Source: an uncultured Phycisphaeraceae bacterium | Lineage (GTDB): Bacteria; Planctomycetota; B15-G4; JADJEK01 | Length of the DNA stretch: 38,036 nt | Direction: 5' to 3' | NCBI GenBank assembly: GCA_964649825.1 | Contig: CAZYQW010000109.1 | Location: 1-38,036, forward strand | Shown here: positions 1 through 38,036 of the stretch, piece after piece | Layout of the letters: each line of letters opens with the position of its first letter | Position numbering within the stretch: the stretch's first letter is position 1 | The notes under the pieces: generated by a model | Told to the model about the DNA's origin: nothing | Database searches by the model: none | Seen by the model: the letters and a program-made list of their open reading frames with translations, nothing else | Translations under genes and position numbers: made by a program

Positions 1-233
1 TTCTCCGGGGCCCTCGTCATCGCTTGCTGCGTTGCTCCTCCTCGACGTATCTCGAATACGCGGTCGTCGTCGCGCCTTGCCAGCGACGACGATGACCTCC
101 GGATAATCCACCAACAATCTGAATCACACCACTAGGCTCTCCGATCCGCGCCGCGCGGCCAGGACGCTCTTCGTCGGGATGACCGGTCCTCGATGGCGGC
201 GCGCATCGAATCCACCGGGAAGCGGACGGCAGC

Positions 234-3200
234 ATGACGGGTGACGCCAAGCAGGGCGCGGACGACGAGTCACGCGATCGCCTGGAGGCGTTGATCGCGG
301 CGTGCATCGAGCGCATGGACGAGGGCGACACCGCCTCCGTCACCGCGCTGCTGGATCGCGAGCCGGCGCTGGCCGACCGGGCGCGGGAGGTGCTCGCGTC
401 CCTGATGCATGTGGGAATGGTCGGCGCCGACCGCGTCGCGCCGGACCTCGAGGGGTCGCTCGGCGAGTACCGGCTGCTGCGGCGCCTCGGCTCGGGCGGG
501 ATGGGGACGGTCTACCTCGCGCGCCAGGAATCGCTCGGCCGGCTGGTGGCGGTCAAGGTCGCGCACGCCGAGGCCGACACCACCATCGAGGTCGAGCGCT
601 TCCGGCGCGAGGCGCGCGCGATCGCCTCGCTCCGCCACCCGAACATCGTCCACGTGTTCGGCGTCGGCGAGGTCGACGGGCGGCACTACCTCGCGATGGA
701 GTACATCCCCGGCCGCAGCCTCGCGGAGTGGATGAGGTCGGACCCGATCCCGGTGCCACGGGCGCTGGAGTGGATCCGCCGGATCGCCCTCGCGCTGCAC
801 GTTGCTCACGACAAGGGGATCGTCCACCGCGACGTCAAGCCGACGAACATCCTGATCGACGACCGCCTGCGGCCGTTGCTGGTCGACTTCGGGCTGGTGC
901 GCGAGGCGGGCGCCTCCGAGCTCACGCGCAGCGGGAGTTTCGTCGGCTCCCCGATGTACGCCGCCCCGGAGCAGATCGCCGGAAACGCCGCGATCGGACC
1001 GCGGAGCGACGTCTATTCGCTGGGCGTGACGCTGTACGAGCTCGTCGCCGGCCGTCCGCCGTTCGTTGGCGAGACCACCGAGCGGCTGTTCCACCAGATC
1101 CTGACCGCAACCGCGCCGGCGATCCGCGAACTCCGGCGCGACGTCTCGCGCGACCTGGAGGTCGTGATCCATCGTGCGATCGAGTGCGACCCCGCGCATC
1201 GGTACGCGAGCGCCGCGGAGTTCGCGCGCGACCTGGAGGCGTTGCTCGAGCTGCGCCCGATCGCCGCGCGGCCGCCGGGGCTCGCGCGGCGGGGGAGCCG
1301 CTTCCTCCGCGCGCACCCGGTTGCGAGCACCGCCGGCGCGGTGGCCGCGCTCGCGATCGCGGCGTTCCTCGCGGTCTCGCTGTGGCAGTCCGCGGCGGAG
1401 GCCCGGCGCCGGCGCGACCTCGCGCGGGAGGCGATGGATCGGGCGCGAGGCGAGCTCGCTCACGTCGACTCGGCGGGCGCCCCGCGCGCGGAGGACCTCG
1501 CGGCGCGCCGCGATCGCCTCGCGCTCCGCTATCAGCCGGACGAGGCGTGGGACGCCCTCGACCGCGCGGCCCACGCGCTCCATGTCCACACGGACCGGGC
1601 CGAGACACGACTGGCGGGCGCGCTGCGGGATCTCGATCGCGCGGAGCAGCTCGGCGCCGCGCGCGCGTCCGTCGACGAGCTGCGCGCGCTCGTCCACCTC
1701 GAGCGCTGGCGCTTGTCGCGGCGGGCCGGGGAGCGCCGCGCGAGCGACTACTACCGGCGACAGATCGAGCGGTACGACGCGGCGGGCAGACACCGGGCGG
1801 AGCTGCTCGGACTCGGCGCGGTGCGGTTCGACAGTGATCCGCCGGGAGCGGACGTGTTCCTCTTCCGGCTGGTCGACCGGATGCAGTTCGACGCCGAAGG
1901 GGAGTCGCGGCTTGTGCCGACCCCGAACCGCGAGGGAGATCCACCCGTCGCGCCGGGAGCGCTGTGCATGCGGGTGTGGCGGGACGCGCCTCCGCTCCGC
2001 GAGTCGGACCTCGTCGTCGAGGTCGCCGGCGTCCCGGTCGATGGCGCGGTCGTCGTCGTGCGGGGGGACGGAGCCGGCGTCGAGCCGGGCGATCTCCTGG
2101 CAACCGTCGACGGCGTCGCGGTCCGGTCGACGGAGGACGCGAGCCTCCGGATCGTCACGAAGGCGACGTCGGGCGGGAGCGTCCCGGGCGATGGTCCGGA
2201 GAGCGAGGTGGGCTTTGTCGGCCGTGACGGGCGGCAGGTGACGCGACGCTGCCGCCACATCAGGGAACTCGGGATCGGAGCGCTCGATGCGCGCTCGCTC
2301 GCGGAGCGCGGAGACGTCGACGCGGTCGTGCTGCGCGACGGCGAGCGTGTGCTCCTGCGGCTGCCGCACGACCCTCCGCTGCGCGCGACGACCTCCCCGC
2401 TCGCGATGAGCCCGGAGTGCCACGCTGCGTCCACGCCGGCCGAAGCCATCGACCTGCAGGAGGGGCCCTGGATCGCGGTGTTCCGCGCCAATGAGCGCCA
2501 TCACGCCGTCGTGCCGTTCGACGTCGTCGCCGGAGCGGAGACCGAGGTCGCCGCGGACCTGATTCCGGTGGGCGGGATCCCGGGCGGGTTCGTGGCGATC
2601 ACCGGTCGGAGCGAGGCGGTGGAGACCCCGTTCTTCCTGCAGGAGCACGAGGTCACCTTCGAGCAGTACCTCCCGTTCCTCAACGACCCGGAGATCCAGG
2701 CGGAGATCGACGCGTCCGCGACGCCGATCCTCTATCCGCGCGAGCTGGACAACGCGCGGAGCGTCGGCTTTCTCGCGCGCGAGGCGGACGGCCGGTTCGT
2801 CCCGCGGTTTCCGCAGCAGGCGAAGCTGCCGCTGCCCGGCGTCTCCTACAAGGACGCGACGGCCTTCGTGAGCTGGATGAACCGGCGCGCGGAGGGCGTC
2901 GGGGCCCCTTGGCGGTTCGACCTGCCGACCCTCGCCGAGGTCGACCACGTCCGACAGGCGTCGCGATACCGCGCGTACCCGACCGGTCCGTCCTTCCGGC
3001 CGCACTGGTTCAACGGGTATTTCACCGGACCGGAGGCTTCGCTGCGTCCGGTGTTCTGGACGCCGCAGGACGAGGTGCCGCCCGGGGTCTTCAACCTCGC
3101 GGGCGGCGTCTCGGAGTGGGTGAAGGACTGGTACGACGAGGGGAACCGGCTGCGCGTGACGATCGGCGGGAGCTGGATGAGCACTGATCCGCACGAGTTC

Positions 3201-3281
3201 CGGCTGGATCATCGCGGGTTCCTCGGCGAAGACACATACGCCAACAAGTGGGGCTTCCGGCTCGTCGCGCGCCCTCGCTGA
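234..3281 (+). CDS. Transmembrane Ser/Thr protein kinase with C-terminal formylglycine-generating-enzyme (FGE/SUMF1-like) domain
   Basis: N-terminal Hanks kinase motifs (GSGGMGTVYLA, VAVK, HRDVKPTNILID, DFGLVRE, APE). One TM helix near aa 365-390. C-terminal region matches the FGE-sulfatase fold (GVFNLAGGVSEWVKDWY ... GGSWMSTDPHEFRLDHRGF). Conserved STK N-terminal helix motif shared with the kinase at 33907-36804. Confidence 0.85.
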   Translation: MTGDAKQGADDESRDRLEALIAACIERMDEGDTASVTALLDREPALADRAREVLASLMHVGMVGADRVAPDLEGSLGEYRLLRRLGSGGMGTVYLARQESLGRLVAVKVAHAEADTTIEVERFRREARAIASLRHPNIVHVFGVGEVDGRHYLAMEYIPGRSLAEWMRSDPIPVPRALEWIRRIALALHVAHDKGIVHRDVKPTNILIDDRLRPLLVDFGLVREAGASELTRSGSFVGSPMYAAPEQIAGNAAIGPRSDVYSLGVTLYELVAGRPPFVGETTERLFHQILTATAPAIRELRRDVSRDLEVVIHRAIECDPAHRYASAAEFARDLEALLELRPIAARPPGLARRGSRFLRAHPVASTAGAVAALAIAAFLAVSLWQSAAEARRRRDLAREAMDRARGELAHVDSAGAPRAEDLAARRDRLALRYQPDEAWDALDRAAHALHVHTDRAETRLAGALRDLDRAEQLGAARASVDELRALVHLERWRLSRRAGERRASDYYRRQIERYDAAGRHRAELLGLGAVRFDSDPPGADVFLFRLVDRMQFDAEGESRLVPTPNREGDPPVAPGALCMRVWRDAPPLRESDLVVEVAGVPVDGAVVVVRGDGAGVEPGDLLATVDGVAVRSTEDASLRIVTKATSGGSVPGDGPESEVGFVGRDGRQVTRRCRHIRELGIGALDARSLAERGDVDAVVLRDGERVLLRLPHDPPLRATTSPLAMSPECHAASTPAEAIDLQEGPWIAVFRANERHHAVVPFDVVAGAETEVAADLIPVGGIPGGFVAITGRSEAVETPFFLQEHEVTFEQYLPFLNDPEIQAEIDASATPILYPRELDNARSVGFLAREADGRFVPRFPQQAKLPLPGVSYKDATAFVSWMNRRAEGVGAPWRFDLPTLAEVDHVRQASRYRAYPTGPSFRPHWFNGYFTGPEASLRPVFWTPQDEVPPGVFNLAGGVSEWVKDWYDEGNRLRVTIGGSWMSTDPHEFRLDHRGFLGEDTYANKWGFRLVARPR

Positions 3282-3304
3282 CGAGGGCTTCCGGCTCGTC
3301 GCGC
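3252..3304 (+). repeat. Direct duplication (2 x ~20 bp, ggcttccggctcgtcgcgcg) spanning the kinase stop codon
   Basis: The last codons of the kinase gene (WGFRLVARPR*) are repeated immediately after the stop. Confidence 0.5.
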
Positions 3305-3352
3305 GTCCCCGCGGATCGGGTCCGGCGCTACAATCGCGCCACGAGGTGCTCG

Positions 3353-3943
3353 ATGGTCGAAGGCGCGGAGTTCGAGCGGCGGTTCCGGCGGGCGAAGCGC
3401 GGCGACGCCGAGGCCCGGCGCGAGCTCCTGGAGGACGAGATCACCCGTCTCCGCGCGTACGTCCGCCTCAAGACCGGCCCCGCGATCCGCGCGCGCGAGT
3501 CCTGTTCCGACCTCGTGCAGTCGGCGTGCCGCGAGGCGCTGGAGGGCATCGATCGGATCGAGTGCGAGAACGCGCCCGCGTTCCGGCAGTGGCTGTTCCA
3601 GGTGGCCCTGAACAAGATCCGCCACCGCGCGGAGTACTGGGGCGCCGATCGCCGTGATCGGGCGCACGAGGAGCGGATGGGCGCCGCCGACGCGGAGGCG
3701 CTGTGGGCGACGTACGGCGGCGGCGACTCTCCCAGTCGGCACGCCTCCGCGCGCGAAGGCGTCGAGCGCATCGAGGCCGCGATGGACCGGCTGTCGGAAG
3801 AGCACCGCGAGATCATCGTCCAGGCGCGGATCCTCGGTCGCCCGCACCGCGACATCGCACGCGAGACCGGACGATCGGAGGAGGCCGTCCGTCAGCTCCT
3901 CGCCCGCGCGAGGGCGAGGCTCGGCATGTTGATGCTGGAGTGA
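3353..3943 (+). CDS. ECF-type RNA polymerase sigma-70 factor (STK-associated ECF family)
   Basis: Sigma-70 region 2 (LVQSACREALEGIDR..FRQWLFQVALNKIRHR) and region 4 HTH (EEHREIIVQARILGRPHRDIARETGRSEEAVRQLLARAR). Sits downstream of the kinase on the same strand. Confidence 0.85.
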   Translation: MVEGAEFERRFRRAKRGDAEARRELLEDEITRLRAYVRLKTGPAIRARESCSDLVQSACREALEGIDRIECENAPAFRQWLFQVALNKIRHRAEYWGADRRDRAHEERMGAADAEALWATYGGGDSPSRHASAREGVERIEAAMDRLSEEHREIIVQARILGRPHRDIARETGRSEEAVRQLLARARARLGMLMLE

Positions 3944-4339
3944 CCCTCGCGCCGTCGGCGGCGGCGAAGAAGACCCACGAGATCCAGATCGCCGAAGCGC
4001 TGGAGGAACACCGCGTGGTCGAGGAGTTCGTCCTGCCGGACCTGGAGAAGACCGAACCCGCGGCCATCGATTTCAGCGGCCGCGCCAAGGTCCTGAAGGA
4101 CCTGGTCACCGACCACGCCGAGGAGGAGGAGGAGGAGGAGGAGGAGGAGGAGGAGCGGCCGTTCGGCGGTCGTCGGGCCCTCGACTCGATGCGCCGCGCG
4201 GGCCGTTGCCGCGGCCGTGATCGGCGAGGACGGCGCCCGGGCGCCGAGCTTCGAACCACGCTGGAGGCGACGCTCCGGCTGACGCTCGCTACCATGGCGA
4301 CGTGCGCGAACCGTCTTCGTCCAATCTGCGGGGCCCGAG
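3940..4339 (+). CDS. Orphan acidic ORF with poly-Glu tract; start overlaps sigma stop (GTGA); no in-frame stop before ftsH (3' end undefined)
   Basis: Strong GC3 coding signal in VTLAPSAAAKKTHEIQIAEALEEHRVVEEFVLPDLEKTEPAAIDFSGRAKVLKDLVTDHAE(E)12. The frame stays open to 5106, overlapping ftsH out of frame, so the true C-terminus is unclear. Possible frameshift or pseudogene. Confidence 0.3.
4120..4155 (+). repeat. (GAG)12 trinucleotide repeat encoding a Glu12 tract
   Basis: Perfect 36-nt GAG repeat seen directly in the sequence. Confidence 0.9.
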
Positions 4340-6241
4340 GTGAATCTGAATCAGAAGACTCGCTTCAACGTCGGCTACGTCCTGTTCGCGATCCTGGGAA
4401 TCCTGCTCCTCCAATCGTTCTTCAACGAGTTCGCCAAGGTCCGTTCGATCAGCTACAGCGACTTCGATCAACTGCTGAAGGACGGCAAGGTCGAGGAGGT
4501 CATGGTCTCCCCCGACGAGATCCGCGGACGACTCAAGGAGAAGGTGGAGGGCAAGGAGTACTTCGTCACCACGCGGGTCCCGCTCGACGTCGCGGACCGC
4601 CTGGAGCAGCACCAGGTCGAATACACGGGCGAAGTCCCGAGCCATTTCCTGGCCACGCTGCTCTCGTGGTTGCTGCCGGTGCTGCTCTTCGTCGGCATCT
4701 GGGTCTTCATGATGCGACGGATGGGGACGGGCGGGTCGCAGCTCCTCTCGATCGGCAAGAGCAAGGCGAAGGTGTACGTCGAGACCGACACGAAGGTCAC
4801 GTTCTCCGACGTGGCCGGCGTCGACGAGGCAAAGGCGGAGCTTCAGGAGACGGTGGAGTTCCTGCGGAACCCGGCCGGCGCGGGGCGGCTCGGCGGGCGC
4901 ATGCCGAAGGGGATCCTCCTCGTCGGTCCGCCGGGGACGGGGAAGACGTTGCTCGCTCGCGCGGTAGCCGGCGAAGCGGGCGTTCCGTTCTTCTCGATCA
5001 GCGGGTCGGAGTTCGTCGAGATGTTCGTCGGCGTCGGGGCGGCGCGGGTCCGCGACCTGTTCCAGCAGGCCGCCCTCAAGGCACCGTGCATCATCTTCAT
5101 CGATGAGCTCGACGCGCTCGGCCGAGCGCGCGCGGGGATGGCGGGAATGGGCGGTCACGACGAGAAGGAGCAGACGCTGAACCAGCTCCTCGTCGAGCTC
5201 GACGGGTTCGACCCGTCCACCGGGATCGTGATCCTGGCCGCGACCAATCGGCCCGAGATCCTCGACCCGGCGCTCCTGCGCGCGGGACGCTTCGACCGCC
5301 AGGTGCTCGTCGATCGTCCCGACAAGCTCGGTCGCGCCGCGATCCTGCGCGTCCACCTGAAGCGGATCAAGGCAGCGAACGACCTCGACGTCGAGCAGAT
5401 CGCGGCGCTGACCCCGGGGTTCACCGGCGCCGATCTCGCCAACCTCGTGAATGAGGCGGCGCTCGCCGCCACGCGGCGCAACGCCCAGTACGTCGAGATC
5501 GAGGACTTCACCGTCGCGGTCGAGCGCATCGTGGCCGGGCTCGAGAAGAAGAGCCGCATCCTGAACGAGCTGGAGCGGCGCGTGGTCGCCCATCACGAGA
5601 TGGGGCACACCATCGTCGCGCAGGCGCTGCCCGGCTGCGATCCCGTCCACAAGGTCTCGATCATCCCGCGCGGGATCGGCGCCCTCGGCTACACGCTTCA
5701 ACGCCCCACCGAGGACCGCTATCTGATGACGCGGGACGAGATGGAGAACCGGATGACGGTGATGTTGGGTGGTCGCGCCGCCGAGATGATCGTCTTCGAT
5801 CACCACTCGACCGGCGCGGCCGACGACCTCGCGCGGGTCACCGATCTGGCGCGCAGCATGGTCGCCCGCTACGCCATGGAGCCATCGCTGGGGCCGATCG
5901 TCTACGACGTGGATCCACAGCCCCGCTTCCTCGGCGACGGGCTCGGCGGAGGACGCGGGAACACCTTCTCCGAAGAGACCGCGCGCGCGCTCGATCACGC
6001 CGTCCGCGCGCTGGCCGAACGCGCGTTCGAGCGCGCCCTGACGATCCTGCGGCGGAACCGGGCCCTCCTCCTCGAGGCGGCGGCCCAGCTCCAGCGCGAC
6101 GAAGTGCTCGAAGGTCCAGCGCTGAAGAGGATCCTCGATCGCGTGACCGTGGAGGGATCCGTTCGGCCCGGCGCGGACGTCGACGAGACCAGCGCATCCG
6201 ACCCCACGGGAATGACTCGACGAACCTCGGATCCTCTTTGA
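4340..6241 (+). CDS. ftsH: ATP-dependent zinc metalloprotease FtsH
   Basis: GTG start 5 nt after a GAGG. N-terminal TM helices. AAA+ Walker A (GPPGTGKT) and Walker B (IIFIDELD). SRH region ([19 protein letters not shown]). HEMGH zinc motif. Confidence 0.95.
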
Positions 6242-6317
6242 GATCGTCCGCGGCGGTTGAGAGGATGCGCGCCCTGGTAGGGCATCACGGGTCGAGCCGC
6301 GTGGCGCGGGAGGGAAC

Positions 6318-6848
6318 GTGAACGGACCTCGAACGAACGGCTCCCGGCGATCGCGGCGCACCACGCTCGTCGTGGCGTTGCTCGCGGGGCTGGCTGGAAT
6401 GGCCGCGTACGCGTTCCACTACGCCGAGGGGAGCTCCTATCTGAGCACCGATCCACGCGCGTGCACCAACTGCCACATCATGCAGTCGCAGTTCGATTCC
6501 TGGCAGAAGGCGAGCCATCACACCGCCGCGACCTGCGTCGACTGCCACCTTCCGGCGGAATTCCCGGAGAAGTACTTCGCCAAGGCGAAGAACGGCTGGA
6601 ACCACTCGAAGGCGTTCACGCTGCAGAACTTCCACGAGCCCATCCGCATCACCGAACCGAACGCCGAGATCCTCCAAGACAACTGCCTCAGATGCCACGG
6701 AGGAATCACCAGCGACATGGTCGCGGGCGCGACGACGCACGCCGACGCGGTTCGCTGTGTGCACTGTCATCGAACCGTCGGCCACGGGGAACCGGTCGGC
6801 CTCGGCGGACCGTTCGATCGCACCGAGATTCCAGAGGAAGACGAATGA
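6318..6848 (+). CDS. nrfH: Cytochrome c nitrite reductase small subunit NrfH (NapC/NirT-family tetrahaem quinol dehydrogenase)
   Basis: N-terminal TM helix. Four CxxCH haem motifs (CTNCH, CVDCH, CLRCH, CVHCH). GTG start after GAGGGAA. Stop overlaps the nrfA start (ATGA). Confidence 0.9.
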
Positions 6849-8284
6849 CACGATCATCGACTCGCGGCACGGTTTCCCCGCTCACCCTGTTCATCATCGT
6901 CGTCGCCGCCGCCCTCGGGGCGGCGGGCGCGCTTCTCATCGCGAACATCGCCGAGCGCAAGGCCGAGTCGAGGGCGACGCACGTCCGGGTGCGCGACGTC
7001 ACGGAGGACACGACCGATCCCGCGGTGTGGGGCGAGAACTGGCCGAAGCAGTACGACGCCTACCAGCGCACCGCGATCGCGACGCGCACGCGCTTCGGCG
7101 GACACGGCGGCAGCGAGGCGATGCCCGAGGAGAAGATCGACCGCGACCCGTGGCTGAAGCGGATGTTCCTCGGCTACGCCTTCTCGATCGACTATCGCGA
7201 CCGGCGCGGACACGCGTTCATGCTGCACGACCAAGAGCAGACGAAACGGCTGAACGTGCCGCAGTCCGGATCGTGCCTCCACTGCCACGCGTCGGTGATG
7301 CCGCTGTATCGCTCTCTCGGCGACGGCGACGCGATGAAAGGGTTCGAGAAGACGTACGAGATGTCGTACCAGGAGCTGAGCCAGAAGCTCCACGACGACG
7401 GGCACGCGCATCCGGTGTCGTGCGTCGACTGCCACGATCCCGACTCGATGCAGATCCGCGTCACGCGACCCGGGTTCGTCCACGCGATCCAGGCGCTGGC
7501 CGCGAGCGACGCGCCGACCCCGCACCTCCCCTCGATCGATCGGTGGCGCGCGGGGCCGCGGTCCTCGCCGTACGATCCGAACCAGGACGCATCGAGGCAG
7601 GAGATGCGCAGCTTCGTCTGCGGGCAGTGCCACGTCGAGTACTACTGCTCGACCAAGTTCAAGCTCACGTTCCCCTGGGCGCGCGGCTTGACCGTCGAGG
7701 ACGCCGAAGCGGTCTGGAACGAGACGCGCTTCAGCGACGGCGGTCGCTTCTACGATTACAAGCACAAGGAGACGGGGGCCGAGATCCTCAAGGCCCAGCA
7801 CCCCGAGTTCGAGCTCTGGAGCCAAGGGATCCACGCTCGAAGCGGCGTCGCGTGCGCGGACTGTCACATGCCGTATATGCGCGAAGGCGCGACCAAGATC
7901 TCCGACCATTGGGTCCGCAGCCCCCTTCTGAACATCAATCGCGCGTGCCAGACCTGCCACCACTTCTCGGAGGACGAGATCTCGAAGCGCGTCGACCTGA
8001 TCCAGTCGAAGAACCACGAGCTGCTGCAGCGCGCCGGCGCCGCTCTGATGGACCTCCTCGACGCGATCCTCGAGGCGAAGGAGGCGGGCGCCGACGCGAA
8101 CGCCCTCCTCCCCGCCCTCGAGCTCCAGCGCAAGGCGCAGTGGCGGCTCGACTTCATCGCGGCCGAGAACTCGATGGGCTTCCACGCCCCCCAGGAAGCG
8201 GCCCGCATCCTCGGCGAATCCGCGGACTACGCTCGCCAGGGTCAAGTGGCGGCGTTACGCGCGAAGGCGGCAGCCGGACGCTGA
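6845..8284 (+). CDS. nrfA: Cytochrome c nitrite reductase catalytic subunit NrfA (pentahaem, ammonia-forming)
   Basis: Signal/TM anchor. Five haem motifs, all CxxCH (CLHCH, CVDCH, CGQCH, CADCH, CQTCH), with no CxxCK. Typical NrfA blocks (KxRH-type active-site region; [12 protein letters not shown]). Confidence 0.9.
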
Positions 8285-8305
8285 CGCGGCGGGCGCCGAC
8301 GGTGC

Positions 8306-8328
8306 GAAGGGAGCATCCACGCTCCTTC
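8306..8328 (+). terminator. Candidate stem-loop terminator downstream of nrfA
   Basis: Inverted repeat gaagggagc-atccac-gctccttc, 22 nt after the nrfA stop. No T-tract, which is common in high-GC genomes. Confidence 0.3.
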
Positions 8329-8394
8329 CCCGCCGCGCCGTGAAGTGCCAGAATCCCCGCTCGTCGACCCTACGGCTCTCACGACAAGGAGAAA

Positions 8395-8967
8395 ATGGAA
8401 ATGGTGGCTCTCGCCGACCTCTGGCTCCCGATCCTGCTCTCGGCGGTGTTCGTGTTCATCGCGAGCTCGATCCTCCACATGGTGATCCCGATCCACAAGA
8501 GCGACCACAAGAAGCTGGAGAAGGAGGATGAGGTCCGCGCCGCGATGCGCTCGGCCGGCGTGCGGCCCGGCGAGTACATGTTTCCTTCCGCGTGCTCGAT
8601 GAAGGAGATGGGCTCGCCCGAGATGCGCGCGAAGCTCGAGCAGGGACCGGTGGGGTTCCTCGTGGTGGTGCCCAATGGTGGGGTCAACATGGGCAAGTGC
8701 CTCGGGCTCTGGTTCGTCTACACCATCGTGATCAGCGTCTTCGTCGCGTACATCGGCTCGCTCTCTCTGCCCCTCGGCGCGGACGGCGCCAAGGTATTCC
8801 GCGTGACCGGCGCGGTCGCGATCCTCGGTTACGCGTTCTCGAACGTGACGAACTCCATCTGGAAGGGCTCGAGCTGGGTCACGACCGCGAAGTTCGTGTT
8901 CGACGGGATCATCTACGGGTTGATCACCGCCGGCACGTTCGTCTGGCAGTGGCCGGAGATCGGTTGA
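8395..8967 (+). CDS. Hypothetical small integral membrane protein
   Basis: GGAG 6 nt upstream of the ATG. 3-4 predicted TM helices. Lys-rich linker (HKSDHKKLEKEDE). Locally lower GC than neighbouring genes. Confidence 0.6.
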   Translation: MEMVALADLWLPILLSAVFVFIASSILHMVIPIHKSDHKKLEKEDEVRAAMRSAGVRPGEYMFPSACSMKEMGSPEMRAKLEQGPVGFLVVVPNGGVNMGKCLGLWFVYTIVISVFVAYIGSLSLPLGADGAKVFRVTGAVAILGYAFSNVTNSIWKGSSWVTTAKFVFDGIIYGLITAGTFVWQWPEIG

Positions 8968-8978
8968 CCGCGGCTCGC

Positions 8979-9278
8979 ATGGATCGACGGTTCGCCTACC
9001 TCGCTGCGTTGCTCGCCGCCGGTGCCGCGGCCGTCGTCGCCTTCGATGGCTCGACGTCCCGGCGCAGCAATCGCGTCGACGTCTTGATCGAGGGCTACGT
9101 CCGTCCGATCGACGGGCGCGAGTTCCTGCCGGGGGCGACGGATCACGGCGCCCGCCGCGTCGCGAGCACGATCGGGCTCGTCCGCGCTCCCGGCGTCACG
9201 CTCGGCGGCTACCGCTCCGCGCCGTTCGCGCCGGCGACACGGTGGAACTGGGCGTCCCGACCGAACCGGGCCCGGTAG
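8979..9278 (+). pseudogene. Possible truncated ORF (signal peptide + MBL-fold-like N-terminal strand) overlapping the galK 3' end
   Basis: MDRRFAYLAALLAAGAAAVVA signal-like N-terminus. ...STIGLVRAPGVTL resembles the first beta-strand of metallo-beta-lactamase-fold proteins but breaks off. 70-nt convergent overlap with galK. Confidence 0.2.
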
Positions 9279-10369
9279 GCCGGCCCGACTCGAGCCCCGA
9301 GGTCTTCCGAGGCGCCCGCTTCGGTGAGCACGAGCACGCACCCCCCCCATCCGGCGCCGGTCAGTCGCGCGCCGAGGACTCCGTCCTGCGACACGACCGC
9401 GTCGACGAGGAAATCGAGGGCTTCGCTCGACGCCTCGTAGTGCTCGCGCAGCGATGCATGCGTGCGCGTGATGAGGCGGCCGCACTCCTCGACGTCGCCG
9501 CGCGCGAGGGCGGCTTTGAACGCGAGCACGCGTTCGATCTCGGTCACCACGTGCCACGCTCGCCGGAAGAGCGTCGCGTCCATCCGATCCCGGACGCTCT
9601 CGAGCTGGTCTTGCGTCGCGTCGCGCAACGAATCGACGGGGATCCCGATCTCCCGCAGCCCGCGCACGGCGCGGCGGCACTCGTCGACGCGTTCGTTGAA
9701 CCGCGAGTCCTTCAGCGAGCGTCGCGTCCCCGAGTCGACGACCATGACGTCGAGGTGGTTCCGATCGAGCGGGACGTGGATGAAGGTCCCGTCCCGGCAG
9801 TCCAGGTAGAGCGCGCGCTCGGGAGTGGCGAGGGCGCAGGCCATCGGATCCATCAGGCCGCAGGCGATCCCGACGTACCGGGTCTCGGCCTCGAACGCGG
9901 CCCGCGCGATCCCCAGGTCGTCGAGACCGAGTCCGAACCGGTCGTTCAGAGCTCGCCCGCACGCGACCAGGAGCGAGGCCGAGGATGACAGTCCGGCGCC
10001 TACCGGCAGGTCGCCCGCGACCGCCACGTCGAAGCCGGGCAGGGCGTGGCCGCGCGCCACCAGCGAACGCGCCATCCCGATCGGGTACGCGGCCCATCCG
10101 CGCGGGCGCGAGGAGGCCGAGAGCTCCTCCTCTCCGCCGTCTCCCTCGTTCGCGCTCAGGAGCCGGACCCGGTCGTCGTCGCGCGCCCGTACGGCCACGA
10201 ACGTGCCGCGGTTCAACCCGATCGGGAGCACCGGACCGAGGTTGTAGTCGACGTGGGCCCCGATCAGGTTCACCCGACCCGGAGCGAACGCCACGACCGG
10301 CTCGCTCCCCGCCCCGAGCGTGGAGAGGAGCTCGAGGACCTGCGCAGCCATCGAGGTCGGGGATTCCAT
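9209..10369 (-). CDS. galK: Galactokinase (GHMP kinase family)
   Basis: Galactokinase signature PGRVNLIGAHVDYN. GHMP ATP-binding motif PVGAGLSSSASLLVA. C-terminal GHMP domain. Confidence 0.85.
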   Translation of the reverse strand: MESPTSMAAQVLELLSTLGAGSEPVVAFAPGRVNLIGAHVDYNLGPVLPIGLNRGTFVAVRARDDDRVRLLSANEGDGGEEELSASSRPRGWAAYPIGMARSLVARGHALPGFDVAVAGDLPVGAGLSSSASLLVACGRALNDRFGLGLDDLGIARAAFEAETRYVGIACGLMDPMACALATPERALYLDCRDGTFIHVPLDRNHLDVMVVDSGTRRSLKDSRFNERVDECRRAVRGLREIGIPVDSLRDATQDQLESVRDRMDATLFRRAWHVVTEIERVLAFKAALARGDVEECGRLITRTHASLREHYEASSEALDFLVDAVVSQDGVLGARLTGAGWGGCVLVLTEAGASEDLGARVGPAYRARFGRDAQFHRVAGANGAER

Positions 10370-10441
10370 TGATCGCTCCCGGCCTTATGCTATCGTTCCG
10401 CGTTCGATGCGGTTCTCGATCTGCGAATCGTCGTGACGTGT

Positions 10442-10519
10442 GGTGGGTGTAGCTCAGTTGGTTAGAGCGCCACACTGTGGCTGTGGAGGTCGCGGGTTCA
10501 AATCCCGTCACTCACCCCA
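10442..10519 (+). tRNA. tRNA-His (anticodon GTG) with extra 5' G(-1)
   Basis: Cloverleaf read manually. Acceptor GTGGGTG/CACTCAC. D-arm GCTCAGTTGGTTAGAGC. Anticodon loop CTGTGGC. T-arm GCGGGTTCAAATCCCGT. Discriminator C, then CCA. Confidence 0.85.
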
Positions 10520-10560
10520 TCCTCACGACCTGCGACCGAGACCACCGTCGAACCCAAGGT

Positions 10561-10637
10561 GCGCCCGTAGCTCAACTGGATAGAGTATCGGGCTTCGAAC
10601 CCGAGGGTTGCAGGTTCGAGTCCTGCCGGGCGTACCA
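10561..10637 (+). tRNA. tRNA-Arg (anticodon TCG)
   Basis: GCGCCCGTAGCTCAACTGGATAGAGTA. Anticodon stem TCGGG/CCCGA with loop CTTCGAA. T-arm GCAGGTTCGAGTCCTGC. Ends ...CGGGCGTACCA. Confidence 0.85.
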
Positions 10638-10660
10638 ACTCCCTTGCTCCTCCCCCTATC

Positions 10661-10700
10661 CCATCGGTCCCCATCGGTCCCCATCGGTTGCCAGCGGTTG
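10661..10700. repeat. 10-bp tandem repeat (ccatcggtcc x ~4, last copies degenerate) between tRNA-Arg and tRNA-Lys
   Basis: ccatcggtcc ccatcggtcc ccatcggttg ccagcggttg, seen directly. Confidence 0.8.
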
Positions 10701-10866
10701 CACTGGGCCCTCCGGTCTCGGCCGCGTGACCTGTGAACATGGGATCACCGAAACGCGCCGTCGAGCGGGCGGCCAAGCTTCTCGATCGCGACCTTGACAC
10801 GGAATCGAGTTCCGCTAAAAGAGCAGGTTTCCCTCCCGACCGCGGGAGGCGATGGCGGAAACGCGG

Positions 10867-10942
10867 GCCCTCTTAGCTCAGTTGGTAGAGCAGCTGATTC
10901 TTAATCAGCGGGTCGTAGGTTCGAGTCCTACAGAGGGTACCA
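10867..10942 (+). tRNA. tRNA-Lys (anticodon CTT)
   Basis: Acceptor GCCCTCT/AGAGGGT (G1-U72 wobble). D-arm GCTCAGTTGGTAGAGC. Anticodon stem GCTGA/TCAGC with loop TTCTTAA. T-arm GTAGGTTCGAGTCCTAC. ACCA 3' end. Confidence 0.85.
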
Positions 10943-10943
10943 C

Positions 10944-11804
10944 TCATCCTCGCTTCCTCCCTCCGATCGCGCACCACCGTCCCCGCCGCCAAACGACCTC
11001 GACATCGATGCCCGCTCGCTCCAGGGACACGAGCGTGACGAGAAGCTCCGCCGCGCGCCAGCCGGACGCCACCAGCCACCCGCCGGGACGAACGACCCGC
11101 GCAAGGTCGATCGCGTGGCGTTGCAGCAGGTCGTAGTAGAGGTTCGCGAGCGCGCCGTCGAAGCGCTCCGAAACGTCGTCGAGCGCTTCGAAGCCCGACG
11201 TGCGGAAACGGACGCGATCGATCACGGAGTTCTGCGTCGCGAGACGCCGCGCGCAGTCGGCCGAGTTCGGGTCGACGTCGAAACCGCTCGCGTGCCCCGC
11301 GCCGAGCCGGACCGCGGTCACCGCGAGGATGCCGCTGCCGGTGCCGGCGTCCAGGACCTCATCGCCAAGTGCGAGGTACCGCTGCAGCAGGAGGATGGCC
11401 CCGCGAGTCGACGCGTGGCGCCCGGTGCCATAGGCGCCGCCGGGCTCGAGAAGGAGGAGGACGTCATCGACCCGCGGCGGCGGCGCGGCGTCGGAGGTCT
11501 GGATGCAGACGCGACCGATCCGGAACGGTCGCCAGCTCTCGCGCGCCGCGCCGACGTAGTCGACGTGCTCGAGTCGCCGGAAATCGACGTCGATGGCACC
11601 GATCGCGCGGAACTCGTCCTGGAGCCGGAGCCGCAGCTCCGGGCCGTCGTTGGCGTCGCTCACGTACGTGCGGATCTGGCCCGTCTCGAGGAGAACGCCG
11701 GTGAACGGCGGGCGACAGATCGCTTCGGCCGCGAGCTCCTCGAGCCCCGCCGGGACGCGGATCGTCACTTCGATCCAGCCGTCCACTCCGGCCGGATCAG
11801 TCAC
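10944..11804 (-). CDS. prmA: Ribosomal protein L11 methyltransferase
   Basis: SAM-MTase motif I (VLDAGTGSGILAV) followed by GFDVDP and NSV. N-terminal WIEVTI. GTG start chosen to limit overlap with the upstream HK. Stop abuts the tRNA-Lys 3' end. Confidence 0.75.
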   Translation of the reverse strand: MTDPAGVDGWIEVTIRVPAGLEELAAEAICRPPFTGVLLETGQIRTYVSDANDGPELRLRLQDEFRAIGAIDVDFRRLEHVDYVGAARESWRPFRIGRVCIQTSDAAPPPRVDDVLLLLEPGGAYGTGRHASTRGAILLLQRYLALGDEVLDAGTGSGILAVTAVRLGAGHASGFDVDPNSADCARRLATQNSVIDRVRFRTSGFEALDDVSERFDGALANLYYDLLQRHAIDLARVVRPGGWLVASGWRAAELLVTLVSLERAGIDVEVVWRRGRWCAIGGRKRG

Positions 11805-13530
11805 GTGGCACCTCGAGCACGAACGCGGCGCCCTCCTGCCAGCGAGAATCGAGCGCGAGGCTGCCACCCATCCGGAGCGCGAGTCCCCGGCACAAGGCGA
11901 GACCCAACCCCACGCCTGGCTTCGTGCGCGCCGCTTCGTCCACCGACTTCGAGAACGGGCGGAACAGACGCCGCCGCTGCTCGGCGGTGATGCCGGGCCC
12001 GAAGTCGCGTACCGCGATCCGCGCCCGCTTCGAATCGAACTCCGCTTCGATCAGGATGCGCCGATCGCGGGCCGGATCCGCGTACTTGCATGCATTGTCG
12101 ACGAGGTTGAACAGGACCTGCTCGACGGCGTCCACGTCGGCGCGGACCATCGCGCGATCGGCGCCGGCCGGCCGCGCGACCTCGACCGACCGACCGCTCG
12201 TCGCCGCGAACTCCACCGCGCGCTCGGTGGCTCGTCCGACGAGATCGGCGAGCGCGATCACCTCGACGCGGCCCGATTCCTTCCCGGTCGCCTCGATCCT
12301 CGAGTACGCGAGCACGTTCTCGACGAGATGGCCGAGGCGGTCGGCCTCGCGCTTCAACGTACCGAAGTAGCGCTGCCGCTTCTCGTCGCCGGTCACCCGG
12401 CCGTCCGCCAGGAGCTCGGTGTACATCCGCAGCGTCGTGAGCGGCGTGCGCAGCTCGTGCGTCACCGCGGAGACGAACGCGCCGCGGCGCTCGCTGTAGA
12501 CGAGGATGCCGCGCAGGAGGAACGCGCACGCGATCGCCGCGATGGCGACGCACCCGACCGCCAGAAGGAGCGACAGCCGCAGCGGCGAGACGCCCGCCGG
12601 CTGCGCGGCGGGGATCGAGCCGGGAACGAGCCGGACCGGGAGGGACGCCAGCATGAGGCCGTTCGGATCACGGTCGGGGTAGCGCAGCGGCTCGACCACC
12701 GCGTTCGGGAGAAGCTCGCGCACGTCCTCGACGAGTCGCTCGCGGACCGCGTCCCAGTCGAGCCAGCACCCCTGCACATAAGGATGTCCATTGATGACCA
12801 GGTGGCGCGCAAGGAAGAGCGAGCCGGCGCACCAGTACGGCCGCATCGGGCCTTCGTCCACCCACGCGTCGTGGTCGCCATCGAGCTGGACGCGGTTCTG
12901 CGCGATCGACTGGGCTTGCTGGACCTGTTGCCGGCGGGCACGAAACTCCCGCAGGTTCTTCAGGAGCGACGAGGGACGGGCCCGCACGAGGTCCCCCGAG
13001 CTCTCCTCCCCCTCCTGCTCGATGATCACGCGCTGCAGCGACTCCTTCCCGAACAGCCGCTTCAGGGCGAGGATGCGCCGGCCCGCCTCTTCATACGTGG
13101 AAGTGGGCCCGAACGCCGCCTCGGCCCGCACCCGGAACTCGCCGTCCGGACACTGCGGCGACGTGACGCCGTGGGTCGGACCGATCTGGAAGTGAAGCCG
13201 CGTGAACGGCACGAAGTCGGTCAAGAGCGGCGACGCCTCCACGCCCTCCGCCGCGACCGCGTTGCGCCCCATGCGCGCGTACGCCAGGTCGGTCGCGTAG
13301 AACGGGTAGTAGTGGAAGAACGGCCGCGCCGCCTCCTGCACGACGAGCGGCACCACCGCGTACTCCATGCGCCACAGCGAGCGGAGGGCCAGGTCATCGA
13401 TCCGGTCGTTCTCCTCGGCCGTGTGCCGTTGCGCCTCGAGATCGAGCACGGTCGTCGTGAGCCAGGCGGCAGCGCCGAGGACGACGAGGAGGCACGTCGA
13501 GAAGACGATCCAGATCGCGCCGGACTTCAT
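11797..13530 (-). CDS. Sensor histidine kinase (two TM helices flanking a ~300-aa periplasmic domain; HisKA + HATPase_c)
   Basis: H-box SAVTHELRTPLTTL. N-box NLVDNACKYA. G-box GVGLGLALCRGLA. ATG overlaps the response regulator stop (ATGA). The longer ORF 5' extension overlaps the RR and is rejected. Confidence 0.85.
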   Translation of the reverse strand: MKSGAIWIVFSTCLLVVLGAAAWLTTTVLDLEAQRHTAEENDRIDDLALRSLWRMEYAVVPLVVQEAARPFFHYYPFYATDLAYARMGRNAVAAEGVEASPLLTDFVPFTRLHFQIGPTHGVTSPQCPDGEFRVRAEAAFGPTSTYEEAGRRILALKRLFGKESLQRVIIEQEGEESSGDLVRARPSSLLKNLREFRARRQQVQQAQSIAQNRVQLDGDHDAWVDEGPMRPYWCAGSLFLARHLVINGHPYVQGCWLDWDAVRERLVEDVRELLPNAVVEPLRYPDRDPNGLMLASLPVRLVPGSIPAAQPAGVSPLRLSLLLAVGCVAIAAIACAFLLRGILVYSERRGAFVSAVTHELRTPLTTLRMYTELLADGRVTGDEKRQRYFGTLKREADRLGHLVENVLAYSRIEATGKESGRVEVIALADLVGRATERAVEFAATSGRSVEVARPAGADRAMVRADVDAVEQVLFNLVDNACKYADPARDRRILIEAEFDSKRARIAVRDFGPGITAEQRRRLFRPFSKSVDEAARTKPGVGLGLALCRGLALRMGGSLALDSRWQEGAAFVLEVPRD

Positions 13531-14237
13531 TCGGATCCGCCGGGCGCGTCCGGCTTCGCGAACATGTATCCCTTCCCGCGGACGGTCAGGATCAGACGCG
13601 GGTGCGACGGGTCGTCGCGCAGCTTCTCGCGCAGGCGCGCCACGTGCATGTCGATCGTCCGCGTCTCCGCGCCGCGCGGGTCGAGCCGCCACACGTTCGA
13701 GAGCAGCTCGGCGCGCGAGATCGCGCGGCCCGCGTGGTTCACGAGGTAGCGGAGGAGCTCCTCCTCGCGCACCGACAGCTCGGAGCGTTCGCCGTTCCCG
13801 AACCGGACCTCGCGACGCGCGAAATCGACCTCGCCCTCCCCCACGCCGACCGACGCGACGTCGCTCGGGCGCTCGGCGGATCGCCGCAGCACGGCCTCGA
13901 CCCGGGCGATCAGCTCGCGCGCGGAGAACGGCTTCACCACGTAATCGTCCGCGCCGAGCTTCAGTCCGTTCACCCGGTCGTCCTCCTCGCCGCGCGCGGT
14001 CAGGCAGATCACCGGCAACGTCGGCCGCGACTCGCGGATGCCGGCGAGGACCGCGAACCCGTCGAGCTCCGGCAGGACGACGTCGAGCAGGACGAGGTCG
14101 AACTCGCCTCGCACCGCGGCAGCCAGCCCGTCCTGACCGTTGTCGCAGGCGGTCGCCTGATACCCCTCGGACTCGAGCGTGTCGATCACGCCGTCTCGAA
14201 TCGCCGCGTCGTCCTCGACCACGAGAATCCGCATCAT
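13527..14237 (-). CDS. OmpR-family response regulator (receiver + winged-helix DNA-binding domain)
   Basis: MRILVVEDD...D..LPELDG..K receiver motifs. C-terminal trans_reg_C (LTVRGKGYMF). GGAG 6 nt upstream of the ATG pair. Confidence 0.9.
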   Translation of the reverse strand: MMRILVVEDDAAIRDGVIDTLESEGYQATACDNGQDGLAAAVRGEFDLVLLDVVLPELDGFAVLAGIRESRPTLPVICLTARGEEDDRVNGLKLGADDYVVKPFSARELIARVEAVLRRSAERPSDVASVGVGEGEVDFARREVRFGNGERSELSVREEELLRYLVNHAGRAISRAELLSNVWRLDPRGAETRTIDMHVARLREKLRDDPSHPRLILTVRGKGYMFAKPDAPGGSE

Positions 14238-14398
14238 CGCTCCAACATACCGTCCGGGACTCCGCCGCCACCACGGTGCCACGCCCGCCGCCGTTCTTTG
14301 GTCACGCGGTTGTAACGGCGTACGGTCCGCGCTTGCCGCGGCTGGGCGCCTCTGTTCGAATCATCCGCCTCGACGCCGCACGAGCGACGCATCCCGCC

Positions 14399-14483
14399 GC
14401 GAGGATGGCGGAACCGGCAGACGCGCCAGATTTAGGATCTGGTGGGGCAACCCGTGGGGGTTCGAGTCCCCCTCCTCGCACCA
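14399..14483 (+). tRNA. tRNA-Leu (anticodon TAG), class II with long variable arm
   Basis: GCGAGGATGGCGGAACCGGCAGACGC D-arm. Anticodon stem CCAGA/TCTGG with loop TTTAGGA. Long variable arm. T-arm GGGGGTTCGAGTCCCCC. ...TCCTCGCACCA. Coordinates are +/-1 because local base counting was ambiguous. Confidence 0.8.
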
Positions 14484-14630
14484 GCTCGACCGGGATCGGG
14501 GTGCAGCGGCAGGATTCCTTCACCAGCGCTCTGCGGCCCCTCCGGCGTCACGTTCGCGAAGACCGCGCACTGACGAGTGCGACGGCGGCGGCCCGCGGCG
14601 GCGCTCTGCCGGGCGCCGCTGCGTGACGTC

Positions 14631-17018
14631 TCACCCGGGCCACGTCCAGTCGCGGTGCCGCGGCGCGTCGACGCCGTGGCACCACGCGTAGTTCCGGCTG
14701 TCGATCTGCATGTCGCGCAGATCCTCCTTCACGTGCGCGCCGCCGACACGGAGGCGCGGCACCCGGTCGATGACGTCGATCGCCAGGCTGAACCGGTCGA
14801 TCTCGTTGGCGATCGCGAGCTCGAGCGGCGTGTTGATCGCGCCGCGCTCCTTGTAGCCGCGGACGTGGAGGTTCCGGTGGTTGGTGCGCCGGTAGGCGAG
14901 CCGGTGGATCAGCCACGGATAGCCATGGAAGTTGAAGATGATCGGCTTGTCGGTGGTGAAGAGACTGTCGAAGTCGCGATCCTCCAGGCCGTGCGGATGC
15001 TCGGAGGCGTGCGTCATCCGGAACAGGTCGACGACGTTGACGAAGCGGATCTTGAGGTCGGGGAAACGCTCGCGGAGCAGCGCGACCGCGGCGAGCGCCT
15101 CCTGGGTCGATACGTCGCCGCAGCTCGCCATCACGACGTCCGGGTCGGCGCCCTGGTCGTTGCTCGCCCAATCCCAAATGCCGATCCCTTTGGTGCAATG
15201 GCGGACGGCGGCGTCCATGTCGAGATACTGGAGATGGCGCTGTTTGTCCGCGACGATCACGTTCACGTCGTTCGTGCTGCGCAGACAATGATCGGCGACG
15301 GAGAGGAGCGTGTTCGCGTCCGGCGGCAAGTAGATGCGGGTAACGGACGGGCTCTTGTTCACCACGAGGTCCAGGAAGCCGGGATCCTGGTGGGTGAAGC
15401 CATTGTGGTCCTGGCGCCAGACGGTGGACGTGATCAGCAGGTTCAACGACGAGATCGGCGCGCGCCACGGCAGGCGCGCCGACATGTCGAGCCACTTGGC
15501 GTGTTGGTTGAACATCGAATCGATCACGTGGACGAACGCCTCATAGGTCGACAAGAAGCCGTGGCGCCCGGTCAGCAGGTATCCCTCGAGCCAGCCCTCG
15601 AGGGTGTGCTCCGAGAGCATCTCCATCACGCGCCCGTCGGCGGCGAGTTCGCTGCCGTCCGCGTCCTCGGGCAGCATGTCGGCGAGCCAGGTCTTCTTGG
15701 TCGCCTCGTAGACGGCGTCGAGCTTGTTCGACTTCGTCTCGTCCGGTCCGAACACGCGGAAGTTGTCCGGGTTCTTGCGCAGCACGTCGCGCAGGAGCGC
15801 TCCCAACGGCCGCGTCGGCTCGGCCCGGCTCCCGCCCGGCTGGCCGACGGTGAGTGCGTACTCGCGGAAGTCCGGCATCCGCAGCGGCCGGCGGAGCAGC
15901 CCGCCGTTGGCGTGCGGGTTCGCGCTCATGCGTCGCGTGTCCGCCGGCGCCAGCGCACGCAGCTCGGGGACCAGCCTCCCCGCGTCGTCGAAGAGCTCCT
16001 CGGGATGGTAGCCGCGGAGCCACTGCTCGAGCTGCTTCAGGTGCGCGGGGTTCTCGCGCACCGCGGCGAGTGGAACCTGGTGCGCGCGGAAGAAGCCCTC
16101 GACCTTGTGGCCGTCGACCACGGCCGGCCCGGTCCAGCCCTTCGGGCTCCGGAGCACCAGCATCGGCCACCGCGGACGCGAAGGAGTACCGGTGCGACGC
16201 GCCTCCTCCTGCACCCGGCGGATCTCGAGCACGCAACGCTCCAACGTCCCCGCCATCGCTTGGTGCATCGTCCGCGGATCGTCGCCCTCGACGAAGTGCG
16301 GGGTCCAGCCGTAGCCGCGAAACAGCGCGTCGAGCTCCGCGTGCGAGATGCGCGCGAGCACCGCCGGATTGTGGATCTTGTACCCGTTGAGGTTGAGGAT
16401 CGGCAGCACGGCTCCGTCGCGAATCGGGTTCAGGAACTTGTTCGAGTGCCACGCCGTCGCGAGCGGCCCCGTCTCCGCCTCACCGTCCCCCACCACCACC
16501 GCCACGAGCAGCTCCGGGTTGTCGAACGCCGCCCCGAACGCGTGCGCCAAGCTGTAGCCAAGCTCGCCGCCTTCGTGGATCGAGCCGGGCGTCTCCGGCG
16601 TGCAGTGGCTGCCGATGCCGCCCGGGAAGGAGAACTCCTTGAAGAAGGTCCGCATCCCCGCCTCGTCCTCGCTCTTGTTCGGATAGACCTCCGCGTACGT
16701 CCCCTCGAGGTAGACGGGGCCGAGCACGCCCGGCGCGCCGTGGCCGGGACCCGCGAGGAAGATCGCGGAGAGGTCGTACGCACGGATGAGCCGGTTCAAG
16801 TGCACATAGATGAAGCTGAGGCCGGGGCTGGCCCCCCAATGGCCGAGCAATCGCTCCTTCACGTGCGCCGCATCGAGCGGCTTGCGCAGCAGCGGATTGT
16901 CCCGGAGATAGATCATGCCCGCGGCAAGATAGTTGCATGCGCTCCAGTACGCGTGGAGCGCATTCAGCTCGTCTTCGGCCAGGGGCTCGCCGCCCGCCGC
17001 TGGATGCGGGTTCGCCAT
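14631..17018 (-). CDS. xfp: Xylulose-5-phosphate/fructose-6-phosphate phosphoketolase
   Basis: Phosphoketolase signatures EGGELGYS and [23 protein letters not shown]-binding GDGE region. ~795 aa from the MANPHP start, which has a GGAGG SD. Confidence 0.9.
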
Positions 17019-17095
17019 CGGAGGCACCTCCATTCGTTTCGCGTGGTCGTTTCGACCACGGTATCGGAGCGGTCCAAAGGGAGTACGCAAGACTC

Positions 17096-18247
17096 ATGCC
17101 CAGGCCACGAACTCAGGTCGACACGGCGCCGCTGCGCATCGCCGTCTTCAACGCCGGCAGCGCGACCGTGAAGACCGCGATCGTCGAGGTCGACTCCGGC
17201 GACGCGACGGTGCTGGGGCGCGGTTCGCGCGATGTCCCCGCGGGCGGCGATCGCGTGGCGTCCTTCCGCGCCGCCCTGTCCGACGCCGGCGCGGACTCGG
17301 GCCCGATCGACGGGGTCGGACATCGCGTCGTCCACGGCGGACGCTCCTACTCCGCGCCGGTGCGGATCGACGCCGAGGTCGAGCGCGTCATCCAGGACCT
17401 TGCTCGGCTCGCCCCGCAGCACAACCCCCCCGCGCTCGAGGGGATCCGCGTCGCGCGCGAGGCGTTCCCGGACCGTCCGGCGGTCGCCGTCTTCGACACC
17501 GGCTTCCACGCCGCGCGCTCCGTGGAGTCGACCCGCTACGCGCTGCCGTGGGATCTGGCGGAGTCGATCGGTTTGATCCGCTACGGCTTCCACGGGATCG
17601 CGCACGCGTCGCTCGTCGACGCGGTCGCGGAGGCGGAGTCGAAGCCTCCCACCGAGGTGACGGCGGTCACGCTGCAGTTGGGCGGAGGATGCTCGGCATG
17701 CGCCGTCGAGGGGGGAAGGTCGATCGAGACCTCGATGGGGTTCTCGCCGCTCGAGGGGCTTCCCATGGCGACCCGCTCGGGGAACGTCGACCCATCCGTC
17801 CTGCTCGAGCTGATGGACCAGGGCCGAACGTCGGCGGAGATCCGCGAGCTGCTCACGCGGCGGTCCGGCCTTCTCGGCCTGGCCGGCCACGCGGACATGC
17901 GCGACGTCCTGGCCGCCGAGTCGGCGGGCAGCGAGCGTGCGCGGGTCGCCGTCGGCCATTTGGTGCATCACGTCGTGGCGACGATCGGCGCGTACCTCAC
18001 GCTGCTCGGTGGCCACGGGTGCGTCGTGTTCGGCGGCGGAGTCGGCACGCACTCCGCCGAAGTTCGACGGCGAGTCGCGGCGGGCCTGACCGCCTGGAAC
18101 GTCGAGCTCGACGCGACGCGGAACGAAGCGAACGTGCCCGGTCTCATCAGCACGGTGCGTCGCCGTCCGGTGTACGTGTTCGAGACCGACGAGGAACGGC
18201 GCATCGCCCGGAGCGTGTACGAGGTGCTCGCGGAGGACCGCGCTTGA
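17096..18247 (+). CDS. ackA: Acetate kinase
   Basis: AckA motifs IAVFNAGSATVK, GHRVVHGG, LAPQHNPPAL, VAVFDTGFH, RYGFHGIAH, SMGFSPLEGL. Divergent from xfp across a 77-bp intergenic region. Confidence 0.9.
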   Translation: MPRPRTQVDTAPLRIAVFNAGSATVKTAIVEVDSGDATVLGRGSRDVPAGGDRVASFRAALSDAGADSGPIDGVGHRVVHGGRSYSAPVRIDAEVERVIQDLARLAPQHNPPALEGIRVAREAFPDRPAVAVFDTGFHAARSVESTRYALPWDLAESIGLIRYGFHGIAHASLVDAVAEAESKPPTEVTAVTLQLGGGCSACAVEGGRSIETSMGFSPLEGLPMATRSGNVDPSVLLELMDQGRTSAEIRELLTRRSGLLGLAGHADMRDVLAAESAGSERARVAVGHLVHHVVATIGAYLTLLGGHGCVVFGGGVGTHSAEVRRRVAAGLTAWNVELDATRNEANVPGLISTVRRRPVYVFETDEERRIARSVYEVLAEDRA

Positions 18248-18260
18248 GCTCGCCGCGCCG

Positions 18261-20036
18261 TCATCCCGGCCAGAACAACGGGATCAACGCCGTCGCGGTC
18301 AGCCACATGATGACGTTCAGCGGCGCGCCGAAGCGCACGTAGTCCTTGAACAGGTAGCCGCCCGGCCCCATGACGAGGGTGTTCGTCTGGTAGCCGATCG
18401 GCGTGGCGAAGCTCGCGCTCGCGCCGAAGGTGATGGCGACCAGCAACGGCTTCGGATCGATGCCGATCTTGTGGGCGATCCCGAGCGCGATCGGCACGAG
18501 GAGGACGGCCGACGCGTTGTTCGACAGGACTTCGGTCAGGATGCTCGTGATCAGGTAGACCGCACCGACGAGGACGAAGATCCCGACCCCTCCGCCGATG
18601 CCCGCGATCGAGCTCGCGATCTCGCCGGCGACTCCGACCTTCTCCATAGCCGCGCCGAGCGGGATCGTGGCCGCGAGCAGCAGAAGGACCGACGTGTCGA
18701 GCGCGCGCGTGGCGTCGGCGACGTCCAGGCAGCGCGTGATGATCATGGCCACGGCTCCCACGAGCCCGAGGACCGGGAGAGGCGCCAGCCCCAGCGCGGC
18801 GGCAGCCACCACAGCGACGAGGATGCCGACCGCGAGCGGCGCCTTCCGTGGCTTCGTCAGAGTGTGTTCGACTCCCTGCACGAGGAGCAGGTCGCCGTCC
18901 TCCTCCAGGGCGCGCAACGAGGAGGGTTCGCCCTGGACGAGGAGCACGTCGCCCGAATGGATACGCAGCGAGCCGAGCTTGTACTGGTGCTGCCGGCCCA
19001 GCCGGCGGAGCGCGAGCACCTGCACACCGAAGCGGCGGCTGAGCCCGAGATCGCGCACGCGACGGTGACGAAAGCTCGACGTCGGCGTCACGACGGCCTC
19101 GGCGATCCGAAGGTCGACGCGGCTGATCTTCACGCGGTGGTCGTCGGCCAGGGCGGTGCCGGCCTCGACCCTCTTTTGCTCGATGAGTCCGTGGATCGAC
19201 CTCGCCGTCCCTTCCAGCAGGATCACGTCGCCGGCCGCAAGCACGAACTCCGGCCGCGGCCTGAGATACGGCACCTCGTCCCGCACCACCTCGACCACCT
19301 TCATCTCGTCGGCTCCGCGCAGGGCGGACGCCAGGTCCTTGCCGACGAGCGCGCTCTCCTCCGGCAACGTGACCACGGTGACGAAACGGTCGCCGCCCGT
19401 CGCCGGCAGCAGCTCGGAGAGGGCGGATCGGTGCGGCAGGACCCGCGGCCCGACGAGCACGACGTACAACCCTCCGATCACGAGGTAGATGACGCCGAGG
19501 CCGCTGAACTCGAACATCCCGAAGCCGGAGCCGCCGCTCTGGCGGTGCAGGGAGTCGACGAGGATGTTCGTGCTGGTCCCGATCAGGGTGCACGTTCCCG
19601 CGAGGATCGAGACGTAGCTGAGGGGCAGGAGCATCCGCGACGGCGCGATCCCGGTCCGCCGGGCCAACGCGAGGGTGACGGGAATCATGAGCGCGACGAC
19701 GGGAGTGTTGTTCAAGAACGCGGAGAGGACCGCGGTCGGCACGAAGAGCGCGATGAGCAGGCGGCGCTCGCCCCGCTCGCCGAGCTGCACGAGCCTTCCC
19801 GCGAGCACGTCCATGACTCCGGACCGCTCCACGCCGGCGCTCAATACGAGCATCGCGGCCACCGTGATCGTGGCCGGGCTCGAGAAGCCCGAGAACGCCT
19901 CGGCCGGAGAGAGCAGCCCCGTCAACGCGAGCGCCGCGATCGTGCCAAGGGCCGTGATCTCGATCCGCACCACCTGCGTGACGAGCAGCCCCAGCACGAC
20001 GACGAGGAGAACGCACAGCAACGCGGTCGAGCTCAT
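18261..20036 (-). CDS. SLC13/DASS-family anion permease with two central TrkA-C (RCK_C) domains
   Basis: Two multi-TM halves (N- and C-terminal) separated by ~2 soluble TrkA-C-like segments (VTLPEESALVGKDL..., AEAVVTPTSSFRHRRVRDLG...). Length ~590 aa, typical of this family. Confidence 0.75.
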   Translation of the reverse strand: MSSTALLCVLLVVVLGLLVTQVVRIEITALGTIAALALTGLLSPAEAFSGFSSPATITVAAMLVLSAGVERSGVMDVLAGRLVQLGERGERRLLIALFVPTAVLSAFLNNTPVVALMIPVTLALARRTGIAPSRMLLPLSYVSILAGTCTLIGTSTNILVDSLHRQSGGSGFGMFEFSGLGVIYLVIGGLYVVLVGPRVLPHRSALSELLPATGGDRFVTVVTLPEESALVGKDLASALRGADEMKVVEVVRDEVPYLRPRPEFVLAAGDVILLEGTARSIHGLIEQKRVEAGTALADDHRVKISRVDLRIAEAVVTPTSSFRHRRVRDLGLSRRFGVQVLALRRLGRQHQYKLGSLRIHSGDVLLVQGEPSSLRALEEDGDLLLVQGVEHTLTKPRKAPLAVGILVAVVAAAALGLAPLPVLGLVGAVAMIITRCLDVADATRALDTSVLLLLAATIPLGAAMEKVGVAGEIASSIAGIGGGVGIFVLVGAVYLITSILTEVLSNNASAVLLVPIALGIAHKIGIDPKPLLVAITFGASASFATPIGYQTNTLVMGPGGYLFKDYVRFGAPLNVIMWLTATALIPLFWPG

Positions 20037-20097
20037 CTTGGATGCCGTCCACGAGGTCCGCGGATCGCGGGCACGTGGCCGTGCTCGCCTCCGCCGG

Positions 20098-21300
20098 TCA
20101 CGGACGCCCGCGCGGATGCGGGATCCTACCCGAGGCCGCGGAATCGGCGGGCGCGCTACCGAGCGGCGGCAGGGCGCGCCGGCCCCGCCGCTCTCCGCGG
20201 ACGCGCATCCGTGCCATCGCGAACGCCAGGTCGAACAGGACGTCGAACCGCCGCACCGCCCACGCCCGCCGCATCAGCATCCGCAGGACGTCCGGACCCT
20301 CGAGCGCGTTCCGGTCGAACCGTGCTCGCCGAATGTGACGCCCGCGAAAGCGCTTGGGGAAGGTGCGACAGCGATCGAGCACTCCTTCGAGCTCGAGCAG
20401 CACCATCGTCCGCACGCACTTCTCGCAACGGCAGCAGTTCGCGAACGGACGCGGCCGGTCGAGACAAACCCGGAGGAACGATTGCACCAACGGCCAATGC
20501 GCGATGACCGCCACCTTCTCGGCGCGATCGAGCTCCGTGCCGTCGAGCACGACCTCCATCGCTTCGGTGGCGAGCAACGGATCGAGCGCGGGGTGGGTGC
20601 CCCACGGGACGGCGCGCGGGTTGTCGGTCGAGGGGACGATGAATCGCGACACGACGCCGGAGAACGCGAGCGCCGCCGCGCCGAGCACCGCGCCGTGGAG
20701 GTACGCCCAGGGCGCGGCGGGATGGAAGTGCTTCGCGTTGGTGCGCGCTCGCACGAGACGCACACCGAGCGATCCCAGCGCTTCCTCGTACGCCGCCGCG
20801 GCGCGGTCGAACGTCTCACGATCGGCGAGGGGAATGTCGAACCCGTGTAGGAACGTGGCAGCGCTCGCGACGCCGTCCGGCGGCGCGCCGCCTGCCGCGG
20901 TGTACCGCCACAGCGTGTGGAACGCGTCAACGCCACCCGAGAACGTGGTCCAGACCTCCCCTCGAGCGGGCGGCGCCGGCACGCGCTGCTCGGCGATGAT
21001 CTCGATCGTGCGAAACCGTTTCGGCTCCCACGCGCCCAGGATCTCCGCGCGCCGCCGCAGCCCATCGAGCAGCCGAGGCGAGACCGGTCCGCGGATCTCG
21101 AGCGTCTCGCCGAGCGCCATCGCCGGGAACAGCAGCACCGCCGCGAACGCGTCGGACCGCGCCGTGACGTCGTTCGCGCCTCCTTCGAACTCGAACCAGA
21201 GACGATCGGGCAACATCGGGCCGTGGAGAGACGTGACGACGTCCGCACCGACGCGGACCATGCCGTCGCGAACGTCGAGCGTCGGCGCGTGGAGGATCAT
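20098..21300 (-). CDS. Hypothetical protein with PP-loop-like SGGxD motif and C-terminal CCxCxxC cluster
   Basis: TFSGGVDAFHT resembles the PP-loop ATP pyrophosphatase motif (SGGxDS). CCRCEKC cysteine cluster. No confident family assignment. Confidence 0.45.
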   Translation of the reverse strand: MILHAPTLDVRDGMVRVGADVVTSLHGPMLPDRLWFEFEGGANDVTARSDAFAAVLLFPAMALGETLEIRGPVSPRLLDGLRRRAEILGAWEPKRFRTIEIIAEQRVPAPPARGEVWTTFSGGVDAFHTLWRYTAAGGAPPDGVASAATFLHGFDIPLADRETFDRAAAAYEEALGSLGVRLVRARTNAKHFHPAAPWAYLHGAVLGAAALAFSGVVSRFIVPSTDNPRAVPWGTHPALDPLLATEAMEVVLDGTELDRAEKVAVIAHWPLVQSFLRVCLDRPRPFANCCRCEKCVRTMVLLELEGVLDRCRTFPKRFRGRHIRRARFDRNALEGPDVLRMLMRRAWAVRRFDVLFDLAFAMARMRVRGERRGRRALPPLGSAPADSAASGRIPHPRGRP

Positions 21301-21427
21301 GGACCGGCGACGGCTCGGCGGGGGACGGGAGCCACGCGCTCGAACGGGGACGCGAGTGCGCGAGCGGCTCGCCCGCGAACGCGGCGGTCCGCCCGGACGC
21401 CGGGAGCGACCGCGCGCGCGTCATGCC

Positions 21428-22222
21428 TCATCCCACCAACAACCGGTCGTACCACCGTCGCTTCATCTGCGGTCCGTAGGTCAGCCCGAACCGCCGCATC
21501 CCGCACTCGCGGACGCACCCCACCGCCTCTTCCACCGAGTCGGTCAACACGATCCGATCGACGTCCTCGGGATTGATCGTGCCCTGGGCCACCATCGTAT
21601 CGCGCAGGAACTCGACGATCGGCGACCAGTAGTCCCGCCCCATCAGGACGAGGGGAAAATCGCGGATCTTCCCGGTCTGGATCAGCGTCGCGGTCTCGAA
21701 CAGCTCGTCGAGCGTGCCGAAGCCGCCCGGGAGGGCGATGAACGCGAACGAGTACTTCACGAGCATCACCTTGCGAACGAAGAAGTAGCGGAACGTGATC
21801 CAGTCGTCGAGGTACGGGTTTGGCCTCTGCTCCATGGGGAGCTCGATGTTGCACCCGATCGATCGTCCACCCGCCTCACGGGCCCCGCGGTTCGCGGCCT
21901 CCATGATCCCGGGTCCGCCGCCGGTCATCACCGTGAACCCCACGCGGGCCAGGTCGGCCCCGACTCCGCGCGCCAGCTCGTAGTAACGGTGCCCGGGCGG
22001 GAATCGCGCCGATCCGAAGACGGTCGCGCATGGACCGACGAAGTGGAGCCGCCGGAAACCACGCATGATCTCCCAGAAGATCCCCAGCCCTCGCGCGAGC
22101 TCGAATCGGCGGCGCTGCGGCCCCTGGAGGAAGTGCTGCTCCTGGCGGCTGTCCGGCTTCTTCCCCCACTCCAGGGCGTCGTGCATCCGTTGGTCGTCGT
22201 TCGTCGGTTTGTCGCTTGTCAT
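21428..22222 (-). CDS. LOG-family protein (TIGR00730; cytokinin riboside 5'-monophosphate phosphoribohydrolase-like, lysine decarboxylase-like)
   Basis: Conserved LOG motifs VFGSAR, GGGPGIMEA and ALPGGFGTLDELFE. Confidence 0.85.
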   Translation of the reverse strand: MTSDKPTNDDQRMHDALEWGKKPDSRQEQHFLQGPQRRRFELARGLGIFWEIMRGFRRLHFVGPCATVFGSARFPPGHRYYELARGVGADLARVGFTVMTGGGPGIMEAANRGAREAGGRSIGCNIELPMEQRPNPYLDDWITFRYFFVRKVMLVKYSFAFIALPGGFGTLDELFETATLIQTGKIRDFPLVLMGRDYWSPIVEFLRDTMVAQGTINPEDVDRIVLTDSVEEAVGCVRECGMRRFGLTYGPQMKRRWYDRLLVG

Positions 22223-22361
22223 CCGCGCAGGCTCCGCCGTGCGTCGAGGGCCCATGCCTCACCGACCCGAGACTGTAGTGAACGACGGCGTGGTGTCCTA
22301 TCGAGTTCCGTGGTTCGAACCGAACGTATGGCCGGGTCTCGTCACCGCTCGACGAGAATGC

Positions 22362-23855
22362 CTAACGCGCTCCGTTGGATCGCACGCGTCCGAACCGGAA
22401 CGTCCGCGTGCCGTGGTTCGCGCCGGTGAGGTCATCCGACTCGCCCCAGAACCCGAGGCGGCCGGTGCCGCCCGCGAGCGGCGCCTCGTCGGTGGCGACG
22501 ATCTGGCCCTCCCGCGCGACGCGGATCGTGCCGCCCGCCGTGAGCTCCAGCTCCAGATCGATCCCCCTCGCCTCTCTCGCCCCTCGTGGCTCGGACACGG
22601 GATCGAGGTCGAAGTAGCGCTCCCGGGACCAGCTCCCGTTCTCGCGCGTGGTGATCAGGAGCTGCTCGAGCCTTCGCTTGAAGACGACGACCGTGTAGTT
22701 CATCGAGTCGCGGTAGCCGACCACGAAGCCGATCCCATCGGAGTCGAACAGCTCCGAGTCGACCTCGAAGCCGATCGAGACCGGGACGGCGTCGTCCACG
22801 CGTTCGAGGAACGGCCAGAAACCGGAGCTGCCGGTGCGGACGCACGCCTCGACGCGGTCGGCGCGCCGCCGCCACTCGTACTGAGGCGTCGATCGCGCGG
22901 GGAGGATCGATTGGGCGAACCGGATCACGTCGTCCTGTACGTCGCGCAGCCGGGCTTCGCGCGGAAACGACGGCGCGCGGATCCCGGCGGATACGCACTG
23001 CTCGAATCGCGCGAACCAATCCGCGAACCGAGACTGACGCAGGTAGCGGACCAGCACGAAGCCGACCGCGCGCCGGTCCCGGTCATCCTCGATCCAGCTC
23101 AACGCGCTCCCGCCGAGTACGCGCGGCAGGTCGAACTGCGGCGACTGGAACCACGCGAGCGCGATGTCCTCATGGCCCACGGTGAACGGCGTCTCGTGGA
23201 CGCCGAGTCGTAGCTGCCGTCCATCCCACTCGTGTCGTTCGAGGTCATTGGCGACTCCCTCGACGTACCAGCGGGGAAAGATGTCGCGGCGTCCTTTCCC
23301 GAGCGAGAGGTAGTGGAACTGATGCGCCGCCTCGTGGAGGACGAGACGGCGCTGCGAGTACGGGAACGACGCGTACTCGACGTGTCCGATGCCGTGGATG
23401 CGGTCGTAGAAGCCCGACGCCCGGTCGACCCACGGCTCCATCCCCGGGTAGCGCCGGAACCGGTAGACGTCGCGGCAGCCGTAGATGAAGATCGGCAGGC
23501 GTCCGTCGCGGGATTTCGCCACGGCTTCCCGGCCGAACCGCTCGCAGAAGAGCGGCCATGCCGCCTCGAGAAGTTGGAGGCTGTCGTCGGCGACGTGCTC
23601 CGATACGTCGGTGTGGACCACGTAGTGTTCGCCGCGCGCCACGTGCGGGAGCGCGTCGACGAGATGCGAAAGCGAGTTGCTTCGCAGCGGCCTCCGGTCC
23701 GGCCGCGCGCTGATCGGAAGCGCCGCATCCATCGCGGCTCGCGGCCCCCCATTGGGCGGGACGGGCGGGGCGGGCAGGGCGGGAGGCTCCTCGCGGGCGA
23801 GCGTCAGCGCCGCCGCGCACAGCGCCATCGCGAGCAAGATCAGGGCGTGCTTCAT
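22362..23855 (-). CDS. Secreted putative zinc metallopeptidase (HExxH)
   Basis: Signal peptide MKHALILLAMALCAAALTLA. HEAAHQFH with a downstream Glu (gluzincin-like arrangement). No other recognisable domains. Confidence 0.55.
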   Translation of the reverse strand: MKHALILLAMALCAAALTLAREEPPALPAPPVPPNGGPRAAMDAALPISARPDRRPLRSNSLSHLVDALPHVARGEHYVVHTDVSEHVADDSLQLLEAAWPLFCERFGREAVAKSRDGRLPIFIYGCRDVYRFRRYPGMEPWVDRASGFYDRIHGIGHVEYASFPYSQRRLVLHEAAHQFHYLSLGKGRRDIFPRWYVEGVANDLERHEWDGRQLRLGVHETPFTVGHEDIALAWFQSPQFDLPRVLGGSALSWIEDDRDRRAVGFVLVRYLRQSRFADWFARFEQCVSAGIRAPSFPREARLRDVQDDVIRFAQSILPARSTPQYEWRRRADRVEACVRTGSSGFWPFLERVDDAVPVSIGFEVDSELFDSDGIGFVVGYRDSMNYTVVVFKRRLEQLLITTRENGSWSRERYFDLDPVSEPRGAREARGIDLELELTAGGTIRVAREGQIVATDEAPLAGGTGRLGFWGESDDLTGANHGTRTFRFGRVRSNGAR

Positions 23856-24021
23856 CCGCCGGTTCCGTCGGTCGGTTCGCGCGAGCGTCGAACCATGTAT
23901 CCCCGGCGAACCCGGGAGCAACCGATCGCGGGCCGGCCGAAGTCATCGAACCACGCGGCGCGGCCCGGACGTGACCCGTCCTGCGGTGGAGTCCCGCTTC
24001 CGCGACCGCCCACCGGCGACG

Positions 24022-25662
24022 TCAGCTCGCGGCGTCCGGGGCCTTCCTGGCGCGCCGGCGTTCGTCTGGCCCGGCCGCCGCGTCGGCTTGCGAAGTGGCG
24101 TCGTCCGAGCTGCCGTTCTTCGTGCCCGCCTTCACGTCGGGCGTTTCCACGAGACGACCGAAGTAGTCGGGCATCTCGACGCCGCCGACGTCGCGCATGA
24201 TCTGCAGCATCGGCGGGATCGCGCCTCCGAGGCTCTGCAGGAAGCCCGCCGTGCCTCCCTTGCCGCTGCCGTTTCCGCCTTCCCACACGACGACCTTGTC
24301 GAACTTGATGTTCGAGATCGCCTTGGCGGCGGTCTCGGACAGTTGCTCGAGATGCTCGATCATGAGCATCTGGAACGCCGCCTGCGAACCCCCGCACGCC
24401 TCGACGATGCGCTTCAAGCCGTCGCCCTTCTTGGCGAGGATCTCGTACTGTCCCCGCGCCTCGGCGTCGAGCTTCGCGAAGATCGCGGACGCTTCGCCTT
24501 CCGCCTCGATGCGCCGCTTCTCGGCTTCCGCCTCCGCGTCGACGATCTGCTTCGCCTTCTGCGCCTTCGCGACCGCCTCGAGCTCGGCCCGCTTCTCGGC
24601 CTCTTGCTTCGCCGCGAACGCCTCCGCTGCCTTGGCCTCCGCCCGGTACTGCGCCTCGCGCACCGCCGCCTCGGCCTCGCGCTTGCGAGTCTCGCCGACC
24701 TGGTACGCCTCGGCCTCCTTCACCTTCAACGACGCGTCGGCGTCGGCGATCTTCGCCCGCGACACGTTCTCCCCGGTGACGGCGGCCGCGTTCGCCTCGG
24801 CGATCGCGATGCGCTGGTCACGCTCGGCCTCCTTTACCCGCGCCTCGCGCTCGAACCGCGCGGTCTCCTCGCCGATCATCTTCTCCTTGTCGAGGACGGC
24901 CAGCTTGACCGCTTGCTCGCGCTCGGCTTCCTTCGTGCCGATGCTCTGGAGCTTGCGAGCGTTGGCGACCTCGATCGCTTTCTCGCGGTCCGCGCCGGCG
25001 ACGCCGATCGCCCCCTTCTTCTCCTGCTCGGCGACGTCGATCGTGGCCTGTTGGATCGCCTCGGACGCGGCCTTGCGGCCGATCGCCTCGATGTAGCCCG
25101 ACTCGTCGGTGATGTCGGTGATGTTGACGTTGATCAGGACCAGCCCGATCTTCTCGAGCTCCGGTTCGAGGCTGCTTTGGATGCTCTCGAGGAACTTCTC
25201 GCGGTCGCGGTTGATGTCCTCGATCCGCATCGAAGCGATCACCTGACGGAGCTGGCCGAAGATGATGTCCTCCGCCTGCTTGCTGATCTCGGCGGTGGTG
25301 AGCCCGAGGAGCCGGATCGCCGCGTTCTGGCTCGTCGTCGTGTCGGTTCCGACCGCGACGGTGAACACGCTCGGCACGTTCACCCGGATGTTCTCCATCG
25401 AGAGCGCGCCCTTGAGCGGCACCTCGATCTGGATCGGGTCGAGGCTGATGTAGGCGTAGTCCTGGATGAGCGGCCAGACGAACTTGCCGCCCCCGTGGAG
25501 CGTGCGGGACGATTGCCCGCCGGAGACCTTGCCGAAGATGACGAGGATGCGGTTGCTCGGGCAGCGCTTGTAGCGCGTGACGACCGTCATCACGAAGATG
25601 AAGACGACGAAGACCGCGGCGACGACGATCGCGATCCAGAAGAAGTTTCCGTCAAAGTCCAT
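24022..25662 (-). CDS. floT: Flotillin (SPFH/band-7 domain protein, YqiK/FloT-like)
   Basis: N-terminal TM helix. SPFH domain. Long Ala/Glu/Lys-rich coiled-coil (EA repeats). C-terminal flotillin region. GGAGG SD. Confidence 0.9.
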   Translation of the reverse strand: MDFDGNFFWIAIVVAAVFVVFIFVMTVVTRYKRCPSNRILVIFGKVSGGQSSRTLHGGGKFVWPLIQDYAYISLDPIQIEVPLKGALSMENIRVNVPSVFTVAVGTDTTTSQNAAIRLLGLTTAEISKQAEDIIFGQLRQVIASMRIEDINRDREKFLESIQSSLEPELEKIGLVLINVNITDITDESGYIEAIGRKAASEAIQQATIDVAEQEKKGAIGVAGADREKAIEVANARKLQSIGTKEAEREQAVKLAVLDKEKMIGEETARFEREARVKEAERDQRIAIAEANAAAVTGENVSRAKIADADASLKVKEAEAYQVGETRKREAEAAVREAQYRAEAKAAEAFAAKQEAEKRAELEAVAKAQKAKQIVDAEAEAEKRRIEAEGEASAIFAKLDAEARGQYEILAKKGDGLKRIVEACGGSQAAFQMLMIEHLEQLSETAAKAISNIKFDKVVVWEGGNGSGKGGTAGFLQSLGGAIPPMLQIMRDVGGVEMPDYFGRLVETPDVKAGTKNGSSDDATSQADAAAGPDERRRARKAPDAAS

Positions 25663-25666
25663 CTTC

Positions 25667-26260
25667 CTAGTCCTCCTGCTTCTCGATGAGTGCCACGACC
25701 TCGAGAGTGTCGGGAGCCGGCACTCCGATCACTTTGATCATCGTCCCGGTGGTCAGCGAACCGCCGCCGGTCGTCGCCTTCGCCTCGACGGTTCTTCCCT
25801 GCACCGCGACCGTCACCTTGCCGCGACCGGAGTGCGCGGCGGGGATCGTGAGGTAGACCTTGCCCGCGATACCGACCGCGTTGCGCAGGTCGAGGTTGCC
25901 GGACGACTCGAGCTTCGCCATCCCGGCCATCATCCACGCCACGATGTAGAGCGCCGCCGAGCCGGACGCGAGCGAGATCGCGAGGGTGAGGCCGGACCCG
26001 ACGCCGGAGTGGGTGCAGGCCATCCCGCTGAGGCCGAAGAACGTGAAGAACGCGACCAGCGTCTTCAGCGAGAGGACCTTGAAGAACGCGCTCGAAGCGT
26101 CACCGTCGACGTCGGGATGGACGTCGACGTGATCGTGGACGTCGAAGTGGCCCCCACCCGTATCCGCGTGAGCGCCGCTGGCGCCGACGAGGATGAGGAT
26201 GACCTGGAGCACGAGGATCGATCCGCCCACGATCGCACTGATGAAGTAGATGGTCTCCAT
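25667..26260 (-). CDS. NfeD-like membrane protein (YqiJ-type partner of flotillin)
   Basis: Multi-TM N-terminal part plus a C-terminal OB-fold-like soluble domain (GKVTVAVQGRTVEAKA...). Lies 4 nt upstream of floT, as in yqiJK/floA operons. GGAGG SD. Confidence 0.8.
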   Translation of the reverse strand: METIYFISAIVGGSILVLQVILILVGASGAHADTGGGHFDVHDHVDVHPDVDGDASSAFFKVLSLKTLVAFFTFFGLSGMACTHSGVGSGLTLAISLASGSAALYIVAWMMAGMAKLESSGNLDLRNAVGIAGKVYLTIPAAHSGRGKVTVAVQGRTVEAKATTGGGSLTTGTMIKVIGVPAPDTLEVVALIEKQED

Positions 26261-26368
26261 GACGGATCTGCCTCCTCGATCGACGTCAGACAGCGCCCGT
26301 TGTACCGGCCCGCACCGGGATCATTCGAGGATTCCAACTCGACCTCCCGAATGGGTCGGGCCCTTCTG

Positions 26369-26420
26369 AATCGATCCGATCGATCCGATCGATCCGATCC
26401 GGTGGATCCGGTCGATCGGG
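26369..26420. repeat. Tandem 9-bp repeat (cgatccgat x3, plus degenerate copies) in the nfeD-floT upstream region
   Basis: aatcgatccgatcgatccgatcgatccgatccggtggatccggtcgatcgg, seen directly. Adjacent G6CC/GGC5 palindrome at ~26421-26440. Confidence 0.8.
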
Positions 26421-26518
26421 GGGCCCGGCCCCCTTGGCCGGCGTCCGAACACGCCAGTGGCCGGACGGGGGCGCGCCGCGCGCGGCTGGGCGCGCCCGAC
26501 CACCTGCCGTGTCGCGTC

Positions 26519-27901
26519 CTACGGGAACCAGATCGATGCCGGCGCGCTGAGCTGCTCCGGGAATCCCAGGAACGGGACGCCCGGATCGTACGCCTGCCCG
26601 ACCAGGATCAGCGGGATGAGCGGATGTGTCAGGGTCCCCGTGACGCTCGCGATCCCGTTCGAGTCGGTCGGGACCGAGAACATCAGGTTCGCGATCGGCG
26701 GCAGCGCGTAGAAGCCGGGGAACACCTTGCCACCGATCGGCGCCGACGGAGGCACGTGCCCGGGGAACGTCGGCTGCACGCCGACGAAGAAGAGCACGCT
26801 GGAGTTCGGGACCGCATTCCCGATCTGCCATTGCACGAAGGTCTCGCCGGGGAAGTCGACCTCGCCGTCGGCCACGTCGACGGTCAGGGCGCGCCCCGTG
26901 TCCTCGCGCAGCGTCATCGCGTCGATGTGACCCGAGAACGCCGACATCCCGAGCGCGAACGGATTCCCGTTCGGAGCGCCGAGCTGGGAACCGAAGTTCC
27001 CGGCCGCGATCCTGCCGCCGTTCTCCGTCGAGAGGACGACCGCACCGCAGTTCTCGCCCGAGAACGCGAGGTTCTCATGAAGGACGCCGTCGTCGCCCAT
27101 GAAGTTGCCGCCGTTCAGGTCGATCGCGAGGCAGGTCAGGTCCCCGACCGTCACCGCAAAGGTCAGGCCGGCGTTCGCGACCATCGCGTCCACGCTCGCC
27201 TCGCTCAGCACGATGACCGCGGAACCGGGCGTGATCGCCGTCACGCGGCCGCTTGGCGCATAGGTGACGGCAGCGGCGGGAATCATCACCACGCCCCCGT
27301 CCTCGAGCACGGGGCCGTTCACGCTCTCGTCGTCGGCGAACGACAGGAAGAGATCGCCCGTGAGACTCTGCGCGAAGGCATCGGTGTTCGCGCGGTTCCC
27401 CGCGACCTGACCGATCGCGGCCACCACCAACGCCTCGTCGAGCACCGTGTCGATCGTGACCGGAGGAATGCCGTTGTAGATGAACCGGTAGATCGATCCA
27501 CTCGTCACCGAGCCGAAGTCCTGCGGCGATGAGAACACGTAGTTGAAGACGCTCCGCGTGATCAGCGGCGGAGGCGGGATGCGGAGGATCTCCATCGCAT
27601 CGAAGCCGCCGGTGTAGTTCTCGAAGTGGACGTCGTCGCCGTCGAAGTCCCCGAGGATCACGTTGAGCGCCGGGTCGGCGTGGATCTTCTCCGCCGACAG
27701 CACGGCGAACGGCGAGAAATGCGTGAGATCGGCTCGTCCGAGGTCCTGCAGCGGAGCGAGGCCGCTCGACATCGATGCGGTCTTCGCGGAACCGTTGATC
27801 GCGAACAACACCGCGTTCGTGCCCGGCACGACTTGCGCCGTGCCTTCGGTCGAGAACCCGAGAACGGCCGATGCCGTGACGAAAAACCAAAGGGTTCGCA
27901 T
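26519..27901 (-). CDS. Secreted hypothetical protein (signal peptide; Gly/Asp-rich, probable beta-rich fold)
   Basis: MRTLWFFVTASAVLGFSTEGTAQ signal peptide. No recognisable catalytic motifs. Noticeably lower GC and different codon usage than its neighbours. Confidence 0.6.
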   Translation of the reverse strand: MRTLWFFVTASAVLGFSTEGTAQVVPGTNAVLFAINGSAKTASMSSGLAPLQDLGRADLTHFSPFAVLSAEKIHADPALNVILGDFDGDDVHFENYTGGFDAMEILRIPPPPLITRSVFNYVFSSPQDFGSVTSGSIYRFIYNGIPPVTIDTVLDEALVVAAIGQVAGNRANTDAFAQSLTGDLFLSFADDESVNGPVLEDGGVVMIPAAAVTYAPSGRVTAITPGSAVIVLSEASVDAMVANAGLTFAVTVGDLTCLAIDLNGGNFMGDDGVLHENLAFSGENCGAVVLSTENGGRIAAGNFGSQLGAPNGNPFALGMSAFSGHIDAMTLREDTGRALTVDVADGEVDFPGETFVQWQIGNAVPNSSVLFFVGVQPTFPGHVPPSAPIGGKVFPGFYALPPIANLMFSVPTDSNGIASVTGTLTHPLIPLILVGQAYDPGVPFLGFPEQLSAPASIWFP

Positions 27902-28122
27902 CCATATCCTCCTGGTGCGTGATGTGGCTCGAATTCGGCCGCTCGCTCGCCGGATTTCCATCCGCAGCTCGTTGTTCCCGCGGCCCGACTACTTGGCTCC
28001 CGTTCAACCCGAGTGCCAGCAACTTCGACGTTGATCGGCGATTCGAAGTTCGAACCTGAGAAAAAACGTGGGAAGCGACTTACGTTTGTTCGCCACACGC
28101 CGCGAAGAGATGAGAGGTATCC

Positions 28123-28668
28123 ATGTCGTGGATTCGAACGGTCGTTCCCGACGACGCCGATCCGGAGCTCGCCCGCGCGTACGACCGAGTTCGCGACCCC
28201 GAGTCGGGTCAGCTCGACCACATCATGCAGGTCCATTCTCTGCACGTCGCGGGTCTGCATGCGCACTACGGTCTCTATGCGGCGGTGATGCGCGGCACGA
28301 GGCGCCTCCGGAAGGTCGACCGCGAAATGATCGCGCTCGTCGTCAGCCTCGAGAACGAGTGTCGCTACTGAGTGGCGCATCATCGGCGCGGTCTGCGCCG
28401 AGCGCTCCGCGACGACGATCTCGCTGCCTCGATCGAGCACGACTTCGAGCGCGCAAGGCTCGATGATCGCCGGCGCGCGATGCTGCGTTTCGCGGTCCAG
28501 CTCACGCGATCGCCGGGGCGCATGCGCCGGGCCGACGTCGACCAGCTCCGCGCGGCCGGGTTCTCGGACGTCGACGTGCTCCACATCGTCGAGGTGACGG
28601 CCTACTACGCATACGCGAACCGGATCGCCGACGGGCTTGGCATCGAGCTCGAGTCCAGCCCCGATTGA
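28123..28668 (+). CDS. AhpD/carboxymuconolactone-decarboxylase (CMD) family selenoprotein; in-frame TGA (28369-28371) read as selenocysteine
   Basis: Two same-frame ORFs are separated only by TGA. Read through, they give a full-length ~181-aa CMD/peroxidase-related protein. The TGA lies exactly at the second Cys of the family motif N-x-C-x-Y-C-x-x-x-H (here NECRY-U-VAHH). Confidence 0.7.
28384..28400 (+). promoter_or_regulatory. Candidate bacterial SECIS hairpin (cggcgc-GGUCU-gcgccg), 12 nt downstream of the UGA
   Basis: A 6-bp GC stem with apical loop GGUCU. Spacing and loop sequence resemble the E. coli fdhF SECIS apical stem-loop (..GCAGGUCUGC..). Confidence 0.5.
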
Positions 28669-28835
28669 CGTAAGCCGTTCCCAGTTCATGTCCGGCCCAT
28701 CAACTCGGCCGGCCAGCGCCTTGGTGCTGCAGTGAGCGCGTGTTACACTCCCGGCCCACTGAGCCCACGTGGCCCGGAGCCCACGGGCCCAGGGCCCATC
28801 CCGTCCCCTCCTTGGCCGAGGAGCCGCCTACGCCC

Positions 28836-30236
28836 ATGTTCATTCGCTCCCGTGCTCTCCTTCTCGCGGTCGCGTTGCTGCTCCAGACGGCGTCGGCGAC
28901 CGAGCTCGTGCGCATCGCGACGTACAACATCGAAGATCTCGGATCGTTCGGCAGCGCGCAGTCCAACGCGTTGGCGAGCGTGTTGAACCGGGTCCACGCG
29001 GACATCGTCCTGGTGCAAGAGCTGGATGACGCCGAGGGCGGCCCGTTCGGCACGTTCGGCAGCGCGAACGGGTACCCGTACTCGCGCTTCGCCGGCACGA
29101 GCGGAACGCTGACCGGCGGGCTCATGAACGGCGTGCTGTCGAAGTACCCGATCCTCTCGCACGTCAGTTGGAACGCGACGTCGATCAGCGGAGATCCGTC
29201 CGCGAACGACATCACGCGCAACGTCCTGCAGGTGACGATCTCGATCCCGAACGTCTGCGAGCCGGTGACCGTGTTCTCGCTCCACCTGAAGGCCGGATCG
29301 ACCCAGACCGACGACTTCCGCCGCGCCGTGGAGCTCATGCGTGTGAAACAGGTGGTCGAGGACTACCTGGCCCTGAACCCCAGCCACCACGTGTTCATCG
29401 GCGGCGACCTGAACGACGACGTCGGGGATGGCCCGTTCGGCGCGACGTTCAACAGCCTTCCGTCCGGACTGCCGCAGACGTACAAGCTCGGCAACGACGT
29501 CTCGTTCCCGGTCGTGTACGACCCGTTCGTCCTGCTCTCGTCGATCGGCGGCATCGGGATGCAGCCCGTCTTCGCGACGCACGAGGACAGCACCACGGTC
29601 GACGCGACGCGTACGTCGGGCCGGCGGCTGGACTACATCTACGTGAGGAAGCTGACCGCGACCAAGGGGGACGAAGTGTACTACTCCCCGGCCGACAACG
29701 GCGTCGACGACGGGCCGAGCGGCAACTGGCTCTACAAGAACGGCGTTCCGCTGCCGTCGGGCACGACCGGCGCCGCGTCCGACCACTACACGCCCTACTG
29801 CGACTACCTCATGGAGGGGTGCGATGGGTTGCGCTACGGCTTCGGCTCGGCCGGCGACCATCTGCTGATCCCGAGCGCGGGAATCAGGGGCGGCGCCGGG
29901 ATCGGCGACTCGAGCTTCGGACTGCGAGCGTTCGCCGCGAAGCCGAACGCGCCGGCGACGCTCATCCTGGGCCAGGCGAAGCTGAGCCCGCCGTTCGGGT
30001 TCTCGCTCGCGCCTTGGGTGCCGGGCGGCTCGCTCCACGTCAGCCCGGCCGGCCTGTTCGGCCTGTTCAACGTCCTCGCGGACGGAACGGGTCGAGCGAC
30101 CTTCCCGCTCCCTCTACCGTCCGACTCGAACCTGATCGGGCTGTCGCTGAACTCGCAGTGGTTCGTCGCGGACCCGGGCGCCCCGAACGGCGTCGGCGCG
30201 ATGAGCGATGCCTACGAGGTGATCGTCCAGCCGTAG
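28836..30236 (+). CDS. Secreted endonuclease/exonuclease/phosphatase (EEP) family protein with C-terminal extension
   Basis: Signal peptide MFIRSRALLLAVALLLQTASA. EEP motifs (RIATYNIEDLG, DIVLVQELDD, SLHLKAG, GGDLNDD, DYIYV). ~150-aa Gly-rich C-terminal domain. GAGGAG SD. Confidence 0.8.
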   Translation: MFIRSRALLLAVALLLQTASATELVRIATYNIEDLGSFGSAQSNALASVLNRVHADIVLVQELDDAEGGPFGTFGSANGYPYSRFAGTSGTLTGGLMNGVLSKYPILSHVSWNATSISGDPSANDITRNVLQVTISIPNVCEPVTVFSLHLKAGSTQTDDFRRAVELMRVKQVVEDYLALNPSHHVFIGGDLNDDVGDGPFGATFNSLPSGLPQTYKLGNDVSFPVVYDPFVLLSSIGGIGMQPVFATHEDSTTVDATRTSGRRLDYIYVRKLTATKGDEVYYSPADNGVDDGPSGNWLYKNGVPLPSGTTGAASDHYTPYCDYLMEGCDGLRYGFGSAGDHLLIPSAGIRGGAGIGDSSFGLRAFAAKPNAPATLILGQAKLSPPFGFSLAPWVPGGSLHVSPAGLFGLFNVLADGTGRATFPLPLPSDSNLIGLSLNSQWFVADPGAPNGVGAMSDAYEVIVQP

Positions 30237-30239
30237 CCG

Positions 30240-30277
30240 CGGCCCCCGCCGGTCGACGCGGCCCCCGCCCGTCGACG
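30240..30277. repeat. Tandem 19-bp direct repeat (cggcccccgccNgtcgacg x2) filling the convergent intergenic gap
   Basis: Seen directly between the EEP stop (30236) and the ankyrin stop (30281). Possible bidirectional terminator. Confidence 0.7.
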
Positions 30278-30280
30278 CGC

Positions 30281-31390
30281 TCACCGGGACGGCCGTCGGC
30301 GGGCCGCCCCCACCGAGAACTCCGCGATCACGCGGGCGTTTCCCTTCGCGCGCGCGACGTCGAGCGGCGTCTTTCCGTCGGCGTCGCGCGCGCGCGCGTC
30401 CCCGCCGGCCGCGAGCAGGGCGCGCAGAGCCCGCACGTTCCCGCGCGACGCCGCCTGATGAACGGCCGTCCAGCCGTGGCCGTCCGCGACGTTCGGACTC
30501 GCGCCGCGCGCCAACAGCGCGAGCGCCGGTCCGAACTGCCCCCAGCGGACCAGGTCGTTCAGGAGCGGGCGGTCGCCTTGGACCGCCCGGTCGACGTCGG
30601 CCCCGAAGCGGAGCGCAACGTCGATCGCCCCGGCGTCGTGGTTCCACGCCGCCGAGGGCAGCGCACGTGTCGCGTCCGCGCCGCGCTCGAGGAGGAGCTC
30701 GAACAGGTCGAGGTGTCCGGCCGACGCCGCGAAGTACGCCACGTCGACGATCTCCGACCAGCTCTTCACCGTCGCGTTCGGGTCCGCGCCTGCATCGAGG
30801 AGCGCGGCCGCGATCTCGAGGCGGTCGCGATCGCTCTTCGCGTCGCCACGCCCGACGCGTGACGCCGAGACGCACATCAGCGCGGTCACCCCCCCTCCGT
30901 CGCGCGCCGTCGCCGAACGGGCGTCGACCTCGACGGCTCGGCGTATCGCGGCCACGTCGAGAAACGCGGCGGCCGCGAACACGTCGACCGCGCGGCCGCG
31001 TGACGGCTTCGGCCGCAAGCGCCGGACGAACGCGTCGAGCCCCGTGAACGCCGCGACGAGCACGGCGCGCGCGGACGGCCAGCCGCCGAGCGCATCGACG
31101 TCAGCGCCGCTCTCGAGGAGCATCTCGAGACATCGCAGCCGCTCCTGCGACGGCTCGTCCCGCGAGCCGTGCGGCCGCTCCTGGATCAGGGCGTGAAGCG
31201 GACGGTATCCGCGGTGCGTCCCGTTCGGATCCGCGCCGCGCGCGAGGAGCAGGCCGAGCACTTCCGGCCGCGCGACTCGGGCCGCCTCGACGATGAGCCG
31301 CCCCTTCGCCACCCACTCCGGTCTCGCGTCCAGCGCCCGCGCGAGGAGACCTTCGTCGCCCGCTTTGACCGCTTCGACCGCGTCCTTCAT
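30281..31390 (-). CDS. Ankyrin-repeat protein
   Basis: Multiple ANK repeats (G-TPLH/A..G....V..LL..GAD.NA), e.g. GWTAVHQAASRGNVRALRALLAAGGDARARDADGKTPLDVA. GGAGG SD before MKDAVEAV. Confidence 0.8.
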   Translation of the reverse strand: MKDAVEAVKAGDEGLLARALDARPEWVAKGRLIVEAARVARPEVLGLLLARGADPNGTHRGYRPLHALIQERPHGSRDEPSQERLRCLEMLLESGADVDALGGWPSARAVLVAAFTGLDAFVRRLRPKPSRGRAVDVFAAAAFLDVAAIRRAVEVDARSATARDGGGVTALMCVSASRVGRGDAKSDRDRLEIAAALLDAGADPNATVKSWSEIVDVAYFAASAGHLDLFELLLERGADATRALPSAAWNHDAGAIDVALRFGADVDRAVQGDRPLLNDLVRWGQFGPALALLARGASPNVADGHGWTAVHQAASRGNVRALRALLAAGGDARARDADGKTPLDVARAKGNARVIAEFSVGAARRRPSR

Positions 31391-31493
31391 GATCGAGCCT
31401 CCGTGAAACGCCATCACCCCATCGGATTGTATTCGCGCGCGAGCCGCTACGATCGTGCGAGCCTGCTGCCCGCTTCTCCCAACGGCAAGTCCC

Positions 31494-32816
31494 ATGACGA
31501 TCATGCTCGCCCTCCTCGCCTGCCTCGCGTCCGGAATCGAATGGAGTCACTCGTACGACGAGGCGATCGCACGCGCGAAGGAGCAGAGCAAGGTCGTGTT
31601 CATCGCGATCAACATGGACGGCGAACGCGCCAACGACACGATCGCCGCGAAGGTGTACTCCGACAAGGCGATCGTCGACCTGACGCACGCAACCGTCAAC
31701 TTGATCGCGTCGAACGACGAGCACAAGGGCGGCACCAAGTCCTGTCCGCGCTTCGCCGGAATCCCTTGCTCCGCCCACGTGGCGGTCGACGTCGAGATTC
31801 GCGGCACCGTGGTCAAGTCGACGGCGGCGGGTTGGGTGATCGCACCGCAGCACGTGTTCTTGCGGCCGACCGGCGAGGTGATCCTGTCGGTACCGTACAC
31901 GGTCGACGCGAGCGAGCTGACCTGGTGCTTCCTCGAGGCGCAGCGCGCCGTCGACCCGTCGTTCAAGACGCGCGGCGGCCGGGCCCCCAAGCGGCTCGTG
32001 GTGGGCTCCGTCTTCGACCCGGGAGGCGGGGACGAGTCAGGAGTGATGAGCCGCGAGCGCGCCCTGGAGCTGCTCGAGGAGGCGAAGCGGACCTCGCACG
32101 ACGAGATGTCGAACCTGTTCTACCGGCTCATCACCGCGGACGAGCCCGAAGCACGCGCGTTCGCGAAGACGCAATTCGGCGCGAAATGGATGACGTACTA
32201 CGGAAACGACACGCTCGCGAAGAGCGTTCGCGCCGTCGGGGAGACGTCGCCGGCCTCCTACTGGGAGGTGATCCTCCAGCAGACGAAGGACGGCGACCCG
32301 AAGATCCGCCGCGAAGTCGCGGTCGCGATGGAGCAGCTCGCGGCTCCGGAGTCGCTCAAGGACGTGACGGGCGCCTACAAGAAGGAGAAGGAGGTGAGCG
32401 TCCAGAAGGAGTGGATCCGCGCGCTCGGCACGGTCGGCCCGTCGAGCTCGGCCGCAAGGAAAGAGCTCATGAAGGTGGCGCAGAGCGAGAAGGCCAAGAA
32501 CCTGCTCCTGCGCAAGAACGCGATCCTCGCGCTCGGATCGCTCGACCTCGACGAGGCGCTCGCCGCGGCCCTCGAAGGCTGGCTCGGCGACGAGAATCCC
32601 GAAGTTCGTCGCGCGGCCGCGTGCGCGATGGCGATCTCGCGCGATCCGCGATTCCTCGGCTCCCTCCAGGCCCGTACCGGCGACGTCGAAGCGAGAACGA
32701 CGATCGACGTCGCCATCGCGGCCTTGAAGGGCGAGGGGAAGCTGAAGGACCTCGGGACGGAGGTGGCCGCGGTCGGCGAGGACGAAGTGCCGCGCCAGCG
32801 GATCTTCGGGTGGTAG
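31494..32816 (+). CDS. Exported thioredoxin-fold domain protein fused to HEAT/PBS-lyase-type repeats
   Basis: Signal peptide MTIMLALLACLASG. N-terminal Trx-like fold segment (SYDEAIARAKEQSKVVFIAINMDGE..) but no CxxC motif (nearest Cys pair is CPRFAGIPC). C-terminal repeats (PKIRREVAVAMEQL, ENPEVRRAAACAMAI). Confidence 0.55.
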   Translation: MTIMLALLACLASGIEWSHSYDEAIARAKEQSKVVFIAINMDGERANDTIAAKVYSDKAIVDLTHATVNLIASNDEHKGGTKSCPRFAGIPCSAHVAVDVEIRGTVVKSTAAGWVIAPQHVFLRPTGEVILSVPYTVDASELTWCFLEAQRAVDPSFKTRGGRAPKRLVVGSVFDPGGGDESGVMSRERALELLEEAKRTSHDEMSNLFYRLITADEPEARAFAKTQFGAKWMTYYGNDTLAKSVRAVGETSPASYWEVILQQTKDGDPKIRREVAVAMEQLAAPESLKDVTGAYKKEKEVSVQKEWIRALGTVGPSSSAARKELMKVAQSEKAKNLLLRKNAILALGSLDLDEALAAALEGWLGDENPEVRRAAACAMAISRDPRFLGSLQARTGDVEARTTIDVAIAALKGEGKLKDLGTEVAAVGEDEVPRQRIFGW

Positions 32817-32838
32817 GGGAGCGCGGAAGCCGGTGTCG

Positions 32839-33903
32839 ATGGCTCGGTCGTGGGGACTTGTCGCACTGCTCGCGCTGACGTGCCTCTCGGTCGGCTTCGC
32901 GATCGGATTCGGCGTCGCGAACCGCCTCCGCGGTCCGGAGCGGCGCGCCCCGGGCAGCATCGAGAACGAACCGCACGGGACGCCCATCGTCGAGTCTCCT
33001 CGGTCGATCGATCCGGCGTCGGCCCGCCCGCTGGCGCCGCCCGTCGAACCGAGCTGGCGTCCCCCCGGCGTCGACGTGGCGCGCGGCTGGACGGTCGCGA
33101 CCAACGATCGGCGCGCGTCGTTGGTCGCGACGGTAAGCGCGGGGCACGACCTGCTCGACGTGGTCACCGGCATCCTCTACCGCGTCCACGGCCTCGTCGC
33201 CTCGGACCGAGACCTGGCCGAGGTCGCGATCACGGTTCGTGTCCATCGCGACGAGGTCGTCGGGCGTTTCCCGCACGGGGCGACCGAGGAGATCGAGCTC
33301 GGGACGCTGTCGCGAACCGGCCTCGGCGCGGTGCGCGACGTCCCGTCCCCCTGGCGATACGCCCTCGACGAGGTCGTTTCCGAGCGGCTCATCCGCGAGA
33401 TCGAGAACTTCCGGAGCTCGTACCTGCTCCCGTCCCGTCCCGCCGGCGAGCGCCGCGCGTGGCGGACGCGTGAACGACGTCGCGCGGAGACGGACGGGCT
33501 CGAGCCGGACCAGCGGCTGGGGAGCGAGGCCGAGCTCGCGATCGCGGCGTGGCGAGAGTTCGCCGGCTCGAGTCGAGACTGGGCGATGGGGACGGAGCGC
33601 GCCGTCCCCGACTTCGGCGAGGTCCTTGCCGCGTTCTTCGGGCGGGTCCGCGCCGAGCTCGCGGACCCCGCCGCCGCGGCGATCGTGGCGTTCGACGAGC
33701 ACGCGATCTCGTCGGCGGCGTCGGCGCTCGTCTTCGTCGTCGAGCTCACCGCGGGCGATCGCCGCGAGCGCGTCGCCTTCCTCGGTCGCGCGGACCACGA
33801 CGACGCCGCCGGCTGGCGCCTGACCCGCGTGGTGCGCCGCGACGTGGACGTGATCTCGACGTTCCCCGGGCTCGCCGAGCGCCTGCCGCCGCGGGACGAT
33901 TGA
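32839..33903 (+). CDS. Hypothetical membrane-anchored protein
   Basis: N-terminal TM helix (WGLVALLALTCLSVGFAIGFGV). No known domains. GC3-consistent coding frame. Confidence 0.5.
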   Translation: MARSWGLVALLALTCLSVGFAIGFGVANRLRGPERRAPGSIENEPHGTPIVESPRSIDPASARPLAPPVEPSWRPPGVDVARGWTVATNDRRASLVATVSAGHDLLDVVTGILYRVHGLVASDRDLAEVAITVRVHRDEVVGRFPHGATEEIELGTLSRTGLGAVRDVPSPWRYALDEVVSERLIREIENFRSSYLLPSRPAGERRAWRTRERRRAETDGLEPDQRLGSEAELAIAAWREFAGSSRDWAMGTERAVPDFGEVLAAFFGRVRAELADPAAAAIVAFDEHAISSAASALVFVVELTAGDRRERVAFLGRADHDDAAGWRLTRVVRRDVDVISTFPGLAERLPPRDD

Positions 33904-33906
33904 GCG

Positions 33907-36804
33907 TCAGTCCTCGCCGGCGGGACTCGCGCGGTCCAGCGTGCCGAGCCGAGCCTTCCAGCGCCACACCTCCTCGGGCCGAAGTCGCTCGTACAGGGCG
34001 ATCAACGCCACGATCGGCTTCTCCAGCTTCGGGCTGACCGGACCGAACCGGTCGCAGTGGCGTACGTACGACTCCAAGAGGTACGGCTCGGCCCGCTCGG
34101 GCCCGCCGGCGAGAAGGAGCTCCCCGCCCGCGTTGTGCAGCGCGAACAACGCGTCGTCGCCGTTTCGCTCCCGTTCGTCGGGCTGGAGCTCGAGCCAGGC
34201 GGCGTAGTGCATCGCGCGCGCGACGCGCGATCCGCCGGCCTTCCCGTGGAGCATCCCGAGGTCCCAGTGGGCGCGGCGAAGCTCGCCGAACGGGTCCTCC
34301 TCATGATGCCGCCGCATGAACGCGAGGGCTCGTTCGAGGTAGTCGATCGCGAGCTCGAACCGGCCGTAGTGGTGCATGATGACGCTGTATGCCCGCAGCG
34401 CGCGAGACCACATCAGGCTCGACCTCTCCGCCGTCGCCTCCAACAGAACCAGCGCCTCGTACGCGATCGGCTCGGCCTCGCCGAGCCGGCCCGTGCGGAA
34501 CCGATACTCCGCGCAGTTCAGCATCGTCTCCGCCACGTCGAGGGAGAGCTCGCCGCTCGACCGGCGCCGGCGATCGAGCGCGTCGTCGACGAGGGTGATC
34601 GCTTCCGCGAAGTTCCGCTGATCGGCCAGCGTGCGCGCGAGGAGTACCTGCTGCGTCAGCGTCTCCGGATGGTCCGGACCCATCACCGCGCGGCTTCTCG
34701 CCAGCACGTCCCGATAGAGCGTCTCGGCCTCGGCGACCCGTCCCTGCTTGTGTCGAAGCTGTGCGACGTTCCCACGCGTGATCAGCGTGTTGGGATGATC
34801 CGGGTCTCTTCGCAGGTGGAGCTCGAGGGCTCGTTCGAGCAGCGGGCCCGCCTCCTCGAAGCGGCCCCCGATCAGCAGGACGAACCCGAGGTTGTTCAGC
34901 GGCTCACACAGTCGTGGCGAGTCCGACCCGGCGACGCGCGTGATCCCGCCGACGGCGGCGCGGAACCACGTCTCCGCCTCGGCGAGCCGGTTCTGTGCCC
35001 GATAGACGCCGCCGATGTCGTTCTGCGCCGCGAACACCTCGACGTCCTCGTCGCCGCGGACGCGCCGCAGGATCTCGAACCGGCGCATGAGGACGGTGTG
35101 CGCAAGCTCGAGGCGGCCGGCGGTTTTGTGGATGACGGCGAGAACGTACAGCGTGTCGGTGTACCTCGGGTCTTCCTCGGCGAGACGCGCGCCGAAGATC
35201 TCGAGCGCGCGTTCCGCGTGTTCCAGCGCCGGGTCGAGCACGCCGAGGTGCGCGTAGACCCGTCCGATCGTCTGGTGAATCCGACCCGCGATCAAAGGAC
35301 GCTCGCCGAACCGCTCCTCCACGCCGGCCGCGCTCCGGTCGACGACGTCGCGCACCGTTTGATCGCGTGAGCCGTGCCATGGATCGCCGGACGAGAGCAT
35401 CTCGGTCAGGAAACCGGCGGTCACCTCCGCGTCGGCGAGCCCACGCTCCGCGTCCGCCTGCGCGCGCTCGGCAGCGGAGCGTTCGCGCTCGGCGTCGGCG
35501 CGTGCCACCTTGGCGTCCTCCAGCGAGCCGAGCGTGATGACGAGCGCGATCGAGAGCGCGACGAGCACCGCGGCCGTCGCCGCGACCGGGATCCGGTTGC
35601 GCTGCACGAACCGCGTCGCCCGGTAGATGACGGTGTCGCGCTGCGCCCGGACCGGGCGGCCGTCCACGAACCGTCGCAGGTCCTCGGCGAAGTCATGCAC
35701 GCTCGCGTAGCGCCGCGATGGATCGACGCGAAGCGCCATCATGACGATTCGATCGAGGTCGCCCCGCAGGGTCCGGCCCAGCGCCTTCGAGGTCGTCCGT
35801 CGGCGACGTGCGCACTCGACGGCGTCGTAGTCCGTCTGGCGCGACGCCGCGCCGCCGTCGACGGCGTAGCTCGGCGGCGCCGGCGGCTCATCGTTCACCA
35901 ACCGTTCCATCTCCGCCGGCGACAGCGACGAAAGGTCGTGTGGAAGGCGCCCCGTCAGGAGCTCGTACAGCACGACGGCAAGCGAATACTGATCGCTCGG
36001 CGGCCGGATCGTCGCCCGCCGGAACTGCTCCGGGCTCGCGTACGACGGGGTCATGTAGCCGAGCGAGTCGGTGGTCAGGGTGAGATCGCCCCCCAGCTTC
36101 TCCGGACTCAGGACTCCGGCGAGCCCGAAGTCGAGCAGTTTGGGATCGCCGTCGGGCCCGACCAGGATGTTCCCCGGCTTGAGGTCGCGGTGAATGACTC
36201 CGTTCTTGTGGGCGTGCTCCACCGCGCCGCAGACCTTGACGAAGATGCCGATGCGCTCGCGCACGTCCAACTCCGCGGCGTCGCAGTAGCGGTCGATCGG
36301 CACGCCGTCGACGTACTCCATGACGAGGTACGGAACCCCGTCCGCGTCGGCGCCGGCGTCGATCAAGCGCGCGATGTTCGGATGGACGAGCGCGGCGAGG
36401 ACGCGACGCTCGCGCCGGAAGCGGGACAGGACTTCTCCCGAGTCGAGGCCGGGGCGCACGCGCTTCACGGCCACTGTGCGGTCGAACGTGCCATCGATCC
36501 GCCGAGCGAGGAAGACCTCGCCCATTCCGCCCGCACCGATCGGCTCGCCGAGCTCGTACGCGCCGATCCGACGGGTACGCCCGGGGCTCTCGAGCACCTC
36601 GGAGTAGGCGGGGAACACCACGATCGGGTCGAGCGCGGCCTCCGACTCCTCGACCGCGATCAGACCCTCGATTTCGCGCAGCAGATCCGGATTGCCGTAC
36701 GTCCGCTCACGAAGGAACGCGCGGCGCTCGTCGGCGGGGACATCGAGGGACTCCTCGAAGAGCTGCAGCACGCGACGCTGGCGATCCGGGTCGCGCTCAG
36801 TCAT
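33907..36804 (-). CDS. Transmembrane Ser/Thr protein kinase with C-terminal TPR repeats
   Basis: Kinase motifs (GAGGMGEVFLA, VAVK, HRDLKPGNILV, DFGLA, SPEQ). One TM helix. ~550 aa of TPR-like repeats. Start overlaps the upstream ECF sigma stop by 8 nt. Confidence 0.85.
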   Translation of the reverse strand: MTERDPDRQRRVLQLFEESLDVPADERRAFLRERTYGNPDLLREIEGLIAVEESEAALDPIVVFPAYSEVLESPGRTRRIGAYELGEPIGAGGMGEVFLARRIDGTFDRTVAVKRVRPGLDSGEVLSRFRRERRVLAALVHPNIARLIDAGADADGVPYLVMEYVDGVPIDRYCDAAELDVRERIGIFVKVCGAVEHAHKNGVIHRDLKPGNILVGPDGDPKLLDFGLAGVLSPEKLGGDLTLTTDSLGYMTPSYASPEQFRRATIRPPSDQYSLAVVLYELLTGRLPHDLSSLSPAEMERLVNDEPPAPPSYAVDGGAASRQTDYDAVECARRRRTTSKALGRTLRGDLDRIVMMALRVDPSRRYASVHDFAEDLRRFVDGRPVRAQRDTVIYRATRFVQRNRIPVAATAAVLVALSIALVITLGSLEDAKVARADAERERSAAERAQADAERGLADAEVTAGFLTEMLSSGDPWHGSRDQTVRDVVDRSAAGVEERFGERPLIAGRIHQTIGRVYAHLGVLDPALEHAERALEIFGARLAEEDPRYTDTLYVLAVIHKTAGRLELAHTVLMRRFEILRRVRGDEDVEVFAAQNDIGGVYRAQNRLAEAETWFRAAVGGITRVAGSDSPRLCEPLNNLGFVLLIGGRFEEAGPLLERALELHLRRDPDHPNTLITRGNVAQLRHKQGRVAEAETLYRDVLARSRAVMGPDHPETLTQQVLLARTLADQRNFAEAITLVDDALDRRRRSSGELSLDVAETMLNCAEYRFRTGRLGEAEPIAYEALVLLEATAERSSLMWSRALRAYSVIMHHYGRFELAIDYLERALAFMRRHHEEDPFGELRRAHWDLGMLHGKAGGSRVARAMHYAAWLELQPDERERNGDDALFALHNAGGELLLAGGPERAEPYLLESYVRHCDRFGPVSPKLEKPIVALIALYERLRPEEVWRWKARLGTLDRASPAGED

Positions 36805-37363
36805 CCGCGAGCGCCTTCTGGAGCCACACGCGTGCCGACTTCCAGCGCCGCTCCGCCGTGCGGAGCTGCAGCCCGAAGTGCTCCGCGACGTCCGCCATGT
36901 CGACGCCCCCGAACAGCCTCATCTCGGCGATCTGCCCGAGCTGCTCGTCGATCTCCTCGAGCCGCTTCAACGCATCGTCGAGCACGAGGACGTCGTTCCC
37001 CGTCGCCGGCTCCGACGGCCCGGACTCGACGGACAGCGTGACGTCGCGCACCGCCCCGCCCCGCCGTTTCGCGCCCCGGCGACGCGCGTGGTCGACGAGC
37101 AGCGACCGCATCACCCGTGACGCCAGCGCGTAGAACTGCCGGCGGCTCTCCCAGTGGCCCGCTTCCGGCCGGATCAGCCGGATCCACGCGTCGTGCACGA
37201 GTTCGGTCGGGTTCAACGTGTGGTTCGCCCGCTCGTTCCCCAGGTGGCGTTGCGCGAGCTTGCGGAGCTCCGCGTGCAGGATCGGCGCGAACTCGTCACG
37301 CGCCCGCGCGTCGCCCTCGCACAGGCGTTTCAGAAGCTCCGTTGCGTCCGGTCCAGTGGCCAT
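36797..37363 (-). CDS. ECF sigma-70 factor of the Ser/Thr-kinase-associated family (TIGR02999-like)
   Basis: N-terminal TELLKRLCEGDARARDEFAPILHAELRKLA. Region 2 (HDAWIRL) and region 4 HTH (EIAEMRLFGGVDMADVAEHFG). Forms an operon with the downstream kinase. Confidence 0.85.
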   Translation of the reverse strand: MATGPDATELLKRLCEGDARARDEFAPILHAELRKLAQRHLGNERANHTLNPTELVHDAWIRLIRPEAGHWESRRQFYALASRVMRSLLVDHARRRGAKRRGGAVRDVTLSVESGPSEPATGNDVLVLDDALKRLEEIDEQLGQIAEMRLFGGVDMADVAEHFGLQLRTAERRWKSARVWLQKALADD

Positions 37364-37497
37364 CCAAGGAGGATACCTCGCGAATGCCAACCGCGACGAC
37401 GGAACGACGCCACCCCACGACCCTCCCTGCGCGCCGCGCCACGGCAGGCCGACCGGCGGGCCCCGATCCGCTTGGAATCTCGCAACTTACGGTCCGC

Positions 37498-37595
37498 GAG
37501 TCTGGGCGTCGTTCCGGACGACGCGAACAGGCGGAACGACGTGGTACGCGGGAGCGGGGACGAAGAGTTCTCCAGAGTGATACCGCGTGGAACGG
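37498..37595. repeat. Copy A of a ~98-bp direct repeat upstream of the ECF sigma gene
   Basis: gagtctgggcgtcgttccggacgacgcgaacaggcggaacgacgtggtacgcgggagcggggacgaagagttctccagagtgataccgcgtggaacgg. ~90% identical to copy B. Confidence 0.8.
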
Positions 37596-37729
37596 GGACG
37601 GACGGTCGCCGTGTTCGGCCGAGGATGGGTGATGCGGTAGCACCACTTGCTCTTAGGAAGGGAGAGGAACTTGGCGCGCGAATACGACGGTGACCGGGGG
37701 CGACGCCCGCGCCGCGTGGCCGCGGCCAC

Positions 37730-37827
37730 GAGTCTGGGCGTCGATTCCTGACGACGCGGACAGGAGGAGCGACGTGGTACGCGGGAGCGGGGACGAAGAT
37801 CTCTCCAGAGTGATACCGCGTGGAACG
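37730..37827. repeat. Copy B of the ~98-bp direct repeat
   Basis: gagtctgggcgtcgattcctgacgacgcggacaggaggagcgacgtggtacgcgggagcggggacgaagatctctccagagtgataccgcgtggaacgg. Confidence 0.8.
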
Positions 37828-38036
37828 GTGTCGCGCGGTCGCGGGCCGCGCGGCTCGATGCCAGGAAAGTCGAGGTTGTTCGACGCGGCGACTTGACCTT
37901 GGTTCGACCTGGGCTAATAGATGCCCTAATGCTGAACCGACCTTCGACGACCATGCGCAAGCGACCGGGGCCCAAGCCGAAGCGAGGGTCGGGGGTGTCG
38001 CATCACGCGCGGGAGGCGATCGACGGGCGGACTATC

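What the first reader, a model, noticed from the sequence alone, without database searches (positions are those of the whole stretch)
3940..4339. Translationally coupled (GTGA) acidic ORF after the ECF sigma gene, with a Glu12 tract and no stop codon before ftsH
A clearly coding-looking frame (strong GC3) starts at a GTG overlapping the sigma stop, the typical position of an anti-sigma or co-factor. It encodes a K/E-rich segment ending in 12 consecutive Glu from a perfect (GAG)12 repeat. It then decays into an Arg-rich tail with no in-frame stop for >1 kb, running out of frame across ftsH. Either the 3' end carries a frameshift (assembly error or genuine pseudogene) or the product ends by another mechanism. 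The element has no obvious homologue.
Basis: seen in the sequence. Interest (0 to 1): 0.5.

Follow-up and report, generated by a model that had tools for sequence, protein, structure and literature searches.

The report
Truncated hemerythrin-like gene relic with Glu12
The acidic ORF after the sigma-factor gene is the leftover middle third of a known hemerythrin-like (PA2171-family) gene. It has lost both ends, so it is most likely a dead gene fragment, not a new sigma partner.

Summary
The sequence facts hold. GTG 3940 overlaps the sigma stop codon. There is a strong coding signature up to 4155 and a perfect (GAG)12 at 4120-4155. An Arg-rich tail follows, and the frame has no stop until 5104-5106, out of frame across ftsH.

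The claim of "no obvious homologue" is wrong. Window 3961-4137 matches positions 62-120 of a ~155-residue hemerythrin-like family (E 1e-20). NCBIfam names this family "PA2171 family ribosome-binding persister protein". The first 61 and last 35 positions are found in no frame anywhere on the 38-kb contig. The same profile does recover frameshifted C-termini in two control loci.

The Glu12 tract is an expansion of the family's conserved EEE[K/E]E motif. The 184 nt after it show no coding signal in any of six frames.

None of 48 related kinase-linked ECF sigma loci carries such a gene, and none of 67 family loci lies next to a sigma factor or ftsH. An NTGA overlap ends 8 of 12 confident genes in the window, so the GTGA is weak evidence.

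Best reading: a gene relic truncated at both ends (confidence about 0.7). Rivals are a working mini-protein whose stop is hidden by an indel, an assembly fault at the repeat, or a leader ORF for ftsH. Interest is low.

The parts
234..3281 (+). Context: Ser/Thr protein kinase with a C-terminal FGE-sulfatase domain, upstream partner of the sigma gene
   Evidence: Pfam Pkinase E 4e-52 and FGE-sulfatase E 1e-20. Kinase homologues lie next to the sigma in 33 of 48 related loci.
3353..3943 (+). Context: intact ECF-type sigma factor gene (196 aa from ATG 3353), stop TGA 3941-3943
   Evidence: Pfam Sigma70_r4_2 and Sigma70_r2. NCBIfam sigma70-ECF 66.9 bits, with Planctomycetaceae subfamily 1 as best hit. 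Same length and C-terminus as the closest homologues. The identical protein is on record from NCBI and Logan.
3940..3942 (+). Candidate GTG start overlapping the sigma stop codon (GTGA)
   Evidence: Read directly from the sequence. Not distinctive: 8 of 12 confident genes here end in ATGA, GTGA or TTGA.
3961..4137 (+). Internal fragment of a PA2171-family hemerythrin-like gene (profile positions 62-120 of 155, about helices 3 and 4)
   Evidence: phmmer hits at 55-71% identity, E down to 1.7e-10 in 5.8 billion proteins. tblastn E 1e-19 to 1e-20. Own family HMM E 1e-20, positions 62-120 only. NF053874 at 65.1 bits, model positions 60-119 of 157. Codon log-odds +1.5 bits per codon.
4120..4155 (+). 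Perfect (GAG)12 microsatellite encoding Glu12. It is an expansion of the family's conserved EEE[K/E]E motif in helix 4
   Evidence: TRF: period 3, 12.0 copies, 100% matches. Family members have at most 5-6 acidic residues here. The Logan contig L116 ends inside the repeat at 4148.
4156..4339 (.).
   Evidence: Codon log-odds are -0.05, -0.31 and -0.50 on the plus strand and -0.32, -0.09 and -0.31 on the minus strand. No family similarity in any frame. No Rfam match. RNA fold z-score +1.14. No promoter-like or terminator-like consensus site in the tail.
4340..6241 (+). Context: ftsH (633 aa), in a different frame from the fragment ORF
   Evidence: Pfam FtsH_ext, AAA, AAA_lid_3 and Peptidase_M41. 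The exact 633-aa product is on record from the NCBI contig.

Best explanation
The ORF is a relic of a hemerythrin-like gene of the PA2171 family. Intact members are about 150 aa, form a helical di-metal 'HHE' bundle, and include a P. aeruginosa protein reported to bind the ribosome and FtsZ.

Only the middle of the gene survives, at window 3961-4137. This covers helix 3 with the EALEEHR histidine, the VLPDL...FSGRAKVLK loop and helix, and the start of helix 4 with the H-x3-E motif.

The 5' 40% of the gene is gone. That part holds helices 1-2 and, by inference, their metal ligands. The remnant now begins within 18 nt of the stop codon of an intact ECF sigma gene.

The 3' 25% of the gene, with its stop codon, is also gone. 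The homology ends exactly at the conserved EEE[K/E]E motif. I infer that the GAG codons of this motif expanded by replication slippage into a perfect (GAG)12.

The 184 nt that follow are non-coding DNA upstream of ftsH. The 'Arg-rich tail' and the missing stop are what an arbitrary frame of 77%-GC intergenic DNA looks like.

Shown: the identity of the fragment, both truncation boundaries, the absence of the missing parts from the contig, the loss of coding signature after 4155, and the lack of a conserved sigma-X-ftsH arrangement. Inferred: that deletions bounded by the two functional neighbours made the truncations, that slippage made the repeat, that the event is recent because the fragment still looks like coding sequence, and that no functional product is made.
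For: (1) Homology. There are 24 database proteins at 54-77% identity, several named hemerythrin domain proteins and some carrying PF01814. Full-length members from 67 metagenome loci are about 150 aa and begin M-x-A-I-x-LLK-x-DH. A full-length member passes NF053874 'PA2171 family ribosome-binding persister protein' at 197.9 bits against a cut-off of 190. The window fragment hits the same model at 65.1 bits over positions 60-119 of 157.

(2) Truncation. A family HMM of 155 positions matches only positions 62-120 (E 1e-20). Nothing matches positions 1-61 or 121-155 in six frames of the region or of the whole 38-kb contig. Frame 1 upstream of 3940 reads as Arg-rich off-frame sigma sequence.

(3) Controls. 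In L118 and L119, two damaged copies elsewhere, the same HMM recovers the shifted C-terminus at E 2.9e-5 and 6.7e-8. The negative result in the window is therefore meaningful.

(4) Coding signal. It is +1.31 bits per codon in 3940-4119 and about 0 or below in all six frames of 4156-4339.

(5) No stop until 5104-5106, out of frame through ftsH, where that frame scores -1.08 bits per codon.

(6) No conserved partnership. None of 48 related sigma loci has the fragment or ftsH nearby. None of 67 family loci has a sigma factor or ftsH nearby.

(7) The left junction and the fragment are reproduced 100% by a second assembly of run SRR10083321.
Against: The fragment shows no point-mutational decay. 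All 13 invariant family columns are kept. Its sub-profile score of 67.4 bits lies within the range of divergent intact members, 56-66 bits. Its codon signature is as strong as that of real genes. This fits a very recent truncation, but it equally fits continued selection on a shortened product.

A start codon is available in frame at the sigma stop. A single-base indel in the GC-rich tail would give a stop at 4218-4220 or 4280-4282.

No read-level data and no close relative were available; the nearest sigma is 61% identical. Neither dN/dS nor the assembly around the repeat could be checked.
Confidence: 0.7

Rival explanations
1. The ORF is a working mini-protein: a two-helix hemerythrin-derived hairpin with a poly-Glu tail. 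It is translated by re-initiation at the GTGA overlap with the sigma gene. Its real stop (4218-4220 or 4280-4282) is hidden by a one-base sequencing or assembly error in the GC-rich tail.
For: The codon signature is strong and all invariant family residues are kept. An in-frame GTG sits at the sigma stop. Stops lie 20 and 41 codons after the tract in the other two frames. AlphaFold2 draws two long helices for residues 7-37 and 47-72.
Against: The fragment lacks the half of the bundle that holds helices 1-2 and, by inference, their metal ligands. It fails PF01814 and the NF053874 cut-off. Neither alternative tail has a coding signature or family similarity. No other sigma locus has such a gene. 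The short 'homologues' in the database are mostly gene-calling artefacts: L078 has the N-terminal half upstream in frame but no ATG, and L118 and L119 are damaged copies. The model has pTM 0.34, so no confident fold. NTGA overlaps are the rule here.
Confidence: 0.12
2. This is an assembly artefact at the (GAG)n repeat. The contig is mis-joined or collapsed there, so in the real genome the gene continues with its normal C-terminus and stop, and ftsH lies elsewhere or further away.
For: The k-mer based Logan assembly of the same run breaks inside the repeat at 4148. The right-hand junction, 4156 onward, is supported by the NCBI contig only; the nearest Logan contig I could retrieve on that side starts at 5176. 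Homology and coding signal end exactly at the repeat.
Against: A 36-nt repeat is spanned by ordinary short reads and by the larger k-mers of standard metagenome assemblers. A chimeric join needs a second long GAG tract in the same community, and this one is the only such repeat in 38 kb. Even if this rival were true, the 5' truncation is confirmed by both assemblies, so the gene would still lack its first 40%.
Confidence: 0.08
3. The remnant has been co-opted as a leader or upstream ORF. Ribosomes re-initiating after sigma read through the Glu12 tract and across the ftsH start out of frame, which couples ftsH translation to sigma expression.
For: Geometry only. The frame is open from the sigma stop across the ftsH start codon.
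Against: The frame continues 765 nt into ftsH with a strongly negative codon score of -1.08. There is no conserved arrangement in any related locus. The leader has no exceptional RNA structure and no Rfam match.
Confidence: 0.04

Closest known systems
PA2171 family hemerythrin-like proteins (NCBIfam NF053874; P. aeruginosa PA2171, PMC13041383)
   Same: Window 3961-4137 aligns to model positions 60-119 of 157 at 65 bits. It keeps the family signatures EALEEHR, VLPDL, FSGRAKVLK(D/E)LV and H-A-x-EEE.
   Different: Only about 38% of the family length is present. There is no N-terminal LLK-x-DH or H-x-x-IEEEIFYPAF, no C-terminal MFP...LGE-x-M-x-x-RK, and no stop codon. The motif EEE[K/E]E is expanded to Glu12. 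The score is far below the 190-bit cut-off.
Hemerythrin HHE cation-binding domain (Pfam PF01814; nearest solved structure 6q09, 'Hemerythrin HHE cation binding domain protein')
   Same: Full-length relatives of the fragment match PF01814 end to end at 60-68 bits, and match 6q09 at E 1e-8.
   Different: The fragment itself gives no PF01814 hit even at E 10. It retains only the helix-3 His and the helix-4 H-x3-E of the expected H / H-x3-E / H / H-x3-E ligand set. The ligand pattern is taken from general knowledge of the superfamily.
Anti-sigma factors encoded directly downstream of ECF sigma genes
   Same: The position is the same: immediately downstream, on the same strand, with a 4-nt overlap with the sigma stop.
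   Different: There is no anti-sigma domain and no co-occurrence in 48 related sigma loci. The sigma is kinase-associated, a class proposed to be regulated by phosphorylation (PMC7826278).
Other decayed copies of the same family (L119, Rhodanobacteraceae MAG GCA_050738135.1; L118, ENA contig)
   Same: L119 also lacks the N-terminal ~73 positions and starts at helix 3. Both are called as 61-64-aa 'proteins'.
   Different: In those loci the C-terminal helix is still detectable in a shifted frame (E 7e-8 and 3e-5). In the window it is absent altogether.

Membership tests
PA2171 family (NCBIfam NF053874, equivalog) | Whole-protein score at or above the curated cut-off of 190 bits over the ~157-position model | tested here: not met
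   The fragment scores 65.1 bits over positions 60-119. A full-length relative (L051) scores 197.9 bits.
PA2171 family (NCBIfam NF053874, equivalog) | Significant, specific sequence homology to family members | tested here: met
   E 5.8e-18 to NF053874. E 1.7e-10 and weaker to 24 proteins. Own HMM E 1e-20.
PA2171 family (NCBIfam NF053874, equivalog) | Ribosome and FtsZ binding, and translation repression (the experimental definition in PMC13041383) | not testable with these tools
   This needs biochemistry. It was shown only for P. aeruginosa PA2171.
Hemerythrin HHE cation-binding domain (PF01814) | Pfam gathering score of 25.3 bits | tested here: not met
   No hit at E up to 10 for the 72-aa fragment or at E up to 1 for the 133-aa ORF. 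Full-length relatives score 60-68 bits.
Hemerythrin HHE cation-binding domain (PF01814) | Complete helical bundle carrying both halves of the metal-ligand set (H, H-x3-E, H, H-x3-E) | tested here: not met
   Profile positions 1-61, which hold LLK-x-DH and H-x-x-IEEE, are absent from all six frames of the contig. Only EEH and D-H-A-E-E-E remain.
Intact protein-coding gene | An open reading frame closed by a stop at a position consistent with its family | tested here: not met
   The first in-frame stop is at 5104-5106, 316 codons after the Glu tract and inside ftsH out of frame.
Anti-sigma factor or sigma co-factor | A recognisable anti-sigma domain | tested here: not met
   There are no Pfam hits. 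The only NCBIfam hit is the PA2171 family.
Anti-sigma factor or sigma co-factor | Conserved co-occurrence with the sigma family | tested here: not met
   tblastn finds the fragment in 0 of 48 related sigma loci. 33 of the 48 have a kinase neighbour instead.

The most novel reading that the evidence does not exclude
A half-hemerythrin (helices 3-4 of a PA2171-type ribosome- and FtsZ-binding protein) has been domesticated as a short, hyper-acidic protein. It is co-translated with a kinase-linked ECF sigma factor just upstream of ftsH, and its true stop is masked by a sequence error. It would act as a new kind of sigma or proteolysis modulator.
Probability: 0.06. Interest if true: 0.55.

Novelty: new member of a known kind. 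Interest (0 to 1): 0.15.

Why it matters
It matters little. The result removes a false lead, a supposed orphan anti-sigma-like gene. It shows that the ORF should be annotated as an incomplete hemerythrin-like (PA2171-family) pseudogene.

There are three minor points of interest. A conserved Glu codon run has grown into a 36-nt microsatellite once the gene's downstream part was lost. A gene relic can keep a full coding signature and an apparently coupled start, which misleads ORF-based reading of high-GC genomes. The repeat also breaks k-mer assemblies.

Tried and rejected
- **Opposite-strand gene.** The 160-aa minus-strand ORF 3813-4295 (poly-Ser) has no Pfam hit, and the minus frames of the tail score below 0.
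- **Frameshifted C-terminus.** By eye I saw 'VIGEDGAR' (frame 2) against the family's 'LGERMEAR', and 'AELRTTLEATL' (frame 1) against 'AELAELGERM'. Neither tblastn with word size 2 nor hmmsearch --max supports either.
- **N-terminal half displaced.** I looked for it upstream of the kinase or elsewhere on the contig. A six-frame HMM scan of all 38 kb gives a single hit.
- **Orthologous loci.** The genome scan with the sigma gave 48 loci, best 56% identity, none syntenic. The sigma search of 5.8 billion proteins gave 61% as the next best after self. The metagenome scan with the family alignment gave no relative above 68% identity and none next to a sigma factor or ftsH. dN/dS could therefore not be computed.
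- **The other side of the repeat in the Logan assembly.** The nearest contig I could retrieve starts at 5176. Exact look-ups of the FtsH and kinase products found nothing.
- **RNA element in the tail.** There is no Rfam hit, fold z-score is +1.14, and no promoter-like or terminator-like consensus site lies in the tail.
- **Repeats linking the region to other parts of the contig.** None found.
- **AlphaFold2 of the 141-aa conceptual product.** It draws helices throughout but with pTM 0.34. It even gives high local pLDDT to part of the non-coding tail, so it cannot discriminate.
- **Provenance of SRR10083321.** Not found in the paper library.

Full report
**Observation.**
- The window reads ...CTGGAGTGACC... 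at 3937-3946, so the sigma ORF's TGA (3941-3943) is overlapped by a GTG at 3940.
- The frame with p%3==1 is open from 3703 to 5106.
- From 3940 it encodes VTLAPSAAAKKTHEIQIAEALEEHRVVEEFVLPDLEKTEPAAIDFSGRAKVLKDLVTDHA, then twelve Glu, then an Arg-rich stretch with 17 Arg in 61 codons.
- It then crosses the ftsH start (GTG 4340, frame p%3==2) and continues to TGA 5104-5106.
- Tandem Repeats Finder gives a perfect (GAG)12 at 4120-4155. It is the only long perfect trinucleotide repeat in the 38-kb window.
- Third-position GC in this frame is 0.83-0.97 between about 3930 and 4170, with low second-position GC.
- A codon log-odds model trained on ten confident genes of the window gives +1.31 bits per codon for 3940-4119. 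ftsH gives +1.07 and sigma +0.87.

**Where the coding signal ends.** The same model gives -0.05, -0.31 and -0.50 bits per codon for the three plus-strand frames of 4156-4339. It gives -0.32, -0.09 and -0.31 for the minus-strand frames. The 'Arg-rich tail' is not coding sequence in any frame. It is 77%-GC intergenic DNA read in an arbitrary frame. It has no Rfam match and no unusual RNA structure, with z = +1.14 against shuffles. No promoter-like or terminator-like consensus site lies in it.

**What the coding part is.** A search of the first 63 residues against 5.8 billion proteins returned 24 hits. They have E down to 1.7e-10 and 54-77% identity over 41-89% of the query. Several are named hemerythrin domain proteins and some carry PF01814. 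A scan of metagenome contigs with the alignment A1 gave 67 loci.

Extending the matches to their full ORFs shows a uniform family of about 150 residues:

M-x-AI-x-LLK-x-DH ... H-x-x-IEEEIFYPAF ... MYFEALEEHR-x4-LVLPDL ... FSGRAKVLKELVEHHA-x-EEE-x-EMFP ... LGE-x-M-x-x-RK-x-EL

A full-length member matches Pfam Hemerythrin (PF01814) end to end at 67.8 bits. It also passes NCBIfam NF053874, 'PA2171 family ribosome-binding persister protein', at 197.9 bits against a cut-off of 190. Its nearest solved structure is 6q09, a 'Hemerythrin HHE cation binding domain protein'.

PA2171 of P. aeruginosa is described as a hemerythrin-like protein of five helices. It binds the ribosome and FtsZ and promotes persister formation (PMC13041383).

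**How much of the family is present.**
- An HMM built from 18 full-length members has 155 positions. It matches the window at positions 62-120 only, which is nt 3961-4137 (E 1e-20).
- NF053874 likewise matches positions 60-119 of 157 at 65.1 bits, far below its cut-off. PF01814 does not match the fragment at all.
- No frame of the region, and no frame of the whole contig, matches positions 1-61 or 121-155.
- Upstream of 3940 the frame is Arg-rich off-frame sigma sequence. The sigma itself is complete to its C-terminus by comparison with its closest homologues.

Two database 'mini-proteins' of 61-64 aa served as controls. P0002 (locus L118) and P0018 (locus L119) proved to be damaged copies. 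In both, the same HMM finds the C-terminal helix in a shifted frame, at E 2.9e-5 and 6.7e-8. The method would therefore have seen a frameshifted C-terminus in the window if one existed.

The window carries an internal fragment. Its left edge abuts the sigma stop codon. Its right edge is the conserved EEE[K/E]E motif of helix 4, now expanded to Glu12. Intact members have at most five or six acidic residues there.

**Context.**
- The window is a whole NCBI contig of 38,036 nt.
- Its sigma factor is most similar to sigma factors of Planctomycetota MAGs: 56% in species-representative genomes and 61% in the protein collection.
- The Planctomycetaceae-specific ECF subfamily is the best NCBIfam hit for the sigma.
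- The sigma follows a Ser/Thr kinase with an FGE-sulfatase domain. 33 of 48 related sigma loci also have an adjacent kinase.
- Kinase-associated ECF groups are thought to be regulated by phosphorylation rather than by an anti-sigma factor (PMC7826278).
- None of the 48 sigma loci contains a relative of the fragment or an adjacent ftsH. In the two closest loci the sigma is followed by an unrelated membrane protein.
- Conversely, none of the 67 family loci has a sigma factor or ftsH nearby.

The sigma-X-ftsH arrangement is unique to this contig, so no orthologous comparison or dN/dS was possible.

**The GTGA overlap.** Eight of twelve confident genes in the window end in ATGA, GTGA or TTGA. The ftsH start itself is a GTGA that closes a 40-codon non-coding open stretch. 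The overlap is thus expected by chance in this composition.

**Assembly.** A Logan assembly of run SRR10083321 reproduces window 591-4148 at 100% identity and stops inside the GAG repeat. This confirms the sigma-fragment junction. It also shows that the repeat breaks a k-mer assembly. The nearest Logan contig I could retrieve on the other side starts at 5176, so the junction from the repeat into the tail rests on the NCBI contig alone.

**Interpretation.** The best explanation, at confidence about 0.7, is a gene relic. A PA2171-family hemerythrin-like gene lost its 5' 40% and its 3' 25%. The surviving piece is squeezed between two functional genes, and I infer that deletions could not extend into either of them. 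I also infer that the GAG run of the surviving EEE-x-E motif expanded by slippage.

What speaks against a long-dead pseudogene is that the piece is undecayed:
- All 13 invariant family columns are kept.
- Its sub-profile score of 67.4 bits is within the range of divergent intact members, 56-66 bits.
- Its codon signature is intact.

So the truncation is either recent or the piece is still under selection. The second possibility gives the main rival, at about 0.12: a functional two-helix mini-protein whose stop is hidden by an indel in the tail. Stops are available at 4218-4220 or 4280-4282 in the other frames. Against it:
- The metal-binding bundle is only half present.
- Neither alternative tail has a coding signal.
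- No related locus has such a gene.
- AlphaFold2 gives pTM 0.34 for the conceptual product.

A mis-join at the repeat (about 0.08) would restore a normal 3' end but not the missing 5' part. A leader-ORF role for ftsH (about 0.04) has no support beyond geometry.

**Verdict.** The ORF is not an orphan and not an anti-sigma candidate. It is an incomplete copy of a known family, and its interest is low.

Noticed in passing
window 3251-3271 and 3285-3305: There is a perfect 21-nt direct repeat (GGGCTTCCGGCTCGTCGCGCG), 34 nt start to start. The first copy encodes the last residues of the kinase (..WGFRLVARPR*). The second lies just after its stop, in the kinase-sigma spacer. This is a small duplication of the gene's 3' end and a second sign of local rearrangement near the relic.
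   Followed up: partly
window 4148 and 5176 (loci L116, L117): Logan contigs of run SRR10083321 are 100% identical to the window but end inside the (GAG)12 repeat (4148), and the next one I could retrieve starts at 5176. The 633-aa FtsH product is on record only from the NCBI contig.
   Followed up: partly
L119 2880-3300 (Rhodanobacteraceae MAG GCA_050738135.1): This is another relic of the same family. HMM positions 74-130 lie in one frame and 124-154 in a shifted frame, and the N-terminal ~73 positions are missing. The upstream in-frame sequence (MANNRAIAYAGPGAVEVGGIDFPKLE...) is not family-like; it reminded me of the start of a dehydrogenase, but I did not check this.
   Followed up: partly
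L118 1000-1500 (ENA contig_57978): A full-length family gene is interrupted by an in-frame stop (..TTR*TRTR..) and by a frameshift before the C-terminal helix. The gene caller reports only a 64-aa piece (P0002). It is either an error-rich assembly or a pseudogene.
   Followed up: partly
window 4340-4343 and 4221-4340: The ftsH start codon is itself part of a GTGA. The TGA closes a 40-codon open stretch in frame p%3==0 that has no coding signature. This shows how easily 'coupled' overlaps arise by chance here.
   Followed up: yes
window 597-1054 versus 35948-36423; ORF 33907-36804 (-): Inverted-repeat similarity of 73-77% links the kinase gene to the 965-aa minus-strand ORF at the other end of the contig. 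This suggests a second, paralogous Ser/Thr kinase. It was not checked against Pfam.
   Followed up: no
window 37512-37609 and 37745-37842: A 98-nt direct repeat, 90% identical and 233 nt start to start, lies near the contig end. Its nature is unknown.
   Followed up: no
window 10443-10942 and 14399-14483: There is a tRNA cluster of His(GTG), Arg(TCG) and Lys(CTT), plus a separate tRNA-Leu(TAG).
   Followed up: no
window 6318-6848: A NapC/NirT (NrfH-like) multihaem cytochrome c gene lies directly downstream of ftsH. The identical protein is also present in the Logan assembly.
   Followed up: no

What the first reader, a model, noticed from the sequence alone, without database searches (positions are those of the whole stretch)
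28123..28668. AhpD/CMD-family gene interrupted by an in-frame TGA at the conserved Cys: probable selenoprotein that automated ORF calling splits in two
ORFs 28123-28371 and 28372-28668 are in the same frame and separated only by TGA. Read through, they form one ~181-aa carboxymuconolactone-decarboxylase/AhpD-like protein. The TGA sits exactly where the second Cys of the family redox motif N-x-C-x-Y-C-x-x-x-H belongs (here ENECRY-[TGA]-VAHH), giving a C-x-x-U redox pair. Sec replacing a catalytic Cys is the hallmark of bacterial selenoproteins, and AhpD-like selenoproteins have been reported in Deltaproteobacteria. Otherwise it would be annotated as two fragments or a pseudogene.
Basis: partly seen in the sequence, partly recalled or inferred. 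Interest (0 to 1): 0.8.

Follow-up and report, generated by a model that had tools for sequence, protein, structure and literature searches.

The report
AhpD-like selenoprotein gene with SECIS hairpin
The two adjacent ORFs are one gene for a small redox enzyme whose internal TGA encodes selenocysteine, a correct call but an ordinary member of a selenoprotein family catalogued since 2005.

Summary
Window 28123-28668 (+) is one 181-codon gene with an in-frame TGA at 28369-28371. Read through, it matches TIGR01926 (134.6 bits, cutoff 81.8). The TGA aligns with the second Cys of N-x-C-x-Y-C in solved Cys homologues (2pfx, 3c1l, 6k40).

- **TGA conservation:** 80 homologous loci from at least five phyla all carry TGA there (81/81 with the window), while the genes' own terminators vary.
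- **Not two genes:** both halves are conserved, and the codon after the TGA is usually not a start.
- **SECIS hairpin:** a 6-bp hairpin with loop GGUCU follows (28384-28400). It sits in the same register as the E. coli fdhF SECIS. It shows compensatory changes at two synonymous Arg third positions and strong codon bias.
- **Sec machinery:** tRNA-Sec, selA and selB lie within 10 kb of the gene in several relatives. The window itself holds no Sec machinery, so its genome could not be tested.

The family ("AhpD-like protein", COG2128/TIGR01926, CxxU) is already an established and abundant selenoprotein family. Novelty is low. The practical point is that public databases hold over 100 clusters of truncated ~99-aa fragments of it.

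The parts
28123..28668 (+). Complete selenoprotein coding sequence: 181 codons plus the terminal TGA at 28666-28668. AhpD-like, TIGR01926.
   Evidence: TIGR01926 scores 134.6 bits (cutoff 81.8) and Pfam CMD 43.7 bits. The start is confirmed by homologues beginning MAWI/MSWI, and the N-terminal part is 82 codons in 44 of 81 genes.
28112..28117 (+). Shine-Dalgarno-like GAGAGG, 5 nt upstream of the ATG.
   Evidence: Read directly from the sequence. Inferred, not tested.
28324..28326 (+). Glu68 codon, the proton-relay Glu of the AhpD signature E-x11-C-x-Y-U-x3-H.
   Evidence: Invariant in 81/81 genes. Corresponds to Glu118 of M. tuberculosis AhpD and Glu36 of PA0269 (PMC3141380).
28360..28362 (+). 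Cys80 codon (TGT), the first residue of the C-x-x-U redox pair. Presumed resolving thiol.
   Evidence: Invariant in 81/81 genes. Aligns with the first Cys of CxxC in 2pfx, 3c1l and 6k40.
28369..28371 (+). UGA codon read as selenocysteine (Sec83).
   Evidence: TGA in 81/81 homologous genes, never TAA or TAG. Aligns with the second Cys of CxxC in Cys homologues.
28381..28383 (+). His87 codon, the conserved His of C/U-x3-H.
   Evidence: Invariant in 81/81 genes. It is His in the PDB homologues, where position 86 is Ala or Ser.
28384..28400 (+). SECIS core hairpin CGGCGC-GGUCU-GCGCCG. Stem arms are 28384-28389 and 28395-28400; the apical loop is 28390-28394. In this window an extra U-A pair (28383/28401) extends it.
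   Evidence: The 17-nt hairpin folds at -10.7 kcal/mol and the 19-nt version at -12.6. The stem is 97% paired across 78 distinct sequences, with 19 double-sided compensatory changes at pair 18/30. GGUCUG occupies +22..+27 from the U of UGA, exactly as in E. coli fdhF.

Best explanation
Window 28123-28668 is a single gene for an AhpD-like (TIGR01926/COG2128) thiol-selenol oxidoreductase.

**Recoding step.** During translation the UGA at 28369-28371 is not read as stop. A 17-nt hairpin lies inside the coding sequence, 12 nt downstream (CGGCGC-GGUCU-GCGCCG, encoding R-R-G-L-R-R). It acts as a bacterial SECIS element. It is bound through its GGUCU apical loop by the Sec-specific elongation factor SelB carrying Sec-tRNA(Sec), which delivers selenocysteine to the ribosomal A site.

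**Enzyme step.** The product carries the AhpD proton-relay signature Glu68-x11-Cys80-x-Tyr82-Sec83-x3-His87. Sec83 replaces the second Cys of the family's CxxC. It most likely acts as the attacking nucleophile and cycles with Cys80 through a selenenylsulfide. The enzyme would reduce a peroxide or an oxidised partner protein such as a peroxiredoxin.

**Shown here:** one gene; the conserved UGA at the Cys column; the selected RNA hairpin; conservation of the catalytic residues; presence of selC, selA and selB in relatives.

**Inferred:** actual Sec insertion in this organism; which of the two redox residues attacks first; the substrate or partner.
For: **Family and Cys column**
- TIGR01926 scores 134.6 bits against a cutoff of 81.8; CMD scores 43.7 against 23.
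- PDB homologues 2pfx, 3c1l and 6k40 (E 3e-26 to 7e-19) place Cys at the TGA column, N-x-C-x-Y-C.
- 13 of 19 non-fragment representatives at 33-52% identity also have Cys there.

**Conserved TGA and a single gene**
- 81/81 genes from Planctomycetota, Actinomycetota/Acidimicrobiia, Acidobacteriota, Gemmatimonadota and others have TGA there. Their terminators are TGA 55, TAG 23, TAA 3.
- Mean identity to the window is 56% in the N-terminal half and 62% in the C-terminal half. E68, C80, U83, H86 and H87 are invariant.
- The codon after the TGA is ATG or GTG in only 25 of 81 genes.

**Hairpin**
- The stem is 97% paired. The pair of two synonymous Arg third positions reads GC 48, AU 9, CG 8, GU 8, UA 2, other 3. 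None of 500 shuffles reach the observed covariation.
- Codon bias in the hairpin versus elsewhere in the same genes: Gly GGT 79/81 vs 17.5%; Leu CTG 81/81 vs 37%; Arg CGC 76/81 vs 43%.
- The loop and register are identical to the E. coli fdhF SECIS, which I verified at 100% identity.

**Machinery and genetic code**
- tRNA-Sec is present in 5 loci, and selA plus selB in 3 of those, within 10 kb of the gene.
- TGA terminates 14 of 20 confident ORFs in the window, so it is not globally reassigned.

**Literature**
- This family is listed as a CxxU selenoprotein.
- The AhpD relay residues are described in PMC3141380.
Against: - No tRNA-Sec, selA, selB or selD lies in the 38-kb window.
- The hairpin's folding energy is not distinctive against shuffles in this 70% GC background (z = -0.8 and -1.2).
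- No Rfam family matched the region.
- Much of the hairpin's nucleotide conservation is confounded by the invariant HHRRGLRR peptide. Only the synonymous sites are independent evidence.
- The 81 sequences are related, so naive probabilities overstate significance.
- There is no experimental evidence of Sec insertion.
- No conserved neighbouring gene identifies a partner.
Confidence: 0.93

Rival explanations
1. Pseudogene or sequencing error. On this view the TGA is a nonsense mutation or base-call error in a former Cys codon (TGC/TGT to TGA), and the gene is dead.
For: TGT/TGC to TGA is a single-base change. One relative (L082) shows a different single-base variant, TTA, at the same codon. Gene callers do split the window's gene into 82 + 62 aa.
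Against: - TGA is at the same column in 81/81 genes across several phyla.
- The same sequence was independently assembled in Logan SRR10083321.
- Both halves keep the coding signature and 56-62% identity, with all catalytic residues invariant.
- The hairpin shows selected compensatory changes.
Confidence: 0.01
2. Two genuine separate genes: an 82-aa product and a 98-aa product translated by termination-reinitiation at TGA-GTG.
For: In the window the codon after the TGA is GTG, a possible start. Public databases hold over 100 clusters of ~99-aa proteins starting exactly there.
Against: - The next codon is not ATG or GTG in 56 of 81 genes. Examples are ATC 15, ATT 11 and GTC 10, plus ACC, ACG, GCG, CAG, TGC and AGG. 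The ~99-aa entries are therefore an ascertainment artefact of gene callers.
- The split would cut the CxxC redox motif and delete its second residue.
- The stop is never TAA or TAG.
- Cys homologues are single chains in crystal structures.
Confidence: 0.01
3. UGA is decoded as a standard amino acid rather than Sec. This could be Trp or Gly through a reassigned genetic code (code 4 or 25), or Cys/Trp through near-cognate read-through.
For: Some database entries translate the column as W (P0001-P0004) or G (P0139, P0193). Those callers may have chosen an alternative code, but this was not verified. P0001's DNA does have TGA there.
Against: - TGA terminates 14 of 20 confident ORFs in the window and 55 of 81 of these genes themselves.
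- The genome is about 70% GC, unlike code-4 or code-25 lineages.
- A SECIS hairpin under selection is unnecessary for simple read-through.
- Trp or Gly at a catalytic Cys position would inactivate the motif.
Confidence: 0.02
4. Relic selenoprotein gene. The gene is of the Sec type, but the window's host has lost, or never had, the Sec-decoding machinery. For example, the gene arrived by horizontal transfer, and only a truncated 82-aa peptide is made.
For: No sel genes or tRNA-Sec are in the window. The gene has no conserved neighbourhood and a patchy cross-phylum distribution, which is compatible with horizontal transfer.
Against: - The gene shows no decay. It has a perfect 7-bp stem with a GGUCU loop, all catalytic residues, an intact downstream frame and a normal GC3.
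- 38 kb is about 1% or less of a typical genome of this kind, so absence of sel genes from it says little.
- Sec-insertion gene sets are documented in several Planctomycetes (PMC4807772). The window's assignment to that phylum is itself only an inference.
Confidence: 0.03

Closest known systems
AhpD-like selenoprotein family. Called 'AhpD-like protein' (COG2128, CxxU) in Zhang, Fomenko & Gladyshev 2005, PMC1088965; 'AhpD-like 1' in the GOS study, PMC2398784; listed as TIGR01926/CxxU in the 2026 review PMC13188914.
   Same: Same HMM family (TIGR01926, above cutoff). Same CxxU motif with Sec at the second redox position. SECIS lies immediately downstream of the UGA. Widespread in environmental bacteria.
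   Different: Nothing of substance. This copy is at most 66% identical to any homologue found in the species-representative genomes. It sits in a ~70% GC, probably Planctomycetota-like genome. I could not compare it directly with the papers' example accession.
Cys-containing TIGR01926 proteins with solved structures: 2pfx, 3c1l (Mlr4105), 6k40/2oyo/2prr ('AhpD', 'peroxidase-related protein').
   Same: Same fold family by sequence (E 3e-26 to 1e-17 over about 160 residues). Same N-x-C-x-Y-C/U-x3-H motif and the conserved Glu 12 residues before the first Cys.
   Different: They have Cys, not Sec. They lack the HHRRGLRR peptide that encodes the SECIS: the corresponding stretch is H-G-A-A-V/L-R.
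Mycobacterium tuberculosis AhpD, the partner of AhpC.
   Same: Same proton-relay architecture. Glu118-Cys130-x-His132-Cys133-x3-His137 maps to Glu68-Cys80-x-Tyr82-Sec83-x3-His87 (PMC3141380).
   Different: - Tyr replaces His132, as in P. aeruginosa PA0269.
- The protein has a single ~180-aa CMD-type domain arrangement.
- No ahpC or peroxiredoxin gene is adjacent here, and none recurs in relatives.
- It is therefore not shown to be an AhpC reductase.
E. coli fdhF SECIS element.
   Same: Hairpin inside the coding sequence. GGUCUG occupies nucleotides +22 to +27 counted from the U of UGA in both. G and U are in the apical loop.
   Different: The stem sequence differs. No position for a bulged U like that of fdhF (from my own knowledge) is evident in this perfect 6-7 bp stem. 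The lower stem seen in fdhF is only 45% paired across this family.
NF041238 AhpD_rel_CFYUT (seleno)protein, 'hypothetical protein 1' of the Sargasso Sea study.
   Same: CMD-related, CxxU motif. It is also truncated in databases, with fragments starting right after the UGA, for example P0123 and P0138.
   Different: It is a two-domain protein of about 350-400 aa with motif C-F-Y-U. The window protein scores only 41.9 bits against a cutoff of 175, so it is not a member.

Membership tests
AhpD-like selenoprotein (TIGR01926 / COG2128, CxxU) | Full-length match to the TIGR01926 profile above the curated cutoff. | tested here: met
   134.6 bits against a cutoff of 81.8, covering residues 2-174 of 181 and profile positions 1-173 of 178.
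AhpD-like selenoprotein (TIGR01926 / COG2128, CxxU) | In-frame UGA aligned with the second Cys of the CxxC redox motif of Cys homologues. | tested here: met
   2pfx, 3c1l and 6k40 have Cys at that column, as do 13 of 19 non-fragment representatives. TGA is present in 81/81 close homologues.
AhpD-like selenoprotein (TIGR01926 / COG2128, CxxU) | Bacterial SECIS stem-loop just 3' of the UGA, with G in the apical loop. The criteria are as I recall them from bSECISearch: loop about 16-37 nt from the UGA and a stable stem. | tested here: met
   The hairpin is at 28384-28400, with loop GGUCU starting 18 nt after the UGA and a folding energy of -10.7 kcal/mol. 72 of 81 homologues fold at -7.5 kcal/mol or better. 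Covariation is 0/500 shuffles.
AhpD-like selenoprotein (TIGR01926 / COG2128, CxxU) | Sec-decoding machinery (selA, selB, selC, selD) in the same genome. | not testable with these tools
   None is in the 38-kb window, and the rest of the genome is not available. In relatives, tRNA-Sec is present in L006, L014, L025, L033 and L046, and selA plus selB in L006, L033 and L046.
AhpD-like selenoprotein (TIGR01926 / COG2128, CxxU) | Physical incorporation of selenium at the UGA position. | not testable with these tools
   This needs 75Se labelling or mass spectrometry.
AhpD/CMD catalytic type (M. tuberculosis AhpD mechanism) | Proton-relay signature E-x11-C-x-[H/Y]-C-x3-H. | tested here: met
   Glu68, Cys80, Tyr82, Sec83 and His87 are present. 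Glu68, Cys80, Sec83 and His87 are invariant in 81 genes. The relay is defined in PMC3141380.
AhpD/CMD catalytic type (M. tuberculosis AhpD mechanism) | Genomic or functional coupling to AhpC or a peroxiredoxin. | tested here: not met
   The neighbours in the window are an uncharacterised 480-aa protein and an Exo_endo_phos protein. The largest neighbour cluster across the 80 loci occurs in only 7 loci.
NF041238 AhpD_rel_CFYUT (seleno)protein | Profile score above the cutoff, and a two-domain architecture of about 357 aa with a C-F-Y-U-T motif. | tested here: not met
   41.9 bits against a cutoff of 175. The window protein has a single domain of 181 aa and the motif C-R-Y-U-V.

The most novel reading that the evidence does not exclude
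The HHRRGLRR clade to which this gene belongs may be an essentially Sec-only subfamily that has spread across at least five phyla by horizontal transfer. On this reading it carries a self-contained, nearly invariant SECIS whose loop and register copy the E. coli fdhF element. That would imply an unusually universal SelB-recognition module. The clade is also systematically mis-annotated: more than 100 clusters of ~99-aa 'peroxidase-related enzyme' fragments sit in NCBI, JGI, ENA and UniRef. The evidence here (81/81 TGA, one TTA exception, no shared synteny) is compatible with this reading. I did not build a phylogeny or survey the remaining ~490 homologues.
Probability: 0.4. Interest if true: 0.3.

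Novelty: new member of a known kind. Interest (0 to 1): 0.15.

Why it matters
For biology, little is new. AhpD-like CxxU proteins are among the most abundant known prokaryotic selenoproteins: fourth in the Global Ocean Sampling survey, with 299 Sec members.

The practical value is in annotation. Standard gene callers split or truncate this gene, so the N-terminal half and the active-site Sec are lost. The window's copy is recorded as 82 + 62 aa. Over 100 database clusters hold only the ~99-aa C-terminal fragment, some of them named by NCBI and UniRef.

The gene also marks its host as a probable selenium user. In addition, the 81-gene set gives a clean natural example of SECIS selection acting on synonymous sites inside a coding region.

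Tried and rejected
- **Folding-energy significance of the SECIS region.** Not distinctive against shuffles in 70% GC (z = -0.76 and -1.24). I relied on comparative evidence instead.
- **Rfam scan of the window.** Only four tRNAs were found and no SECIS family hit.
- **Closing pair 15/33 and a lower stem (columns 4-10 with 39-45).** Pair 15/33 is unpaired in 38 of 78 sequences. The lower stem is 45% paired. Both are rejected as general features; the lower stem exists only in a subclade.
- **Sec machinery in the window.** No tRNA-Sec. No SelA, SelB or SelD by Pfam on 20 ORFs or by tblastn with the E. coli proteins.
- **Genes beside tRNA-Sec in L006.** These are unrelated housekeeping genes: a sigma factor, NAD synthase and glutamine synthetases. 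selA and selB were later found on the other side of the gene.
- **Other selenoprotein candidates in the window.** None. Two further TGA hits are antisense artefacts.
- **Conserved synteny or a functional partner.** None.
- **Exact look-up of the 98-aa fragment.** Not on record. The 82-aa fragment is on record.
- **Sigma-70 promoter and intrinsic terminator scan around the gene.** Nothing found.
- **Structure prediction.** Not run, because sequence-level PDB hits (E = 3e-26) already fix the fold.

Full report
**1. The observation**

The sequence is as described. An ATG at 28123 is preceded by GAGAGG five bases upstream. It opens a frame that runs to a TGA at 28369-28371. The frame continues without any other stop to a TGA at 28666-28668. 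The local peptide is ...SLENECRY-[TGA]-VAHHRRGLRR....

Both halves have the codon-position GC pattern of real genes in this 70% GC window: 0.73/0.40/0.82 and 0.79/0.46/0.86. A scan of both strands for TGA codons with coding signal on both sides finds only this site as a genuine candidate. The two other hits are antisense shadows of a minus-strand gene.

**2. What the protein is**

With Cys substituted at the TGA, the 181-aa product matches NCBIfam TIGR01926 'peroxidase-related enzyme' end to end. It scores 134.6 bits against a cutoff of 81.8. It also matches Pfam CMD. It does not belong to NF041238 (AhpD_rel_CFYUT), scoring 41.9 bits against a cutoff of 175.

Solved structures of Cys homologues align over about 160 residues: 2pfx, 3c1l, 6k40, 2oyo and 2prr, with E-values from 3e-26 to 1e-17. 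In the three alignments displayed (2pfx, 3c1l, 6k40) the second Cys of N-x-C-x-Y-C falls exactly on the TGA column.

An exhaustive representative search with the window's own C-terminal ORF recovered 19 non-fragment relatives at 33-52% identity. Thirteen have Cys at that column.

The AhpD proton relay described for M. tuberculosis is Glu118, Cys130, His132, Cys133, His137. For P. aeruginosa PA0269 it is Glu36, Cys48, Tyr50, Cys51, His55 (PMC3141380). It maps with identical spacing onto Glu68, Cys80, Tyr82, Sec83, His87.

**3. Is the TGA a conserved feature?**

A homologue search returned five 'full-length' proteins and more than 100 clusters of ~99-aa proteins. All of the fragments begin exactly one codon after the TGA column. 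Four of the full-length entries show W at the column and one shows L. P0001, one of the W entries, has TGA in its DNA.

A scan of species-representative genomes found 572 relatives. The 80 best loci come from Planctomycetota, Acidimicrobiia and other Actinomycetota, Acidobacteriota, Gemmatimonadota and others. All 80 have TGA at the column, giving 81/81 with the window. None has TAA or TAG. The terminators of the same genes are TGA 55, TAG 23 and TAA 3.

Mean identity to the window is 56% upstream and 62% downstream of the TGA. Glu68, Cys80, His86 and His87 are invariant. The codon after the TGA is ATG or GTG in only 25 of 81 genes. The rest are ATC, ATT, GTC, ACC, GCG, TGC, AGG and others. 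This excludes two separately initiated genes. It also shows that the database fragments are gene-caller artefacts.

TGA is the ordinary stop of 14 of 20 confident ORFs in the window, so the genetic code is standard.

**4. The recoding signal**

Twelve nucleotides after the UGA lies CGGCGC-GGUCU-GCGCCG (28384-28400). It folds at -10.7 kcal/mol, or -12.6 with the U-A pair 28383/28401. Folding energy alone is not distinctive in this GC-rich background, and Rfam reports nothing. The case therefore rests on comparison.

In the 81-gene alignment (A2) the six stem pairs are 97% paired. The third pair joins the third positions of two Arg codons, both synonymous sites. It reads G-C 48, A-U 9, C-G 8, G-U 8, U-A 2 and unpaired 3, with 19 double-sided changes. 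None of 500 shuffles reach the observed covariation. Sliding the partner by 1 to 3 columns collapses pairing from 90% to 19-53%.

Synonymous codon choice inside the element is extreme compared with the rest of the same genes:

| Residue | Codon | In the hairpin | Elsewhere in the same genes |
|---|---|---|---|
| Gly | GGT | 79/81 | 17.5% |
| Leu | CTG | 81/81 | 37% |
| Arg | CGC | 76/81 | 43% |

Flanking codons vary freely, for example TGC/TGT 59/22, TAC/TAT 53/28 and CAC/CAT 45/36. The sequences are related, so naive probabilities overstate significance. The contrast between neighbouring sites within the same lineages is the robust point.

I recalled the E. coli fdhF SECIS from memory, and it proved an exact match to fdhF in 5,420 E. 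coli genomes. In both fdhF and this gene, GGUCUG occupies nucleotides +22 to +27 from the U of UGA. A putative lower stem and an extra closing pair are not general.

The HHRRGLRR peptide that encodes the hairpin is absent from the Cys homologues. This is consistent with the RNA element shaping the protein sequence.

**5. Decoding machinery**

The window contains four ordinary tRNAs and no tRNA-Sec. Its 20 confident ORFs include no sel gene.

Among the 80 related loci, ARAGORN finds tRNA-Sec in five: L006, L014, L025, L033 and L046. That is five of only 22 tRNAs in 1.25 Mb. tblastn with E. coli SelA and SelB (fetched) finds both genes 7-8 kb downstream of the AhpD-like gene in L006, L033 and L046, with E-values from 1e-47 to 1e-72. 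So genomes carrying this gene do carry the Sec apparatus.

Complete Sec-insertion gene sets are also published for several Planctomycetes (PMC4807772). That phylum supplies the closest homologue (L001, 66% identity). It also fits the window's gene content: Ser/Thr kinases and a PF07638 ECF sigma factor. For the window's own genome this remains untested.

**6. Mechanism**

- **Shown:** one gene; a conserved UGA at the catalytic Cys column; a selected SECIS-type hairpin in the fdhF register; an intact AhpD relay.
- **Inferred from established knowledge of bacterial Sec insertion and of AhpD:** SelB-GTP-Sec-tRNA(Sec) binds the GGUCU loop and inserts Sec83. Sec83 and Cys80 cycle through a selenenylsulfide, assisted by Glu68, Tyr82 and His87, to reduce a peroxide or an oxidised partner.
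- **Unknown:** the partner. The gene has no conserved neighbours. The largest neighbour cluster occurs in 7 of 80 loci, there is no synteny with the window, and no peroxiredoxin is adjacent.

**7. Comparison with what is known**

'AhpD-like protein' (COG2128, CxxU) was reported as a new selenoprotein family in the Sargasso Sea study, with 27 sequences and a predicted SECIS (PMC1088965). In the Global Ocean Sampling survey it is 'AhpD-like 1', with 299 Sec members, the fourth most abundant family (PMC2398784).

Reviews from 2022 and 2026 list it as COG2128/TIGR01926, CxxU (PMC9312934; PMC13188914). BSepDB uses it as its worked example. The 2006 genome survey lists 'AhpD-like (COG2128)' in, for example, Alkaliphilus, and a separate 'distant AhpD homolog' in Geobacter.

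The window's gene meets every sequence-level criterion of this family.

**8. Verdict**

The feature is an ordinary, unannotated member of a well-known selenoprotein family. Novelty is 'new member of a known kind', and interest is low (0.15).

The residual uncertainty is whether this particular host has the Sec machinery. The most novel reading still open is a Sec-only, horizontally spread clade with a near-universal fdhF-like SECIS that is systematically truncated in databases. That reading is of modest interest.

Noticed in passing
L006 (tRNA-Sec 2218-2313; gene ~10001-10540; selA ~17120-18301; selB ~18365-19501). Same layout in L033 and L046. L014 has tRNA-Sec at 539-634 and L025 at 920-1015.: In three Acidimicrobiales MAGs the AhpD-like selenoprotein gene lies between selC (about 8 kb upstream) and selA-selB (about 7 kb downstream). 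Two further Acidimicrobiia MAGs also have selC about 8.5 kb upstream. This is loose linkage of a selenoprotein gene with the Sec machinery, and the intervening genes are unrelated housekeeping genes.
   Followed up: partly
L082 3001-3549 (GCA_024275815.1, JAJRYI010000263.1), protein P0005: One homologue has TTA (Leu) instead of TGA at the Sec column while the SECIS hairpin is intact (CGT CGC GGT CTG CGA). It is either a very recent inactivating G-to-T change or an assembly error. An ArsR-type HTH_20 regulator gene lies directly upstream.
   Followed up: partly
Proteins P0006-P0120 and L081 2577-3122: Public databases hold over 100 clusters of ~99-aa 'peroxidase-related enzyme' entries that are C-terminal fragments of this selenoprotein. 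Some carry NCBI or UniRef names. The window's own copy is recorded in the Logan assembly of SRR10083321 as two products of 82 and 62 aa.
   Followed up: yes
Proteins P0139, P0193 (Gly); P0156, P0243 (Ser); P0128 (Leu); P0265 (Ala) in alignment A3: Some non-fragment relatives at 33-52% identity show Gly, Ser, Leu or Ala at the Sec/Cys column. The Gly cases might be TGA translated under another genetic code, such as code 25. The others may be real losses of the redox residue. I did not check their DNA.
   Followed up: no
Proteins P0123, P0138 (fragments) and P0127 (405 aa): Several 250-400-aa two-domain CMD proteins were hit. P0123 and P0138 begin right after a C-F-Y-[stop] position (compare P0127, which reads CFYCVSAH). 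They look like truncated members of the separate CFYU 'AhpD-related (seleno)protein' family NF041238.
   Followed up: partly
window 28750-28800: The intergenic stretch upstream of the Exo_endo_phos gene (probable ATG at 28836) contains five closely spaced GCCCAC/GCCCA motifs (ggcccac tgagcccac gtggcccggagcccac gggccca gggcccat). Their function is unknown.
   Followed up: no
window 234-3943 and 33907-37390: There are two Ser/Thr protein kinase plus sigma factor gene pairs. One is a kinase with a C-terminal FGE-sulfatase domain next to a sigma-70 region-4 protein. The other is a kinase with TPR repeats next to a PF07638 ECF sigma factor. From my own knowledge, this pairing is typical of Planctomycetota-like genomes.
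   Followed up: no
window 6461-8284; 14631-18247; 10443-10942: Other content of the window includes an NrfA-type cytochrome c552 nitrite reductase, a divergent phosphoketolase and acetate kinase pair, and a tRNA-His/Arg/Lys cluster with tRNA-Leu at 14399-14483.
   Followed up: no
Alignment A2 columns 4-10 with 39-45 (e.g. L004, L006, L042, L064, L070): A subclade, mostly Acidimicrobiia with V-V after Sec and K-D-D downstream, can form an additional 7-bp lower stem that starts right at the UGA, as in the full E. coli fdhF SECIS. It is not conserved family-wide (45% paired).
   Followed up: partly

What the first reader, a model, noticed from the sequence alone, without database searches (positions are those of the whole stretch)
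28372..28410. SECIS-like hairpin 12 nt downstream of the UGA, with an fdhF-like GGUCU apical loop
Right after the TGA comes gtggcgcatcat, then cggcgc-ggtct-gcgccg: a perfect 6-bp GC stem with loop GGUCU. Bacterial SECIS elements lie ~11 nt 3' of the UGA and present a G/U-containing apical loop to SelB. The E. coli fdhF SECIS apical region is GCAGGUCUGC. The position and sequence here fit that arrangement.
Basis: partly seen in the sequence, partly recalled or inferred. Interest (0 to 1): 0.6.

Follow-up and report, generated by a model that had tools for sequence, protein, structure and literature searches.

The report
Selenocysteine insertion hairpin in AhpD-like gene
The hairpin is real and is very probably the RNA signal that makes the ribosome read the in-frame UGA of an AhpD-like peroxidase-related gene as selenocysteine. 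This is a well-supported but ordinary example of a selenoprotein family known since 2005.

Summary
The in-frame TGA at 28369-28371 is followed by an 11-nt spacer. Then comes a perfect 7-bp hairpin at 28383-28401 (U-CGGCGC / GGUCU / GCGCC-GA, -12.6 kcal/mol).

Folding energy alone is not beyond chance in this 69% G+C contig, so the comparative data decide:
- All 80 orthologues fetched have TGA at the same codon. They come from MAGs labelled Acidimicrobiia, Planctomycetota and Acidobacteriota.
- The core GCGC-GGUCU-GCGC is almost invariant, even at synonymous sites. GGT is used in 95% of sequences against 16% background, CTG in 100% against 28%, and CGC in 96% against 38%.
- Compensatory changes occur lower in the stem.
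- Cys-containing homologues carry CxYC where this protein has CRY-U, and they lack both the RRGLR peptide and the hairpin.
- GGUCUGC occupies nucleotides 22-28 after the U of UGA, exactly as in E. coli fdhF. The bulged U of fdhF is absent.
- All four criteria of the published bacterial SECIS consensus are met.

The host gene (28123-28668) belongs to TIGR01926, the AhpD-like CxxU selenoprotein family described in 2005. The source record splits it into fragments. No Sec machinery lies in the contig, so incorporation is inferred. Verdict: a new member of a known kind, of low interest.

The parts
28123..28668 (+). Complete selenoprotein gene: 181 codons plus a terminal TGA at 28666-28668. The in-frame TGA is codon 83. 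The product is an AhpD-like / peroxidase-related enzyme of the CMD superfamily with redox motif C80-R-Y-U83-x-x-H-H.
   Evidence: Two same-frame ORFs, 28123-28371 and 28372-28668, are separated only by the TGA. The joined product matches TIGR01926 (3e-39, 134.6 bits against a cutoff of 81.8, residues 2-174) and Pfam CMD. Both halves are conserved in 80 loci.
28112..28117 (+). GAGAGG, a Shine-Dalgarno-like purine run 5 nt before the ATG at 28123 (inference only).
   Evidence: Read directly from the sequence. Not tested further.
28360..28362 (+). TGT, Cys80, the first residue of the CxxU redox motif.
   Evidence: It aligns with the first Cys of CxYC in PDB homologues 2pfx, 3c1l, 6k40 and 2oyo.
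28369..28371 (+). In-frame TGA read as selenocysteine (U83).
   Evidence: TGA sits at this codon in 80 of 80 orthologues. It aligns with the second Cys of CxYC in Cys homologues. TGA is the ordinary stop of 14 of 20 other genes in the window.
28372..28382 (+). 11-nt spacer between the UGA and the base of the hairpin. It codes V-A-H-H.
   Evidence: No indel occurs here in any of the 81 aligned sequences. E. coli fdhF has the same 11-nt spacing (PMC8659212).
28383..28389 (+). 5' arm of the SECIS stem (UCGGCGC).
28390..28394 (+). Apical loop GGUCU. G23 and U24, counted from the U of UGA, are the presumed SelB contacts.
   Evidence: Four loop positions are invariant in all 81 sequences. The U is 95% conserved although it is the wobble base of a Gly codon. 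The register is the same as in fdhF.
28395..28401 (+). 3' arm of the SECIS stem (GCGCCGA).
28372..28410 (+). Optional lower helix (GUGG.CG pairing with CG.CCGC) that extends the structure towards the UGA in this sequence only.
   Evidence: It is present in the MFE fold, but the orthologues show no consistent lower helix, and RNAalifold keeps only the upper four pairs.

Best explanation
The hairpin at 28383-28401 is a bacterial selenocysteine insertion sequence (SECIS) embedded in the coding region of an AhpD-like (TIGR01926) selenoprotein gene.

The proposed mechanism has three steps:
1. When the ribosome reaches UGA 28369-28371, the stem-loop 11 nt downstream is still folded outside the mRNA channel.
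2. Its GGUCU loop (G23, U24) is bound by the C-terminal domain of SelB carrying Sec-tRNA(Sec) and GTP. This delivers selenocysteine in competition with RF2.
3. Translation continues to the true stop at 28666-28668.

The product is a 181-residue redox protein whose active site is C80-x-x-U83 in place of the CxxC of the Cys homologues.

Because the element lies inside the reading frame, it also fixes the peptide R-R-G-L-R (residues 88-92) and its codons.

Shown here: the structure, its position, its conservation and covariation, its strict co-occurrence with TGA, and the Cys/Sec alignment. Inferred: SelB binding, Sec incorporation, and peroxidase-related activity.
For: 1. Sequence and fold. A 7-bp perfect stem with a 5-nt GGUCU loop folds at -12.6 kcal/mol, with pair probability 0.81-0.99.

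2. Conservation of the TGA. All 80 loci from genome contigs have TGA at the same codon. They share 52-66% amino-acid identity with the query and come from MAGs labelled Acidimicrobiia/Actinomycetota, Planctomycetota, Acidobacteriota and others. Protein sequence is conserved on both sides of the TGA.

3. Pairing. 86.6% of cells are paired, against 17.7-49% when the 3' partners are slid by 1-3 columns. No shuffle in 500 reached the observed covariation score or the observed number of cells changed on both sides. Pair 24-36 occurs as GC, GU, AU and CG. Pair 21-39 occurs as CG, UA and UG.

4. Synonymous sites. Codon entropy at R88, R89, G90, L91 and R92 is 0.92, 0.23, 0.32, 0.00 and 1.12 bits. The other conserved columns of four- and six-codon amino acids tabulated give 1.4-2.4 bits, apart from one Ala column at 1.10. 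GGT is used in 77 of 81 sequences against 16% background, CTG in 81 of 81 against 28%, and CGC in 78 of 81 against 38%. The expected chance of the upper four pairs given the peptide is 0.11, whereas about 91% of sequences have them.

5. Cys homologues. The solved structures and about 90 Cys-form representatives have CxYC at this position and a variable peptide in place of RRGLRR. Two Cys-form loci (TGT, TGC) have no comparable hairpin, folding at -7.3 and -7.7 kcal/mol. Six Sec forms from other clades each have a hairpin of their own; in two of them it is an 8-bp stem with a GGUC loop 25 nt after the UGA.

6. Same register as E. coli fdhF. The published roles of G23 and U24 and the 11-nt spacing are in PMC8659212.

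7. All four bSECIS consensus criteria quoted in PMC13188914 are met.

8. The AhpD-like CxxU family is an established selenoprotein family with predicted SECIS elements (PMC1088965, PMC2398784, PMC13188914).

9. TGA is the normal stop codon in this contig, so the genome has no general reassignment of TGA.
Against: - No selA, selB or tRNA-Sec was found in the window or in the roughly 3-kb flanks of the orthologues searched. The Pfam scans of the window showed no selD-type domains. The genome's capacity for Sec is therefore assumed, not shown.
- The fold is not more stable than shuffled sequence.
- No Rfam family matches.
- The bulged U17 that E. coli SelB needs is absent.
- The stem positions that never vary say nothing about pairing.
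- Conservation of the G-L dipeptide could in part reflect protein function.
- The sequences are related, so the shuffle and binomial figures overstate independence.
Confidence: 0.9

Rival explanations
1. A chance G+C-rich hairpin next to a genuine stop codon. On this view 28123-28371 and 28372-28668 are two separate small genes or a broken pseudogene, and the structure has no function.
For: The fold's z-score is not significant. Perfect 6-7-bp hairpins are frequent in this contig, at 213 and 71 on one strand. The public record and the Logan gene calls treat the 82-aa N-terminal piece as a separate protein.
Against: The same TGA occurs at the same codon in 80 of 80 orthologues from several phyla, with both halves under protein-level conservation. 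The joined product matches TIGR01926 end to end. Most close homologues in the database (115 of the 120 listed) are 99-116-aa C-terminal fragments, which is the signature of systematic truncation at a Sec codon.
Confidence: 0.02
2. The nucleotide conservation is a by-product of protein constraint plus codon bias. On this view the peptide HHRRGLRR is needed by the enzyme, and its preferred codons happen to be self-complementary.
For: Arg-Arg-Gly-Leu-Arg-Arg is intrinsically prone to self-pairing (CGN CGN GGN CUN CGN CGN). The probability of six pairs given the peptide and background codon use is about 9%. Stem positions 25-27 and 33-35 almost never vary, so they give no covariation.
Against: Wobble positions are frozen to codons that are minor elsewhere in the same genes: GGT at 95% against 16%, CTG at 100% against 28%. 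This holds also in orthologues whose flanking sequence is visibly A+T-richer (for example L059, L065, L073 and L078). Where the wobble of R88 changes, R92 changes with it: G-C goes to A-U, C-G and, in the TTA variant L082, U-A. Cys-form homologues of the same fold do without this peptide.
Confidence: 0.03
3. The hairpin promotes recoding of UGA, but not by SelB and Sec. Examples would be structure-stimulated near-cognate read-through inserting Trp, Cys or Arg, or another regulatory RNA or protein-binding function such as pausing or mRNA stability.
For: No Sec machinery could be located in the contig. Incorporation was not tested. Some pipelines translated the codon as W (P0001-P0004).
Against: The UGA aligns with the catalytic second Cys of CxxC, which is the classic Cys/Sec replacement. 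The loop and register are those of the SelB-binding fdhF element. The family is catalogued as a selenoprotein. A Trp at a redox-active Cys position would inactivate the motif.
Confidence: 0.05

Closest known systems
Bacterial SECIS of E. coli fdhF (formate dehydrogenase H, Sec140)
   Same: - A stem-loop inside the coding region that begins 11 nt after the UGA.
- GGUCUGC occupies nt 22-28 counted from the U of UGA in both, so G23 and U24 are in identical positions. In both genes these bases are the codons GGU-CUG (Gly-Leu) seven and eight codons after Sec.
   Different: - fdhF has a 4-nt loop GGUC closed by A21-U26 and a bulged U17 that is required for SelB binding.
- Here the loop is 5 nt (GGUCU) closed by C21-G27, and the stem is a perfect, more stable 7-bp G+C helix without a bulge (-12.6 against -4.2 kcal/mol for the minimal elements).
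- The lower helix that includes the UGA is not conserved here.
- The host protein is unrelated.
AhpD-like selenoprotein family (COG2128 / TIGR01926, CxxU). Described by Zhang, Fomenko and Gladyshev 2005 (PMC1088965), called 'AhpD-like 1' in the GOS survey (PMC2398784), and listed in PMC13188914 and BSepDB (PMC13326102).
   Same: The same protein family (TIGR01926, 134.6 bits), the same CxxU motif aligned to the CxxC of Cys homologues, and a predicted bacterial SECIS directly downstream of the UGA.
   Different: Nothing essential differs. This copy is an unannotated (split) member in a 38-kb MAG contig. Its clade has a particular, almost frozen SECIS core, GCGC-GGUCU-GCGC. Other Sec-containing clades of the same family use other hairpins at other distances, for example an 8-bp stem with a GGUC loop 25 nt after the UGA.
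Cys-containing peroxidase-related / AhpD-core proteins with solved structures (PDB 2pfx, 3c1l, 6k40, 2oyo, 2prr)
   Same: They are homologous over almost the whole length (E values 3e-26 to 1e-17). The CxYC...H motif sits at the same place as C80-R-Y-U83...H87.
   Different: They have Cys (TGT or TGC in the two Cys-form loci sequenced) instead of Sec. The following peptide is HGAAVRQ or HGAALRE rather than HHRRGLRR. The two Cys-form loci examined have no SECIS-type hairpin.

Membership tests
Bacterial SECIS (consensus model quoted in PMC13188914) | Apical loop of 3-9 nt on an upper stem of 4-16 bp | tested here: met
   The loop is 5 nt (28390-28394) and the stem is 7 bp (28383-28389 with 28395-28401). 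The upper 4 bp are kept in about 91% or more of the 79 distinct orthologue sequences.
Bacterial SECIS (consensus model quoted in PMC13188914) | At least one G in the first two loop positions, usually G followed by G or U | tested here: met
   The loop begins GGU. Both G's are invariant in all 81 sequences.
Bacterial SECIS (consensus model quoted in PMC13188914) | [quoted passage not shown] | tested here: met
   The distance is 18 nt (11-nt spacer plus 7-nt arm). It is identical in all 81 sequences, with no indels.
Bacterial SECIS (consensus model quoted in PMC13188914) | Minimum free energy of -7.5 kcal/mol or lower | tested here: met
   The 19-nt hairpin folds at -12.6 kcal/mol and 28369-28420 folds at -22.2 kcal/mol.
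Bacterial SECIS (functional definition) | Follows an in-frame UGA that aligns with Cys in homologues, with the reading frame conserved on both sides | tested here: met
Bacterial SECIS (functional definition) | Binds SelB and directs selenium-dependent UGA decoding | not testable with these tools
   This needs a reporter assay, a binding assay or mass spectrometry.
Bacterial SECIS (functional definition) | The genome carries selA, selB, selC (tRNA-Sec) and selD | tested here: inconclusive
   Only 38 kb of the genome is available. No tRNA-Sec was found. tblastn found no SelA or SelB homologue in the window or in the loci held at that point. ARAGORN found no tRNA-Sec in L001-L060. The Pfam scans showed no AIRS/SelD-type domain. 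Absence from a fragment proves nothing.
E. coli fdhF-type SECIS (17-nt minimal element, PMC8659212) | Upper stem-loop starts 11 nt after the UGA, with G23 and U24 in the loop | tested here: met
   GGUCUGC lies at nt 22-28 in both.
E. coli fdhF-type SECIS (17-nt minimal element, PMC8659212) | Bulged U17 on the 5' side of the stem | tested here: not met
   Position 17 is a G paired with C31. The stem has no bulge, and none is conserved in the orthologues. The element works like fdhF's but is not a copy of it.
AhpD-like selenoprotein (TIGR01926, CxxU) | Scores above the curated TIGR01926 cutoff over the full length | tested here: met
   134.6 bits against a cutoff of 81.8, covering residues 2-174 of 181.
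AhpD-like selenoprotein (TIGR01926, CxxU) | CxxU motif at the position of the catalytic CxxC, followed by the conserved His | tested here: met
   C80-R-Y-U83-V-A-H-H aligns with CFYCLVAH, CYYCLTAH and CVYCAVSH of the PDB homologues.
Rfam RNA families (release 15) | Match to a curated covariance model | tested here: not met
   Only tRNAs reach gathering score in the window. Around the site there are only chance-level hits with E of 0.17 or higher.

The most novel reading that the evidence does not exclude
The SECIS of this clade is a bulge-less hairpin whose 13-nt core, GCGC-GGUCU-GCGC, is frozen across at least three phyla and has written the peptide R-R-G-L-R into the enzyme.

If SelB proteins of such different lineages all accept it without the bulged U that E. 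coli SelB needs, two things would follow. It would define a minimal, portable and broadly recognised bacterial SECIS. It would also indicate that the gene and its signal spread together by horizontal transfer.
Probability: 0.3. Interest if true: 0.35.

Novelty: new member of a known kind. Interest (0 to 1): 0.2.

Why it matters
In practice this corrects an annotation. The contig's record and public gene calls split one 181-residue selenoprotein into an 82-aa piece and a roughly 98-aa piece. The same error affects most of the listed homologues in the databases.

Scientifically it adds a clean, quantitatively documented case of dual coding. An RNA signal inside a reading frame freezes synonymous sites and probably dictates five residues of the protein. 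It also shows that the G23/U24 register of E. coli fdhF recurs in a distant protein family and in distant phyla.

It does not open a new question, because the family and its SECIS-dependent decoding have been catalogued since 2005.

Tried and rejected
- Thermodynamic significance. Shuffle z-scores of -0.36 and +0.42 show that folding energy cannot discriminate in 69% G+C sequence. I dropped it as evidence.
- Rfam. Neither the gathering nor the permissive search returned a SECIS family. The weak hits (MIR531, veev_FSE and others) are chance.
- Full-length query for the search of protein representatives. I used P0004 instead.
- Sec machinery. The search of the window and flanks for tRNA-Sec, SelA and SelB found nothing. 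This is uninformative given the short sequences.
- Second selenoprotein or second GGUC-loop SECIS. In the window and in about 0.5 Mb of flanking loci, only out-of-frame or terminal-stop artefacts turned up.
- Conserved lower helix including the UGA, as in fdhF. It is present in some sequences, including the window, but is not conserved.
- Taxon of the contig. Exact look-ups gave only an unnamed NCBI contig and the Logan run SRR10083321. I ran no further search on it.

Full report
**1. What is in the sequence**

On the + strand an ORF starts at ATG 28123 and runs to an in-frame TGA at 28369-28371. The same frame stays open to a terminal TGA at 28666-28668.

The text around the TGA is tgt cgc tac TGA gtg gcg cat cat cgg cgc ggt ctg cgc cga.

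U28383 and A28401 add a seventh pair, so the helix begins 11 nt after the UGA and the loop begins 18 nt after it.

**2. Is it more than chance?**

The hairpin is in the minimum-free-energy structure of 28369-28420 (-22.2 kcal/mol). It folds at -12.6 kcal/mol on its own, and its pair probabilities are 0.81-0.99 even in the context of the whole mRNA.

Dinucleotide shuffles fold equally well, with z-scores of -0.36 and +0.42. The 69.4% G+C window contains 71 perfect 7-bp and 213 perfect 6-bp hairpins on one strand. From these counts I estimate that a suitable hairpin would follow any given TGA about 7% of the time.

Comparative data are needed.

**3. The host gene**

Joined across the TGA, the 181-residue product matches NCBIfam TIGR01926, 'peroxidase-related enzyme'. 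The match has E = 3e-39 and 134.6 bits against a cutoff of 81.8, and covers residues 2-174. It also matches Pfam CMD.

The solved Cys-containing homologues 2pfx, 3c1l, 6k40 and 2oyo align over almost the whole length. They place their CxYC motif exactly on C80-R-Y-U83. The UGA therefore replaces the second redox Cys.

**4. Orthologues**

A scan of one genome per species returned 80 loci at 52-66% amino-acid identity. They come from MAGs labelled Acidimicrobiia/Actinomycetota, Planctomycetota, Acidobacteriota and a few others.

All 80 have TGA at the homologous codon, with conserved protein on both sides.

In the protein database, 115 of the 120 listed close homologues are 99-116-aa C-terminal fragments. 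Four full-length calls carry W at the Sec position, meaning the gene was called with a code in which TGA is Trp. This is the usual signature of a mis-annotated selenoprotein.

In this contig TGA terminates 14 of 20 other genes, so the codon is not generally reassigned.

**5. The RNA structure in the orthologues**

The 81 sequences align without a single indel between the TGA and the hairpin.

For the 7-bp helix, 86.6% of cells are standard pairs. This falls to 17.7-49% when the 3' partners are slid by 1-3 columns. No shuffle in 500 reaches the observed covariation score or the observed number of cells changed on both sides.

| Pair (alignment columns) | Pair types observed |
|---|---|
| 24-36 | GC 51, GU 13, AU 6, CG 3 |
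| 21-39 | CG 22, UA 12, UG 5 |
| Three pairs next to the loop | Essentially invariant (C-G, G-C, C-G) |

RNAalifold independently keeps the upper four pairs.

**6. Synonymous sites**

In a codon alignment of the 81 genes, conserved columns of four- and six-codon amino acids have codon entropies of 1.4-2.4 bits at all but one of the columns tabulated (one Ala column gives 1.10 bits). At R88, R89, G90, L91 and R92 the values are 0.92, 0.23, 0.32, 0.00 and 1.12 bits.

| Codon at the site | Use at the site | Background use in the same genes |
|---|---|---|
| GGT (Gly90) | 77 of 81 | 16% |
| CTG (Leu91) | 81 of 81 | 28% |
| CGC (Arg89) | 78 of 81 | 38% |

Given the peptide and background codon use, the upper four pairs would form in about 11% of sequences. 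They form in about 91%.

The binomial figures overstate independence because the sequences are related. However, the saturation of the other synonymous sites shows that shared ancestry does not explain the freeze. This rules out the explanation by protein constraint plus codon bias.

**7. Controls with Cys forms and other clades**

About 90 Cys-form representatives of the family have CxYC followed by variable peptides such as HHSRGLSR, HHGEALR and AHGAAVRQ. None has HHRRGLRR.

In metagenome loci, two Cys forms (TGT, TGC) have no comparable hairpin, folding at -7.3 and -7.7 kcal/mol over 48 nt. Six Sec forms from other clades each carry their own hairpin, at -12.6 to -22.3 kcal/mol. Two of these have an 8-bp stem with a GGUC loop 25 nt after the UGA.

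Hairpin and TGA thus go together, and different clades have different elements. That pattern is expected for SECIS elements. It is not expected for a protein-driven motif.

**8. Comparison with E. coli fdhF**

The sequence was taken from NC_000913.3. In fdhF the TGA is followed by cacggcccatc (11 nt) and then ggttgcaggtctgcacc.

Counting from the U of UGA, GGUCUGC occupies nt 22-28 in both fdhF and this gene. G23 and U24 therefore coincide. The review PMC8659212 names these loop bases, together with the bulged U17, as the conserved positions of the element, with U17 and G23 as the SelB-binding sites.

The differences are these:
- fdhF has a 4-nt loop closed by A-U and the bulged U17.
- Here the loop has 5 nt, closed by C-G.
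- Here position 17 is a paired G, and the stem is a stronger perfect helix (-12.6 against -4.2 kcal/mol).

**9. Membership**

All four criteria of the bacterial SECIS consensus quoted in PMC13188914 are met. The loop is 5 nt against the required 3-9, the stem is 7 bp against 4-16, the first two loop bases are GG where at least one G is required, the spacing is 18 nt against 16-37, and the MFE is -12.6 kcal/mol against a ceiling of -7.5.

The element is not an fdhF-type copy, because the bulged U is absent. No Rfam model matches.

The AhpD-like CxxU family was described as a selenoprotein family with predicted SECIS elements in 2005 (27 sequences, PMC1088965). It was among the most abundant families in the GOS survey (299 sequences, PMC2398784). 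It is listed under TIGR01926 in a 2026 review and in BSepDB.

**10. What remains inferred**

No tRNA-Sec, SelA or SelB was found in the 38-kb contig or in the flanks of the orthologues searched. The Pfam scans of the window showed no SelD-type domains. These are fragments, so the absence is uninformative.

SelB binding, selenium dependence and enzyme activity were not and could not be tested here.

**11. Verdict**

It is a SECIS element of an unannotated member of a known selenoprotein family.

Interest is low (0.2). The only mildly unusual points are:
- the near-invariance of a 13-nt core across phyla;
- the exact fdhF register without the bulged U;
- the clear evidence that the RNA signal dictates the RRGLR peptide.

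Noticed in passing
L082 2001-2549 (NCBI GCA_024275815.1, JAJRYI010000263.1); protein P0005: One orthologue has TTA (Leu) instead of TGA at the Sec codon. Its hairpin is intact and even compensated (CGU CGC GGU CUG CGA CG). It differs from TGA by one base, so it is either a sequencing or assembly error or a very recent loss of Sec.
   Followed up: partly
P0001-P0004 (JGI/ENA gene calls); P0127, P0137 and P0200 (G at the site); P0142, P0168, P0171 and P0247 (W at the site): Several database proteins of this family carry W or G at the Sec position. The most likely reason is that the gene callers used codes in which TGA is Trp or Gly. These are hidden selenoproteins mistranslated in public collections.
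   Followed up: no
L084-L087 and L089-L090 (metagenome contigs): Other Sec-containing clades of the AhpD-like family use different downstream peptides (AHADDLR, SHAEFLR) and different hairpins. L085 and L087 have an 8-bp stem with a GGUC tetraloop 25 nt after the UGA. SECIS elements therefore appear to have diversified within one protein family.
   Followed up: partly
window 28123-28371 and 28372-28668: The window is a complete 38,036-nt NCBI contig. The same locus also occurs on a 10.6-kb Logan contig from run SRR10083321. The collection holds the N-terminal 82 aa as a protein in its own right, so the selenoprotein gene is split in the annotation.
   Followed up: yes
window 183-3281 (+) and 33907-36918 (-): There are two large Ser/Thr protein kinases, one fused to an FGE-sulfatase domain and one to long TPR arrays. 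Ankyrin-repeat and HEAT-repeat proteins lie at 30281-31546 (-) and 31407-32816 (+). This gene content is typical of large, high-G+C environmental genomes. The taxon was not determined.
   Followed up: no
window 6281-8284 (+) and 14631-17093 (-): A cytochrome c552 (NrfA-type nitrite reductase, E = 2e-122) and a full-length phosphoketolase (XFP) are encoded in the contig. tRNA-His, tRNA-Arg and tRNA-Lys lie at 10443-10942, and tRNA-Leu lies at 14399-14483.
   Followed up: no
L052 1860-1951: ARAGORN called a 92-nt 'tRNA-Arg(gcg)' that overlaps the SECIS hairpin of that orthologue. This is almost certainly a false positive caused by the G+C-rich stem-loop.
   Followed up: no
L028 3459-3469: In this orthologue the loop is GGGCU at the SECIS site, and an exact CGCGGTCTGCG 11-mer occurs about 200 nt further downstream within the same gene. 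This is probably coincidence.
   Followed up: no

What the first reader, a model, noticed from the sequence alone, without database searches (positions are those of the whole stretch)
37498..37827. Two ~98-bp direct repeats (~90% identical) 232 bp apart, upstream of the ECF sigma/STK operon and reaching the window edge
The copies share a conserved core (gacgtggtacgcgggagcggggacgaaga..tctccagagtgataccgcgtggaacgg) with potential stems (acgcgg...ccgcgt; gtcgt-tccgg-acgac). Differences cluster in two short patches. They are non-coding, since only junk ORFs overlap them. They could be repeated operator or enhancer sites for the sigma promoter, a small-RNA or riboswitch-like leader family, or a dispersed repeat (REP/MITE-like). 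More copies may lie beyond 38036.
Basis: seen in the sequence. Interest (0 to 1): 0.5.

Follow-up and report, generated by a model that had tools for sequence, protein, structure and literature searches.

The report
Two-copy hairpin repeat beside sigma operon
Two nearly identical, non-coding ~120-base units that can fold into two hairpins sit next to a sigma-factor/kinase operon in an uncultured planctomycete-like bacterium, but they occur nowhere else I could search and are missing from the same spot in close relatives, so they look like an ordinary lineage-specific intergenic repeat, not a conserved control element.

Summary
The repeat is real. The copies are at 37494-37612 and 37726-37845, same strand. 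They are 93% identical over the 100-nt core, with one 1-nt indel. The sequences that follow each copy are unrelated, so this is a discrete unit present twice, not a decayed 232-bp tandem duplication. It is non-coding and matches no Rfam family.

On the + strand each unit folds into two hairpins (z about -2 to -2.5). All seven core substitutions keep base pairs or fall in loops, including one G-C to U-A double change. A random-mutation control reproduces that pattern in 3-17% of trials, so the structure is suggestive only.

No further copy was found:
- in the rest of the 38-kb contig;
- in about 100 kb around the orthologous sigma gene in eight relatives;
- in genome, metagenome or viral DNA scans;
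- in two protein-level searches for ORFs overlapping copies.

The closest relative (sigma 89% identical) has only a 140-bp upstream region without the unit. A role as operator or enhancer of the sigma operon is therefore not supported.

Best guess (0.35): a small hairpin-type intergenic repeat element in non-conserved DNA at a synteny break. Main rival (0.25): a tandem pair of sibling small RNAs. Interest is low.

The parts
37494..37612 (+). Repeat unit, copy A (about 119 nt; similarity may begin at 37491)
   Evidence: cmsearch 144.8 bits
37726..37845 (+). Repeat unit, copy B (about 120 nt; one extra A at 37744)
   Evidence: cmsearch 147.3 bits
37506..37542 (+). Hairpin 1 of copy A: GCGUCGUUCCG / CGGAACGACGU, 11 bp, 15-nt loop
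   Evidence: -18.6 kcal/mol, z -2.27; consensus helix, columns 13-24 with 40-50
37738..37775 (+). Hairpin 1 of copy B: same helix with a bulged A, G-C replaced by U-A, and U-A replaced by U-G
   Evidence: one pair changed on both sides, one on one side; -15.8 kcal/mol, z -2.51
37539..37590 (+). Hairpin 2 domain of copy A (outer stem ACGUGGUACGC / GUG-A-UACCGCGU, inner stem-loop). This is the most conserved part: 2 differences in 59 nt, both at the apex
   Evidence: -23.1 kcal/mol, z -2.37; minus strand only -13.7, z -1.28
37772..37823 (+). Hairpin 2 domain of copy B
   Evidence: -22.4 kcal/mol, z -1.97
37613..37725 (.). Unique spacer between the copies. It is not similar to the sequence after copy B. 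It contains a purine-rich GGGAGAGGAAC followed by TTG.
   Evidence: local alignment score equals the shuffle mean; no other match
37364..37493 (-). Sigma-proximal upstream region. It holds the only blocks conserved with the closest relative (GTAAGT, CAAGNGGATCG, ribosome-binding region), so it probably holds the sigma promoter. It lies outside the repeat.
   Evidence: alignment with L003; blastn homology from 37381 downward
36797..37363 (-). ECF sigma factor gene (PF07638), neighbour on the left, divergent from the + strand of the repeat
33907..36804 (-). Ser/Thr kinase with TPR repeats, overlapping the sigma stop codon (context)
37953..38036 (+). Start of a + strand ORF cut by the contig end (MRKRPGPKPKRGSGVSHHAREAIDGRTI; alternative ATG at 37929). 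GC3 is 0.86. The family is unknown.
   Evidence: no homologue or family

Best explanation
The two units are copies of a small, lineage-specific, non-coding repeat element of the hairpin type. That is the broad class of REP/REPIN-like intergenic repeats, as opposed to inverted-repeat MITEs.

The units sit in DNA that does not belong to the conserved sigma-kinase locus. They lie at a synteny break, just upstream of the sigma promoter region and upstream of a + strand ORF of unknown family.

What is shown:
- The unit is discrete, with sharp boundaries and unrelated flanks.
- It is non-coding.
- It folds better on the + strand, into two hairpins that both copies keep.
- It is absent from the same locus in all relatives examined.

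What is inferred:
- The unit was copied as a module, by transposition-like or recombination-based spread, possibly together with the neighbouring ORF.
- Any effect it has comes from + strand hairpins in single-stranded DNA or in transcripts, for example as a transcript end, a stabiliser or a recombination substrate. It does not act as a regulator of the sigma operon.
- More copies probably exist in the unassembled part of this genome.
For: - Discrete unit: 93% identity inside, and no detectable similarity in the 115 nt after each copy (local alignment score 15 against a shuffle mean of 14.9). A neutral tandem duplication of a 232-bp segment would have left equally similar spacers.
- Not part of the conserved locus: eight orthologous sigma-kinase loci lack it by nhmmer, blastn and covariance-model search. 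They have short upstream regions with a different neighbour each time. Homology with the 89% relative ends about 8-10 nt to the left of copy A.
- Hairpins: both domains fold with z of -2.0 to -2.5 on the + strand and more weakly on the - strand. All 7 core substitutions and the indel are compatible with the consensus structure, with one G-C to U-A double change.
- Position: the unit lies 191 nt from a contig end. An independent assembly of the same organism breaks inside copy A (L001). Both would be expected if this sequence is repeated.
- Non-coding: no Pfam hit or homologue for any frame, and low GC3.
Against: - No third copy was found anywhere. This covers the other 37.5 kb of the contig, GTDB genomes, JGI metagenomes (one chance hit), viral contigs, and predicted proteins overlapping copies in 5.8 and 1.84 billion-sequence libraries.
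- There is no significant terminal inverted repeat, and no target-site duplication shared by both copies.
- No transposase is identified. The adjacent ORF has no detectable relatives, not even a second copy.
- The structural signal is weak. Random-mutation controls give at least one compensatory pair in 17% of trials and the full observed pattern in about 3%.
- The two-copy arrangement rests on a single assembly.
Confidence: 0.35

Rival explanations
1. The units are a tandem pair of sibling small RNAs (or two copies of a structured leader) transcribed on the + strand, divergently from the sigma gene. Each unit would be one RNA gene, with hairpin 2 as the conserved body.
For: - The geometry resembles tandem sibling sRNAs. 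PrrF1/PrrF2 are 95% identical and 95 nt apart (PMC4211561). Here the units are 93% identical and 113-115 nt apart, with an unrelated spacer.
- The + strand folds better than the - strand because of G-U pairs.
- One compensatory and two one-sided pair-preserving changes, with no disruptive change.
- The central 59 nt are 97% identical.
Against: - No Rfam family matches, even at E<=10.
- The consensus scan finds no sigma-70-type promoter and no intrinsic terminator.
- The 3' end, where a terminator would sit, is the least conserved part.
- The unit is absent from the syntenic site of a relative whose sigma is 89% identical.
- Covariation is not significant by the simulation, and the shuffle control is uninformative with two sequences.
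Confidence: 0.25
2. The units are a neutral remnant of local duplication. The segment was duplicated, and the spacer was later inserted or replaced. There is no function.
For: - Only two copies are known, and they are adjacent and in direct orientation.
- There is no conservation in relatives.
- The covariation is statistically weak.
Against: - The drop from 93% identity to random at both boundaries needs at least two precise events.
- The substitutions avoid disrupting either hairpin.
Confidence: 0.15
3. The units are duplicated double-stranded DNA binding sites (operators or upstream activating sites) for a regulator of the sigma-kinase operon or of the + strand ORF.
For: - They lie in a divergent intergenic region.
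- Each unit contains a near-palindrome, CGTCGT-TCCGG-ACGACG, and GGAAC-like motifs.
- A -35-like TTGACC lies about 50 nt downstream of copy B.
Against: - 117 nt is far longer than usual operators.
- The palindrome's half-site spacing differs by 1 bp between copies. A hairpin loop or bulge tolerates that, but a dimeric DNA binder usually does not.
- The relatives' sigma operons lack the units.
- No ECF-type -35/-10 pair is conserved in both copies (read from the sequence).
Confidence: 0.1
4. Each unit is the ribosome-binding site plus the first 18 codons of a small protein gene: 37541-37693 (50 aa) and 37774-37896 (40 aa). That would make two small paralogous ORFs.
For: - A conserved GTG is preceded by AGGAGG in copy B (AGGCGG in copy A).
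- The two nucleotide differences in the shared 18 codons give conservative changes, E to D and F to L.
Against: - GC3 is 0.54 and 0.72, against 0.88-0.92 in real genes.
- Both differences are non-synonymous and none is synonymous.
- The C-terminal parts are unrelated.
- No homologue was found in 5.8 billion proteins.
- Conservation extends 47 nt upstream of the GTG.
Confidence: 0.05

Closest known systems
REP / REPIN elements associated with RAYT transposases (PMC3116915, PMC3337134)
   Same: [quoted passage not shown]
- They often occur as clusters of several units in one intergenic region, and next to the gene that mobilises them.
- They have no terminal inverted repeats of the MITE kind.
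   Different: - REPINs are two short REPs in inverted orientation forming one long hairpin (89 bp in SBW25). They are present in tens to hundreds of copies, and the RAYT is recognisable.
- Here the unit has two separate hairpins and the two units are direct.
- Only two copies are known.
- The neighbouring ORF cannot be assigned to any family.
Tandem sibling small RNAs such as PrrF1/PrrF2 and OmrA/OmrB (PMC4211561)
   Same: - Two ~100-nt units more than 90% identical, head to tail, separated by ~100 nt of unrelated sequence.
- Structured.
- Located in an intergenic region next to a regulator gene.
   Different: - Those RNAs have mapped promoters with regulator boxes and Rho-independent terminators. 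They are conserved across a genus.
- None of that could be shown here, and the closest relative lacks the units at this site.
MITE-type bacterial repeats (Correia/NEMIS, RUP) and ERIC/IRU elements (from my own knowledge, not checked in a paper here)
   Same: A size of 100-130 nt, an intergenic position, and the potential to fold when transcribed.
   Different: - Those elements have terminal inverted repeats and usually target-site duplications, or form one long imperfect palindrome. They occur in many copies.
- The terminal inverted repeat score here is at the null mean, and no target-site duplication is shared by both copies.

Membership tests
Any Rfam 15 RNA family (riboswitches, leaders, sRNAs, ribozymes, IS-associated RNAs) | Match to a curated covariance model | tested here: not met
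   cmscan of 36500-38036, both strands, E<=10: 0 matches
REP/REPIN-RAYT system | [quoted passage not shown] | tested here: met
   Two hairpins per unit, z of -2.0 to -2.5, kept in both copies
REP/REPIN-RAYT system | Two short REPs in inverted orientation forming one long hairpin | tested here: not met
   The unit has two independent hairpins. The ends of the unit are not complementary.
REP/REPIN-RAYT system | Tens to hundreds of copies per genome | not testable with these tools
   Only this 38-kb contig of the genome is available. It holds 2 copies and no others. No copy was found in any public collection scanned.
REP/REPIN-RAYT system | Flanks a RAYT (IS200-like Y1 transposase) gene | tested here: inconclusive
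   The adjacent ORF is cut after 28 codons. It gives no Pfam or NCBIfam hit and has no homologue. My recollection that its N-terminus resembles some Y1-type proteins is untested.
MITE | Terminal inverted repeats | tested here: not met
   Best 5'/3' end complementarity scores are 6 and 5, against null means of 6.2 and 5.9
MITE | Target-site duplication flanking each copy | tested here: not met
   Copy A has nothing longer than 4 nt. Copy B has GGCCGCG, which is common in 69% GC DNA.
Tandem sibling sRNAs | Own promoter and terminator for each unit | tested here: not met
   The consensus scan finds 0 promoter-like and 0 terminator-like sites in 37300-38036. The scan covers only sigma-70-type promoters and U-tract terminators, so this is a weak negative.
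Tandem sibling sRNAs | Conserved secondary structure with covariation | tested here: inconclusive
   1 compensatory and 2 one-sided changes, with none disruptive. Similar patterns appear in 3-17% of random-mutation controls.
Tandem sibling sRNAs | Discrete transcripts | not testable with these tools
   No expression data are available.
Operator or enhancer of the ECF sigma-kinase operon | Conserved upstream of the orthologous operon | tested here: not met
   Absent in 8 orthologous loci, which have 0-190-bp upstream regions
Diversity-generating retroelement TR/VR pair | Differences confined to adenines of one copy; the VR lies inside a gene; a reverse transcriptase gene is nearby | tested here: not met
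   In the alignments, the differing positions in copy A are G,-,G,A,C,A,G,T... and in copy B A,A,T,G,A,G,T,C... Both copies are intergenic.
Integron attC sites | RYYYAAC ... GTTRRRY inverse-core and core sites at the ends of the unit | tested here: not met
   Read from the sequence: GTT precedes AAC in the inverted repeat, and no RYYYAAC is present.

The most novel reading that the evidence does not exclude
The units could be two copies of a previously undescribed structured non-coding RNA of an uncultured planctomycete-like lineage. Two forms are possible. One is a pair of sibling regulatory RNAs encoded divergently from an ECF sigma/kinase module. The other is the non-coding RNA or hairpin end of a new mobile element whose gene starts at 37953. 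On the second reading, the homology break falling right after ACTTAC, with a hairpin ~20 nt further in, is reminiscent of IS200/IS605 left ends. That resemblance is unproven.
Probability: 0.12. Interest if true: 0.5.

Novelty: new member of a known kind. Interest (0 to 1): 0.2.

Why it matters
As it stands, it matters little. It is one more lineage-specific intergenic repeat in a poorly sampled phylum, and it should not be annotated as a control element of the sigma-kinase operon.

It would matter more in two cases. If a complete genome showed many copies, it would be a new hairpin-type repeat family, possibly with its mobilising gene next door. If transcript data showed two discrete RNAs, they would be the first sibling sRNAs described in this lineage, sitting next to an ECF sigma/Ser-Thr kinase pair whose regulation is unknown.

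Tried and rejected
**Searches for further copies (all negative)**
- Exact 29-mer and 20-mer scans of GTDB genomes.
- A gapped two-anchor scan of JGI metagenomes. It gave one hit, inside a low-GC ABC-ATPase gene, which is a chance match.
- 17-mer scans of viral contigs. They gave two hits; nhmmer shows no wider similarity.
- blastn, nhmmer and covariance-model searches of the window and of 8 related loci.
- A six-frame 'peptide' query built from both copies, searched against 5.8 billion proteins to catch ORFs called over other copies.
- The 162-aa minus-strand ORF, searched against 1.84 billion representatives.

**Extending beyond the contig end: failed**
- The window is the whole contig.
- It is not circular.
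- The only other assembly of this organism ends inside copy A.

**Identifying the + strand ORF: failed**
- Pfam, NCBIfam, the word-indexed homologue search and tblastn on plasmids gave nothing.
- The plasmid hits are chance matches.

**A decayed 232-bp tandem duplication: rejected**

**Other identities rejected**
- DGR TR/VR pair, integron attC sites, tRNA-derived sequence and intrinsic terminators.

**An error of mine**
- searched only L001 because of how the files were stored. It was redone correctly.

Full report
**Observation**

The region 37364-37952 is a 590-bp gap between two genes. On the minus strand is an ECF sigma factor gene (36797-37363, PF07638, E 1e-44), followed by a Ser/Thr kinase with TPR repeats (33907-36804). 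On the plus strand an ORF starts at 37953 and is cut by the end of the sequence.

- The repeat finder reports two 98-nt copies at 90% identity, plus an 18-nt extension shifted by one base.
- Alignment joins these into units 37494-37612 and 37726-37845.
- The first 100 columns differ by seven substitutions and one inserted A. The last ~17 nt are only about 59% identical.
- The two longest identical blocks are 30 and 27 nt.
- Both cores occur exactly twice in the 38 kb and never in shuffles.

The unit is longer than 98 nt. Copy B ends 191 nt before the end of the window. The window is an entire 38036-bp contig from an NCBI assembly, so nothing lies 'beyond' it in the record.

**What kind of repeat it is**

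The 115 nt after copy A and the 115 nt after copy B show no similarity. The local alignment score is 15, against a mean of 14.9 for shuffles and 17 for random real windows. The left flanks are also unrelated.

A single tandem duplication of a 232-bp segment would leave spacers as similar as the units. The unit is therefore a discrete module with sharp edges, present twice.

- It has no terminal inverted repeat above background.
- No target-site duplication is common to both copies.
- The rest of the intergenic region matches nothing else in the window or in related loci.

**Coding potential**

- All six reading frames of both copies were concatenated and searched against 5.8 billion proteins. 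Nothing scored at E<=1.
- The 162-aa minus-strand ORF spanning both copies has no hit among 1.84 billion representatives.
- A conserved GTG inside each unit opens ORFs of 50 and 40 aa that share 18 N-terminal residues. Copy B even has AGGAGG six bases upstream.
- Against those ORFs being genes: GC3 is 0.54 and 0.72 against 0.88-0.92 in the neighbouring genes. Both nucleotide differences in the shared part are non-synonymous. The tails are unrelated.

I treat the unit as non-coding.

**Structure**

No Rfam family matches, even at E<=10. Whole-unit folds are unremarkable (z of -1.9 and -0.2 on the + strand, about 0 and -0.9 on the - strand). The two sub-domains fold better than shuffles on the + strand:

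| Domain | Copy A | Copy B |
|---|---|---|
| Hairpin 1 | -18.6 kcal/mol, z -2.3 | -15.8 kcal/mol, z -2.5 |
| Hairpin 2 | -23.1 kcal/mol, z -2.4 | -22.4 kcal/mol, z -2.0 |

For copy A (the only copy folded on this strand), the minus strand folds are weaker: z -1.3 for hairpin 2 and z -1.9 for hairpin 1. Several pairs there are G-U on the + strand.

RNAalifold on the + strand gives an 11-bp helix (columns 13-24 with 40-50) and a 7+7-bp second domain. Every difference in the 100-nt core either keeps a pair or lies in a loop or bulge:
- one G-C to U-A double change;
- one U-A to U-G change;
- one G-U to A-U change;
- the indel as a bulge;
- one substitution in the hairpin 1 loop;
- two substitutions at the apex of hairpin 2.

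This looks good but carries little weight. I mutated copy A at seven random positions and re-ran the same procedure. At least one 'compensatory' pair appeared in 17% of 2000 trials, and the full pattern (one compensatory plus two one-sided) appeared in 2.9%. With two sequences the shuffle control of the count of structure pairs is uninformative (261 of 500). The structure is plausible and favours the + strand, but it is not established.

**Relatives**

The sigma protein has homologues at 89, 72, 70, 66 and about 63% identity in other assemblies. I fetched eight such loci, about 100 kb in all.

- All keep the sigma-kinase pair.
- The upstream neighbour differs in almost every one: an Ig-like gene on the same strand, a divergent cytochrome c peroxidase, an overlapping radical SAM gene, or small ORFs.
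- The upstream gap is 0-190 bp in every case.
- None contains the unit by nhmmer, blastn or a covariance model built from the two copies. One search had searched only one locus by mistake and was repeated.

In the alignment with the 89% relative, the conserved blocks are the ribosome-binding region, CAAGNGGATCG and GTAAGT. They all lie between the sigma ATG and about 37483, and similarity stops 8-10 nt to the left of copy A. The probable sigma promoter is therefore outside the repeat. The repeat sits in DNA that the relatives do not share, at a synteny break.

The relatives' loci carry PSCyt1/PSCyt2/PSD1 and DUF1501 genes, which points to a planctomycete-type organism. The closest named sigma is from Engelhardtia mirabilis at 47% (bioRxiv 10.1101/817700).

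**Copies elsewhere**

Exact-word scans gave nothing real:
- GTDB species genomes: 29-mer and 20-mer.
- JGI metagenomes: two 12-mers with a gap. The single hit lies inside a low-GC ABC-ATPase gene and is a chance match.
- Viral contigs: the two 17-mer hits have no wider similarity.

The only other assembly of the same organism is a 1.5-kb Logan contig from SRR10083321. It is identical over the sigma gene and 199 nt upstream, and it stops inside copy A at 37562.

So only two copies are known. Just 38 kb of this genome can be seen, and the source genome is not in the collections scanned.

**The neighbouring ORF**

The ORF begins MRKRPGPKPKRGSGVSHHAREAIDGRTI. It has coding-like GC3 (0.86). A 61% GC stretch containing TTGACC-N16-TAATAG precedes it.

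It gives no Pfam or NCBIfam hit. No protein in the 5.8-billion library shares even three 5-residue words with it. The tblastn hits on plasmids are noise.

From memory, the motif G-x-G-V-S-H-x-x-R resembles the N-terminal extension of some IS200-like Y1 proteins of high-GC bacteria. I could not test this, and I give it no weight beyond a lead. The lack of any second copy of this N-terminus in the databases argues against a multi-copy insertion sequence.

**Explanation**

Three facts constrain the answer. The unit is discrete. The hairpins are kept. The unit is absent from the conserved locus. Together they argue against a simple neutral tandem duplication and against a conserved operator or enhancer of the sigma operon. 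Two models remain.

1. A small hairpin-type repeat element, in the broad sense of REP/REPIN-like sequences. [quoted passage not shown] I rate this at 0.35. The reasons are the sharp boundaries, the location at a synteny break and contig end, and the assembly break inside copy A. Against it, no third copy is known, and the unit does not have REPIN architecture.

2. A tandem pair of sibling small RNAs on the + strand. The geometry is much like PrrF1/PrrF2, which are 95% identical and 95 nt apart (PMC4211561). I rate this at 0.25. The reasons are the strand asymmetry and the pair-preserving changes. Against it, there is no recognisable promoter or terminator and no conservation in relatives.

Lower-ranked models are a neutral remnant (0.15), duplicated protein-binding sites (0.10) and small-ORF starts (0.05).

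**Verdict**

The repeat is real, but on present evidence it is ordinary. It is a lineage-specific, two-copy, probably structured intergenic unit of unknown role, not tied to the sigma-kinase operon. The decisive data are copy number from read depth or a complete genome, the full neighbouring gene, and transcript mapping.

Noticed in passing
window 1-38036: The window is a complete contig of an NCBI assembly (the sigma protein's longest contig is 38036 bp). It is not circular: there is no terminal overlap, and the end ORF does not continue sensibly into the start.
   Followed up: yes
L001 1-69 = window 37562-37494: An independent Logan assembly of the same organism (SRR10083321) ends inside copy A, 4 nt before the end of the 30-nt block shared by both copies. 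This could reflect graph branching at a repeat, possibly at a third variant copy, or just low coverage.
   Followed up: partly
window 37478-37493: Upstream similarity to the closest relative (L003) stops right after ACTTAC (+ strand), and hairpin 1 of copy A starts ~20 nt further on. The layout is reminiscent of an IS200/IS605 left end inserted 3' of TTAC. The intergenic alignment is weak, and nothing else supports this.
   Followed up: partly
window 37541-37693 and 37774-37896: Small + strand ORFs (50 and 40 aa) start at a GTG conserved in both units and share 18 N-terminal residues. Copy B has a perfect AGGAGG 6 nt upstream, and that sequence is also the 3' strand of hairpin 1. GC3 is low and there are no homologues.
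   Followed up: yes
window 37894-37955: TTGACC-N16-TAATAG lies in a locally lower-GC (61%) stretch just upstream of in-frame ATGs at 37929 and 37953. It may be the promoter of a nearly leaderless + strand gene. The consensus scanner does not accept it.
   Followed up: no
window 234-3281 versus 33907-36804: A second Ser/Thr kinase paralogue lies at the other end of the contig in inverted orientation (64-73-nt inverted matches at 73-77%). Relatives also carry a second sigma-kinase pair a few kb away (L011, L013).
   Followed up: no
window 3251-3315: A 31-nt near-tandem repeat (90%, spacing 34) straddles the stop codon of the ORF 234-3281.
   Followed up: no
L004 8659-8707 and 8905-8953: A relative has its own pair of 49-nt direct repeats (80%, 246 bp apart), one in the gap next to the cytochrome c peroxidase gene upstream of its sigma gene and the other just inside that gene's 3' end. 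The sequence is not significantly similar to the unit studied here.
   Followed up: no
window 10443-10942 and 14399-14483: There is a cluster of tRNA-His, tRNA-Arg and tRNA-Lys genes, and a separate tRNA-Leu. None is related to the repeat.
   Followed up: no
L002 345-393: The two 12-mers GTGGTACGCGGG and GATACCGCGTGG co-occur 25 nt apart inside a low-GC ABC-transporter ATPase gene of an unrelated metagenome contig.
   Followed up: yes
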